A stretch of DNA of 64,000 bases from positions 50,282,001 to 50,346,000 of the forward strand of contig NW_025964223.1 of NCBI RefSeq assembly GCF_023055435.1, written 5' to 3'. This document shows positions 1-64,000 of the stretch, piece after piece. A model generated the notes under the pieces. It ran no database searches. It saw nothing but the letters and a program-made list of their open reading frames with translations, and was not told the origin of the DNA. The translations under genes were made by a program, and so were the position numbers. This stretch comes from Haliotis rufescens (Eukaryota). How positions within the stretch are numbered: position 1 is the stretch's first letter; each line of letters starts with the position of its first letter.

Positions 1-966
1 AACTCTGCACACACAATATGCAATATGAGTATCTACAGAAAAATGTCACTTTCTTTACATCGCTTGAGCATTAATGTGATGATCATGAAATATCTATATA
101 TTCCAGAAAATGGTTAGGAGTTTTTAGAAGATGAACTTATGATATTATCACATAGCTTGTTAAAATAAGGAGAAAACATTCTCGAGAGGTACTAAAAAGT
201 ACATATTCTAATATATTTACATACTTGATTATTTATTTTAACAAGGGTATAACTGTTAACAATATCAAATAATTGTGTGTATCAACATCCCCGCATGACG
301 GGTGTTGTTACACCTCACATTGCACTATAAACAATGGCACCATTTATCACTGGCTCAGGTTACAAATGTACAAATAAACAAGTAAATCTGATCAATGACA
401 CCTGCAGACAGACTTATACAAATTATCAAAATGTGTTCAAAATGTGTTTAAGATTGTACAAGTTATCAGATCACATCTGCGTAAACATAAATATTCCAAC
501 AAGTGTCACTTACTAGATTTACTTCAATCAAACATGCAACGCCAAAAACATTTTCAAGTCGTTTGCTGGGATTTGAATCACGGACCTTCTCATCTAAGGT
601 TGTAATCTTCGTTCACATGACCAAAGAGTTTAACCCTTTTGACAAGGTAAGGGTTGCCATATGTGGGCTGACTCCACACCCTGCTTCATTATGCTGTTAC
701 TGAATGCATCAGTATATTGCTAAGTTCCATTTCTGAATAGGATAAATAATTTATAATCTATTTGGTTTTTTCCCATGTTGCACCAGGCAATGAATCAATG
801 CGTCCCTGATTTGATTTTCATGACTTAAACACGTGGTCCCCCATAACAACATAAGAGAGGTTAAGACAAAGCCGTTCCAAGCATGATTTCATCAGCTCCA
901 TGTACAATAAGAATCCTGAGCTAAAGACTTGACTGCCTGTAACATACATTAATATGATTCTAATTA

Positions 967-1136
967 CAGTAAACTACGTTTATAACAAACACGCTTAACC
1001 CGAACTGACCGATATAACGAACTTAAGTTTTAGTCCCTGTCATTTGTTGTATATATGCTGTATATGCTTATAACGAACAATGGTTACAAACTATAACTGG
1101 TGGTCCCTTTGTGTTCGTTATAACCATAGTTTACTG
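967..1136. mobile_element. Tc1/mariner-type MITE (170 bp)
   Basis: Imperfect TIRs CAGTAAACTA(c/t)G(t/g)TTATAAC(a/g)AACAC at both ends, flanked by TA on each side. Confidence 0.75.
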
Positions 1137-3520
1137 TACTTGTGATACTTGCTGAGTTGGAGTCATGTGAAAAATCAAGGTGTTTCAATACAAATTTCAT
1201 TCTGAGAGATCGTATTTAGAGAATAGACAACACTGACCAGTAACAATAGATAACAGGCGCTAACCAGGCGACAGGTAGACAATGCTGACATGCATGGACA
1301 ACTGAAAGCAGCTAATTCCAGGAGCAAGTCAATATACATGAGCTTAATACGTTAACATAGTCGCAAATTTGACAACACGATTCACTAACTGTTCTGTTGA
1401 AGCTGCTGCTATTGCATTCAGCCAGACTTTATCTTGTACAATCATGGATTGAAAAGTTGAAATGCAAATAGGTTTCTAAGATGTTGGGTGAAAAAATGTA
1501 TATTTACATTTTGATTCATTTAGGGAGGAGGTGAACGTTGAGCACTTCGACAGAAATCCCCTCCATGAATCGACATGATGGACATGATGGACAGTACACA
1601 ACCTGACTAAAAGTACACAGCTGGTTCTTTTTGGTCCTACTCTTACTGAGATGAGAGTTGTATGAGATCAACACAAATCTGAAGAAAGTTTTGGACATTT
1701 AAGCCAACATTTTGTCCCACATGAGGTTCTCATATTAAAGTACACATATATACAACAAAGGTTCAATTGCGAGAAATCCACTCAAAATGATTCTACATGA
1801 TAGAAATATGTACAGATCTTAACTCACAGATGTGCCAGTTCCACGCAAATACCTGGTACCTTCACTCTTTGATTGACCCTAAGGGGCCGATCATTTGATA
1901 TTCTGGTGGGTATTTGGGATTTTGTATCGAGATTATATGTATATTTTTCAGCAACAGCTACAAAACCAGAGTATTTTTTAAAACTTTGACCCTGATTCCT
2001 GTAAAGAAAAAACCTTGCAACAATGTAATTTGTGTGGCAGGCAATTTTTTTTCAACAGTCCGAAGCCTGTTTACCCTTGTCAAGAATTAATGTGGACAAT
2101 GTCTTTTCTTCGACAAAATCCCAGTTACTACTGATAATATGTGGACAGATAAAGTTCAAGCAGTGTTCAAGTAGTAGAAATGGATAGACGAGAAATGTGA
2201 CGAGTATCGGATACATACAGCATCCGGAAATACAATGTATGCTGTGACTCTAATGGTGATTAGAGGTAAGGATATGTGAACCTCTGTTGTTCTTGAAAGA
2301 CTAGTTGATAGACTGGTGACAGTTTTCTCCACGATGTCTTATTGGCATTTCAGATATTAAGGGTTTTTTTAATTATTGATACACACGTTACCTAATACTG
2401 CTTTAAATGAGTAGCTGGTGGTACTTTTTCAACCAATATTCTATTCTATATTTGTCCTGATTTGTATTTTATGTCCTTTTATCATTCTAAAACTGAAAGT
2501 ATAATATATAGCTTTCACTCCATAAGAGGCGAAACACACTCATATTGAAATATTGATAAAAACTCAATGTTTACGTGTCATAGCATAAAGTATCACGTAA
2601 CAATATGGTTCAAAAGAACTAATATATCTTAAGCACTGTATTTCATTCATAACATATGTTGATAATAATTATCATGCATTGTGTCAATGTCGAACTGTGA
2701 GTCAGTGGTAAGATACATGCTTATCGAAGTCATACGTAAAATGTTCCCAATAAAGAAATTAGTTTCAATAATGAGACATTTGCTTTTCTGAGTGTAATAG
2801 ATTACTATAATTGTGTTTCCCTTTCGTATTTCTTTAAAAAAATGAAAATAATTGGAAAGTAAAAAGGGCGCCATGTTAACAGACGTGATGCACGTGTACA
2901 ATGTTTTCAGTATTGTTCGAAAATTATGCACATTTCACTTTTCGCTGACAAGCTAGGAATTTCAGAAGAACAAAGGAGTGTTGTTAGTTTCATCTTCGGA
3001 ACACTGCTGAAGATCTAAAACACAAGTTTACATAAATTGCCTTCTTCAGTTTGTCCATGTATGGACACTTCAATTGCACCTCATGATCATTAGTGAGAAT
3101 GAGAGTATTAAACACATGCACGATGGCCTATGGATATTTCTTATGATTATGGAATGGGTTTTAGCCAATGAACTGTAGTCATACTCATAACGTAATCAAC
3201 ACAAATCAGAATATGCATGTATCTTTATGATATCTAGGCTAACACTTCTCATATTAAAGTACATGCAACAAAATACACTGCATTGTTCAAATCTGCACTG
3301 CAGTAAATTGTTAAGATATTTCCAAATTTTGATAAAAGCTGATCAATGTTTCAAAATGAAATCTGGCTTTAAAATTGGGTAGCTAACTTCCGCCCAATAC
3401 ACAATATGTTTTTCCAACAATGTTTCGTTTGGCAAGTATTCAAATGTTTTCAAAACTGACAATCACCAAGAGAGATAATCCGGCAAAGGAGATCATCCAT
3501 ATTTGCCAGGGGAGGCAACT

Positions 3521-3694
3521 CTAAGTCTGCTGCTCCTCTTGGTCCTCGTCCTGCCTGTTGGTGTGTTTGGACAGTGTTGCACTGACTCGCAACATGCTCT
3601 CAATCTGGGACATCTGTTCTTGGAGTTCCTTCACGACTATCTTTATGTTCGTTATGTCCCCTTGTATTCTTTCCTGGCCCTTCTGAACCTCATT
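3521..3694 (-). CDS. TRPA1: TRPA1-like terminal coding exon 24 (coiled coil, stop)
   Basis: Acceptor ttcttcctcag, heptad pattern, TAG at 3521. Confidence 0.85.
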   Translation of the reverse strand, partial: NEVQKGQERIQGDITNIKIVVKELQEQMSQIESMLRVSATLSKHTNRQDEDQEEQQT

Positions 3695-6600
3695 CTGAGG
3701 AAGAATATTCACATGTCATGAATCAACCATCTTTCAGCATGCCTCATTATTTATAATTTCAGTCAGAATGTAACGTAAGATTATAAGGGCCTTTACAAGC
3801 AGATAAAACAGTTCATGTAAATTAGGTTAATTGTTTTCAAAACATTTATTCCCCTGTCAATGTTTTTCCCCAGATGCGGTAATGAAATGCAAGGAGGGCT
3901 CTGAACCTACTTTACTCAACAGGGAAACACGACAGCTCTCTCTCTCTCTCTACTCACCAGCTCTGGATTGAGAGCCTTCTGAATGGCCTGAGCAGACCTG
4001 GAATGCTGGTAGTTCAACAGCCTCCGAAATGGGTTACCAAGCCACTTGTTTGGTGTCAACGTTCTGCATCGGATGTACGTCTTCCGCCTAATGAAGTCGG
4101 GCAGGGATTTTTCTACGTCCAATGCCAAGTCAACCTACAGAAAGAATACAGAATCAGTTGTATTATATCCATCTGACAGACCACGATGACAACTTCACGT
4201 GAATAAAAGGCATGGCCCTTCTGTTTCATATTGCGACACACAGATACATATAATAATTCAGATTATTTAAAACAAGTTGACGGAAGTCTGTAAATAAATT
4301 AGTCTGGATCAGACAATCTAGTGATGACACACAATAAACCAAGTCACCGAACCCATGACCACACGATCCACCAAGTCGCCTGGTCAGCCATCGGAGACCT
4401 TACCAACGTAACATAAAGTACCCAGTTCTGTCAGAATGTCCCAATACCTATTATGAAGGTATCAAGAGTCAATGGATTCGGACTATATCACGATATCATG
4501 TTTGTGAATCACTTTCCAATAGTGATGATACGAGATGTTTAGTGCAGAAGTATTAGTTGTAAACAAAAACACAGCATGTATCAATGTATCTATTCACATT
4601 ATCTAAGAGATACATCGAGAGAGGACTGTATGGATTCTCACTGTAGGAAGAGGTCGCAATTAAGCTAGGATGTTGCTCATACTATAAATCACTAGGACCA
4701 GGCTAAATTATTTACAGGTCGTTGTGATGTAGCTGGAATATTGTTGACTGCTGCGTTAACAACTAACAAACAAACAGTGGAACAAATGTTTTATTTTCCA
4801 GTATTGCTATGTTCATTCTTGAAATGGCTAATCCACCTCATTGCCGATATATGCCACCTACCTGCATAGCCATTATTTTGAGGGCAGCCTGACCCTGCAC
4901 AGACTGGATATCATCTACAGCTAAACCAACCTGGGAGGGACAGACAGACATGTAACTGTATAGAGGGAAGTTTGTTTATTTCGTTGAGTGGTCTGACAGA
5001 ACTGTGAACAGGTATTTTCACATTCTGCGACATTAAGAGACAAATTATCTACTTTGCCAGGCCACACGATGATAACTTGTTATATGACAAGTATAACCAA
5101 ACATATATTCTTTTTAAATTACTACATATGTTTTAGTGTCTCCAACCTAATGTCTGATATTTCGGCGGCGTCATGTTTATTGACGTTAACGTCGTGGTGA
5201 CAACTGAATGTTTTTTAAGGAGTGACAAAAAACTTCATTGTCATTCCCTCAGAAAATCTTGGCATTCCTAACAAGTTTGGAATACACAATTTTATTCTGC
5301 TAAGAAGGACTGGGATGAATGATCAGATTAGCTACAAAAGGATTAGCTACAGAGGAATGTATTAAAGCTGCCTACTGCCTGAATGCAATGTCACAACTAT
5401 CAATTTTTCTCTCATGTGAGAGGTTTTACATGTGTGCGGTATTCGTTAAATCCGTCTCGTAAGTGTTGCAATTAAAAGTATTGTATGCACAGTTATAAAT
5501 ATGGCGCTGAACATGAAAAGCATTTCGCGGAATACAAAAATAAACTGCTTAATAGTTTTATTAATTCGGGTTTCAATGTTTAAGAGTCGATGGATCTCTA
5601 AACAATTTCTATCAAAATCCATAAATCTGTTCTTTCCATCAAGTTGTACAAGAACCTAGCAATAACCATTTGATAAAACCTTAATCATAGCCATTTGAGT
5701 TATTGCCATGTTTTACTCACGAGCAAGTTCATGGCGATGATTGACATGAGGATGAGGAAGATAACGAAGAGAAGATAGGAAGCTTCAGGAAAGAAGACTC
5801 GATCACTTTTGTCTGCTGCCTCAACTGATGTTGCCTTCCATTGCTCATTGAATATGGAATTAAAATCAATCTCGCCCATCATCATGACTCCTGTTTTGAT
5901 CATTGCACTCGGGACATTTTGGAACGCAATCTGAAACGACATTCAACATCATTAATAGTATTTTAAAATTTGCTTTGCAATTCTCAGCTTTGATACAATG
6001 TAGGATAGATTATTTGCCAACCTGATTCTGGAACAAGGTGTAGAAGCCGAGTGAGAAGGCGACGATGAAGAGGAAGAAGACGACGAAGACCTGAATGACG
6101 GTGACGAAGACCTCTGTAAACATGACGATGAAGATACCAAACATGGGGTACTTCTGCATGAACAGCGCCAGCACCATCCACGCCAGGAACACAGACACAG
6201 CCCCCAAGGACCACTGCCAGTCCTAGAAACAAAAAGTCAGCTCTTGTTGTGAAGAAAAAACATGTGCTTGTTGCAGGCTCATGACAGTTGCCACATCATG
6301 TCAGAACGTGGACTTGGCAGCTAATGATTTCAATTCCGCTACTTGTGACTGCCAAAATTCATCATACTTCTACTAACCTGTTGGTCTTATAATCACAGGT
6401 AACTTTTCCTTTGTTGACAATAACAACCTTTGTCATTTATTCAAATATGAACCAATATCACGAGCAGCTCCTAAACATTGGGCTCACGTTTTAATAATCA
6501 TCATGGATGCTGTCGAAGCATATGCCAAAAATTGGCCCAAAAGAAAAGATTAATCGGTTGAATGTCTTTCGGAGTAGATTAAGTCAGTGCGTGATGTTGT

Positions 6601-9600
6601 CATTGGTAGAATTCACAACTCGAAAAAGAGGAAACAGAGCTGGAATAAACCCATTCTGTCCCAGCCAACTTTCATCCAAAGTCTGGGATGCCCTACATGA
6701 AAAAATTGTGGTTATTCCCACTGACAAGGCCTCAAATAACATAACCTTTATATGAGCATCACTACATTTAATGTTTGTATAAAAGATTTTGGTGTAAGTG
6801 ACTTGTCACATGATGCCACATACAAGGACAGTAACTATGAGGTCAGAATGTTAACTGAGGAAGAAATCTGCCAAAACCACGCATCAGTACTATCAACTCT
6901 TAAACCTGAACACGTGTCCATTCCTCTTTTGTTCTGGATTCCAAAGCTCCATACAATTTCCACTGAATTACCCACCTGGACTAGAAATAAAAGACACAGG
7001 TGAATGCAACTCATCTGTTTCATATTTAGACCTATGCATTAATACTCAAAATGACAACAAGAAAAAACTCTCCACAAAACGAAGGATGACTTCAACGTTC
7101 CAATAGCCAACCATTCCTTTATGTCGAGCAATATTCCAGCAGCTTCGGCCTTTGGTGCCTATATTTCACAAAATTTGAGGTACAATCGAGCATGCTCTTT
7201 CTACGAAGATTTCAAAGAGTGTCATAAGACTCTTGCTCTCGAAGTTGTTTTAAAAAGGTTACAGCATTCAAGGCCTTTGTAAAGCTTTCAAAATGTTTTA
7301 TGGTAGACATGTGGAGAACCTTTCCAAATTTGACGCATCAGTGACGAAAATGATATCCGATGCAATTCCCTATTATGACTTGTACCATATGTTCCCGTGG
7401 TTTTTTTTCGGGCGAACAATTGACTACCCTTGCATGTGTTTATGATGGGTGACACCAGTGTGGCAGGATATGCTCTCGATTTGCGAATACTTGGTATCAT
7501 CCCTAATTGATAGTGATTCATAAACACATGCTTATGACATAGTTGGAATCGTATAATGGACTCTGCTATTGGTAGATATTTCTTTTGAATATGGAAATGG
7601 GTTTTGTCACGTTTTCATTATTTGAACAGTTTTGCGGTCATATCACTGCCTGTTGTTTAGTCTTGGAGGAAAGCCAGAAGTGATGCAGGTCTTAGACGTT
7701 TTCAAATTTGGTGACACCCATGATAAGATGCCGACAAGCTTGGATATGATGCTGACAAGCACAGAATCACAATCAGGCGAATGTGAGATTTAAACCCAAG
7801 ATGTTAGGAATCTGGCAGGCCCAGGGACTAATGTTTGCACTGCGTATTTGTGTACTGTAGATGTCTAGGTCAACCATACCCCCAGATCTTACATAACACG
7901 AACTCCTACAATGACATCCTCATCCTCACCAATCTGAAGCCTGTTTCCTTCTGACAGTCATTGAAGTCAATAACGAGGAGTAGAGCTGAGACATAAGTAA
8001 TCCACTCAATCAGATTCGTCCAGCTGAAGTACGACAGCTTGGCTTGATAGATTTGTAGCAGCTGAAACAAATATTCTTACATTGTATATATGGGATTTCA
8101 TAAGACACACAGAATGTATTGACAGAGATAATTCAAGTGAATATTTCCAAGAAAAGGTCACAAGTGAAAGTATGGCGAGTTTCAGGTTGATGTGAAGTAC
8201 GTGTGATTATGATGTAGCCAAATTATTGGACCTGGAGACCCATTAAAAGTGGATGGTTAATCGGTGATGGTGGGGGTGACTTATGCTTTCATTTATGACA
8301 AATTGTCATGAACCCCTGAATAAAGAGATGCAAACATATATCTGAGGGATATTGGGATTCGTTGTCAAACCAATCCAGGGAATGAAGGACAAATTCAGGA
8401 AAGATCCAACATAACTTCACCTCTTTCAACAAGTGTAAGACAGCTAATACCATGATGACATTTTTAGCTCTGACAGCAATTAAAAGTTGTGGATAGACTG
8501 TAGTCAGCTGGTCACATGATCCCGAGGAAATGGCAGCGGCATCAGTGTTATTACTGAAACATAAAAATAACCACCTTGGTCAATGTAGAGAAGGGGCCAC
8601 TTCATCACATGAATAATGACAGGTCCTATTTTCTGTTTATGTTTTGTTATACATCATAATAAATGCTATGACCACAAGCTCCCGCGGTAACACATCAAAC
8701 ACAATGTACATAGCAGGTGGTAAGTATTTACTTATTTACCATACAGACGTTCCGTTTTCACAAGCGTACTAAGCGTGAAGTTAGTTTTGTCCCAAAATAC
8801 TGATTGTTTCAGGATTATTGGAGTACAGTTTTCAAATGGTAGATTGATGGGGGAAAAGAGACTGACAATGGCGCTGTATGATCAGGAACCTTCCAGTCCA
8901 GGGATTCAGACTAGTTCCCATTTGTTTTAAATGACTGATCATTGTCTGAAATGTCCTAAAGATTATTTCAAACTAAATTATAATATTGAAGAATTTCCTA
9001 TGTAAACGTTTTAACATCCAATCACTGCTAGTCACAGATAGATTGCTCTAATATATGCTCCATGAATGGGCCAAACTTTCATTTCCAATATGGCTTCTGT
9101 AATAGCTTGTTTCCAAACACTAACTTAGAACATGGTGGTGGGGAGTGCCAGTACCTGTTTGTTTTTTATTTAATGCCAGTCAGCAATATATCAGCTTCAT
9201 AGAACACCAGCCTGTAGATAATCTAGTTTTGGGTATGGTTAAACGAGGATACTATGGGGTAATGCACTTACAAGTTATATGGTGGTCGGGTCAACACGAT
9301 GTATACCGTAAGGAACGTCAGGAACACCAGGTAGAAGAGAAAGGAGAGGTAGTACAAGACACTGCCGAATGTGTTCCACTTGTGATTCAACACGGACACG
9401 ACGAGAGGATGAGCCAGCAGGCCCTTTCGACTCAAAGTCACCTGCAGAGTCAACAACAACACTGTAATCTATCTAACCCAAGTTTCACCCCGCCCAGTGG
9501 TACATTCATCCCCGTCCAGTGGTACATTCATCCCCGCCCAGTGGTACATTCATCCCCGTCCAGTGGTACATTCATCCCCGCCCAGTGGTACTTTCATCCC

Positions 9601-12600
9601 CGCCCAGTGGTTCCTTCATCCCTGTCCAATGGTACATTCATCCCCGCCCAGTGGTACTTTCATCCCCGCCCAGTGGTTCCTTCATCCCTGTCCAATGGTA
9701 CATTCATCCCCATTCCGTGGTACATTCATCCCCGTCCAGTGGTACATTCATCCCCGCCCAGTGGTACATTCATCCCAATTCAGTGGTACATTCATCACAT
9801 TCTGAGGGTCATTCATCACAATTTAGTGCATCATTCATCACCAATCAGTGGGACGTTCATCACTATTCAGTTGGTTATTCGTGGCCATTCAGGGGTACTT
9901 TCATTTTCATTCAGTGGATCATTCATTACCATTCAGTGGTACTTTCATCCCCGCCCAGTGGTTCCTTCATCCCTGTCCAATGGTACATTCATCCCCATTC
10001 CGTGGTACATTCATCCCCGTCCAGTGGTACATTCATCCCCGCCTAGTGGTACATTCATCCCCGCCCAGTTGTGCATTCATCCCCATGCAGTGGTACATTC
10101 ATCACATTCTGAGGGTCATTCATCACAATTTAGTGCATCATTCATCACCAATCAGTGGGACGTTCATCACTATTCAGTTGGTTATTCGTGGCCATTCAGG
10201 GGTACTTTCATTTTCATTCAGTGGATCATTCATTACCATTCAGTGGTACATTCATCCCCGTCCAGTGGTACATTCATCCCCGTCCATTGGTACATTCATC
10301 CCCGCCCAGTGGTACATTCATTCCGATTCAGTGGTACATTCATCCCCATTCTGTTGGTCATTCATCACCATTCAGTGGTACATTCATCGCCTTTCAGTGG
10401 TACATTCATCACAGTTGAGGGGAACTTTTATCAACACACCTGTTTACTCTACCTACCATTATCATGAGGGGGTGGTTCATCTTGAGTTTGTTGGAGTCTG
10501 ACGTGTACGGCTTGACATTTGTCAGTAACCTTCCGAATTCATCAAACGTCCCATAATCTAAAAAATATTTTCTTTTATTAAGAATTGCACAAATTGAACC
10601 AAACAATTATGCCGTTTTCACAAATATTATACTATGTCTTTAACATACATTTTTACCTTGATTCAGATTCCCAATCAGTTGAAAATATCTCACATTATCC
10701 CCATTCCCTAGAAAGCCAAGTAATTCACGATTATAGACCGGTAGCCCTCGTCAATCACAATGAAATGTTTTGAACGCATTGTTAAGCAGTTCTTACTCCT
10801 TGACGTCAGAGGCAAGTTTGACCCGCTTCAGTTTGATTACAGGTCAAAGCGGGACGTAGAACATGCAACAATAAGCCTCCTGAGCAGAATATATGAACTT
10901 TCAGAAACACCCAAATTCTATGCACGTGTACTTTTTGTAGATTTTTCATCTGCTTTTTATAAAATACAGCTACATTTAATGATTCAAAAACTTTTAGATC
11001 TTTCTGCAAATAGGTTTATCATTAAATGGATTGCCAGTTTTCTCCGAAAAAGAACTCAGCTTGTCATTGTTAATCATTGTCCATTCCACATGAAGCATAT
11101 CAGCACTGGAGCCCCAAAAGGCTGTGTCCGGTCACCTGTTTTATTCACTATCTACTCCAATGACTGCAAAAGTACCCATGCCTACTGTTCCACTGTCAAG
11201 TTTGCAGACGACGCTGCACTTGTTGCTCTACTCACCGACTCAGAAACTGCTTTGGTACCACTTACCTTTCTTTATGAAGACGGTGTTTTGAAACTTGCCA
11301 GCAAAATTGTGAATGATTCGATGCAAGATCTGAATCATTACTTCACATATCTCCCTTCATGTTAACATCTTAAGTACTAATCTTCTAATCTGGTTTCTGG
11401 CCACTATTTTAAAGAAGTCCTGCACTTTGATTCATAAGTAGCTTTTCAATATTTTATTACCCAATTATACCTTGTCAAAGCATAGTGCTATTGTCGTTTT
11501 AAAGTCATTCACATCTTGTTGCATTACATGTTAACCTGCCTTTGTGTCTGTATTAATGTTACATTATCTTTACGTCTGTTCCAAATGTATACCAAATTTT
11601 GAAAAATCCGCAGTGATTAATTAGAAATTCTTCTCTGGGGTGACTCTTTGAATTAAACTTCTTATATTCTATACTGTGACAGACCTGCATAAATAGTGAT
11701 ATTTATGAAAAGATTAAGAAAAACAACAACAAAGTGTCAATATCATCGAATATCCCTGCTCGTGCACTGACCTACTTCCAGCATCATTGCAGGTACCACG
11801 CCAACTGCGGCAGCACATCCGAAAGTCAAATAGTTTCTCCTACCCATTCAAATGTAAACCTTGTGAGGTACTCAAGACATGGTATGAGAGGAGGCTGGGC
11901 GGGCCACATCCCAGAGGAGAATTATCCCCAATTACTGTTGAATTTTCAATGTAATTTTTGCATATATTTTTCATCGCTCATTGTATAATCCCCTGATTCC
12001 CATAGAGTCTTCTCTGATGGTGGTGGGGCATGCCTTATCTATTCAATGAGCTGTGTGATGTCCTTGTTACAATGAGCGAACCATGAACCAGTTTGGATCA
12101 TAGAGTTACTATTGTAAGGAAGACAAAATAAACTTGGCTCCCAACTTTGAAACACGTGTTGTCTGCACCAATATTCCCGGATAGCTCAGTCCATTACAAA
12201 TGAGGGGATGGACGGAATTTGAAATCTTTACCTGTTAACCAGCTTCAGTGCACTGTAGTGGACTTTTGTATTTGGGTACTTGTGTGTCAGGACAAACAAC
12301 ACATGAAATGTGGGTTAATGAATCAAGGGTATGTAAGCAAAAGAAACCCGATGCAGCACTGTCTCGATGGAGGACCACTCAGCCAAAGTGAGCACGCTCA
12401 ACAGAGTGCGCGTGAAGTGCCTGATAAAGGAACTCGAATGGCGCCAAACAGCTAAAGAGCAGACCTTTTAGATTAGCAGCTTTGCAGTGAAAGCTGTAGA
12501 GGTCGCCACCCCTCTAACGGCATGGCCGTTTCATCGAAATCAGACTTGCATCCGTCCCAGGCTCTGGTTTGCTTGGTGGCAAGATTCAAGGGGATTGTTT

Positions 12601-15600
12601 TGGGAAAGGGAAGTTACCAACCACCTGGCTCACATACTGAAACCCAGGCCAATCCTCGGGCGCCTGTGAGTCGGTAAGGGAAAGATGGCACACAGAATTA
12701 AAGTAGGCCCTGTATACAGGAACCCAGAGCTGTTGGGCTTGGAGAATAAAGGATTCCTCCAGGCTTTTATCGCGACTCAACAGGTAGGCGAACTTCAGTT
12801 GACCAAGATAAAGGCTGAGGACCCAAAGTGCCCTCAATGTGCCTCATTATACGTCTACGACACAACTGAGGAATCCGACTGAGCCAGAGCCTCCCCCTCC
12901 GACACTTGCGGATGATCTTACTCGATCTACGCAAGGTGTAACTCCTCCAATGATATTTCTAGCATCGATGTAAAGTAAATGAACAGCTTGTCTTAACGTG
13001 TTGTGAAAGTGGGTAGACAGGAACATTGTGCCTCCTGATGACAAGGTGGTGATTATTTGTGATTCGTACCACTCTCATGGTCACGCTATCTGCTAGGTTT
13101 GTCTTAACAGGCATAGCAAAACCAAAAATAGTCAACATGTCGTTTGGGATCTTTCTGAATAGCATGTACAGTTGCCATATTTGACTGACTGTGAAGTTTG
13201 GTTACACTCCGTATGACTAACATACGATAGCTGCAAAATGTTATGTCTAATTTTTCATCGGCACACAGTGATTTAAGAGACGTAACACACCTGAATTTGA
13301 TCCAGTTTCACTTGAGGTCTCTGGTTTTGAGGCCAGCCAATTTGCATATACATCATCCAGGAACTCATAGTTGAACGTGATTTCATAGCCGGGTCGCTCT
13401 GGGTTCTTCTGAGCTCCATAGCTCAGGCAGCGATCAAACACTCGCTTTGCCACATCTGGTTAATGAGAAATAATTGCTGATTAACCCGTATAGACACTAA
13501 TAAAATGATACATCTCTGGATAGTGCTATGTTGCAGTGTATTTTGTAACTATATTTCCGATTACTGTAAGTGGCAGCAAATTGATTGAGGCGCTCGTACA
13601 ATGTTGAGTTATGGTAGTGAACTTGATTTAGAGTGACCTCTCTTGGTTGTGTACAGTAAAAACTCCGTCCAAGTACGTGACACCTTTGTTAACCTCCCGG
13701 AATAGAGAGCTCGACTGTGAATGCATACGATTCAAGGCGGCATTTTTATCTAAAAGTGCGAGACGAGGGCGATTCGAGGCCTTCATTCCACAACCTTGGA
13801 CTTATCTACTTGCCCTGTACGGATGGGATACCTATCGGGACACTCCGACTGTTCTGCCTGCTTCGGAGCACATGCTTCATTCAAGACATTCAACTGTGAC
13901 AAATTTTGGACATTCGTGAGTGCACTGTCTTGTGTAGTAGGGCATATTTTTAATTGCTGCAGCTGCATTTTTTTGTTTTTGACCCATTGTATTGCCTTTT
14001 CTGATTGTAAACCTATTCCTGTGTATTTTAATTCGTGGATTGTTCATTGATCTTGTGTGTCTATTTACTGATTTAGTTCTGTAGATACTGATTTCTTGGT
14101 TAACCTTCGTGTTTCGATTTGGGAATCAGCACGTAACAGTTGAGAGATAGACCCCACTAACACCACGCCACAAACCTGCTTTGGTGAATTAAAGCCGACC
14201 CTTTATTTTGTGATCAAATATACAACTGAAAAATGAGGTTCAAAGATGAAACCTTATAACCAATCTCATCGACATGAACCAAAGGTCATTGAACAAGTCA
14301 GTCCGCCACTACCTAGCATTTGTAACAGGATCTATTATTCTGGTGATTGAATATTGGGTACGACAATGTAGGAGACTGCTTTAATGATCAGCTGATAGAG
14401 TCGAACCTGGCATCTTCCTGATGAGCTTCCTCATCGGTGTGTCTAGATGTCCTGTGTTCAGGTTCAGTGATGAGTGTCGCAACGCATCCTTCCAAACTTC
14501 AGAGTTGATAATCACCATGGCAACATCACTGTCATGAAAACACATGAACACATATCAGTGAACTTGACGTTAGTGAGGGCTGTAACTATTCACCGACCGT
14601 TCATTGCATCACTGCATCGTTAAGCATTGTTATACCATGCCTCCTTTGTCTTTGACCGGACATTAACTAATTCAGTTGTTATTTAAGCACCATGTGGCAA
14701 TGACGGAACTTCTTTTTTCCCCCTATCATTTCCCTTGATGATAGAACAATTCACGAAAAACGTGTGTCGCCAGCAGGATTCGGACCTGGGAAGTCCCCAC
14801 CGAAGGCTAACGAATCATGGAAGAAATGTTATGACATTAACAACTAAATTATCTGCCGGGGAAAGGAAACTATACACATGTCTTTCTATTAATTGGCTTA
14901 GTTATTCAAGATTTCACTAAGAATAGGTTACCATATTGCATGTGACAATATTATCTACGTATTAACAATTTATAACAATGTGAGTTACTGTCACAATAAT
15001 TATGTTTTATGTTATGGTTGGCATGAAAATTTATTTTTATTTTGATAATCGTGATAAAACAAAACCTTCAAAATTAAATAACTTGAACTCACTTGTTGTG
15101 GTTTTCAATGGCGATACTAAGACTGTTTAGACCCTCGGAGTCCGGCAACGTGACATTTGCACCCCATTTAAGGAGGAGGCTTACTACCGCGGCGTGACCA
15201 TTGCGACTTGCAAGATGAAGTGGAGTGGTCTGCAGTAAATGTGCAGAGTGATTGAGTGCTGGCATATGCCGGCAGGCACACCATAAATGGCATCCGCAAT
15301 AGTATACCTATGTTTGTTTTCTATTTGATGTCTATAACAGTGAATGTGTCACTTTAATACCCTATAAGCAACAATGCTTGGAACATGTTGGTACTTCATC
15401 TACGATCATGTTAGGCATTTCTTACGACTGAGGCAGTGTTCTCCACTTTGATGGCAATGCTTACAAAATCATTTCTTGAAACTGATTCATTGATTACATC
15501 CTTAACTTGGAATCTAAACTATGTTATATCCATTTTCGCAGTATATCCCTGTGCGCGCCAATACTGCACTGCCACACTCTCGACAGAAAAGTAATTAAAA

Positions 15601-18600
15601 GCAAATAATATCCCCCAACTGTACATGTCGATGGTCGACCTGGTCTCTTGTACAGTTGACGGCTATTTGAAGCTGACCTTATTCATATCTATGTTGTGAA
15701 TGGGTGCATCATGTTCCAGTAGGATTCGGCATGCCTTCAAACATCCTTTGGATGCTGCCAGATGCAGGGGGGTCGACTCATCATAAAGTCTCTTCCTAGA
15801 AACCAAAGAAGGAAGTATGTGAGAATGAGTTTCTCTCAAAGAGATTTCTGAGAAAGGGGTTCATCAAAAAAGTTTCTCAGAAAGGGGTTCACAAAATAGT
15901 TTCTCAGAAAACAGTTCAGTAATAGGTATTGAGGACAGACAAGAGGTAGACTTTTGTGAAAAATAGGTTCTGACAATAGGAAGACGAGGTTTGTTCTATA
16001 TTGCTTCTCAAATCTTGCAGAAGTGTGTTAGATACTGCCTCAGAGAACTGACATAAGAAATGAGTCAAATATTGCTCTGATAACTGAAAAAGAGGGCTGT
16101 CAGAAATAGGCATGCTATATGAACATAATTTATTTATATAAGCTATAAAGTAACAACTCTTTATGGAGATGAGTCATTAAAAACAAATAAGTTTTTTTCT
16201 GTTAAATTCAAACTCTTTGATCCGAGATCAGTGCCCTTCAAGTGTCGATTTCATGAGCTTTTTAAAGAAATAGACCTATAATTGATCATCATGACATTTT
16301 TAATGTCGTCTATTTTGTCCCCTTCCCTTTGAATGTTAATCAGGCAAATATAGAACAAATATATTTGCCAAGCTTTTTATCAAAATGGTCAATTAGATTT
16401 TAAAAGAAATACTGCTAATTAACACGTCTGTCCTCCCTGACCTATAACAACACAAACCACATACATGGTAACATCTGCTCCTAACTCCAGGAGTAGTGTC
16501 ACTGCCTTGTCATGCCCCTGCATGGCTGCCAGATGTAGGGGAGTGTTGGAGATCGCATCCCTGTCATTGACTGACGACTTGTCACGCTTCACCAACTCTC
16601 TCACAATGCTGAAAGACCAAGAAACAGTTTCTTGATTAATCAACACATTGACTTAGTATCTTAGATTTTCGACCACGTTTCTAGGTTCCTTTTTTATTCG
16701 TGAACACTTGTACACATAACCATCACGAGTACTGAAGGTACAGTTCCAGCCTGATTAGAACTGTTTCACTGAAGTCGAAAAGGTAACAGTCAAAGGTGTT
16801 TCGCGAACATCTGGTGTCATTTTCAGTGATCCATTTATGTAATGTTCACCTCTAGTTTTCCTCTTGTCTCATCATGTAATCGCTAAACTGAGGGACTAAA
16901 AGGGAATACAGAGATGTTTCTGATGTCATGGGCGTGAAAGGCTCGGTTTAAACCACTGGCATTGTGGCCCCAATGGGTTAAGAGTCTGTACGCTGTATAT
17001 ATGCAACATTACTTCCTGCAAAAGTAGTTACCTTATCCTGCCACACTTGGCAGCGAGGTGTAATGGTGTCTGTTGGTCTTCATTCCTGCTGCCGAGAAGA
17101 GCTCCATTCTCAAGTAATGTCTAGAAAATAAGGATGAGCTGAAATGTTTCTCGGAAAAGAGTTCAAGGAAACACACACCCCAACAATTTTTCTGGGGTAC
17201 ACATACTGAGAAAGCAACAAACTACACAAAGAATTCGAAGTCGCAGTTGAATATAATAGCGGCGATCTGGTAAGAAACCAACATGACATTGGACTTACGT
17301 CCCTTCCTTCTCATGTGTTTACGACATACAACTGGACAACCGGTTCCAAAGAACTGCTCAATGCTCTATCACCCCAGCATTCAACTTTGCATTATTTGTA
17401 TGGCTGCTTTGGGGGAAGTTTAAACCATCATTTTATGTGTTTTTCATTCACATTAGTGTACTTTGTTTATCTTTTCATGAAGACAACATACAGCACATAT
17501 TTTTTTCTTAATAAAAATATATTTCCTTTCTTTCTATATTATATACAAATATATTACAAATAGTGCTTTTACCAATCAAATACCCTTTAAATTATCTCTG
17601 TAATAAAAACTACTTCACAATTATTTTTCTATGATAAAAACTTGTTTACATTTTACACTGCAAGTATACTTCAGTTTATCTCTCTATGATAAAACATGGG
17701 GCCTTTAAGATTTTAACAATGCAATCATACCTCAATGTAAAGAAAACCTACCACATGTTAATTTATATTTTATGACGAATTGCTAATCTCTGAGATGAAG
17801 GATGGAAGCCTATCTTACCACTAGGATCTCGCTGTAACCTTCCTGAGCTGCAACATGCACAGGATTGGTGACATAGCTTTCATTTCCATGGATCATCCGC
17901 TTCACGTTTGGGTAAGACAACAGTTTCTAGAAAACAATTTATTTTCAACTGCAGATTGTACACCTCTAATACCCTATAGGTGTACCAGAGGCGTAAAAAA
18001 TATTTTAACCAATATTTACAAATATGTTTCTGTACAACAACTTTATATGAATATTGACATGTTCTGTATAATTAACTTATCTTTACTCTTGAACAAAGAT
18101 AGGATTTTTATGATATTTGGCTAAATGTAATACGCAGGTATATGTTTTCTCCTTAATGTGTACAAGTAAAAAGTGATATTCATCCTCGATAGCTAGGATA
18201 TCGCAAAACTTGCATTATCGTTCTGTTCTCTCAGAACTTTAGTATATCGCCCACTCTCGTTTGAGAGATCATGAGAGGAACATCTAAATCCTGACAAAGC
18301 AATACCATATGTGTTTTCTTATGTCCACTACATAATGAAGTAATAACAGTCAATGCTTTTAATTTATCGATGTAGATAAAACAAAAAGCTGTCGTTACAT
18401 TCTTCAGATTTCTGAGAAGAATTCTAATAAGGGGAATGGGTGTTTATGAATTTCGATTCCAGAAGAAAAATCATAACTAACCCTCAGCACTGGAGCTTTG
18501 TTTTCTTCCGCTGCCAGGAAGATGACGGTTTTGTCGTTCTTGTCGACAGCAGTGTAATCTGCACCTTTCTGTAACAAGAGCTCCACAGTCTCGACGTGAC

Positions 18601-21600
18601 CGTATTTCACAGCCAGCAGAAGGGGGGTGTAGTTGTCTTTGTCACGTCGATTAATCTTTGCACCGCTGTAACCACGGAAGCATAGCTTGTTTAACGTGTT
18701 TACCAGCACAATACCAGCAACCGGCACTACTTTCAATATTATTGACAGAGCAGTTATGTAGATTTGAAGAAGCTTGTGTTGTGAAGTAGGAAAGAAATGG
18801 TCTGACGAAGCCTTGATGGGAGATGTTGCTTAGGGTCTAGTTGTCTAATAATCAACAAGTAGAATAGGTCTTCAGCAACCCATGCTTGCCGTAAAAGGCG
18901 ACTATGCTTGTCGTAAAAGGCGACTAACGGGATCGGGTGGTCAGACTCGGTGACTTGGTTGAGGCATGTCATCGATCCAAATTGCGTGGATCGATGCTCA
19001 TGATATTAATCACTGGATTGTCTGGTCCAGACTCGATTATTTACAGACCGCCGTCATATAGCTGGAATATTGCTTAGTACGTCGTAAAACAACAAACAAA
19101 CAAACAAACCAATAATCAATAATATTTCTTTTTCTCAAATATTGTAATTTTGTTGGTTGCCCTTTAACTATTAAAAACTACACTATGCCAATAGCACGAT
19201 GCTTGTTACAATTCACAAAGACCAATTCAAAGTGGTGGTTACTATTTTTTGCCGGTTTCACAATAACAAATCAAAGTGGACGTTTAAGTCTTACCTAAAT
19301 AGTTTAAAGAAGTTGGTTAATGTTTATTGGTATTTTGATTTATCTTAAGTTGTAATGGTCACTTGCTTTGATGACCTGTTCATACAATGTCCAGGTGTCT
19401 TACACTCCGGTTAGAATATAGGTCCCTAGCAACGTATGCTTGTCCTAAGAGGCGACTAAGACTCGTGGACTTGGTAGATTGTATGTCATCGTATCCTAAA
19501 TTCGCAGATCGATGCCATTGATGTTAATCACTGGATTGTCTGTTCCAGATTCGATTATTCACAAACCGCCGTGATATAGCTGAAATATTTCTGAATGCGA
19601 CGTTAAACAACAAGCAAATACATTGTTATATCGTATGTGTTTATAATTATAAGATGCTCACTTGTTTCAAAGAACTGTGGTGGATAATGTCATTCCAACA
19701 AAAGAATCAAGATGGCTTACTGATCAACAAGATACTTCACAACATCCAGACGACTGAACACAACTGCTTTGTGTAATGGAGTTGCCTGTTCGTAATTCAA
19801 CACATCAATACGGGCCTTGTGTTCCACCAGCAGCTTGACATTCCGGATGTCTCCTGACATGGCGGCCAGATGGAGAGGATGAATGTCGTGTTTCCGGGGT
19901 TTATTCACATAAGCACCTGCAGAACATCAGAAGACTCAGTGACGCCTTGTTCATGTGGGAATTGAGGCCCATCACAGACCACACAATTTTCCAAACTATT
20001 TCTTGCATTGAATTTCTTCTTAAATTTACATAAATAATAACAAAGTTGTTTTCCAAAATATCAGGAGTGAGTGTATGTTGTTTAACACGCCAGCATTATT
20101 TCCGCAATATCACGACAGTCGGCAATAATCAAGTCTGGACCAGGCACACCAGTGGCAGTAAACATAAGCCACGATCCACGCCATCGGGTTACAAATGCAT
20201 ACAATCGGACATTCAAAGACGCATCCGGGGATAGATTTCAAACTACAGATGTTTTCAATGCATACTTAAGTTGACCCACCTTTCTTTAAGCAGAGTTTGG
20301 CCACATCATAATGTCCGTTGTCTACCGCCAGATGGAGGCACGTGTTCATTTCCACGTCTGTATCTGTCACCATCTACATGAGGAACACAGTATGTAATAA
20401 TATAAATGTTTCATGTTTCAGTTCTAAAGTCACTTTTAAAGAAATCCAAGACACATAAAAGGCAGCATTTTATATAATCAATGTTTTATGAGCTAATCCA
20501 CTAGGGAAAATTACAACTAGAGATAAGTGTTACGAACAGTGACATATTGTGTGTGACATACATATGTCCTTTGATTCTTAAATAACAAACTTTATTTCAC
20601 TGACCGATTACATTTACTTTGTGATTTGGGTATTAGTTTAGAATAACCATAAAATATGGGGAAGTTTGTCTTGTTGCAGTTTGCAAAATTAAGAACTGGG
20701 GTTACAAGATTAGATTCCCATGAATAATGAGATTTAGATATGTGCCTACCGTGCATCAAAAGTATGATCTGACATAGTTTAAGCTAAAGTTCTTTAGAGT
20801 ATAGTGTTTGTAGAGTTTGTATTTTTTAAGTACTCATACTGGAGTGACTGCAGTATTTCCGATTCTGAGCATGGCCTTGGTGAGAGTCACTCACACTTGT
20901 AAGCGTCACCCAGCCACCCGCATCACGCGCTCCAACATCAAACAACATCTGCGCAAAGGAGACGTTTCCCGTTGAACACGCATGATGCAGCGGTGTGGAC
21001 ATCTTCATGTCTATGCATCGCAGGTTGGCACCCGCCTCGATCAACATGACTGCCACGCCCTCCTGGCTGTGTATGGCTGCCACGTGGAGGGCTGTGAAAA
21101 GCTGCTTGTCTTCAGCCTGCCAACCACATATACAAATGTGAAATAATACCAATGTCACAACAGCAACTGTAAAATTGTGTAATGATTTCACGACTACCAT
21201 ACACTTTTCCTGAATTAATAAATAGTGCCTCGACTCTGTAGCTCACCTTCGTAAGTAGTCAACACTGTAAAATGTCAAGAATGACATGCATTTATCATTA
21301 GCTTCTGTCAGCATTGATACTTAAATATTCAGGTGCTGATGATTGCCATTTCCAACCTTTTGAGATAACCATGTTTCGGAAAAGTCAACTGAATGTGTAT
21401 TAGCCACTCACATGAACTTGATTTCCTGCAAGGCTCAGCAGATATCTGACAGCAATTTCATTCCCGCTCATGGCAGCAAGATGTAGAGGTGTCTGTCCAT
21501 AGATGTCCCTGACATCGACTTTGGCACCATTCTTGATCAGGAACGATACACAGCTGTCTCCAGAGTTATTCACGGATTGAAGGAGGCCAGTGGCTGTAAT

Positions 21601-24600
21601 CTGGCAACAGCCAAAGACAAATGTGTATGTAAGCATATAGACATGCTTTTGTACATGTTGAATCAAAATTCTTTGAAGAATATTATTGAAACCATTGATT
21701 TGATCATCAATGCAAAATGTCAACTTGGTTTCAGAGGAGATGTCAAAATATGTTTAGTTCTTTTGATTATGGAAAGGGTTTTGTCGCTTTTATTTGTACA
21801 CGCTACATCTACCGTGAATGCATGCGATCCCTTACCGACCCGCTAATTTAACTTACAAATGAAGCCATGGCCTGGTTTCAGCGAGAGGGAAGCCAGTGAG
21901 TGCTGAGATGAATGTGCGCTCAGATTTCATCGCAAAAGCGGCAATATCTCTCTTGTAACATGTGCAACATCCTTGCTGTCATCTACACATTACTTCAATA
22001 TCAAACAATGTAGAATTTACACAAAATGCAGGACATTTGACTACCGAGAGATGTAATCGGCCTCATTCCATTACTTGAGTAACAATGGACACCCGTGACT
22101 ACTTGACCACTTATCGGCTCAATGTAATCACGGGTGGACACCCGTGACTACTTGACCACTTATCGGCTCCATGTAATCATGGATGGACACCCGTGACTAC
22201 TTGACCACTTATCGGCTCTATGTCATCATGGATGGACACCCGTGACTACTTGAGGTGAGGTGAAATGGGGTTTAACGTCGCGTCGAAGATTATTGCACTT
22301 ATATAGCGACGTGCATGAACGTGTATGTGTTTGTGGGGCTGCTGGTACTAGTCCGGACTGATGCCGATTTATAGTGCTAGCTCACTGAGATACCATGCCG
22401 CAGTTTAACATGAATACCCCACTCAGACACAGTATACTGACTCCAAGCCGACCAGTCCTTGTTGTCGAGCGCCAGACAGGGTAACAACAAGTACCATCTT
22501 TTAACGTCTTTTGGTATGACGCGGCCGGGGATCGAACCCCGGACCTTCCGCTCTCCGGGCGGACGCTCTACCACTAGACCACGGAGGCGGTCCGTGACTA
22601 CTTGACCACTTATCGGCTCTATGTACTCATGGGTGGACACCCGTGACTACTTGACCACTTATCGGCTCTATGTACTCATGGGTGGACACCCGTTACTACT
22701 TGACCACTTATCGGCTCTATGTACTCATGGGTGGACACCCGTGACTAATTGACCACTTATCGGCTCTATGTAATCATGGATGGACACCCGTGACTACTTG
22801 ACCACTTATCGGCTCTATGTACTCATGGGTGGACACCCGTGACTACTTGACCACTTATCGGCTCTATGTAATCATGGATGGACACCCGTGACTACTTGAC
22901 AACTTATCGGCTCTATGTACTCATGGGTGGACACCCGTGACTACTTGACCACTTATCGGCTCTATGTAATCATGGATGGACACCCGTGACTACTTGACCA
23001 CTTATCGGCTCTATGTACTCATGGGTGGACACCCGTGACTACTTGACCACTTATCGGCTCTATATACTCATGGGTGGACACCCGTGACTACTTGACCACT
23101 TATCGGCTCTATGTAATCATGGATGGACACCCGTGACTACTTGACCACTTATCGGCTCTATGTAATCATGGATGGACACCCGTGACTACTTGACCACTTA
23201 TCGGCTCTATGTACTCATGGATGGACACCCGTGACTACTTGACCACTTATCGGCTCTATATACTCATGGGTGGACACCCGTGACTACTTGACCACTTATC
23301 GGCTCTATGTAATCATGGATGGACACCCGTGACTACTTGACCACTTATCGGCTCTATGTAATCATGGATGGACACCCGTGACTACTTGACCACTTATCGG
23401 CTCTATGTAATCATGGATGGACACCCGTGACTACTTGACAACTTATCGGCTCTATGTACTCATGGGTGGACACCCGTGACTACTTGACCACTTATCGGCT
23501 CTATGTAATCATGGATGGACACCCGTGACTACTTGACCACTTATCGGCTCTATGTACTCATGGGTGGACACCCGTGACTACTTGACCACTTATCGGCTCT
23601 ATATACTCATGGGTGGACACCCGTGACTACTTGACCACTTATCGGCTCTATGTAATCATGGATGGACACCCGTGACTACTTGACCACTTATCGGCTCTAT
23701 GTAATCATGGATGGACACCCGTGACTACTTGACCACTTATCGGCTCTATGTACTCATGGGTGGACACCCGTGACTACTTGACCACTTATCGGCTCTATAT
23801 ACTCATGGGTGGACACCCGTGACTACTTGACCACTTATCGGCTCTATGTAATCATGGATGGACACCCGTGACTACTTGACCACTTATCGGCTCTATGTAA
23901 TCATGGATGGACACCCGTGACTACTTGACCACTTATCGGCTCTATGTAATCACGGATGATGGAGGAACGTAATAGTCACACCCCTCTAAGTATAAGTATA
24001 TTGACGATGCAGATGAATGAATGATATGACAAAGCACCTGACACAGCTTACCCCAACCATGCATAATACCCAGAACAAATTCATCTAAGAGAATTATAAA
24101 ATTTTGGAAAAAATGCTGTGTTGATAGTGTTTCATTCTCGTCGCAAGTGTAAATTTTCACATCTGAACACATTTTAGCTAACTTAGAGTTCAAAAGGAAA
24201 TCAACAACTACCCAAGTTGATTGATAATTTCTGTTTCTGTTTGTCAGCAATATTCCAGCTATATGACGGCGGTCTGTAAATAATCGAGTCTGAACCAGGC
24301 AATCCAGTGATCGACATCATGAGCATCGATCCACGCAATTGGGATCGATGACATGCATCAACCAAGTCAGCGAGCCGGTTAATAATTCACAAACTGAACT
24401 ATTAACAAATGCGGATGTACAGATACGGTGGCATTACCTCAAATCATCTGTATCCGTGAAGATCTGGGGTAGAATAGGTCTTCAGCAACCCATGCTTGCT
24501 TTAAAATATGACTATGCCTGTCGTAAAATGCGACTAACGGGATCGGGTGGTCAGGCTCGCTGACTTGGTTGATGCAACAAACCAACCAACCCATACAAAT

Positions 24601-27600
24601 CATCTGAACATGCTCAATACAATTCAAGTGTACTGTACACAAGATCCTTGTGATATTACTTCCTGCAGTAATATCTGAACTTCTATTTTACGACTTGGGT
24701 ATTTGTTGTATTGTAAAATGCGGTTCTGTTGAAGGAGTGTGTAATGTACACGTGGACAAGAATGTTTAACTAGTGAAATTATCTGCTGGTATGTTCTGTT
24801 AGCCCTGTGTGTTATTGGAGTTGTTCATGCATTTCTGTACATTTATACACATACACATTATATCAGTATTGTGAACATTACATATTATTGGTATCTTATT
24901 TTAGGTGAAAATCTTGACCTAGGTAGATCGCATATTATACATAAGAGGACAGCACTCACATTTCCTTCACCTGACTCCCCTTCTTCAGAGCTGTTCGTCT
25001 CCTTCCTCTTGATCTTTCCCTTGTGGTATTGGGCTGCGGTGTGGAGGGGGGTGATGTCTTCGTTACCTCTCATGTTGGGGTCTGACAAATCAAGTTAGTC
25101 AACAGAGTACTCTAACCTAAGTAGTGTGTCTCGTCTGACCTAATCGACCCGTGAAGATGCGGGTAGAATAGGTTTTCAGTAACCCATGCTTGCCGTAAAA
25201 GGCGGCTGTGCTTGTCGTAAAAGGCGACTAAGGGTATCGTTAGGTCAGGCTCGCTGACTTGGTTGATGCATGTCATCGTATCCCAATTGCCTGGATCGAT
25301 GCTCATGATTTCAATCACCGGATTGTCTGGCACAGATTCGATTATTTACAGACCGCCGTCACATAGCTGGATTATTGCTGAGTGCGGCGTTAAACAACAG
25401 ATAACAAAAGAAAACATCTGCCCTTCTACATATTATATTCACTGCCTTTGACAGTGTGATCTGCATGAAGACCCGGCGGAGAACCTATTCCATCAATATC
25501 CATTATCACAGACAACTTTACAGCTATATTGCTGCTGGCATGTGTAGAGGGCTAGCTCGAGGTGGGATAAATGGACATTAGCCCAATAGATAGGTCAAAT
25601 TGGAGTAAAACTCTGAGATATATGAGGGAAGAAAATTATCAGACATGTTTAAGTGGTTTGCAGTTAGATTTTTTCTCTCTCTCATGCTTGAGGGTATTAT
25701 CTTTTGTCATAAGCTAGTACATACATGAAGCTAGGAATGGCTACAGTGAATGCAAACAGCACCTTCAAGAGAAAATGCAAATCAGCTTGGGTCAAAGACT
25801 TGCTCATGTTCAGATATTACAAGAACACTTCCTGAAAACTTCTGTGTCATGCATTTTTGCCTAACCTATCATTTCATCTTCGTTTACAATTATCATGGTC
25901 AAGTTCTCAGTCTCATGAACACGATTTCTAAAACGTTACGTCATTTCATCATGCAGATCCTGTGAGCTTTGTCATTCCTTGTCCTATTGGGATAACCTGC
26001 CACATGATTGCGGGACCATTGTTTTACTGGGGACCAAATGATACAGCATAGCATAAACAATGCATGTAGCCATTTGATTACTGGAGAAAAAAATGTGTTA
26101 ATTAGCAATATACAGTGAAATCTCATCACCATCAGACAAGGATTTCTTTAAAATCAATTTTAAAAAATTGCTTACAGATTCCACTGACACTAAAACATAA
26201 AATAATAAAAATTAAAATAAGAGAAGTACTTTTTGTAATGAAGGCACGTTTACTTTAATAAATTAATGCATGCAGCAGGTTAAGCTGCAAGTAGATGGGC
26301 AACATATTTAGCATCTTTTTGAAGAAGGATAAATCATCTGAAATATATTTATTGTTATTGCATTTGCCATCTACAGAAAATGATTCTTCACACAAAAGAT
26401 CCCATAACCAAGAAATAAAAAAGGTGTGGCATTATGAACATGGGTGTATCACTTTTCACCAAATCTGGGTTAACAAAACAGTTTGAGACATCTTTATAGC
26501 GAGCGGCGTCGTGCAGCAGAGTCAAGTCTTATAACAATACCTGCACCAGCCTCCACCAGCTGCTTGACCACACTGAGATGGTTGTAGCGAGCGGCGTAGT
26601 GCAGGGGAGTCAAGTCTTATAACAATACCTGCACCAGCCTCCACCAGCAGCTTGACCACACTGAGATGGTTGTAGCGAGCGGCGTAGTGCAGTGGAGTCA
26701 AGTCTTATAACAATACCTGCACCAGCCTCCACCAGCAGCTTGACCACACTGATATGGTTATACCAAGCGGCTTAGTGCAGTGGAGTCAAGTCTTATAACA
26801 ATACCTGCACCAGCCTCCACCAGCAAATTGACCACACTGAGATGGTTGTAGCGAGCGGCGTAGTGCAGTGGAGTCAAGTCTTATAACAATACCTGCGCCA
26901 GCCTCCACCAGCAGCTTGACCACACTGAGATGGTTGTAGAGAGCGGCGTAGTGCAGGGGAGTCAAGTCTTATAACAATACCTGCACCAGCGTCCACCAGC
27001 AGCTTGACCACACTGAAGTGGTTGTAGCGAATTGCGTAGTGCAGGGGAGTCAGGAATTTGTGGTCCAGTGCATTCACTTTCTTCTTGAGGAGGCCACTGA
27101 TGCCCTGCAGAGCAGTCTGCATGTTAGACTCGTCTCCATATCTGGCACACTGGAGGGAAGTGGTTAACATAATATTTTGCTTAGTTCAACAACATGAGTG
27201 TTATAATACTGGTTACACTGACAACAATAATTAAGTATGCGTGTATTCGTGTTATTTCGTCGCAGGTGGTCAGAATACAGATCATTTTTTCACTTTCACG
27301 AAGATGTTTGAAATCACATTGCTTATACTAACTAATACTTACTTATAGATTTCGCAACTATTGCGTTGAGTACTTTGTTTTCATGACTTGGTCATTATTT
27401 CTCAGAGAATGAAGTGCATAGACGATTGGACCATGTACAATGTATCAGGGCCTTTTGGATGTAACTATTGCAAAACCGTTAGTATTAGTATGACAAGAGC
27501 CCCTGCTCACACAATATGCAAATTCACTGTGTTTATTCAAATTAATATCAATGCCTATCATTTTTAAGATTTAAGTTTTGTTTGTGTGTTGTTGTTTTTT

Positions 27601-28887
27601 TGTTTAACGCCGCACTCAGCAATATTCTAGCTATATGACGGCGGTCTGTAAATAATCGAGCCTGGACCAGACAATCCAGTGATTGACATCATAAGCATCG
27701 ATCTGCGAATTTAGGATGCGATGACATGCCTAAATCAAGTCAGCGACTTGATCACCCGATCCCGTTAGTCGCCTCTTACGACAAGCATAGTCGCCTTTTA
27801 CGGCAAGCATTGGTTGCTGAAGACCTATTCTACCCCGGATCTTTACTGGATTTAAGATTTAAGTAGGTGGTTACTGGGTTAAAATGGTTACGAAGGTAGC
27901 TCTGATCACAGTTAAATCACGCGTGTGTACTAAATTGATAGCCTTTGTCTCTTATGGTATGATGCTGATAGACCAAGCATCATTACTGAGATGAGTTTGA
28001 GATTTAAACCCATAATCACCGGATCCTGGCTAGCTCTCCACAACCAACTGTAGTACCTTTGCCCAGTGGCCCACCTGTGTCACCATTAACGCCGCGATCA
28101 GCAATATTCCAGTTATCTGACGGCGGTCGTGCAAATAATCGTGTCCGGACCAGACAATCAAGTGATCGCCATCACGCCATCACGCTACCACGCAATTGGG
28201 ATACGATGACATGCATCAACCAAGTCAGCGAGCCTGACCTAACGATCCCGTAGGTCGCCTCTCACAAGCATAGTCGCCTCTTACCACAAGCATGAGTTGC
28301 TGAAGACCTATTCTAACCCGGATCTTCACGGGTTAGTGATGTTTTAAGTTAGAAACTTAAATAAATGGAATAAAAAGATGCTAGTGTCATAAACTTAGGA
28401 ACATTACCGATAACTTTCTCAAAATTATCTGGATGTCCTCATTTGTTTAATATGTCAGTTTCTGGAGTTCAAAACGCTCTCATCACAAATCACAAATATT
28501 TTATAACGCCTTACATGTTCATCACCTATTGTTATCTTACGACCAGTTGATACCTCTACAAAATGCCTCATATTTTGAAAAAAGTCACCCACCTCTACGT
28601 TGTATTAGATGATAATCTAAAAGGGGCAAAAGTAATAAAGGCGTGGTCAAACATATCAAATTTATCAACCCATGAAAAATGACCTGCAGACGACAATGTG
28701 TACTTACTTGGTGCAGGGTAAGATTAAGTGCCTCTGAACTGTCGGCGCGCTTCATACCCGAGGATGGGACGGTTGATCCAGGGACATCGCCTGTTTTGGG
28801 GGTCAGGTTCGCCATTTCCATCACAGCCTTGTCGGCAGAACTATCTGACAATCGTCTAAATTGACCAAGAGCAAGTGAGTCAGACAT
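3521..28887 (-). CDS. TRPA1: TRPA1-like transient receptor potential cation channel (ankyrin repeats + 6 TM + C-terminal coiled coil), 24 coding exons, 3606 nt / 1201 aa
   Basis: Hand-spliced exons all have GT..AG boundaries with compatible phases. Many ankyrin motifs (TPLHLAA), linker TPMRKLIRKMP..FDRC..FNYEFLDD, TM segments, pore MMMGEIDF, S6 MNLLVGLAVDDI, TRP-like helix and coiled coil. Confidence 0.95.
3958..4134 (-). CDS. TRPA1: TRPA1-like coding exon 23 (VDLALDVEKSLP...)
   Basis: GT-AG, phase 0-0. Confidence 0.9.
4862..4930 (-). CDS. TRPA1: TRPA1-like coding exon 22 (VGLAVDDIQSVQGQAALKIMAMQ)
   Basis: Manual translation, end of S6 and TRP-like helix, phase 0-0. Confidence 0.92.
5721..5930 (-). 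CDS. TRPA1: TRPA1-like coding exon 21 (pore helix, filter GEIDF, S6)
   Basis: KTGVMMMGEIDF...MSIIAMNLL, phase 0-0. Confidence 0.93.
6022..6222 (-). CDS. TRPA1: TRPA1-like coding exon 20 (WQWSLGAVSVFLAW; S4-S5)
   Basis: Canonical TRPA S4/S5 sequence, phase 0-0. Confidence 0.93.
6500..7560 (+). mobile_element. Decayed Penelope-like retroelement RT fragment
   Basis: Frameshifted remnants VIPTDKASNN, WIPKLH, YLDL and DDFNVPIANHSFMSSNIPAASAFGAYISQNLRYNRAC. Confidence 0.65.
7930..8061 (-). CDS. TRPA1: TRPA1-like coding exon 19 (YFSWTNLIEW, S3)
   Basis: Manual translation, phase 0-0. Confidence 0.9.
8421..8553 (-). CDS. TRPA1: TRPA1-like coding exon 18 (S1-S2 loop, S2)
   Basis: Manual translation ending LHLLKE, phase 2-0. 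Confidence 0.88.
9272..9441 (-). CDS. TRPA1: TRPA1-like coding exon 17 (LLAHPLV..KW + S1)
   Basis: Pre-S1 helix and first TM helix, phase 0-2. Confidence 0.92.
9490..10410. repeat. 22-bp minisatellite (CAGTGGTACATTCATCCCCGCC) with a 307-bp higher-order duplication
   Basis: Direct tandem repeats; identical ORF starts at 9848 and 10155. Confidence 0.9.
10457..10557 (-). CDS. TRPA1: TRPA1-like coding exon 16 (...NHPLMIM)
   Basis: Pre-S1 HPL motif, phase 1-0. Confidence 0.88.
10725..11365 (+). mobile_element. Degenerate non-LTR retrotransposon RT fragment (Rex1/Babar-like)
   Basis: DYRPVAL / MKCFERIV / DPLQF / LFVDFSSAF / GAPKGCVRSP / VKFADD motifs, truncated. Confidence 0.75.
13291..13455 (-). 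CDS. TRPA1: TRPA1-like coding exon 15 (DVAKRVFDRC...FNYEFLDD)
   Basis: TRPA linker motif, phase 1-1. Confidence 0.9.
14407..14528 (-). CDS. TRPA1: TRPA1-like coding exon 14 (DVAMVIINSEVWKDAL...TPMRKLIRKMP)
   Basis: Manual translation, TRPA linker motif, phase 2-1. Confidence 0.9.
15093..15229 (-). CDS. TRPA1: TRPA1-like coding exon 13 (TTPLHLASRNGH...)
   Basis: Manual translation, phase 0-2. Confidence 0.9.
15678..15795 (-). CDS. TRPA1: TRPA1-like coding exon 12 (STPLHLAASKGCLKACRILL)
   Basis: Manual translation, phase 2-0. Confidence 0.9.
16465..16608 (-). CDS. TRPA1: TRPA1-like coding exon 11
   Basis: NTPLHLAAMQGH ankyrin repeat, phase 2-2. Confidence 0.9.
17032..17120 (-). CDS. TRPA1: TRPA1-like coding exon 10 (TLLENGA...QTPLHLAAKCGR)
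   Basis: Manual translation, phase 0-2. Confidence 0.9.
17819..17926 (-). CDS. TRPA1: TRPA1-like coding exon 9 (KLLSYPNV...PVHVAAQEGYSEILV)
   Basis: Manual translation, acceptor ttttctag, donor gtaaga, phase 0-0. Confidence 0.9.
18482..18665 (-). CDS. TRPA1: TRPA1-like coding exon 8
   Basis: YTPLLLAVKYGH ankyrin repeat, phase 2-0. Confidence 0.9.
18859..19110 (+). mobile_element. SINE-like family A copy (GGCGACTAA module, (CAAA)n tail), slightly 5'-truncated
   Basis: Matches the other copies; flanked by direct repeat AATAATCAA(c/t)AA. Confidence 0.8.
19406..19617 (+). mobile_element. SINE-like family A copy, diverged
   Basis: Homologous to 18859-19110. Confidence 0.7.
19721..19916 (-). 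CDS. TRPA1: TRPA1-like coding exon 7
   Basis: HPLHLAAMSG / TPLHKAV ankyrin repeats, phase 1-2. Confidence 0.9.
20280..20373 (-). CDS. TRPA1: TRPA1-like coding exon 6 (MVTDTDVEMNTCLHLAVDNGHYDVAKLCLKK)
   Basis: Manual translation, ankyrin repeat, phase 0-1. Confidence 0.9.
20895..21116 (-). CDS. TRPA1: TRPA1-like coding exon 5 (AEDKQLFTALHVAA...)
   Basis: Two ankyrin repeats, GT-AG, phase 0-0. Confidence 0.9.
21412..21600 (-). CDS. TRPA1: TRPA1-like coding exon 4 (...GQTPLHLAAMSGNE...)
   Basis: Ankyrin motif, donor gtgagt, phase 0-0. Confidence 0.88.
22086..23958. repeat. 49-bp minisatellite (GGACACCCGTGACTACTTGACCACTTATCGGCTCTATGTAATCATGGAT), about 31 units, interrupted by a SINE
   Basis: Near-perfect head-to-tail repeats with no spacers. 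Confidence 0.95.
22254..22591 (-). mobile_element. tRNA-headed SINE family B (Meta-SINE-like body, (CTCAC)n tail), full length
   Basis: A box TGGTCTAGTGG, B box GGTTCGATCC, 14-bp TSD CCGTGACTACTTGA (22240-22253 and 22592-22605). Confidence 0.85.
24235..24575. mobile_element. Two partial family A SINE-like copies in opposite orientations
   Basis: 3' half on the minus strand (about 24235-24378), 5' half on the plus strand (about 24452-24575). Confidence 0.7.
24960..25081 (-). CDS. TRPA1: TRPA1-like coding exon 3 (DPNMRGNEDITPLHTAAQY...)
   Basis: Acceptor tttgtcag, donor gtgagt, phase 1-0. Confidence 0.9.
25147..25405 (+). mobile_element. SINE-like family A copy, full length
   Basis: Starts ACCCGTGAAGAT, ends GCGGCGTTAAACAAC. 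Confidence 0.8.
26495..27055 (-). repeat. 88-bp minisatellite derived from the 3' end of TRPA1 coding exon 2 and its splice donor (5 full copies plus a partial copy)
   Basis: Donor-containing unit recurs at 26980, 26892, 26804, 26716, 26628 and 26540. Confidence 0.95.
26981..27149 (-). CDS. TRPA1: TRPA1-like coding exon 2 (CARYGD...LTPLHYAIRYNHFSVVKLLVDAGA)
   Basis: Acceptor ttccctccag, donor G|gtattg, ankyrin repeat, phase 0-1. Confidence 0.9.
27577..27848 (-). mobile_element. SINE-like family A copy
   Basis: Flanked by direct repeat TTTAAGATTTAAGT. Confidence 0.8.
28085..28333 (-). mobile_element. SINE-like family A copy
   Basis: Homology to the other copies. Confidence 0.75.
28708..28887 (-). 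CDS. TRPA1: TRPA1-like coding exon 1 (MSDSLALG...LTLHQ); exon starts at 28909 with 22 nt of 5'UTR
   Basis: Acceptor tctgtcttcag ending at 28910, ATG at 28887 with an upstream in-frame TGA, donor CAA|gtaagt, phase 0. Confidence 0.8.
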
Positions 28888-29944
28888 TTTGTCTCACGAA
28901 TCCAAATTCCTGAAGACAGATAACAGTACATAAGTGCTTAACCGCAAAAGCTATTTAAGCAGTTTGAATCAAACAAAGTCAGTTGAAGTCATTAGAATAT
29001 ATTGTCAAGCGGTTAAGATATACATAAACGACGGAAAACCTGTGTTGTGAAACGTTTCAAGGTGGTATGTTTATGCGAGCAATGTTGCGGATGGATACCC
29101 CAAGTATCTACCGTGACACTCCTATGCTATGACACAATGGAGACCGCAGGACCCTGAGACACAATGGGCCAATTTGGCAGTTTCTTGTTTATATGAGAAT
29201 ATCAATATTGAAAACAACATTCGAGATAGTTGATACTGATAATCAAATGTGTGAAGGTAGCAGGCCTACTTTCTACAAGGCCAGGTCGAGCTGTTTTAAT
29301 AATACATGCTCTACCGTTGTTTTGATGCCTAATTCTCAGTGATGGTCTACACTCGAGACAAAATGACTTCACTCTGGGGCAGTGGGGCAAAGATATCATT
29401 TTCAGTAATTCTCCTTGAGCATCATAATTTTGGCCTGAAGTTTATCGAATGTCAATGTTTTCGAAACGGCCATTGGTAAACGTAACGTCATAGCATCGCA
29501 TTGTCGAAAATAAATGAATATGACGTCATCCATTGTTCATGCCGCCATAGACGATTTTAGGTGACTTTGTCCCAACATGATTTTCTCAACTTGTGATAAG
29601 AAAACGAACAATTTTCTAAGTTTTCTGAAAGTGTGTGTGAGTTAAATTTTCTCAGAAAAAAATATTGTATATATAAAATGAAAGGTATATGAATGGAAGG
29701 TATGCATACACAGTGATATTAAACTGAAGTCATGTGTATTTTCCTATTGGTTTCGTTTGTCGTATAACATTTTGTAATGCATCGTTACCTCAGTATTATA
29801 AGTAACACGTACTGGAGATATCTATGCCAAAGTGTCTCTTATACAAATAACATAAATAGCTACTTGCCCACAGAAGCATCATGGAAGACACGTATAGCAC
29901 TACATGAATATTCATTGAGGGTTATATTTTTCGTGATGTAATCA

Positions 29945-30130
29945 TCGCTTCCGTGGCCTAGATGATTGGGCGTCTGCCAGGAGAGCAGGAAGTTAGTGGT
30001 CCGATCCCGGCCGTGTCACACCAAAACACGTGAAAAGAGGGTACCTGTTGCTACCCTTCCTGACGCTCGTTATTGAGGGATGACAAAAAGGCTGGTCTGC
30101 TAGGAGTAAGTATACTATGTCTCAGTGGGC
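29945..30130 (+). mobile_element. SINE family B, diverged 5' part
   Basis: Homologous to the head and body of 22254-22591. Confidence 0.6.
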
Positions 30131-30151
30131 TAGAACTATAAAAGCAACACA

Positions 30152-30155
<4 letters not shown>

Positions 30156-30229
<74 letters not shown>
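30156..30229. repeat. (CA)n microsatellite
   Basis: Perfect dinucleotide run. Confidence 0.98.
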
Positions 30230-30232
<3 letters not shown>

Positions 30233-30547
30233 GTAAAAAGGTTCTGAGGTTTGGTGATTATAAAACGCAAATAAATTAACTAAAACCTTGACATCAATGG
30301 AGGCAGTCGGGTTGGCACAGGCCTGATGTAAATAATAATAAGAAACACAGATGCAGATAAATAGACAAATTAAACAAACAATACAAAACTAAACAGAGAA
30401 CTGAATTCAAATGAAAAAAGTGTTTCTCTAAATAGTAAACTATTGGGTATTATTTCATATACATGTAAGCTATCACCTAGGTATCATCAGTATTTGGTGG
30501 TGATTCATAAACACATGCTTATGGCAAAATCGGATTCGTACAATGTC

Positions 30548-30810
30548 ACCCGTAAAAATCCAGGGTAGAATAGGTCTTTAGCAACCCATGCTTGCCGTAA
30601 AATGCGACTATGCTTGTTGTAAGACACGCCAACCGGAACGGGTGGTCAGGCTCGCTGACTTGGTTGTCATCGTATCCCAATTACGTGGATCGATGCTCAT
30701 GGTGTCAATCACTGGATTGTCTGGTCGACCGACCCGATTATTTACAGACCGCCGTCATATAGCTGAAATATTGCTGAGTGCGGCTTTAAACAACAAACAA
30801 ACAAACCAAT
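30548..30810 (+). mobile_element. SINE-like family A copy
   Basis: Homology to the other copies, (CAAA)n tail. Confidence 0.78.
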
Positions 30811-32249
30811 CTACAATGTACACTGCTTCCAGCAGAGATATTTTATGATTATGAAAATAGTTTTGTCGCTTATGTTAACACGATTTACAATATAAATTGT
30901 CACTAGGTTAAGACGTCGAACCCCGAAACGTTTTGTTATATCGTTCTGAAGTTTGACATCAGCTTTTTGAAGAAAACTCCATCCTTTGATATCCTACAAG
31001 ACAGTCAGACAGAGTTTAAACGTCCCATATCTTGCTTCACTAAAATGACCAGAAAAAACAAGCAGTGACTATTCAAACGAATGCATATAGTTGTCATATT
31101 AGTGAGGTGTTTAATGTGTATAATGCATGTGAATTAGGGATGAGAGGTTCTATTCTTGTAGTATGAGGCAATTTAAAGGGATGTTTTGGTCAGGGTCGGT
31201 GACAGGATTGCGTGTCATCGTGTCCCGGCAGCGAGGGACGTTCCACATAATATCAGTCACTAATTTCAGAGAGAGAATTTATAGATGTCAACTTCTTTAT
31301 TGTGAGGAACACAACGTTTCGTGGTTCATGTACTGTATATGTTTACTCCTTCATCGGGTGAAGTTGACATGGGAGTATATGATGATCAGGTGATCCACCC
31401 GAAGAAGGAGCAAGCATATTTTCCGAAATGTTGTGTTCCTCATAAAAAAGAAGTTTGCATGCATAAATTCTCTCTCTCTCTTATGCGTATCACTTCTAAA
31501 TTCAAAGACTTAATAACTGATTTGCCTTGAATTGCGACGTTAAACAACGAACAAAACAATGAACGTATGTGCTTCATGTGAAAACCACTCTTGCGACAAT
31601 TCAATGACTACCATTGTTTTGTTTCTGACTGACCATTGACGGCATGGCTAGATTACAGTCTCGGCGACAGGTGAAGGGCGATAACCAACTATAAGAAACA
31701 ATAAAAGGCAAAGAAAACAAGCCTGAACCTAAAAAGATCAAAGATTTTACGGGCACCACTGGGTCAGGTTTGAAAGATGAACTTTGTTAAAGATAACCCA
31801 AATCTCAATCAGTCATTCTTCTTAACTTTTCAAAATTCGCAATTAAAATACATAAATTTAATGGTAATGATAAATTTGACAAATCGAACAATATTTGTAA
31901 CGGATTCTCTATGGATACTGACGACTCAACTCAATTTTCATATACCTCAATATGAAACGTAATTTCTGGAATTCAAATGACAACATCAAGAAAGGGAGAC
32001 AACTTACTCATTATTTTCCACCTTGTCTGGGTGAAGCTTTCCAGATTCCACGACTGGTTCAGGAGAGACACTGTTCCTGCTGGACATAATCCGATGAACA
32101 GGAGAATCCGAGCGGGATCTGGACATCACAAGCTGCAAGCAAATGTTGGAATTCAGTCTGACGTAGTCACAAACTAGGTTGAAGTAGAGTGAGCTTCAAT
32201 TAACAAGGGTTCCGCTGAGTGATGACAATTTCCAGTACAGACATAGTCG

Positions 32250-33020
32250 TTGTAAATAGTGCCATGTGTGATTCTGATACACTGTATATGTGTAAATAGT
32301 TCCCTGCGTGACGCTGATACATTATCTCTATATAAATAGTGCCATACGTGGTGCTGATACAGTGTATAAGTGTAAATAGTGCCCTACGTGATTCTGATAC
32401 ATTTTATATGTGTAAATAGTGCCCTGTGCGATACTGATAGTGTATATGTGTAAATAGTGCCCTCTGTGATGCTGATACATTGTATATGTGTAAATAGTGC
32501 CCTCTGTGATACTGATACATTGTACATGTGTAAAAGGTTGCCCTTTGTGATGCTGAAACAGTGTACATGTTTAAATAGTGCCCTGTGTGATGCTGATACA
32601 TTGCATATGTGTAATTAGTGCCCTGTGTAATGCTTATACATTTCATATGTGTAAATGGTGCCATGTGTGATTCTCATACACTGTATATGTGTAAATAGTG
32701 CCCTGCGTGTTCTGTTACATTATATCTATATAAATAGTGCCCTGTGTGGTGCTGATACAGTGTATACGTGTAAATAGTGCCCTGCGTGTTCTGTTACATT
32801 ATATCTATATAAATAGTGCCCTGTGTGGTGCTGATACAGTGTATACATGTAAATAGTGCCCTGCGTGTTCTGTTACATTATATCTATATAAATAGTGCCC
32901 TGTGTGGTGCGGATACAGTGTATACGGGTAAATAGTGCTCTGCGCGATTCTGATACATTGTATATGTGTAAATAGTGCTCTGTGCGATGCTGGTACATTG
33001 TAAATGTGTAATTAGTGCCA
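32250..33020. repeat. 40-bp minisatellite (TGTAAATAGTGCCCTGTGTGATGCTGATACATTGTATATG)
   Basis: Tandem repeats with period 40. Confidence 0.9.
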
Positions 33021-35680
33021 TTATACCGCATTCACGTCATTATTACATCCATTATACCTCATTCGTGACATAATTACATCCATTATACCTCATTCATGTC
33101 ATTATTACATCCATTATACCTCATTCATGTCATTATTACATCCATTATACCCTATTTACGTCATTATTACATCCATTATACCTCATTCATGTCATTATTA
33201 CATCCATTATACCTCATTCATGTCATTATTACATCCATTATACCCTATGTACGTCATTATTACATCCATTTTACCTCAATCATGTCATTTCTACATCAAT
33301 TATAGCTCATTCATGTCATTATTTCATTCACTATATCTCATTCGTGTCATTATTTCATCCATTATACCTCATTCGTGTCATTATCGCATCCATTATACCT
33401 CTTTCATGTCATTATTACATACTCTATACCTCATTCATGTCATTATTACATCAATGATATCTCATTTGCGTCATTATTACATCCATTATACCTCATTCAT
33501 GTCAATATTACATATATTATACCTCATTCATGTCATTATTACATCAATGATACCTCATTCACGGCATTTTTACATCCATTATACCCCATTCATGTCAATA
33601 TTACATATATTATACCTCATTCATGTCATTTCTACATCTATCATACCCCATTCATGTCATTGTTACATCCATTATACCTCATTTCTGTCATTATTACATC
33701 CATTATACCCCATTCATGTCATTATTACATCCATTTTACCTCATTCATATCATTATTACATCCATTATACCCTATTTACGTCATTATTACATCCATTATG
33801 CATCATTCATGTCATTATTACATCCATTATATCTCATTCGTGTCATTATTACATCCATTAAACCTCATTCACGTCATTATCATGTCCATTATACCTCATT
33901 TACGTCATTATTACATCCATTATACCTCATTCATGTCATTTCTACATACTTTATACCTCATTCATATCATTATTACATCCATTATATCTCATTCGTGTCA
34001 TTATTACATCCATTATACCTCATTCATGTCATTATTACATCCATTATACCTCATTCATGTCATTATTACATCCATTATACCTCATTCGTGACATAATTAC
34101 ATCCATTATACCTCATTCATGTCATTATTACATCCATTATACCCTATTTACGTCATTATTACATCCATTATACCTCATTCATGTCATTATTACATCCATT
34201 ATACCTCATTCATGTCATTATTACATCCATTATACCCTATGTACGTCATTATTACATCCATTTTACCTCATTCATGTCATTTCTACATCAATTGTAGCTC
34301 ATTCATGTCATTATTACATTCACTATATCTCATTCGTGTCATTATTACATCCATTATACCTCATTCATGTCATTATCGCATCCATTATACCTCTTTCATG
34401 TCATTATTACATGCTCTATACCTCATTCATGTCATTATTACATCAATGATATCTCATTTGCGTCATTATTACATCCACTATACCTCATTCATGTCAATAT
34501 TACATATATTATACCTCATTCATGTCATTATTACATCAATGATACCTCATTCACGTCATTATTACATCCATTATACCTCATTCATGTCAATATTACATAT
34601 ATTATACCTCATTCGTGTCATTTCTACATCTATCATACCCCATTCATGTCATTGTGCCATCTATTATACCTCATTCATGTCATTATTACATCCATTATAC
34701 CCCATTCATGTCATTATTACATCCATTTTACCTCATTCATATCATTATTACATCCATTATACCCTATTTACGTCATTATTACATCCACTTTGCCTCATTC
34801 ATGTCATTTCTACATCCATTATACCTCATTCATGTCATTATTACATCCATTATATCTCATTCGTGCCATTATTACATCCATTATACCTCATTCACGTCAT
34901 TATCATGTCCATTATACCTCATTTACGTCATTATTACATCCATTATACCTCATTCATGTCATTTCTACATACATTATACCTCATTCATATCATTATTACA
35001 TCCATTATATCTCATTCGTGTCATTATTACATCCATTATACCTCATTCATGTCATTATTACATCCATTAAACCTCATTCACGTCATTATTATGCCCATTA
35101 TACCTCATTTACGTCATTATTACATCCGTTATATCTCATTCGTGTCATTATTTCATCCATTATACCTCATTCATGTTATTATTACATCCACATTCTTGTC
35201 ATCATTACATCCATTATACCTCATTCATGTCATTATTACATCCATTATACCCCATGCATGTCATTATTACATCCATTATATCTCATTCATGTCATTATGA
35301 CATCCATTATACCTCATTCATGTCATTATTACATCAATTATACCTCATCCATGTCATTATTACATCCATTATATCTCATTCATGTCATTATTACATACCT
35401 TATACCTCATTCACGTCATTATTACATCCATTATACCTCATTCATGTCATTATTACATCCATTATACCTCATTCGTGTCATTATTACATACCTTATACCT
35501 CATTCACGTCATTATTACATCGATCCATTATACCTCATTCATGTCATTATTACATCCATTATACCTCATTCATGTCATCATTACATCCATTTTACCTCAT
35601 TCATGTCAATATTACATCCATTTAACCTCGTTCATGTCATCATTACATCCATTATACCTCATTTATGTCAATATTACATA
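33020..35680. repeat. 31-bp minisatellite (CATTATACCTCATTCATGTCATTATTACATC), about 85 units, with a 992-bp higher-order duplication
   Basis: Period 31; variant patterns recur at +992 (33127/34119, 33375/34367, 33623/34615). Confidence 0.95.
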
Positions 35681-36110
35681 AACAACGGTTCACGCAGTCG
35701 GATGCCACGCCATCAACCAGGTCACCGATCCTGACCACCCCATCCATTACAGTCGCCTCTTACGACAAGCATCGGTTGCTTGGGACCCATTCTCCAACCG
35801 GGATTATCGGCAGTGAGCGGCGGACAGTATTGATCAGAGGACTCAGTGAACGAGTCGTGGGCATGCACGTGGTTACAGTTTCTGATGACTATTTGCCCGA
35901 ATATCAGTGAATATATATCCCTTATAACTAAACAGACGAGGATTCGTTTAAATAACTGCCGACATGACGAGACTCCACGTGTTGGCTAGCATCACCCCAT
36001 TCCTAAACGGGTCGAGCAGTGACTAAAACTCCTTGGTCCGTTACCGGCATAAGGTCTATCTTGTGTATATTCAAAACATACTGAAAACGCTACGTTTTAC
36101 ATTTTTTTAC

Positions 36111-36213
36111 CTGTAAGTCAAAGCAAATCCACAACTGTCATCCACGAATATGCCGAGTATCTTCTCGCCGCTTCAATGAACTCACCAGGGAGACAAAACA
36201 AAGCGTCTATATA
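36111..36213 (-). promoter_or_regulatory. Putative TRPA1-like core promoter and non-coding first exon (about 36182-36111)
   Basis: TATATAG starting at 36213, Inr-like TGAGTT/TCATT about 31-36 nt downstream, donor CAG|gtaaaa after 36111. The ATG-bearing exon at 28909 has an acceptor and so needs an upstream exon. Confidence 0.5.
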
Positions 36214-36591
36214 GGCTCCCTGAACTGACGAACCCACGCTTCAGTTAATTATGCATCGAACGAAATGACAGGTAAATCTAACGGTCTTATTCATATCAGA
36301 AGTCACGTCTGGGTTACAACATCTTTTCAATGTCAAGCACTTGGTAGGTGTTTGTCCAGAGAGAATGCATTAAATACTTTATTGATTTTCCAAGTCTCCA
36401 GTTATGACACACATAACCGGTAAAGCGAGTAAAGTCTACGCAAGTTGTCACGGGTGATAAACGCTAAAGTCGATACTCCGGTCCGCGAGATCTCCGGCGA
36501 TTCCCTGTTTTTCTCCATAACAACTGTTGCTAAACACATGACATAGGAAACGCTATCGTAACAAAATGGCCTCCATTCTGTAGCAAACAGC

Positions 36592-37320
36592 TTTTTATCC
36601 CCCGCCGGGCCAGAATGGCCGAAGGGGGATTATGTCGTGGCGCAGTCCATCCGTCTGTCTGTCTGTCTGTCTGTCTTGTCTGTCCGTCCGTCTGTCAGTC
36701 CCACAGAGGATACTAAGCTTGTGAAATCAACTCCTCCTACAGTTTCCAGAGAATATCCCTGATACTCTACACACAAGATGTCGACATGTTGATGATACGC
36801 ATATCGCAGTCCCGTTCAATTTCGACTAATTTTGACAGAGTTACTGCCCCTGTTTTACGGAGCTTCATTTGCCTAATTGTGAGAGAGGTACTAAGCTTGT
36901 GAAATCAACTCCTCCTCCAGCTTTTAGAGAATATCCCTGACACTCTACACACAAGATGTCGACATGTTGATGATACGCATATCGCAGTCCCGTTTCATTT
37001 CGACAAATTTTGACAGAGTTACTGCCCCTGTTTGACGGAGCATCATTTGCCCAATTGTGAGAGAGGGTACTAAGCTTGTGAAATCAACTCCTCCTACAGT
37101 TAAAATGTGCACATGTTTAATATATCCATATCACAGTCACGTTTCATTTCTTTTCATGTTGAGAGAGTTACTGCCCTTGGTTTATGAAGCTCGATTTGCA
37201 CAACTGTGAGAGAGGGTACTGTTTTTGTGATGTCAACTCCTACATTTTTCAGGGAATATCCCTGACGCTCTAAACACATGCCGCTCTACACACAGCATGT
37301 GTTATTGATACACATATCGC
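36592..37320 (+). mobile_element. Non-autonomous Helentron/DINE-1-type element with internal ~179-bp tandem repeats
   Basis: T-run followed by inverted repeat ATCCCCC...GGGGGAT, a (GTCT/GTCC)n microsatellite, then 3-4 core repeats starting TACTAAGCTTGTGAAATCAACTCC; 3' terminus not identified. Confidence 0.65.
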
Positions 37321-37802
37321 AGTCGTTATAAATTTGAAATGTCACAGTACGGTTTTCAACAGGTCATAAAAGGCCCTTCAACTGATTATGGAAGTACAAT
37401 AGACCATGTCTATACTAGAGAAACTCTTCAGGTTGAAGCAGGAACTCTGGAATGTTTCTTCTCAGATCACAAGCCCTTGGTTGTCAGAGTAGTGTAGAAC
37501 AAGTTGGCCTCAGGTAACAACCATTATAAAACAATGTCATTTAGTCTCTGAGAAGAAAATGTCACAATATCTAACTATAGTTAGTTTCCTTGTATACGGC
37601 TTTTGTGGGTGAGCTACATCCTTATGGCATTAGCATTCAGACTGGATTATCCCAACAAAATTTTCTGCACAATTTGTTTCAAATGCAGTGCCATCTACTG
37701 TTGTTATTTCATAAAATACAAAGAAAACATAAACTCGTTAAAAAAATTCATGCAGGGGATGTTGTGCTCTCAGAGCACTCTTGTTTAAAACAGTTTCTGC
37801 AA

Positions 37803-38100
37803 TTGTTTGTTTGTTGTTCAACGCCGCACTCAGCTACATTCTAGCTATATGACGGCGGTCTGTAAATAATGGAGCCTGGATCAGACAATCCAGTGACATA
37901 ATGAGCATCGATCCACGCAATTGGGATACCATGACATGCATCAACCAAGTCACCGAGACTGGCCACCGATCCCGTTAGTCGCCTCTTACGAGAAGCATAG
38001 TCTGGACCAGACAAGCCAGTGATTGACATCATGAGCATCAATCTTCGTAACTGTGATACAATGACGTGAAATAAACAAAGTCAGCGAGCCTGACCACCCG
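37803..38100 (-). mobile_element. Two partial, tandem family A SINE-like copies
   Basis: Homology to the other copies. Confidence 0.7.
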
Positions 38101-38390
38101 ACGTCACACAATACAAGTTCTATTAGATGATTAAGAGTCACGGCTTGGCCTGTCCGTCCTTTGTGACGGTGTCCGTCATTTGTAATTAAGGACTGCTGAT
38201 TGACGCCCAAAGCGACATGCCACCTGTCATGCTTGCTAAGTCTTAACTTCATTATAGATTGATATGCATAAATGTCAATCAGGTAAAGTCATTGTAATCA
38301 TGTCTAATCAAATAAAATTGTATAATATTCATTGCTTATACTGTCCAATCAGAATGTTGTAAGTACTTCTGTAAATTCATTCACTATCAT

Positions 38391-38492
38391 GTATAAAAAT
38401 ATATAATTGTTCTGGTATAAAAATATATAATTGTTCTGGTATAAGAATATATAATTGTTCTGGTATAAAAATATATAATTGTTCTGGTATAA
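38391..38492. repeat. 24-bp tandem repeat (GTATAAAAATATATAATTGTTCTG) x4
   Basis: Direct repeats. Confidence 0.85.
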
Positions 38493-38753
38493 GAAAGAGA
38501 CACGCCAGGGGTGGCAGTCGACACATGAGGCTTTGGACCCACGGTCACGCTCTTGGTCGACGCCTACCAGTGTCCGTGAAATAATGGCATACATACATAA
38601 GACTTATGTCCTACGTTCGATCCCATAGGGCCAGTCTGTGCCTTTGTTACGCCATTACTTCCTTAACTATACTTAGGATAAGTACGTGGCATAAGTAACA
38701 GTATTCCATTTGTGCGTAAAAATCTTGGGATTGGGAAGTCTTATAAATATATT

Positions 38754-39062
38754 TGAGGTGAGGTGTAATGGGGTTTCACGTCGCGTCCAAGATTATTGCA
38801 CTTATATAGCGACGTGCATGCACGTGTGTCTGTGTGGCTGCTTGTACTAGTCCGGACTGATGCCGATTGATAGTGCTAGGTCACAGAGATACCATGTTTC
38901 ACAGTTTCACATGAATACCCCACTCAGACACAGTATACTGACTCCGAGCCGACCAGTCCTTGTTTAGACCCCTTTATGCCGAGCGCCAGACAGGGTAACA
39001 ACAAGTACCATCTTTTTGGTATGACGAGGCCGGCGGACGCTCTACCACTAGACCACGGAGGC
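38754..39062 (-). mobile_element. SINE family B copy with an internal deletion in the head
   Basis: Homologous to 22254-22591; an inverted tail fragment lies at about 39215-39275. Confidence 0.75.
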
Positions 39063-39534
39063 TCAAGACAATTCGGATATGCGACAGAACAAATTGCATA
39101 GTCGCCTATCATATCAAGCATGGGTTGCTGAAGACCTCTAACGAGCGAAAGCGAGTAAGATACACTTTGGAACAACGAGTTATTAGATAAATGGTGTCGG
39201 ACAGACACTTGATCATGCACGTCGCTATATAAGTGCATAATCTTTAACGTTACGTTAAACCCCATTTCACCTCTCCTGCAATGAAAGAATGACTATGTTG
39301 GATTTTTTATGTAAATGTCACATATAAATACAACTTTTTGAATTTGAAACCAATGCACAATGCTGAGTTTTTACAGACAGACAATAGTTTATTAACGTCT
39401 CACTCCTGTACATACATAAAACAGCTTTATACAACTTGACATAGATAAAATGTACAGAACCATTCAGTAGAATTATGAGAGACGAATTATCACAGAATTT
39501 ATACATAAATGATATAAAGATATATAGTAAAAAG

Positions 39535-42500
39535 TTATCCATATAAAAGATGTTTTCTACGATTAAGAATTAAAAAGCAGACTTTGGCAAGTATAAAACA
39601 CACACTGGAGTCACTGAAAATAAAACAAAGTTTGTCGACATCAGGCATATCTAAAACATTATAAGATTTAGCAATACATTCATTAAAAAGAGTTGCCCTG
39701 ATATCATCATATAATGCGCAGTGAAACAAAACATGGACCTCGTCTTCTACGCTGTCATTACAGTGAAAACATCTTCTATTATTGACAGGTACACCTTCGT
39801 ATCGACCGGTTTCCACTCGAATAGGAGCCACACCACATCTAAACTTGGCTAGTGCCGATCTATAGTTTCTGGGCATCTTATTTGAAACATAGTATTCTGT
39901 CCCATATACTTGTTTGTAACATCGATACATTCTCAATTTATTAAGCCCATTTCGTCCCTCTTCCTTTCTTAACATATCGCTCCAACGGGTAACATATTCA
40001 TTTTTACACCATTGTTCCACATGTGTACAAACAGAAAATTTATCAATAAAACCTGTAGCGTTTAATATATGTCCTAAATCCATATTATTAAACTTCTTTC
40101 TTACCCTACCATTCCAATTTTAACAACCATTTACAGCGTATCTATCAGCCCAGTTAAACACATGTTTGTTTAACCTACTAGACATATTCTTAAGGCGACA
40201 CCATTGTCTTGCTACACTTTTCCACTGTCTGACAACAGGCGGTATCCATCCCATGTCCCCATTTATAGCGACGTTAGGGGCGTATTTGCCGAGTCCCAAA
40301 TAAAATCTAATGGCTCTATGGTGTACAGCATTTATTGCTGACACATCATAATTACCCCAGATAGCCGCCCCGTAGTCAAGAACAGACCACACCATACTAT
40401 CGTACAATTTGGAATAGGTTTGGAAATGCATACCGCCTATTGTCTTAACTTTGGATATCAACAGACCCAAAGCCCTATTAGCAGACTTCGCTGCTGCACG
40501 TGCCATTGCAGTAAAATCTAAGTGGTCTGTGAACAGTAGACCAAGATAATTATATTTAGCAGCAATGTCTAAAATCATATTTCCGACATTAAAAACATGC
40601 TTCGTCTGTATGACAGACGGATTTCTAAAATGGACAATTTTAGACTTTTCCTTATTGATCTCGATCTTATTTGTGCAACACCAAGTATGTAAAACATCTA
40701 ACAGTAGACTGAGATCAGCTTCATTCTCAGCTAGCAATGCTAAATCATCTGCATATGCTAATGCTGCAATATTAAAATTGTCTACAGTTACACCAATATT
40801 AAGACTGTTGAGAGTATATAATAAATCATTTATGAACAAGTTAAAAAGCAAGGGAGATAACAAACACCCCTGTTTTAAGCCACGGTTTACCGTGAACCAG
40901 GAAGTAAAGAAACCATTCACTCGAACACTGCATTTAACACCCTTGTATAATGATTGCAAGGCAGGCAACATTTTGCCTCCAATACCATGGTGAGAAAGTT
41001 TATCCCATAAAATGTTTCTATTAACACAGTCGTAAGCTTTCTTAAAATCTATGAATGCAACAAATGTAGATTTCTTTTTTACTTTTCTGTTTTCTATAAT
41101 TGCTGTTAGCGTTTGGACGTGATCGATAGTAGATCTTTTTTGTCTGAATCCGTTCTGTGAATCATGGAGTACGTCGTTAGCTTCTGCCCACAGTTGTAGT
41201 CTTCTGTTAAGGATACTACAATACAGTTTATAAATGGACGTAGTCAGGGTGATACCCCGGTATGAGAGGGGATCAGTAGGGTCCAGGGTTGAGCACTTTG
41301 GAATGGGACTAATTATGCCTTTCGACCATATTTGAGGAATCTTTCCTGTATTAAAACAATTATTAAAAATATAGTGGAGCGTTTTGGCGATAGCATCAGA
41401 CTTCAGCACCTCGGCGGGGATTTCGTCAATACCCGTTGCTTTTCCTGTATGAGCCTTATGGATAGCAGTCTTTACTTCAAATAGACTTATGCTGTCGTTG
41501 AAAAGAACATGGTCATTGGCGCTCTCACCGTCTCTCCTAGAAACTAACTTCGTGTCACTGTCTCCATTTAGCAAACCGCTAAAGACATTTTTCCACCTTT
41601 CCAACATTATGTCCTTGCCCACACCCACATTCCCATCCTCCATAACTACTGCCATCGGTATTGTCTTGTGCCTCTCCGACCCTACACCTACACGTCCTAT
41701 CTGTCTCCAGAACTCACTATCACGAGCCGTACATAATTCATCTAGACTGTTCACGGTCTCTTTCACATATGCACGTTTAGCCTGTTGTACACTTTGATCA
41801 AACTTCTTACGTAAAGTCACAAAGCAGTGTTTCAGAAATTGTTTATCTGATTTAGTCCTGCATTTACACCATTTCTTTTCGGCTTCACACATCTCGTTCC
41901 AAAAAGTCGTCAGTGAATCGGACCACCATGGCTTCTTGCTCCTCCGTCGTTTATTAGAAGTCTTGGAGTTCAGCATATAGGACCTACTTTTCAGCTTACA
42001 TCTCATTTCTTCTTTAACCAAGCTAATCAAACTGTCTGAGGCTGCGTCGATATCACATTGTGTCACATGTGAGTTCTCCAAGCGCTGGATAATGTCATCT
42101 AAAGTCGTCAAACATTCCGGTGATGACATAAAGTCACGTGGTATATCTGACGTACTGTATTTAGTCACTCTGACACCTTTATCACGAATGTCCACATCCT
42201 CATGAATATGTTCAATATCATATGTCCATCGCAACAACGAGTGGTCTAACTTGGTGATTAGATGTCCGTCTACCTTACCGACAATATCTGCATTACACGC
42301 TAATACATCTGATCTAATAACCTCAAAATTCTGAAAATTAGGAAGATATTCATATGGCACAATACAGTAGTCAACCACTGACTGACCTCTAGATGATACA
42401 TATGTAAAATCATTCAAAACAGCGTTTCTCCCATTGAGAATACAACAATTAGAGTCAATCAAAAATTCTACAAAGCGCCGCCCGTATGCATTGCATGTGA

Positions 42501-43047
42501 AATCCACCACATTTCTGTCTTGGATATTGTCTATTCCTTCAATAAAATCAGTCTGATCGCCGCATCTACTATTCAAATCTCCACAAATATATAACAGTTT
42601 TCCAATTGTTTGATACTCAAGTATTTGCGATAGCAAAGTGTCCAAAAAGTCAGCGACACATATATTTCTGGTGGAATGTTCAGGGGGTAGGTAGCACACA
42701 CATATGAAAAATTTAGTATCACAATAATGCTTATCACACAGTTGCAACCATAAAATCCCCTCATGGTTGTTGTCTACAACGGTTATATTATACATATTAT
42801 ACAAAGACTGTCTAATAAAAAAAAAAACACCCCCCGAGCCGTGCTTCGCACGTACGTGTAGGGCAGTACGGTTATGGCCGTACCACACGTAGTTATCTAG
42901 ACACAGTTTCTTGTCTGCACACAAGTGCGTTTCTGCCACGCCCACAATATCAAGGTCACAACATAGTATTGATTCACTGCGTATTACATGATTGTCACTC
43001 TCACCGTCACAAGACCATCCCGCCACATTCCAAAATCCGCATCGGAC
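39535..43047 (-). pseudogene. LINE ORF2p (APE endonuclease + reverse transcriptase + Cys/His C-terminal domain) with one in-frame TAA at 40120-40122
   Basis: FWNV, VAETH, GDLNSR, VVDY, LDH (APE); YRGITL, QNGFR, FIDFKKAYD, GLKQGCLLSP, LAYADD (RT). The ORFs 40120-43026 and 39535-40083 are in the same frame. Confidence 0.9.
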
Positions 43048-44106
43048 CTATCTCCTCCCTCCTCTTCTATGTTGTCCATAGCCTGATGTACCCCGAGTGT
43101 TTCTCTCTTCGTCTCGTCTGTCACTTCCACGCCGGTTCCCCTTGACTGACTCCCATGCTCCGTCCTCTGCACGTGCTCTGTTATCATCGCATTTGTCAAT
43201 TTCAGACTGGGGCCATGTATTTCGGTGTCGATTGCTGTCAAGAGTGTCTCGATTAGATCGGTTCACTTGCAGGCGGGCACCTCTTACTCTCACCTTGTCA
43301 TTTCCAATCGCGATGGCGATCGTTTTCAGGTTGGCTTCATGTAGTCTTTGTTGACGAGTCTGGTCATTCATAATAAAAATGTCTTTAAAATTTCTGGAGT
43401 GTTGTAGCTTTGATTTGGATTGCAGGATCAGTGACTTGTCCTCCATTGAGCGACATGTGGCTACAATAACACCGGGGTAGCGTGACTCCCCCCTGTTCGA
43501 CTTTCTCTCAGCATGTACTATGTCCACATCTTTTAATCTCATACCATCTTTGAGAACACTATTTACCTTATTTTTCACATTCTCACCTTCAGACTCTATA
43601 ACATTCCGGAAGATAAGGTTCAGTTTGATGAGATCTTCTTCTTTTTTGCCAACAGCTGATTTCATGTCGTTCAGCTGTTTGTTTACATTGTCGATTTCCG
43701 TGGACTGTTTGCTGTCGATCTTGCTGATCCGATCGTTTATTTGTTTAATTTCACATTTCATATCTTCTCTGACCTCCTGCAGCTTTATGTTTACTGTTTC
43801 CTCCATTCTCTTGATCATATGTTTCTCGAATGTGTCCATTTTCTTGGTCAGAGTGGCAGTGAGAGAATGCATTGCGTTCACTAAGTCTGTCATACTTTTA
43901 TCTTCTGAATGTTTTTTATCAGAGTCATTTCTCACCTCATGATCACTCTTTACTTTCTTATGTTCACTGTCCTGATCATCTGCCGAGAGCGTTCTCTTTC
44001 TTCTGGGACTTGTGTCTTTCACTCTCTCACAACTCGAGGTCGCCATTACCGCCGACACAAAACTTTGTGACAGGCCCAAGTCCATCGCGGCCTCTGTTTC
44101 GGTCAT
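43048..44106 (-). CDS. LINE ORF1p (coiled coil + RRM-like nucleic-acid-binding region), 352 aa
   Basis: Intact ORF with a heptad-rich segment, NLIFRNVIESEGE motif, IFIMNDQT and a basic RG-rich tail. Confidence 0.85.
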   Translation of the reverse strand: MTETEAAMDLGLSQSFVSAVMATSSCERVKDTSPRRKRTLSADDQDSEHKKVKSDHEVRNDSDKKHSEDKSMTDLVNAMHSLTATLTKKMDTFEKHMIKRMEETVNIKLQEVREDMKCEIKQINDRISKIDSKQSTEIDNVNKQLNDMKSAVGKKEEDLIKLNLIFRNVIESEGENVKNKVNSVLKDGMRLKDVDIVHAERKSNRGESRYPGVIVATCRSMEDKSLILQSKSKLQHSRNFKDIFIMNDQTRQQRLHEANLKTIAIAIGNDKVRVRGARLQVNRSNRDTLDSNRHRNTWPQSEIDKCDDNRARAEDGAWESVKGNRRGSDRRDEERNTRGTSGYGQHRRGGRR

Positions 44107-44489
44107 TTATATATCGATCTTAAAAATAATATCACAGATCGTTAGTCCGATTGACCACTCGTCCCACACAACTTACTATTTCTTTTTGTGGTTTGGCGAT
44201 TTAGCTTTATCGCTTTTTTTCTCACTTCGTTTTCTCTCCGAATTCAAAACTGTCCTCACTGGTCATGCATGCGCATGTTAAATAAGCCAAAGCATATATC
44301 ACTGTATCGTAACTCCATTGAACCTTATGAACTGAAGTTGGAAACATTTTCACAACGGATAGTTCTGTTTGTGAATAAGCCATATATTGTAGACGATGTC
44401 CTGGACTAGCCTATGGTGGAGGTGGTGTACATTTCAGAAATACGAAAGAAAACAATTGATACAGATGAGACTTAAACGGATCACTTCTA

Positions 44490-44880
44490 TCAGATCGATA
44501 TCACGCATCACATCAATAACATCGATATCACGCATATCACTTCTATAAAGTCGATATCACTTCTATAAGATCGATATCACGCATATCACTTCTTTAAGAT
44601 CGATATCACGCATATTATTTCTATTAGATGGATATCACTTCTGTCAGATCGATATCACGCATATCACTTCTATGATATCGATATCACGCATATCAGATCG
44701 ATATCATGCATATCACTTCTATAAAATCGATATCACTTCTATAAGATCAATATCACTTCTATAAGATCGATATCACGCATATTATTTCTATAAGATCGAT
44801 ATCACTTCTGTCAGATCGATATCACGCATATCACTTCTATAAGGTCGATATCACTTCTATAAGATCGATATCACGCATAG
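44490..44880. repeat. Compound minisatellite of GATCGATATCAC(GCATATCAC)TTCTATAA units (20/29 bp)
   Basis: Tandem repeats. Confidence 0.85.
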
Positions 44881-45099
44881 CCCTGTAGCTGACAATATAG
44901 ACATGGACCGAAAACATAGCCCTGTATCTGACAATATGGACCTACATAAGAACAAACTATATATTACTGTTAAGTGCGCCATAAAACCACATTCACGACC
45001 TCATTTAAACATGAACACATTTTCAGTGATTTCCAGAGTGTAGAATGTATGTGATACTCCATTTTAGCATGATATCAAAGAATCACTAAGTAAAGTGCA

Positions 45100-45510
45100 G
45101 AGTGAGTGAGTGAGTTGGGTTTAACGCCGCTTTTAACAGTATTCCAGTTATATATCACGGCGTGTCAGCTAAATGTGGGAGGAAAGCCCGAAGTGATGCA
45201 GGCCTCAGACGTTTACCACTTCGGTGAAACCCACGGAGTGTAACGTCGCGTCTAAGATTATTGCACTTTTATAGCGACGTGCATGCACGCGTGTGAGTGT
45301 GTGTATGTGTGTGTGCATGCGTGCGTGCGTGCGTACGTGTGTGGCTGATTGTACTAGTCCGGACTGATGCCGATTTATAGTGCTAGGTCACAGAGATACC
45401 ATGCCGCAGTTTAACATGAATACCCCACTCAGACACAGAATACTGACTCCGAGCCGACCAGTCCTTGTTTTGACCCCTTTATGCCGAGCGCCAGACAGGG
45501 TAACGTCTTT
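45100..45510 (-). mobile_element. Adjacent 3' fragments of SINE family D (45100-45235) and SINE family B (45240-45510)
   Basis: Homology to 63178-63455 and 22254-22591. Confidence 0.7.
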
Positions 45511-45837
45511 TGGTGTAGGACAAGAGGGATGGCTTTGGTGTCTACATTTCACAACATGGGTGGGTGTGGTTTAATGGATGTAATAATGTCGTGGGTATGG
45601 TTTAATGGATATACTATTGTTGTGGGTATGGGCCAACAGGCAGTCATACCCCATGAGCCTCATATTTAGCACAGGCCAGGTGTCCTCTCGTGTTAATTAA
45701 ACCCGGTTTTGCACAACATATATTCCAAATGTGTCGGGTGTGAATATTCCCTCATTTTAGGTTTAAATGTGTATTTATGTATTTTCCATTGGCCCCTGAT
45801 TAAGTAACTTTCACCTCACCTCACCTCTTGTGGAGTC

Positions 45838-46018
45838 GGGGCGGTCGGGTAGCCTAGTGGTTAAAGTGTTCGCTCGTCACGCCGAAGATCCGGGTTCGAT
45901 TCCCGACATGGGTACAATATGTGAAGCCCATTTCTGGTGTCCCCCGCCGTGATAATGCTGGAATATTGCTAAAAGCGGCGTAAAACCAAACTCACTCACT
46001 CACTCACTCACTCACTGA
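45838..46018 (+). mobile_element. tRNA-headed SINE family C, full length, (CTCA)n tail
   Basis: A box TAGCCTAGTGG, B box GGTTCGATTCC, 13-bp TSD CTCTTGTGGAGTC (45825-45837 and 46019-46031). Confidence 0.88.
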
Positions 46019-46219
46019 CTCTTGTGGAGTCTTATTTAAGTATCATGAAGTAGAAAGGACGAGATGATTCTTTTGAGTGATTATAGTTTATATCATTTAT
46101 GTAGATAACAATTGGGGTCGTGCGCTTACGTATGCACCTATGCTTTTAGGATCAATAATGTGTTTACATATTCTTTCATAACAATTTCTCCTATAAGTGT
46201 TATAATCACACCTGCATAT

Positions 46220-47987
46220 TGTAGCGGCCCGGACCCGAACTTCTGATAAACCTCGAAGTCTGGATGTAACTGAGAGTCAAAACACTTCTTTTCAATGAAT
46301 AATTAGTTTTTATTCATGTGGGTATAACAATGCCTTATATGGACAACACAATGCTTCCAAATAAGTAGATCCCTCTGAGCTTTAAGGTTTATTTGTAAGG
46401 ACCAGTGTCAGGGCAAAATAATTATTGCCTGTAACTATAATGGTAGTTTACTGCTATAAATATATATATATGGATGACTTCTTTATCTGAATAACTTTAC
46501 AGTTACTCAGATAGCAATTTGTGTCTGTGTTCAAAAATGCAGTCTATTTATAGAAATGATTAAATAAGGACAAGGGGAACTTTTGGGCTGAATTATCTGC
46601 CCTTTGATTGAAACTGACCTTTAGACTGCCAAAGTCAGAATGACCCAGAATGGATCTCATCGTATTTATAGGTGTGAGAAAATGGTCACATGTCTGTTAT
46701 TGACCAATCAAATAACGAGAAATTACGTCTCTTTACGTCCTTATTCTTTTGAGGGATCTACTTTCACAATGTAAAATCACTGAAATAAAGAGGAAGGCAA
46801 ACCATCTCAGGAGGTAATTTGGTATAAAAATGAGTATTTATACCAATCAATGAATTCTGTCTAATTGATTCACTAATTGCCTTCCAATATCACAAGATAA
46901 ACAATTACGTCCTGCTACATCGAAGCTACGTCATTGCTGCCTGCCGAGAGGACGTAATAACAACAAGCAACATCGACTGGGAATTACGATGGACAATTCA
47001 AAGAGGAAGATTACAAATATCAGGAGGCAATTGGAATTTATCTGATGCATAAGACGTTTAATAACACAAATTGGCCACTGGTATGCTTTGACAGAAGCAC
47101 TGGATGTCATATTTATGAGAAACATGTTCATAAATAGTGACGCTAAATACTGCGCATGAATACATCAGCGAAGATTACATAGTTCCTGATGTCAGAATTA
47201 ACAGTAACTTTAATACACGTCTTGACATATCAACAAATACGATTCTGGGTTCCTCTGGACATAGTTCATTAGATTAAATAAACTTTATAATGCAAATGCT
47301 AAGCATTAGCCAAATTCAATAACTTCATCGCGACCTAGGCTAGCTGTCACAAAGTTAAAATGGCGGGCGTCGGCGAAACACGTAGCTCAGCCCAGATCAC
47401 AAATTCACACAAATATGGATAAATATCAAGCTGCCAAGTGATTGTGATCTGTTTGTTGAAGAACAAAGGTATGATTAATCTGTATCTGATTGTTAAATTG
47501 CGTAACAGTGTGCTTAGAACGATGAATTCTTCAAAAGTTACGGTCAATGCAAAACTCTTGAAACAAGTAAACAACATCGTTTTGACAGGCACGTTGTTGA
47601 CATCGATGCTTATGAGGTACTGGCACATCCTAAACAATATGCGTAACATGATGGCATGGACATATGATTATTTTTACGAGATAACAGTGTGCCATGAAGC
47701 TCTATAAAAGCATGCTATGATCCTCCGATAGATTTCTTACCAAAACGGGATTCAAAACATTGAATTACGTGAAAACGAGGTTGGCAAAAAATATACTGAT
47801 ATATACCTGCAAAACTAATTACAGTTCTCAGGATAATTATGATATAATTCGTGCACTGTCATACAACCATCAAAAATACAACAGGGAAATATTTAGGAAA
47901 TATTTCTAATTTTTACAAGCTGTCATAACTCTCATATTTTATAATAAAGACATTAATATTTATATATTCTTCGTGATGGCCATCACA
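46220..47987 (-). repeat. 3' LTR (1768 bp)
   Basis: About 99.5% identical to 55090-56856 (about 8 substitutions and 1 indel seen by eye). Confidence 0.97.
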
Positions 47988-48002
47988 TCATCCCCCTCTT
48001 CA
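47988..48002 (-). other. Polypurine tract
   Basis: TGAAGAGGGGGATGA on the minus strand, abutting the 3' LTR. Confidence 0.9.
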
Positions 48003-48023
48003 AAGATCAGGTCCCCTGATCTG

Positions 48024-49520
48024 CTAATCCGCTTCAAGGCGAAGACCGATCCTTGCTGCATCGATAGAGTTGATGATCCTGTCTGTTTCCGTATTCCTAT
48101 GGCGTTGGGCGGCTTGATGCATGAGGATTATGGCCCTGGCAGTCTGGCCGTTTATCTTGCCCAAGGAGATGTCAACCAAGGTCCGGTAATCGTAAAGACG
48201 GGCCTTCCTTGATGGTGAGTGGTCCTCTGTATGCAGTAGGGTACCAGGGAGGGCAAGCATATTCCATCTGTCATGCAAGTAGCTCCTTTCAATCCGAGGG
48301 ACTCTTCCTTGGAGGCCCTCCTCCAGGGTCATGGCAGCAAATTCCCACTGGAGGAGTCTCTCATCTGCACTGAGGGTCTCCCAGCTCCTAGGAGGCCAGG
48401 TGATGCTCCTTGCACCAGCAGAGAGGCGGATCTGATGGTGTGTCCAGTCCCTTCTGGCTGGGGGAAGCAGTGGCATGCAACCTGTTGTCAAGATCTTCTT
48501 GGCATCCCTCATGGTGTCCACTTCCCTTGGCCTTGGGGGAGAGCTGGGCCTTTGATGGTATCTTTTCTGTTCCTCTCTTCTTGGGATCTTTGATGCGGAA
48601 TCCTTATGGGGAGACATGCTGGACTTACTCGATCTTTTCTTGGGCCTGGGGGAAGGTTCCCTTGATGAAAAAGGGGATGTCCAGTGTGTAACGGAGTAGA
48701 TCATGTTCTTCTCTATCCCCAGAAGTGATGCGAAGGTGGCTTTCCTTGTTTCCAGTTGAGGTCCCTCCATTTTCTGTCCCGATCCACTTGGCCTGGAGTT
48801 GGGTTCGGCCCTGCCAAGAGTCCTCATCCGCCTTGTGAGGTTGTCGAATGACTTTGGACTCTGCATGGCTTCTTCCGAAATGCCCGCCTCATACACAAAC
48901 ACACCCCCAGGCGTATAGAACAGGACAGTAGCACCATTCCTCTGGAGGAGGATGTCCTTAATCTCTAGTTGCGTAGAGGCGCCACACTTGCTTTCTGAAG
49001 GGTCGTATTCTGGTGGTGTGTTAACTTCCGGTTCAAGACTTATGATTCCATCTGTAAATATGGACAGAGCATCATCTTCTACCTCCTGCACCTCCACTGG
49101 TAGGGTCTTTGTAACCGTTTTAATCGTCTGCCATCCCTCCTCCCATTCTTCCTCTGTTTTTGGCATGCTGCCCTGTGTCGATACCCAAAGAAGGACCATT
49201 TCCCTTGTCTTTGCTGAAAGTGCTGCATTCCAACCTGGAGCTGGTACCGCCCTCACATACGATTCTGGATTAAGTGAAAACCATGTGGTGTTACTTTCTG
49301 ACGTAAAGTCTGCATCAAGTTCCTGCAGCTGTAGCTTGTGCTTCGCATCACAGTGCCTCTTCCACTCTGAAACTCTTGCAAAGGACTGGAATGAAGGACA
49401 CAGGATACAGGCTACCTTGAGTTTACGGTGTGGTGCTGCTGCCAAATGATTTTTCAATTCTTTCTTCGTTGCAAAAGAATTTTCACATGCTCCGAGTCCA
49501 CAGACATACTTGTGAGCCAT
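48024..49520 (-). CDS. Retrotransposon ORF3: 498-aa protein with two N-terminal C2H2-type zinc fingers and uncharacterised domains
   Basis: Uninterrupted ORF between pol and the PPT; CGLGAC..HLAAAPH and CILC..HCDAKH; splice-acceptor-like tttgtgttacag 20 nt before the ATG. Confidence 0.85.
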   Translation of the reverse strand: MAHKYVCGLGACENSFATKKELKNHLAAAPHRKLKVACILCPSFQSFARVSEWKRHCDAKHKLQLQELDADFTSESNTTWFSLNPESYVRAVPAPGWNAALSAKTREMVLLWVSTQGSMPKTEEEWEEGWQTIKTVTKTLPVEVQEVEDDALSIFTDGIISLEPEVNTPPEYDPSESKCGASTQLEIKDILLQRNGATVLFYTPGGVFVYEAGISEEAMQSPKSFDNLTRRMRTLGRAEPNSRPSGSGQKMEGPQLETRKATFASLLGIEKNMIYSVTHWTSPFSSREPSPRPKKRSSKSSMSPHKDSASKIPRREEQKRYHQRPSSPPRPREVDTMRDAKKILTTGCMPLLPPARRDWTHHQIRLSAGARSITWPPRSWETLSADERLLQWEFAAMTLEEGLQGRVPRIERSYLHDRWNMLALPGTLLHTEDHSPSRKARLYDYRTLVDISLGKINGQTARAIILMHQAAQRHRNTETDRIINSIDAARIGLRLEAD

Positions 49521-50189
49521 CTTCAACGATTATGTGTATTCTGTAACACAAATGTTTTCTTTTGGACTCGCCTAAACATCCAACAATGCAGCATATTATT
49601 CCAACTTAAATGCCATCATGTGTAATTGTACTATTGATTATGTCTTAAGGTCAATACTCTACAACCCTGACACTGGTTTGCATGGATCTCTGATAAATAT
49701 CTTAGCCTCACAGGACAATCATAGCTTCTATCTTTACACGGGTCACCTCCATCAGTTCTGTGTACTCCGTTCTCACACGATGCCCAGATCAAATGCCACA
49801 GAAAGAATGTAAACAACATCAAGTCAGCAGGTTCCAGGGTGATCAGGCCTAGTCTTACTGCATTACATGACGGATCCATCATCGTTTGCTGCAGCACTTC
49901 CATCAACATGTTCTTTCTGTTTGCAGATATCTGGCGCTGTATGACACAAGTTGAGGTTCCACCCAACAAAGCTTCAAGTCCTAGTACAGCTCCCTAAGAT
50001 TTACCAGAGCAACCCATGCAAGCAATGGCTTCAGCACTGAAGCTCAAGATCCTTCTTCGGGACATAGATTATCCCATCCAACTATTTACATCGTAATAAA
50101 ACTCCAACATTGTTAACAATAAACACAAACTTCTGAAGTTCAACTTTTCTTTAAGATATTGTTAAGACAGGTTCTCAAGGCCTAATCTT

Positions 50190-53100
50190 CTAGTTCCTTG
50201 AAGTTGACTGCTGACATCTTTTGATCCATGAGGGAAGGTTCTTCCCTCTGTAGAGTAGCAGCCGATCCACATGAAACACCTTAGAAGGTTGCTTAAGGGA
50301 CCTTCTCACAAGGTAGGTGACATCATCTATCCTTTTCTCAATGAGATAGGGTCCTTTCCAACTTGAAGTGAGCTTCTGACAGACCCCACGTTTCTGTACA
50401 GGGTTGTGGAGCCATGCAGCTTGTCCCTCTTTAAGACATCTTCCCTTGGTCTTGAGATCATAATTCTTCTTCCGATATTCTGCTGTCTTTTTCAGGGATC
50501 TCCTGCCAGCTTCGTGAGCTCGTTTCAGCCTATCTTCCAACGTTAAGAGATATGTTTCAACATCAGCCTGATCCCGAAGCTCTTCTGGCCTCCCAATGAC
50601 TGCTTGCATGGGCAGAACTATCTCCTTTCCGAAGACCATTTTGTTGGGTGTGCGCCCAGTACTGGAATGCATTGAAGCTCTGTAGGCCATCATTACTTGA
50701 GGCAAGTACTCGTCCCAACGCTTCTGATCCTTCTCACAATACATTGTGAGCTTCTGTGCAAGGGTTTTGTTGAACCTTTCCACAGCTCCATTTGATTGTG
50801 GCCTGTAGCTAGTTGTCCTGGTCTTGTGGATCTGTAAGAAGTCGCAGATGTCTTTGAAAAGCTTTGACTCGAACGTAGAGCCTTGGTCAGTGTGTATCTG
50901 CATAGGCATGCCAAACCTACTGATGAACACATCCACAAAAGCTTTAGCGACTGTGACAGCTTCCTGGTTTGGGATAGCAACAGCTTCAGTCCACTTAGTG
51001 AAACAATCACTTATAACAAGGATGAAGCGATGTCCTGACTTTGTCAGCGGGAGAGGTCCTAAGATGTCCATAGCAACTCGCTCCATAGGCTCTCCAACTG
51101 TGTATTCCCCTAGAGGGGCCTTAAGGGGTCCCTTGGGTTGTTTCTTTGCTGTGCAATGGTCACAGGTTTGACAGTAATTCTCCACCTCACCCTTGAGACC
51201 TGGCCAGTAGAAAGAGAACTTGACTTTCTCCAGAGTCTTCTCTCTGCCCAAGTGTGCAATGGATGGAATGTCATGATAGTACTTCAAAACGTCATCTTTC
51301 AGGCTCTGAGGAACAATCATCTGCTGTCGGGATTCATCATCTTCCATCCATAAGCGATAAAGCACTCCTGAGTAAACATTCAGCTGATCCCAGTGTCTCC
51401 AGAGAGTCTTGATAGTGGATGACATATGAGAGATTTCCTTCCACTCTGGCTTTTTTCCTTCTTCTTTGGCAGCAAGCAAAATCCCCACGTTTGCATCAGC
51501 CAACTGCTTCTGCCTGATTTCTGGGAGTGTCCAGCCTTCAAGAGAAACCAATGGCTCACTGGGTTGGTTCATATGGCTCCTAGTAACTGCTCGGTTGAAT
51601 TCTGTGAAGATATCTGCTTGTGGGCTGCTGCCCTCTGAGACCATCTGATTTCCCTCTTCATCTGACGAGTCTCCCAGCTCCTGCTCTACTTCCTGTCTGA
51701 GACATGCTTTACAAGGGTTTCGTGACAGAGCGTCAGCATTTAGATGTTTTCTGCCCTGCCTATGGATGACCATGAGGTTGTAAGTTCCGAGTTCTTCAAG
51801 CCACCTGGCAACCTGTCCTGTTGGCTTCTTCAGGTTGCGCATCCAGCTGACAGCTGCATTATCTGTTCTGAGTAAAACCTCCTGTCCATATAAGTAGGAA
51901 TGAAAGTGCTTAAGAGCATTCACCACAGCAAGAAGTTCCTTACGAGTGACACAATACTTTCTTTCATGACAGTTCAGGGACTTGCTCATGTAAGCAATGA
52001 CCCTCTCTGCACCATCTTGCTCCTGAGAAAGTACAGCTCCTGTTGCTTTGTCACTTGCATCCGTGTCCAAAATAAATTTGGTTCCAGGTATAGGGTACGA
52101 CAAAATTGGTGCTGAAGTCAGTGCTTCCTAGAGGTGTTGGAAAGCATTGGAGCACTCTTCTGTCCAGGAAAATGTCACCCTCTTTTCTACCAGCTGGTAT
52201 AACGGCTTGGCTGTTTCGGCAAACTTCTCTACAAACTTCCTGTAATAGGAACATAATCCAAGGAAACTCCTCATCTGCTTGGCTGTTTTTGGCACTGGCC
52301 AGTTCTGCACAGCAGATGTCTTTTCTGGATCTGTTTCAATGCCTTTCTCGGACACAATGTGACCTAGAAACCTCACTCGTTTCTGGAAGAAGATGCACTT
52401 TGATGGTTTCAGCTTCAGACCAGCCCCTAGTAGTCTTTCAAAGACATGTTCCAACCTTTGCAAAGCTTGTGGCACTTCTATTGCTCCAACTATAATGTCG
52501 TCTATGAAAAGTAGACATTCCTCCCATTGCAGTCCCCGGAGCACTTCTTCCATTAGTCTTTCAAAAGTTGATGGTGCATTCGCGAGACCGAATGGCATCA
52601 CTGTAAAGTGATAGAGTCCGAGTCCAGTCGTGAATGCTGTTTTCTCCTTGTCTTCGTCCACCAAACCTATCTGCCAGAACCCTGAGTTTAAGTCCATTGT
52701 GCTGAACCATTTTGAATTCGCCAAGGCATCAAGGCAATCATCAGTTCTTGGTAGAGGGTAAGCATCCTTTAATGTGACATCATTCAGACGGCGATAATCT
52801 GCGCAAAAGCGCATAGATCCATCTTTCTTTCGTACTAGGACCACAGGGGATGCCCAGGCACTGGTTGAAGGTTCAATTACTCCCCTTTTAAGCATCTTCT
52901 GGATCTCTTCTTTTTCAATTTCCCTTTTTCCGAAAGGTTGCCGTCTTGGAGGTTGTCTAATTGGACAGGCTGTTCCAGTGTTAATGCGATGTTCCACCTT
53001 TGAAGTTCTGCCAAGGTCGGCCGATGAAGTTGCAAAGACTTGTTGGTATCTTGCAAGAAGAACTGCAAAATCTTCACTCTCATCCATAGAGAGATGCTGG

Positions 53101-53969
53101 GAGCTTCTTTGCCAAAGGTCCTTGAGGTGGTCAGGAAGAGGTGTACATTGTAAGCTTGAAATATCAGCATTGACGTTGCAATGGACTGAGGCACATCTGT
53201 CTTGTTCTTCCAGCTGCATGTACAGTGACTCTGCTACTCCCACAACCATGTTACAGTGGAGTGTGACTTCATCAGGACTGAAGTTAAAGACATTGATTTT
53301 CTGGACCTCTTCAGATGTATCTACTACGCACTCTGGTACATGGACTCCAGGTGGAAGATCCCTTTTCCCTGCTATAATACCAGCTGGAGCAAGTTTATTT
53401 GCCCTGGGTATCTTCATCGTTATCCAGGCTCCTGAATGAGGTGGAATAACTGTGGTCTCACTCACTTCAACACGACAACTCATTTCAGCTTCGGATGAAA
53501 TCCAACAACTTAAGGAAGAATCCCCTGAATTGAGCTTTAGACGTTTGTAGTCGATGGCACTCACATGCTTCAAGAGGAAATCTTGACCCAGGATTGCCTC
53601 CGGAATTACATCACACACAAAGATAGGATGTGTGTATTTTTGTCCATCAAGAATAATGTCCATGTCAGCATGCCCTTCAAACTTTAAACCTATTCCATCC
53701 ACTCCTGCGACTTTAATGGTCCCTTGCTGGAGAAAAGGAGCATCTTCCAACTTGATCTGGTCAAATATCCTCTTTGATAATATTGTCATGGTTGACCCAC
53801 TGTCAACAAGGACGTTTGCTTCTACACCATATATGACACCCTGAATGTAGAATCCATTATCCAAACCCCCCTTAGAGGTCCCAGTTAGTCCAACTCGGAT
53901 AGCAGCATCTTCAGGCCTTGAATTCCCTGTCTCCCCATGGCCTACTGAGTCGACAGGATGGCTTTTCCC
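50190..53969 (-). pseudogene. pol: Gypsy pol (protease, RT, RNase H, integrase) interrupted by one in-frame TAG at 52128-52130
   Basis: LVDSGS, FIDD, LDTDAS, HHCC, D-D-E, GPY motif; reads HL*EALTSAPILSYP across the stop. Confidence 0.93.
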
Positions 53970-55006
53970 TGCGTCCCTGCAGATCCAGCATGAAAGGTGG
54001 ACATCTGTTCCTGGCACCTTTTGTATATCGGGCAGTCTTTCATAAAATGTTCCCTTGATTTGCAGATGAAACAAGTTCTCTGACTTTGAGGTCGGTCATT
54101 TCTCTTCTCATATCTGAAGTTGTTGCCCTTTTCAAGCTTCTCTAACCTTCCCATGATCTTGTGCAGCACTTCACCCTGAAGATCTTCATTCGGCTTGGGT
54201 GCGCTCTCAAGTTCCAAGGGAGCAAGCCCTCCTTCGTTTCTGTTCCCTACTGCCCTGACTTGTCTCTTCTTATCTCGATGGTCACCAACCAATGCCTCGA
54301 ACCTTTCAATCACCTCCACCGCTCCTGAAAGAGTCCTGCATCCTCTGTCAATGCAATGAAATTTAAGCTCTGGTGAGACTGTCTTGTATAGCTGATTAAG
54401 GGCAATAGCTTCCTGTGCCCTGCTGTCTAAGTCAATGTATGCCCTTTGGGTCATCTGTCTTAGGTCATCGGCCAAAGCAGCAACTGACTCCGCATTCTGT
54501 CTTTGTCTGACTTCTAGCCTTGAAAGCCATAAGCTCTGTTGTCTCTCACTCCCAAATCGGTGGTTCAGGTTCCTAACTAGCATGTGCAGTGACATCTTCT
54601 CGTGTGGGGCCAGTCCCATGTAGAATGTCCTAGCAACCCCCTTCAGGCTGGCAGCAAGAACTAAGAGTTGCTGGTCCATAGGCCAGTCACCGAGTTCTGC
54701 ACAATTCTTGAAGTGTGACAGGTACTCCTCCCAGTCTGTTGTCCCATCATAGAAATCTGGCCTGATTGTGAAGGGTACTCTTCTTCTAGGTATGACCATT
54801 GGTCTCCTAGGTGTTGCATCATCTCTATGGTGTACTCTGACCTCGCCATTGGATCTGCTTGGCTCTTCATCAAGTGATTCAGCCTCTTCATACAGTTCAT
54901 CAAGTGTCTCCTCTTCAAAAGATATGTCCCCTTGTCCTTCTTCTGCTGTGGTTTGATGACACTTGTCAAAAGAAACTTCTGCGTCTGGAGATGAAACTGT
55001 AGCCAT
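53942..55006 (-). CDS. gag: Gypsy gag with CCHC zinc knuckle
   Basis: YDGTTDWEEYLSHF capsid-like motif, Q..ES...A..L region, CFICKSREHFMKDC. Confidence 0.92.
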   Translation of the reverse strand: MATVSSPDAEVSFDKCHQTTAEEGQGDISFEEETLDELYEEAESLDEEPSRSNGEVRVHHRDDATPRRPMVIPRRRVPFTIRPDFYDGTTDWEEYLSHFKNCAELGDWPMDQQLLVLAASLKGVARTFYMGLAPHEKMSLHMLVRNLNHRFGSERQQSLWLSRLEVRQRQNAESVAALADDLRQMTQRAYIDLDSRAQEAIALNQLYKTVSPELKFHCIDRGCRTLSGAVEVIERFEALVGDHRDKKRQVRAVGNRNEGGLAPLELESAPKPNEDLQGEVLHKIMGRLEKLEKGNNFRYEKRNDRPQSQRTCFICKSREHFMKDCPIYKRCQEQMSTFHAGSAGTQGKAILSTQ

Positions 55007-55068
55007 CTTGTCACTGGTCCTAACTGTAAGTCCCTTGGTTCGTATCAAGGATGTTTAAAAATATAAAC

Positions 55069-55086
55069 ATCCCACTTCTGACACCA
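55069..55086 (-). other. Primer binding site complementary to the tRNA-Leu 3' end
   Basis: TGGTGTCAGAAGTGGGAT, 3 nt inside the 5' LTR boundary. Confidence 0.9.
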
Positions 55087-55089
55087 GTT

Positions 55090-56856
55090 TGTAGCGGCCC
55101 GGACCCGAACTTCTGATAAACCTCGAAGTCTGGATGTAACTGAGAGTCAAAACACTTCTTTTCAATGAATAATTAGTTTTTATTCATGTGGGTATAACAA
55201 TGCCTTATATGGACAACACAATGCTTCCAAATAAGTAGATCCCTCTGAGCTTTAAGGTTTATTTGTAAGGACCAGTGTCAGGGCAAAATAATTATTGCCT
55301 GTAACTATAATGGTAGTTTACTGCTATAAATATATATATATGGATGACTTCTTTATCTGAATAACTTTACAGTTACTCAGATAGCAATTTGTGTCTGTGT
55401 TCAAAAATGCAGTCTATTTATAGAAATGATTACATAAGGACAAGGGGAACTTTTGGGCTGAATGATCTGCCCTTTGATTGAAACTGACCTTTAGACTGCC
55501 AAAGTCAGAATGACCCAGAATGGATCTCATCGTATTTATAGGTGTGAGAAAATGGTCACATGTCTGTTATTGACCAATCAAATAACGAGAAATTACGTCT
55601 CTTTACGTCCTTATTCTTTTGAGGGATCTACTTTCACAATGTAAAATCACTGAAATAAAGAGGAAGGCAAACCATCTCAGGAGGTAATTTGGTATAAAAA
55701 TGAGTATTTATACCAATCAATGAATTCTGTCTAATTGATTCACTAATTGCCTTCCAATATCACAAGATAAACAATTACGTCCTGCTACATCAAAGCTACG
55801 TCATTGCTGCCTGCCGAGAGGACGTAATAACAACAAGCAACATCGACTGGGAATTACGATGGACAATTCAAAGAGGAAGATTACAAATGTCAGGAGGCAA
55901 TTGGAATTTATCTGATGCATAAGACGTTTAATAACACAAATTGGCCACTGGTATGCTTTGACAGAAGCACTGGATGTCATATTTATGAGAAACATGTTCA
56001 TAAATAGTGACGCTAAATACTGCGCATGAATACATCAGCGAAGATTACATAGTTCCTGATGTCAGAATTAACAGTAACTTTAATACACGTCTTGACATAT
56101 CATCAAATACGATTCTGGGTTCCTCTGGACATAGTTCATTAGATTAAATAAACTTTATAATGCAAATGCTAAGCATTAGCCAAATTCAATAACTTCATCG
56201 CGACCTAGGCTAGCTGTCACAAAGTTAACATGGCGGGCGTCGGCGAAACACGTAGCTCAGCCCTGATCACAAATTCACACAAATATGGATAAATATCAAG
56301 CTGCCAAGTGATTGTGATCTGTTTGTTGAAGAACAAAGGTATGATTAATCTGTATCTGATTGTTAAATTGCGTAACAGTGTGCTTAGAACGATGAATTCT
56401 TCAAAAGTTACGGTCAATGCAAAACTCTTGAAACAAGTAAACAACATCGTTTTGACAGGCACGTTGTTGACATCGATGCTTATGAGGTACTGGCACATCC
56501 TAAACAATATGCGTAACATGATGGCATGGACATATGATTATTTTTACGAGATAACAGTGTGCCATGAAGCTCTATAAAAGCATGCTATGATCCTCCGATA
56601 GATTTCTTACCAAAACGGGATTCAAAACATTGAATTACGTGAAAACGAGGTTGGCAAAAAAATACTGATATATACCTGCAAAACTAATTACAGTTCTCAG
56701 GATAATTATGATATAATTCGTGCACTGTCATACAACCATCAAAAATACAACAGGGAAATATTTAGGAAATATTTCTAATTTTTACAAGCTGTCATAACTC
56801 TCACATTTTATAATAAAGACATTAATATTTATATATTCTTCGTGATGGCCATCACA
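55090..56856 (-). repeat. 5' LTR (1767 bp)
   Basis: Direct repeat of 46220-47987. Confidence 0.97.
55508..55580 (-). promoter_or_regulatory. LTR core promoter (CCAAT, TATAAATA, Inr TCATTC); same motifs at 46638-46710
   Basis: TATAAATA at 55540-55533, Inr A+1 at 55511 (29 nt spacing), CCAAT at about 55575, AATAAA downstream at about 55260 and 55180. Confidence 0.7.
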
Positions 56857-57634
56857 ATATCACTTGGATTATTGTAAATTCTTGTAAATATATTTAACAT
56901 GTCCCTCTTTCTGCCTGCGCTGTTGAGATGACAATACCTCCATCCATATATCTGTGGATTGTTTGAGGTCTCTGCTGGACCGTGCAGTCAGGATTTACAC
57001 CCTGAAACAACGACTTTCCATGCAATGTAATATCATTACTGTCTTTTTGTCATGTGTCATCCTTGACTTGTGTATTTGTGTAGTTAGTACACTTGCCCAT
57101 CCCTTTCCATGAGACAAAAGTAGTATGTCACGTTGGTCATTTAACACACACCAGAAACATGTTCATAGTTTTTTTTTGTAGAAGAAATGTATCAGTAATA
57201 GGTTCATGTGGTGATATGCGAAGGGTGTCACCCAACGAAGGATATTACAAATGTTTAAGTCAGTTGGCAGAGTCTTGTCAAGTGTTTCAGATAGATAGTC
57301 AGTTTCTTGACTGCTGTTGTATTTGCTGGCCGACCGTGTGGGGAAGGATCGCCTCTTTGTCTTCATTACAGAGAGCAGCGTATACAAGTAGTCTAACACA
57401 TCAGAAATGTTTTCTGAAAGTGAATCACTTGAAAGGTTTCCTGATAACAGTGTATGCCACAGCCTCTCGCGGCAAGGGAGTTAACTGACTATAAAAGTCC
57501 AGTTCCCACCCATACCGAACAAGGCTGGAATTTGGGAGTAATAGTTTTGCTGGACTAACGAGTAAACGCGTAGTCCAATCAAAATCGAGATCGAGATCCT
57601 GTTCGTAATCAAAACAATCTTATTAAAATCAGAT

Positions 57635-58063
57635 CTTAGTTCTCACTACCACTAAACAAAGATCTGAGGACATCCCATTGCGGGTCATGTCAGAACGTCC
57701 TTATATCTGACCAATCAGAGCATCGCTTACCAGATACGAAAGTGACAGTGATTTTTGATCGTGCATCCTCAAAAAAACAAAAAACAGGGTATTCCGAACG
57801 ACAGTTATGGGCTTTATGTCTGTATTCATACAATCTAGACCATCTATTAGCGATTCCAGAATGTTCTTTTGTTCAGTTTTGAATTATTTAATCGAGTATA
57901 TGGCAAAATATGTTTCGAAGCGTAGTCACCAGTTTGAAACTCGTGCCGTAGAGCTCGATTAGGCTGCCTTCTGATTGGCTATTGTCGATTTCTTGTTAGT
58001 CATTCCATTGGTCGGTCAAAGTTCGCGAAATCAGATCTTTGTTTAGCGGTACCGAGAACTGAG
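57635..58063. mobile_element. Non-autonomous DNA transposon / MITE
   Basis: About 33-bp imperfect TIRs CT(t/c)AGTTCTC(ac/gg)TACC(a/g)CTAAACAAAGATCTGA; TSD not resolved. Confidence 0.65.
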
Positions 58064-58782
58064 AGTGTAATCAAAACGGCGACTGCCGTGCAGATTTCGG
58101 TCCATTGCCGGATTTGCAAAGCATTTGTACCGTCAACTGGGCGTCAACAAATATTTTCCAAATGTGTTCATGTGTTTAATGAAGGTGTTCAAGTCTTCTG
58201 CTACAATCCACATGCATTGGGTGTCGGTTAACTTGATCAGATCCTCTTGGGTGGGCTCTGACATTTTGTTTGAATCAAATGCAAGTGATATAAGAGGTGG
58301 AATCTGATTAGAGCAGGGACATAAAAGGGGCGTAACTCTTAATCAAGCAACAAAATTCAAGCCTAGTTTGGCAAGGGAGGAAACTGGACTTATATAGTAG
58401 TTACCTCCCTTGCCTCGGGAAGATGTGCATGCCAATCCTGATGGTGGTATCCCGTGCAGTGACCTCCATTGTATCTTTATTACATATTAAGAGAACACAA
58501 TTTGGTGTTTATATTCTGACTTTGTATCAGTATCACACCCAGGTATGTGATAAGTAATTTAATTGTATGTCAAGGGTGTAAATCTCATGATTCTGGTGAT
58601 TCGTAGTACCATTAGCACTCTGTACTGAAGAAAATAACGACCCAAAAGTTAAAAAGCAGTCTTAAAGGCGACAGTTGAGAGAACATGACACTCCAAAGCT
58701 GATGTTAAGATGCCTCGTATAACGTATTATTCCCTGATCCCAAACGAACACTTGCCGTCCGTGGGATGCCCCTGAGTTACAA

Positions 58783-59861
58783 TCACAGCCTGAAAGCAAC
58801 ACTTTCCTCCAAGCTCGTCTCCAGGTGGTCCTGTAACACCTCAGCAGAAGGGAAGTACCGGCTGAGGCACAACAGGTTAGCAAACCCATCAAACACAGGT
58901 GCAGATACTTGAGCTGACTCCGAGAACGTTACGTGAAGAACCTTCATATTCAGACATTCAGTACTTGACCATAAGAGAAGAAGACGCCTCAGCTGGTCTT
59001 TGCCAAGCTTCAACAAAACCTTTTCCAAAAAGGCGCTCACAGATTTCTCAAAACTTTTGTCTCTGACGCTGTCCGAGTAGGAGTAAGAGATTTTCTTTGT
59101 TACTGATGTAGCTGTTGGCTGAAGAACATTGTATAAATCGGTAATGTCTGATTCTGTAACTGTCCTGAAAGTAGAGTTTGAGGAGTTCTTGAATGATCCG
59201 CTCATCTGTGTCAGCGGCCAATATGGTCGACAATAACAGTACTGGATAGCCATCTCAGTAAGGAAAGTTCTAAGACTGTCTGCTGAAGGAAGTTGGGTGC
59301 ATCCATAAGGTGCTAAGGCTATAGCAGCTTGTGCCATAGTTGCTGGCGAGTCATACCCATCACACCTCTCAACCTGATCTTCCAGGTCCTTAATGACCGC
59401 CCTTTCACTTTCCGACAGTATGCATCTGAATGAAGCCATCATTAGTTTATCTGAAGCTTCCTGGTCTGTCAACACCACACGTGTGCAAACCCTGGACAAC
59501 TTCAATGGCCAATAGTTCAACAGAATCAAACCATGAGCAAGTATTCTCCCGAGGATAATAAACAATTCTCGCCTCGCCAATGGCGACAGTTTAGGTACAA
59601 GTTCTTCATTCCCAACAAACCAATACTTGTAAGCCTTTCTCCAAAACTCAGTGAATATTCTGTTGGTACCCATCTCTTCAAGGTCGCCATTTCTACTATT
59701 TTGAACAAGCACCAGTAGATCACAGGCCACGACGGTTGGGTCGTCCTTGTAGAACTTGATGACGTCATCCACGAACGTGTCACGCGAGATGAGCAAGGTG
59801 CGAGCAGCTCCCAGGCTCAGCCTCTCCAGGAGAGCCAGGGACAGTATCTTGCTGACGTCAC
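58783..59861 (-). CDS. Terminal exon of a HECT-like domain protein (catalytic Cys absent)
   Basis: ISRD..VDDVIKFY, IFTEFW, FVG...VP, LGRILAHGL, C-lobe-like FLEKVL..LRRLL..LHVTF..PVFDGFANLLCLS, Phe near the C terminus. Confidence 0.75.
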
Positions 59862-60230
59862 CTTGAGTACAAATGTATAGTCAGTCACAGTACAAAACAA
59901 GGCAGTCATACAAATACTATACAATTAAAGAAGTAGAACAGGTAATAAATACATAATTATGTTTACTATTTATATAATTTAATGTAACGACGAATACATA
60001 TTTCTAAACTAAGTAATTTTCGCTATTATAGGTACTTGCGTTTTGGGTCTCACCCTACTAACAGATAACTTAATGTTAACCAAACCAAGTCAAGAATATG
60101 GTCTGAAAATTAGAAACTATAGGGCTACTGTAACTATAGGTTACTGTCTGTATCTCAAAATAGGAAGCGACCTGGGAAGATAATGAGGAACAATTCCAGC
60201 AGTTTTGATTATCACAGGCAACCTTAAAGT

Positions 60231-60401
60231 TGGTTGATTGGTTGGTTTGTTGTTTAACGCCGCACTCAGCAATATTCCAGCTATATGACGGCGGTCTGTA
60301 AATAATCGAGTATGGACCAGACAATCCAGTGATTAATATCATGAGCATCGATCCACGCAATTGGGATCGAAGACCTATTCTGCCCCGGAATCTTCACGGG
60401 T
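60231..60401 (-). mobile_element. SINE-like family A copy with internal deletion
   Basis: 14-bp TSD GGCAACCTTAAAGT on both sides. Confidence 0.82.
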
Positions 60402-60701
60402 GGCAACCTTAAAGTACATCGGTGCTGCCATGTGTAGATTTAGTTAGGTTTGGTTGTTGTTTGTGCCGCTTGCTATTCCAGTTGGCGGTTGCAGCCGGGC
60501 TGGTTCAAAGAAACGAAACTCTTAAATGACGATTAATTCATACATCCCTGGCTATGCACATAATATATGAAACAAAACAAAAGTTAAAGAACACCAGACC
60601 GATTTTTTCTTATGTAATCATCGTCTTCGTTTCAGTTGTATATAGTGCCTGACATCCTACTATACGCTATCAGCACAGAAACATGTCGTTAAAGCTACTA
60701 C

Positions 60702-60765
60702 CAGAGGCGTCTGAAGTTCCATCCTCGGATACTGCTGGCACGGTTGGCTCCATGGGTTCTTCCTT
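60702..60765 (-). CDS. Internal exon of the HECT-like gene (KEEPMEPTVPAVSEDGTSDAS)
   Basis: Acceptor ttgtctgttgtacag, donor G|gtagta; phase 0-1 fits the neighbouring exons. Confidence 0.6.
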
Positions 60766-61085
60766 CTGTACAACAGACAACATGAAACATTGGATATAAT
60801 GGGAGAAAACATGTCCGACATCTGCTTTTGGTTGACGGCGCCCGTAACCCAGTGGTCGAAGGCACCGAAATTTGCTGTGCAGAGTTGTGTCCCCTGAGAA
60901 TCCGCTGATAATTTGTAAGAATGAAGATTCGCCGATTATGACCCTTGATCTGTTGGCACAATACCCGTGTTCGTGGATTTTGAAACTTACAAATTTGAGA
61001 AACGTAGTTGGTCACACACACACACATACGCACGCACGCGCGCGCACACCCCACACCCCTGAATATCAAATGGTCCCTAAATATA

Positions 61086-62468
61086 CTCTTTAAAAAAAGA
61101 AACGCATAGCCAGATTTGTGTGAGGTAGGAAAATACATTTATACGAGGAACCGTACAAGGTATTGAGCCAAAATGTTGTGGAGAGAACACTTGGTGATTG
61201 TAGTCATCTCAGTTATCGGTACACAGGAAAATCACAAGGTGAAGGTCAGCTACCATCAATAGCGCGTATGTCCCCCGTTGGAATCGATAGCGGCCTGACA
61301 TCTCCTGCCCATGGAAGAGACGAGTATGCGAATCACATCCTGGGGAATGGTAGCCCACTCGGCCTGCAACACCAAAAAAAACAACTGCTGCAACGTCTGG
61401 GGTTGTGGTTTACGTCGGCGTAGCCGTCTATCCAATTCATCACACAGGTACTCTATCGGATTCAAATCCGGGGATCTGGAGGGCCAGGGGAGAACATCAA
61501 CGTTGTTGTGTAGACAGGCTCTTGTGATCCGTGCTGTATGTGGTCGAGCGTTGTCCTGCTGGAATACACCGTTGCCGTTGGCTGCAAATGGGAGGACGTG
61601 TGGTAGGAGAATTTCATTGATGTATCGTTGAGCCGTAAGATTGACCTGGATATGGACCAAACAATCCTGCCATTATGAGAGATAGCCGCCAACATCATAA
61701 CTCTACCCCGACCCGTGCTCGACGGAGGAGAAATCTTGATACGTCGCTGAACCAGACATTTCTGCATCGCAGTTGAGGCCACACCCTGTGTTGACGACAC
61801 CAATGCAGTCGTTGTTGACGATGTTGTCGACTCAATATGACGTGTCGAACAGGACGTCTTGCTCGTAGACCTGCTGCTCTTAGACGGGTTTCGTAGGGTC
61901 TGGTCGAAGATTCTGCACAGTCCTGGTAATGGGATGCGGTTGAGGTGGCTGTGGTCGACCTTTCACGTTGGTGGCACAATCGGATGTAGCGATCTTGGGC
62001 GGGGGTGGCTACTCTTGGTCGTCCCGACCTTGGCCGATCACGTGTTGACCCATGCTATTGATGGTGCTGGGCGCTACATTGAAAACCCTGGCTACAGCTG
62101 ATCGGGATTCCCCTGCTGGCAAGCGGCCTATGACGTTGTTTCTTTGCACTTCTGTTAATCTTGCCATGTTGTTGAACTGTCACTGTTCGATTGACGCAGA
62201 TCGAACCTAATGCCAGGCAATCAAAAACCCTGCGCTTTAATACCGTTCATAGTGCTGCTGCACGTGCAGTACGTGCAGCTCCATATGGACCTTTTGTTAA
62301 TGCACTGGGTACCTTTTTTCCGAATCGTACGTGTTTTCATGTCCTTGTTGTGATCATTTTGATCCGGGAAATTTGTCACTGTCACTACAACACATTAAAC
62401 CTCTTTATTTTGCACCTCTTGGTCCGCTAATTTTGCTTTTATGGCCAAAAATATCTTTTTTTGAAGAG
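61086..62468 (-). mobile_element. Decayed Tc1-family DNA transposon; frameshifted transposase about 62167-61256
   Basis: TIR CTCTT(t/c)AAAAAAAG with TA flanks; MARLTEVQR start, FSDVSRF, FQQDNARPH, SPDLNPIE, GGHTRY. Confidence 0.9.
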
Positions 62469-62527
62469 TATATATAGGTACAAAGAATAATTATCACAGT
62501 TGAGTAAACCAATTTGCCACCCACCAC

Positions 62528-62698
62528 CTGACATGAAGTCTGTGAGGCTTGTGACGTCACATCAACGTGAGGGTGGCTCTGAGACAGGGTGCTGTACTTC
62601 AGGTGCTTGACAGACAGCACGTGCAGCGGGTTGACGTGTGGACTGACGTCATCTCTCGTGCTGCTCGTGCTGGTCACAGGGACCTCTTGTCTATCGCC
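62528..62698 (-). CDS. Internal exon of the HECT-like gene (Ser/Thr-rich linker)
   Basis: Acceptor tttttgttacag, donor CAG|gtggtg, phase 0-0. Confidence 0.6.
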
Positions 62699-63177
62699 CT
62701 GTAACAAAAATATGATCATTACACTAATCTTTTTATTGAGATGAAACATACAGTATTTCTTTCATAACGGGCTACATTGCCGGCAGCATGGTAAATTAAC
62801 TATAAACACCATGCAGGAGACATATGACCAACACTGACAGATCATGTTCACGTTCTTTGAGGGAAGCTATAATGTGTTCTGCATATTTTTTATCTAGGTC
62901 TAGATTATGTAATAAGCATCGTGTGTGAGACTCTGACATACAATTCATCCATGTAGATTTAGGGTACTCATCATCTAATACAACATGACAGTTTCTTTTA
63001 CAACTTTTTTTTCCAGTGATGGGAATAAAAAAAAACAGCAGATATTGTTGGGTACAGGGTATTCATTGCCGTGTACAGTGTTGACTTTTTTCGATGTTGA
63101 GTAATTTTGCAATTCATCGTTCTCATTTGGAGACAAACAGGCAGTAGTTTTATTGCCATCTTAAGCTATGAGTTATG

Positions 63178-63455
63178 TGAGTTAGTGAGTTGGGTTTAAC
63201 GCCGCTTTTAACAGTATTCCAGTTATATCACGGCGTGTCAGCTTAATGTGCGAGGAAAGCCCGAAGTGATGCAGGTCTCAGACGTTTACCACTTCTGTGA
63301 AACCCACGAGCACGGGTATGGTACTGACAAACCTAGAAACATAATCGGGGCGAACCGGGATTCGAACCCACAATCATAGGTTTCTGGCGTGCCTAAGGGA
63401 CGCAACTCTGCACAGCGAATCGCGGCGCCTTAGACGACTGGGCCACCCGTGCCCC
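63178..63455 (-). mobile_element. tRNA-headed SINE family D
   Basis: A box TGGCCCAGTCGTCTAAGG, B box GGTTCGAATCC with an expanded spacer, (CTCA/CTAA) tail; related copies at 45100, about 7650-7810 and about 60835-60985. Confidence 0.75.
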
Positions 63456-63645
63456 CGAAACCAGTTTGACCTCGGCCTTCAACGCCTTCGAGTTATGACC
63501 AAGCAGATTTTGAAAGACTAGAACCAGCCTTGCTTGGACACTGCAAATCGACCTGATCTAGGCCCCCCTTTATTGAGATAACGTGGTATATAACCCACAG
63601 AACCAGTTCACTGCACCAGACTTCAATGATTGTCCTCGTGTCAGA

Positions 63646-63857
63646 GTTTGTTTGTTGTTTAACGCGTCTGGACCAGACAATCTAGTGATTAACATCATGA
63701 GCATCGATCCACGCAATTGGGATAGTATGACATGCATCAACCAAGTCAGGGAGCCTGACCACACGATCCAGTTGGTCGCCTCTTACGACAAGCATAGTCG
63801 CCTTTTACAGCAAGCATGGGTTGTTGTAGGCCTATTCTACCCCGGATCTTCACGGGT
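63646..63857 (-). mobile_element. SINE-like family A copy
   Basis: Homology to the other copies. Confidence 0.78.
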
Positions 63858-63880
63858 CTCTTTTAATGACGTACATGTAC

Positions 63881-64000
63881 ACTGCTGGGAATGATGACGA
63901 TGATGCCTTTGTAATTGATGTCCTTGAGCTCCCGGGGAGTCCCCGACACGACCTTCAGGAGCTTCTTCTGTCTGTCCATCCTGTACACCTGAAGGTCCCT
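63881..64000 (-). CDS. Partial upstream exon of the HECT-like gene (RDLQVYRMDRQKKLLKVVSGTPRELKDINYKGIIVIIPSS), may continue beyond the window
   Basis: Open GC-rich frame, donor AGT|gtacat, phase 0 fits the next exon. Confidence 0.6.

Follow-up and report, generated by a model that had tools for sequence, protein, structure and literature searches.

The window, a 64,000-nt stretch of the Haliotis rufescens genome, carries on its minus strand a TRPA1-like gene (gene W), the coding span of which extends over 3524-28887 (the low end being computed from the last mapped block) and comprises 24 coding exons. The translated exon 2 is 100% identical to the corresponding part of the 1201-aa RefSeq H. 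rufescens protein P0001, which maps to these 24 exons and is assigned to the TRPA1-like channels by its N-terminal ankyrin repeats and its ion-transport domain. A search of the species' own genome with exon 2 revealed that gene W is the middle one of three tandem genes located on one contig: paralog A lies 87 kb upstream (82% identity to exon 2) and paralog B 55 kb downstream (87%), their exon-2 equivalents ending outside the window at G000:C445:50396036 and G000:C445:50254188, respectively. The identity between coding exons is 0.857 for W-A, 0.843 for W-B and 0.850 for A-B. Against this overall level of ~85%, the exons form a patchwork, as exon 15 is 99% identical between A and B, exon 8 is 94–97% identical in all pairs (97% for W-A) and exon 19 is 96% identical between W and A. 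This pattern points to repeated conversion within the cluster. Exons with such patchwork identity are located at 13292-13456 and 18482-18664 of the window, with counterparts in the paralogs. The region is also rich in tandem repeats, with long minisatellites at 22085-23958, 32251-35679 and 44480-44879 (units of 49, 40, 31 and 20–49 bp). In addition, intron 16 of gene W contains a 22-bp minisatellite (9484-10410); related copies at ~64–85% identity occupy the equivalent intron of paralogs A and B, and this repeat thus likely predates the duplications. A 975-residue stop-free frame at 40123-43047 (minus strand) resembles, on inspection by eye, the endonuclease and reverse transcriptase of a non-LTR retrotransposon.

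Coding exon 2 of gene W (26981-27149, minus strand, 169 nt) is identical to residues 61-116 of P0001 and ends in phase 1. In the RefSeq model, position 26981 is joined to coding exon 3 (24960-25081, minus strand, 122 nt), the annotated intron between 26981 and 25081 being 1899 nt long. TRF reported a tandem repeat at 26497-27052, with a period of 88, 6.3 copies, 93% matches, 0% indels and a score of 958. The last 75 nt of exon 2 constitute the first, divergent member of this array and are followed by the annotated donor and a 13-nt spacer (26968-26980, minus strand); five further identical spacers occur at 88-nt steps down to 26528 (26892-26880, 26804-26792, 26716-26704, 26628-26616 and 26540-26528), and the junction of donor and spacer is therefore present in six identical copies, repeated within the intron. 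The spacers delimit five full 75-nt units on the minus strand, each preceded by AG and trailed by GT, four of which are open. Unit 1 (26893-26967), unit 2 (26805-26879) and unit 5 (26541-26615) are open with the replacements R>L, K>N and L>Q, respectively; unit 4 (26629-26703) is open and encodes exactly the peptide of the paralog A exon end; unit 3 (26717-26791) bears a TAA stop together with R>W and L>I. A partial sixth unit (26495-26527, minus strand) is more decayed, differing from unit 5 at 4 of 33 sites, and is followed by sequence unrelated to the intron starts of the paralogs. Directly past the array, no match to a paralog or repeat was found except one of 52 nt at 80% identity. The sequence-only reading had described an 88-bp array of AG/GT-bounded, 75-nt units in phase 1-1, and both TRF and a reading of the strand confirmed this layout. 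The unit peptide that it quoted is exact in the unit at 26703-26629 only, the other open units carrying R>L, K>N or L>Q.

The 26-nt junction of unit and spacer occurs nine times in the 1.33-Gb genome, six times in gene W and three times in paralog A, whereas the reversed control is absent (0 occurrences), which demonstrates that the array did not arise by chance. The first monomer spans an authentic exon-intron boundary and the monomers are arranged head-to-tail; the inner units differ at 2–8 of 72 sites and the partial last one at 4 of 33, as is typical of concerted evolution with a divergent edge. The gene W array is an exon-intron-boundary minisatellite, of the type described for human F7 and for the amphioxus 'mirages'.

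The same array is present behind the equivalent exon of paralog A, as the exon plus three units, and paralog B is devoid of it. Comparison of the units with the different exon ends showed that units 1 to 5 of gene W have, over 72 sites, 2, 5, 8, 3 and 3 differences to the paralog A exon end, compared with 8, 9, 11, 7 and 7 to the exon end of gene W itself. The last 72 nt of gene W exon 2 are themselves 3 sites off the paralog B exon end and 8 off that of paralog A. The better match of the units than of the exon to the ankyrin consensus had been read as a sign of exon birth; it is accounted for by descent from the exon of paralog A, as the units look more ankyrin-like than their own exon because they encode paralog A's peptide. 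The arrays of W and A are 93–96% identical over 94–270 nt (89% in one 47-nt edge piece), whereas all remaining intron matches between the two genes are at 70–90% and the coding exons at ~85%. The first 30 nt past the GT of the array intron are identical at 30 of 30 positions between W and A, the highest value among 69 comparisons. These levels of identity indicate that sequence was exchanged long after the gene duplication. In paralog A, an intron start resembling that of paralog B sits behind the last unit (L003, ending at G000:C445:50395772), and this unit, which precedes the native-type intron start, has a TAG stop; in gene W, the last piece of the array is the decayed partial unit, beyond which the sequence is unrelated. 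As paralog A retains the full original layout and the end of the gene W array is decayed, we infer that the array was born in A and was converted into W, the direction and timing of the event being deduced from one assembly. A different history is conceivable, in which W and A inherited the array from their common ancestor, B lost it, and the copies were homogenised only afterwards; that the array is not brand new can be seen from its decayed last unit and its drifted spacer.

The spacer resembles the native intron start of paralog A, and AAG forms the end of the spacer as well as of the exon sequence immediately preceding the unit, which suggests that the first duplication arose by slippage at a short shared sequence. 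To these comparisons we added contigs from three RNA-like runs (X5, X3 and X14, the RNA status of which is a guess) and from one DNA-like run (X10). One X5 contig, 118 nt long with a depth of 7.3, consists of a spacer and of a unit bearing five letters of the W exon type between a unit-type start and a unit-type end; this single contig hints that exchange may also have occurred from a W-type exon end into the units. This X5 unit type is absent from the assembly.

Near-identical repeats and tandem paralogs are in general hard to assemble, and the gene W array might accordingly be an assembly artefact or a misplaced copy of the paralog A array. However, the units of gene W carry private variants that paralog A lacks. 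Moreover, an X10 DNA contig covers the 3' junction of the array, joining the last spacer and the partial unit to the unique intron of gene W (25850-26548), and this run has depth in 30 of 30 bins. The junction contig and the depth argue against an artefact, an explanation that we hold to be exceedingly improbable. Depth over the array is high in X10, the contigs being too short to yield a unit count.

We then asked how frequent such donor copies are in the cluster. A census of the 71 introns of the three genes recovered copies in intron 2 of gene W, in the matching intron of A and in one further intron of B. This latter case corresponds to a 99-bp donor-repeating array at the exon-17 donor, located below G000:C445:50240899 in paralog B (L014) and below G000:C445:50375330 in paralog A (L021). 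It provides five extra donors in paralog B and four in paralog A, and none is found in gene W. The exon-17 units are of the B-exon type in both A and B: over 76 sites, the paralog A units show 4, 7, 4 and 11 differences to the B exon end, versus 13, 13, 13 and 15 to the exon end of A itself, with scoring based on the four A units and on two of the six B units (three B units with indels being omitted). It is thus likely, from these comparisons of units and exon ends, that an exon-end array moved between paralogs twice, from A to W and from B to A.

The geometry of the exon-2 array raised the possibility that alternate units are spliced in as symmetric 75-nt cassettes through 101-nt introns, each adding an ankyrin module. 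Several features are in line with this proposal of the sequence-only reading: the units are 75 nt long, in phase 1-1 and bounded by AG and GT; skipping the 13-nt spacer and one unit leaves a 101-nt intron of workable length, as the shortest of the 71 introns is 91 nt long and belongs to gene W; and the alternate path from exon 2 includes the open units 2 and 4 and bypasses the unit with the stop (a stop in an odd unit is expected by chance in 3 of 5 cases). However, the units are not each preceded by a usable acceptor, with a pyrimidine tract and Y at -3. We built an acceptor matrix from the 71 acceptors of the three genes, which, these genes being related, are non-independent sites. Real acceptors scored by leave-one-out had a median of 5.1 and a minimum of -4.2, whereas the nine candidate acceptors of the units scored -3.4 to -6.3. 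Eight of the nine fall below all 71 real acceptors, and the ninth is the site of unit 1, reachable only by a 13-nt intron. Among 4833 decoy AGs, 24–44% score as high as the candidates, and A at -3 is found in 1 of 71 real sites; the AAG acceptors, already suspected to be weak, indeed behave like decoys.

The coding content of the units is likewise at odds with a role as exons. The eight full units of W and A comprise 15 variants, of which two are stops (versus 0.2–0.5 expected) and six are missense changes, which, given these small numbers, reveals no protection of the frame. Seven of the 15 variants are synonymous (expected 4.0–4.9; P 0.08–0.19) and no indels are present; this mild synonymous excess, which could favour exon birth, is also the result expected if the units are re-copied from a constrained exon. 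A single module was present in 19 of 19 annotated proteins that were read, out of 21 in four clusters from four assemblies (P0005-P0009, which are unrelated ankyrin proteins, stand outside the count of 19). Furthermore, the unit covers positions 3-26 of the 33 of the Pfam Ank model PF00023 and is thus short of a full repeat. Adjacent ankyrin motifs of P0001 are 33–34 residues apart, and the 25-residue unit is ~8 short of this period; judging from spacing only, an added unit would be without a linker. Finally, neither a 13-nt gap nor a 101-nt skip was found in X5, X3 and X14, in which paralog A is covered and the letters specific to the gene W exon are not, so that the runs probe gene W indirectly. 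Contigs drop rare forms, and the lack of coverage was not taken as silence of gene W. Two joints that could have represented gene W isoforms, from 27064 to 26612 and to 26964, were rejected: they correspond to the paralog A exon in two pieces, the 11 letters in between and the loose ends being paralog A sequence. Similarly, none of the 15 joints listed, out of 1536 over 24000-30100 in X1, X2, X3 and X5, was informative, a high-copy interspersed repeat being dominant. This very high-copy short repeat lies in gene W introns at 24244-24576, 25196-25399, 27596-27811 and 28193-28333, and is very deep in the RNA-like runs. The decoy-like acceptors, the stops in two of eight units, the single module in all 19 proteins and the partial Ank coverage speak against the addition of ankyrin modules. 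The gene W units probably do not represent newly born ankyrin exons, and we regard exon birth through alternate cassettes as very unlikely.

Use of the extra donors by themselves had been anticipated to give stop-containing transcripts. This holds true: whichever downstream donor is chosen, the reading frame closes by codon 88-92, and the first stop stands at codon 92 in each of the five shifts. RefSeq models place the splice at the first donor, and the contigs cannot separate the donors; first-donor use in gene W is thus a RefSeq prediction. In the RNA-like runs, the exon of paralog A is covered at depths of 33.9 (X5), 9.7 (X3) and 2.7 (X14), and the unit-like exon end runs into A's next exon. 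Contigs bearing the spacer have depths of 11.2 and 7.3 in X5, versus 33.9 for the exon, and of 6.7, 7.7 and 2.0 in X3, versus 9.7; that is, from one third of the paralog A exon depth to nearly equal to it. At the unit donor of these contigs, A's next exon is the only loose end, and none of them runs into the native intron of A. One might therefore propose that downstream donors are used appreciably, that part of the mRNA is directed to decay and that the proportion of TRPA1 mRNA that is productive depends on the number of units. In support of this proposal, the array donor has T at +5, whereas G is found at this position in 62 of 71 real donors, and splicing of CBS and 6-16 draws on one or two of their pseudo-donors (PMC1557585). 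However, a T is likewise found at +5 of the native donors in both paralogs, which argues that the weak donor is ancestral. In addition, contig depth cannot give isoform shares, and a sequence present in nine copies can surface from a low background of DNA or pre-mRNA in runs that are only guessed to be RNA; an unspliced exon-intron contig of paralog B is present in X14. The depth of the spacer-bearing contigs hints at downstream-donor use, in which case the extra donors may be more active than those of F7, and nine copies of a pre-mRNA or DNA background would fit it as well. Overall, we consider it improbable that the array tunes expression in this way, although less so than exon birth.

Taken together, these results favour with good confidence an interpretation in which the array is a boundary minisatellite whose units are closer to the exon end of paralog A, was likely gene-converted into W, and provides units that likely act only as extra donors, which would yield stop-containing RNA, and not as new exons. 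The following course of events may be proposed. The last 75 nt of the paralog A exon and ~13 nt of the intron start would have undergone tandem duplication, with slippage at a short shared sequence as the probable mechanism, and then expansion. Units would have been kept coding-like by re-copying from the constrained exon end, and the spacer would have drifted off the native intron start; here the pattern is visible in the units and spacers, and its cause is presumed. Likewise, the shared array is apparent and its presumed cause is an exchange between paralogs 87 kb apart, which would have displaced the native intron start of gene W. Finally, extrapolating from the annotation and from F7-type arrays, splicing at the first donor would produce the normal mRNA, whereas splicing at a downstream donor would introduce a premature stop and probably trigger nonsense-mediated decay. 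A bolder extension, which we put forward as speculative and rather unlikely, is that exon-end minisatellites of the TRPA1 cluster can pass from one paralog into another (from A into W for exon 2, from B into A for exon 17) and act as conversion hot spots that trade sequence back and forth with exon ends, their donors setting the amount of productive channel mRNA for each allele.

These observations offer an explanation of how intronic copies of an exon can look intact without being exons: a constrained exon, here even that of another gene, serves as the template from which they are renewed. The two arrays, each present in two of three paralogs, provide a natural marker of how far, and in which direction, conversion has gone in the abalone TRPA1 cluster. 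If downstream donors were used in proportion to the number of units, the array would constitute a length-variable control on channel dose. Non-allelic gene conversion occurs among tandem paralogs. The abalone cluster resembles such cases in its patchwork identity, with exon 15 at 99% between A and B and exon 8 at 97% between W and A versus ~85%; it differs in that the tract carries a donor-repeating minisatellite behind a divergent exon. The repeat type itself is already known, and the uncommon twist is likely the import of an array from a paralog, twice in one cluster. Among the main texts of open-access papers, we found nothing relevant on the abalone array or on such an array common to paralogs. 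The TRPA1 family is reported to be temperature-responsive in Pacific abalone, in a TRP survey whose main text, in its accessible part, has no mention of 'tandem', 'gene conversion' or 'isoform' (PMC12980990).

Human F7, CBS, 6-16, LMNB2 and PDGF contain minisatellites in which the first monomer lies over an exon-intron boundary, and reported use is confined to the first donor or to the first two or three of them (PMC1557585). As in the 37-bp VNTR of F7 intron 7, CBS intron 13, 6-16, and the 100-bp and 81-bp repeats of LMNB2 and PDGF, the abalone monomer spans the boundary and the donor is repeated in tandem within the intron, and the 88-bp unit is within the LMNB2/PDGF size range (PMC1557585). 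Relative to the F7 group as described there, the abalone array is unusual in that its inner units are closer to the exon end of a paralog, the same array is found in two genes, the spacer happens to end in AG and the exon bases of a unit are a multiple of three; donor choice was tested experimentally for F7 (PMC1557585), whereas the abalone array is known from sequence and contigs. An intronic tandem repeat has also been reported to affect splicing in the case of the ABCA7 intron 18 VNTR (PMC5954066); by comparison, an effect of the abalone array is a candidate only. A further comparison is offered by the mirages of the amphioxus Adh3 gene (cited here via PMC3087553) and of the globin genes BflGb6 and BflGb9, which apparently do not disturb splicing and from which, it was suggested, new exons and introns could arise (PMC3087553). 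Both the mirages and the abalone arrays are tandem copies of exon edges in invertebrates, with concerted evolution, divergent edge units and AG/GT retained in many copies. However, sharing of an array between paralogs is unreported in the accessible part of the amphioxus study (PMC3087553), whereas the abalone cluster harbours two arrays, each common to two of its three tandem genes.

Follow-up and report, generated by a model that had tools for sequence, protein, structure and literature searches.

The usual description of an animal LTR retrotransposon is a gag-pol element with or without an env gene, and few regulatory proteins have been characterized from such elements. The Ty3/Gypsy element Cer1 of C. 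elegans encodes CERV, reported to be a 517-aa nuclear protein that is made from a spliced mRNA and needed for export of the genomic RNA (gRNA); it has a candidate NLS, a possible zinc finger and three structured domains connected by flexible linkers (PMC10309623). LTR elements of bdelloid rotifers are reported to carry non-env third open reading frames for GDSL esterases, DEDDy exonucleases or small TM proteins (PMC5408684). As non-env third ORFs are already on record from the bdelloid elements and Cer1, their kind is not new. Plant Ty3/gypsy elements have extra ORFs as well, which are lineage-specific and mostly of unknown function.

Here we describe ORF3, carried by a Gypsy element of Haliotis rufescens, which belongs to a real, widespread and apparently undescribed accessory protein family, with two domains that fall into no known family. 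A survey of mollusc Gypsy elements classified clades, among them MolGy1-16, Cigr-1 and the C-clade, by RT/RNase H, and the terms "ORF", "envelope" and "zinc" are absent from its main text as available (PMC6238403). No such gene appears in the available parts of PMC12440569, PMC8220671, PMC13524379, PMC2774666 and PMC8905726. We found no description of the ORF3 family, or of TatD in Gypsy or other LTR elements, in the literature searched, Repbase, GyDB and subscription papers lying outside that search; the elements may well have Repbase entries, perhaps with the ORF noted.

The host element and the build of ORF3

The window, by which we mean the whole stretch of 64,000 nucleotides that was analysed, contains a complete Gypsy element at 46220-56856 on the minus strand, and this element carries ORF3. 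It has TG...CA LTRs and a TSD, gag followed by PR-RT-RH-IN, a primer-binding site and a polypurine tract, as expected for Ty3/Gypsy. The element is young and full-length: its LTRs, each about 1.77 kb long, share 99.49% identity, and the 4-bp TSD ATAT bounds it on both sides (46216-46219 and 56857-56860).

55090..56856 (-): 5' LTR (TG...CA), from its termini and self-blastn (1769 nt, 99.49% identity to the 3' LTR)
55069..55086 (-): primer-binding site, first bases TGG, 3 nt past the LTR
53942..55006 (-): gag, 354 aa, with a CCHC knuckle
50190..53948 (-): pol (PR-RT-RH-IN), with one premature stop at 52128-52130
49521..50189 (-): spacer, 669 nt, 40% GC, between the IN stop (50190) and the ORF3 ATG
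48024..49520 (-): ORF3, 498 aa, same sense as gag and pol
47988..48001 (-): polypurine tract
46220..47987 (-): 3' LTR (TG...CA), from self-blastn and its termini

The primer-binding site is one that we take to match tRNA-Leu. A slippery-type site, G-GGA-AAA, lies near 53969 with pol downstream in the -1 frame, and gag-pol frameshifting may well occur there. Pfam matches to RT, RNase H and integrase follow the Gypsy order, the integrase has no Pfam chromodomain match, and the protease was identified through motif and similarity rather than by a Pfam match on the window copy. The premature pol stop is private to this copy, being absent from all 8 other copies examined. The TSDs of the window copy and of 6 of 7 others fall within the narrow set ATAT, ATAA and TTAT. 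A short perfect inverted repeat with 8-bp arms (48004-48022) lies between the ORF3 stop and the polypurine tract. Elsewhere in the window we noted a non-LTR retrotransposon (39535-44106, minus strand) with a 352-aa ORF1 and an RT-bearing ORF2 in pieces, and at about 32900-35700 a 31-bp tandem satellite array of some 90 units with strong GC skew.

A sequence-only reading of the locus had proposed an uninterrupted sense ORF of 498 aa that fills the space between integrase and the polypurine tract and ends about 20 nt before the latter. The frame is indeed free of stops from 49520 to 48024 on the minus strand and ends 22 nt from the tract (48001-47988), but it does not fill the interval, since the 669-nt spacer separates it from the IN stop. 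This spacer is AT-rich and has stops in all three frames. Within it, 9 of 9 copies keep open a frame of 92 codons (49909-49631, minus strand) that starts with ATG and would encode a hydrophobic stretch and a number of Cys residues; the copies are only about 1% divergent there and other families have no counterpart, so the frame may be due to chance. The protein itself divides as follows.

49104..49520 (-): N-domain, aa 1-139, two C2H2 fingers and a Trp-rich helical extension
48966..49103 (-): acidic disordered linker, aa 140-185, containing PPEY
48678..48965 (-): middle alpha/beta domain, aa 186-281, of low sequence conservation, with conserved R230/R231
48516..48677 (-): basic Ser/Pro-rich disordered linker, aa 282-335, with the NLS-like PRPKKR
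48027..48515 (-): C-terminal domain, aa 336-498

The two C2H2-type fingers were correctly read, and all eight zinc ligands are present: C7-X4-C12-X12-H25-X5-H31 in finger 1 and C38-X2-C41-X14-H56-X4-H61 in finger 2, each ligand being kept in 93-99% of the rows of a 120-protein alignment. Pfam support within ORF3 is confined to these fingers, with zf-C2H2 below cut-off for ORF3 (E 0.007) and matched at E<=0.01 by 16 of 97 family members; neither the middle nor the C-terminal domain has a Pfam match in ORF3 or those 97 members. The most conserved parts of the protein are the C-terminal domain and the fingers. In finger 2, Arg stands at position -1 in 66 of 94 sequences and Asp or Glu at +3 in 91 of 97 (family alignment); positions -1 and +3 of the C2H2 recognition helix contact bases. 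The C-terminal domain, which the sequence-only reading had put at about 160 aa and did not recognise, conserves Trp, Pro and Arg; since it has no conserved His and no acidic residue above 0.88, a binding domain fits it better than an enzyme.

The basic Ser/Pro linker with its NLS-like motif lies where it had been placed, and a basic cluster is found in 56 of 78 long homologues; this second linker is highly variable in length across the family and reaches several hundred residues in some homologues. The acidic linker does contain PPEY in the window copy, but PPxY occurs in none of the 78 long homologues, and a late-domain reading of the motif was rejected on that count. The earlier view that ORF3 lacks a TM helix and is no Env also holds: its best 19-aa hydropathy window scores 1.02 (two of the 78 long homologues reach 1.8), and in Pfam searches neither ORF3 nor any of the 97 family members resembles Baculo_F, which both env controls match at E<1e-17.

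An AlphaFold model built with 120 sequences (mean pLDDT 86) has three rigid blocks, aa 1-139, 186-281 and 336-498, connected by disordered linkers; the folded middle domain was missing from the sequence-only description and was added by the model. The whole-model pTM is 0.44, leaving the relative placement of the three blocks open. The finger pair, its ligands set in beta-beta-alpha units, reaches a pLDDT of about 95, and the C-terminal domain folded alone has a pLDDT of 95.7 and a pTM of 0.89. Foldseek returned no match at E<=0.001 for the whole model against PDB and BFVD, or for the C-terminal domain against PDB, and the best VIA-align Z among 48,161 chains was 2.9 for the C-terminal domain and 4.3 for the whole model. 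The modelled finger pair aligns weakly with the DNA-binding tandem fingers of CTCF, REF6, ZBTB7A and Fzf1 (Z 3.5-3.7 over 57-64 residues). A PDB sequence search with ORF3 gave nothing below E 0.01 and only weak zinc-finger rows, and the ESM Atlas gave generic C2H2 leads (at most 0.86), none of them for the C-terminal domain. The predicted middle and C-terminal domains, the former judged within the whole model, are thus without a Pfam or clear PDB match, which does not prove them to be new folds.

Selection on ORF3 and its linkage to pol

The genome holds 8 further near-identical copies of the element (97-98% identity). ORF3 follows integrase in all 8, and both LTRs are visible within the fetched stretch in 7. 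Comparing the window ORF3 with each copy gives dN/dS of 0.15-0.34, equal to or below pol and well below the value of about 1 that the sequence-only reading had named as telling against its proposal; the eight ratios are not independent because the copies are related. Among variants common to at least two copies, which predate insertion, 18 are synonymous and 7 are replacements, where neutrality would predict a synonymous share of 0.23 (p=2e-7). ORF3 is under purifying selection. Its dS, 0.04-0.07, is higher than that of pol, 0.014-0.027, for which we have no explanation in hand. The spacer diverges by about 1% between copies and ORF3 synonymous sites by 4-7%, a gap that could reflect either constraint on the spacer or recombination around ORF3.

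A second family in the genome (family B) has the gene in the same slot, with pol 53-64% identical and ORF3 about 30%; the LTRs of its best copy are 99.8% identical, and 3 decayed copies examined also keep the ORF3 slot. Fifteen of the 18 loci examined, the window included, have pol or gag-pol upstream or are tandem fragments of the element, while C57 and C90:7.28 Mb are isolated decayed pieces. At L045-L047 (G000:C568:1.414-1.452 Mb), a tandem-repeat region contains at least six repeats of a piece of the C-terminal domain, about 200 nt long and some 80% identical.

The homologues, which follow pol in related elements, show that ORF3 is not a host gene captured only in the window copy. Signs of a nested element were likewise absent, ORF3 lying at the same place in all 8 copies, although this was judged from position and not from TIRs. 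Position, selection and pol-linked homologues together bear out the proposal of a dedicated accessory gene, distinct from env, in a Gypsy lineage, and that ORF3 is a functional accessory gene at all we regard as close to certain.

Homologues and other occupants of the env slot

Word-seeded protein searches found only 2 relatives, whereas a four-sequence HMMER profile matched 656, 350 and 134 clusters at E<=1e-3, 1e-10 and 1e-30, respectively; the best 150 of the 656 were inspected. Matches to the N-terminal, middle and C-terminal domains occur in 50 of 78 long homologues, with one further homologue having a repeated layout. Two metagenome contigs, drawn from 191 pattern matches, both have gag, pol, spacer and ORF3 with long open frames and about 30% ORF3 identity. 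When 20 clusters were looked up, three were named from bivalves (Mytilus or Mercenaria), 16 were unnamed and one came from a bacterial bin, which is likely host contamination; Sinanodonta supplied two more homologues. No relative was found among 73 IMG/VR candidates. The homologues in Sinanodonta, Mytilus and Mercenaria are annotated as "C2H2-type domain-containing" host proteins, and protease or integrase pieces precede ORF3 in 3 of 187 homologous protein records. The family runs to hundreds of clusters, filed as host "C2H2 domain-containing" genes, and transposon cargo is therefore likely to be among the zinc-finger genes counted in some bivalves.

Within the genome, 30 of 130 integrase hits were hand-picked, their surroundings fetched and an integrase tree built. 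In this tree 24 of the 30 group with four type-I elements (100/100, with a midpoint root and a long-branch warning), and the remaining six have env or no ORF3, so that the env-bearing elements fall outside the zinc-finger-ORF3 clade. A zinc-finger-type sense ORF3, whole or broken, was seen by eye in 22 of the 24 clade elements, being deleted in one and unclear in another. Type I forms one clade at 78/81 in the integrase tree and at 94/98 in an RT tree that has three type-I rows and leaves out six elements, family B among them. The type of ORF3 follows the pol clades, with 8 changes as against a shuffled mean of 22, a figure inflated by near-copies.

Type II ORF3s (13 rows) have two fingers along with an FxDPG-like motif, and some of them probably contain a coiled coil. 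Type III ORF3s (9 rows) combine a stretch rich in Arg and Ser with a single finger, a helical domain and a TatD domain, the last above the Pfam cut-off in 3 of 4 pieces scanned (E 1e-31 to 1e-43). Types I and II match through the finger pair alone (hhalign probability 84%, 53 columns) and types I and III show no hhalign match; with no detectable homology past the fingers, the ORF3 types are not one family beyond them. The env slot of this clade holds interchangeable zinc-finger cargo.

Several of these loci deserve mention in their own right. The small two-finger proteins of type II come from two separate pol clades (L116:1253-2146, plus strand; L129, L133, L139, L143, L145, L147 and L169). 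TatD-like type III ORF3s occur in at least four Gypsy families (L126:1071-3284, plus strand; L131:4792-6258 and L173:4692-6791, minus strand), with further type III loci at L166, L167, L137, L142 and L136. Three young Gypsy elements with LTRs more than 99.8% identical, L157:4027-6465 (minus strand), L160:1458-3842 and L162:1446-3824 (both plus strand), have a baculovirus-F-like env frame of about 800 aa.

Expression and possible roles of ORF3

Two features near the ORF3 start bear on its expression.

49542-49541 (-): candidate splice-acceptor AG, 20 nt before the ORF3 ATG
49520..49550 (+): largest antisense pile of ~30-nt reads, 153 reads, run X22

In each of the four type-I elements a YAG stands no more than 20 nt upstream of the ORF3 ATG. 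Under a fixed strict pyrimidine rule, which the window family and L176 fail, 6 of 14 non-env families have an acceptor-like site no further than 25 nt from the first in-frame ATG, as against a 13% background (p=0.007). These sites suggest that ORF3, like env, is likely expressed from a spliced subgenomic mRNA. No splice joint was seen in the 5 guessed-RNA contig runs, which cover ORF3 but give no measure of its expression level, and contigs in 3 of the 5 read through the candidate acceptor; one X18 contig ends at 49542, at a depth of about 6, where a coverage gap explains the end equally well. A block shared by the spacers of the four type-I elements was not found among the matches listed.

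Appreciable small-RNA reads came from one of two runs, X21 giving 7. In X22 (organism B, related species label), 578 reads fall across the element, nearly all antisense and about 30 nt long by adapter position, and the three largest piles begin with T. Antisense reads of about 30 nt with a 5' T are a piRNA signature, and the X22 antisense reads on this element family are piRNA-like. The 153-read pile begins on the first base of the ORF3 start codon and may be copies of few molecules.

As to what ORF3 does, we tentatively favour a nuclear DNA-binding regulator that sustains transcription of the element under host silencing. The Arg (-1) and Asp/Glu (+3) of finger 2, the basic NLS-like linker and the flexibly tethered, non-catalytic-looking C-terminal domain suggest a nuclear reader-plus-adaptor build. 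In this proposal ORF3, inherited with pol and probably translated from a spliced subgenomic RNA, would enter the nucleus and attach through its finger pair to DNA of the element itself, presumably the LTR. A host factor would be recruited or blocked through the C-terminal domain, such that silencing is countered and the element stays transcribed despite its targeting by piRNAs. Against this, C2H2 pairs bind RNA or protein too and two fingers make a short reader, the conserved Arg and Asp could be structural contacts with the helical extension, piRNAs on a transposon are uninformative on the role of ORF3, and the splicing step lacks an observed joint, with the window acceptor failing the strict rule.

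The main rival, absent from the possibilities listed in the sequence-only reading, is an export factor like CERV or Rev, in which ORF3 from spliced RNA binds unspliced genomic RNA in the nucleus and drives its export. We consider it rather improbable, yet a serious contender: CERV is reported to be similar in size, nuclear, of three domains and needed for gRNA export (PMC10309623), the excess of acceptor-like sites in non-env families would suit such a factor, and the sister type III ORF3s are Arg/Ser-rich. However, no ORF3 domain has a match to a GTPase-like G domain or a ring-forming M domain among the top rows listed, the CERV finger is C4 rather than C2H2, no RNA-binding fold was matched, and here too no splice joint was seen.

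Alternatively, ORF3 might be a general host-manipulating effector that does not bind the element, either a decoy for a zinc-finger repressor or an inhibitor of the piRNA pathway or innate sensing. A rigid, conserved, non-catalytic C-terminal domain on a long flexible tether suits protein binding, and the TatD nuclease of the sister ORF3s could conceivably clear nucleic-acid signals; this explanation nonetheless leaves the conserved finger-2 residues unaccounted for and its partner is hypothetical, and we think it unlikely. A cofactor for integration or nuclear entry, which would anchor the integrase complex at particular chromatin or at AT-rich sites, seems to us a little less likely again. 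The narrow set of TSDs and the lack of a chromodomain match in integrase would agree with it, but target preference is usually set by integrase itself, ORF3 stands as a gene of its own that shows no sign of being fused to pol, and ORF3 types are freely swapped among sister lineages. That ORF3 is a recently captured host gene, or a passenger without a role for the element, is very improbable and largely refuted: homologues in Sinanodonta, Mytilus and Mercenaria do carry ordinary host annotations, but those records are multi-copy, dispersed and often fragmentary, 15 of 18 loci are pol-linked or tandem fragments with two isolated decayed pieces, and ORF3 is under selection and tracks the pol tree.

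Returning to the nuclear regulator, a wider conjecture, possible but on the doubtful side, is that in a large Gypsy clade of aquatic invertebrates the env slot is a swappable nuclear-effector cassette directed against the piRNA pathway, and that the C-terminal domain is a new fold. The cassette would hold a C2H2 reader with a new-fold domain, as in the ORF3 family, or a coiled coil, or a TatD nuclease. The ORF3 family and its sister types are in any case candidates for retrotransposon-encoded activators, export factors or piRNA antagonists.

Among known systems, the errantivirus-type env of L157, L160 and L162 occupies the same slot and strand as ORF3 after a similar spacer, with an acceptor-like site before the ATG in L157, but it has a signal peptide, TM helices and a Baculo_F match, all three of which ORF3 lacks. 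The extra ORFs of plant Ty3/gypsy elements belong to different hosts and encode proteins that are not known to be related; they often lie antisense or upstream of gag. In the bdelloid elements the env slot likewise serves for varied non-env cargo, with a nuclease (DEDDy) in some lineages, although these ORF3s have known folds and the available part of the paper names no zinc-finger or TatD ORF3 (PMC5408684). CERV resembles ORF3 in size, at about 500 aa, and in being an additional non-env protein whose three predicted domains are joined by flexible linkers; both also have a candidate NLS and a zinc-binding motif, and each has two domains without close PDB matches. Unlike ORF3, a free-standing ORF with a pair of C2H2 fingers, CERV has exons in common with gag, a loop of the C4 type and a GTPase-like domain.
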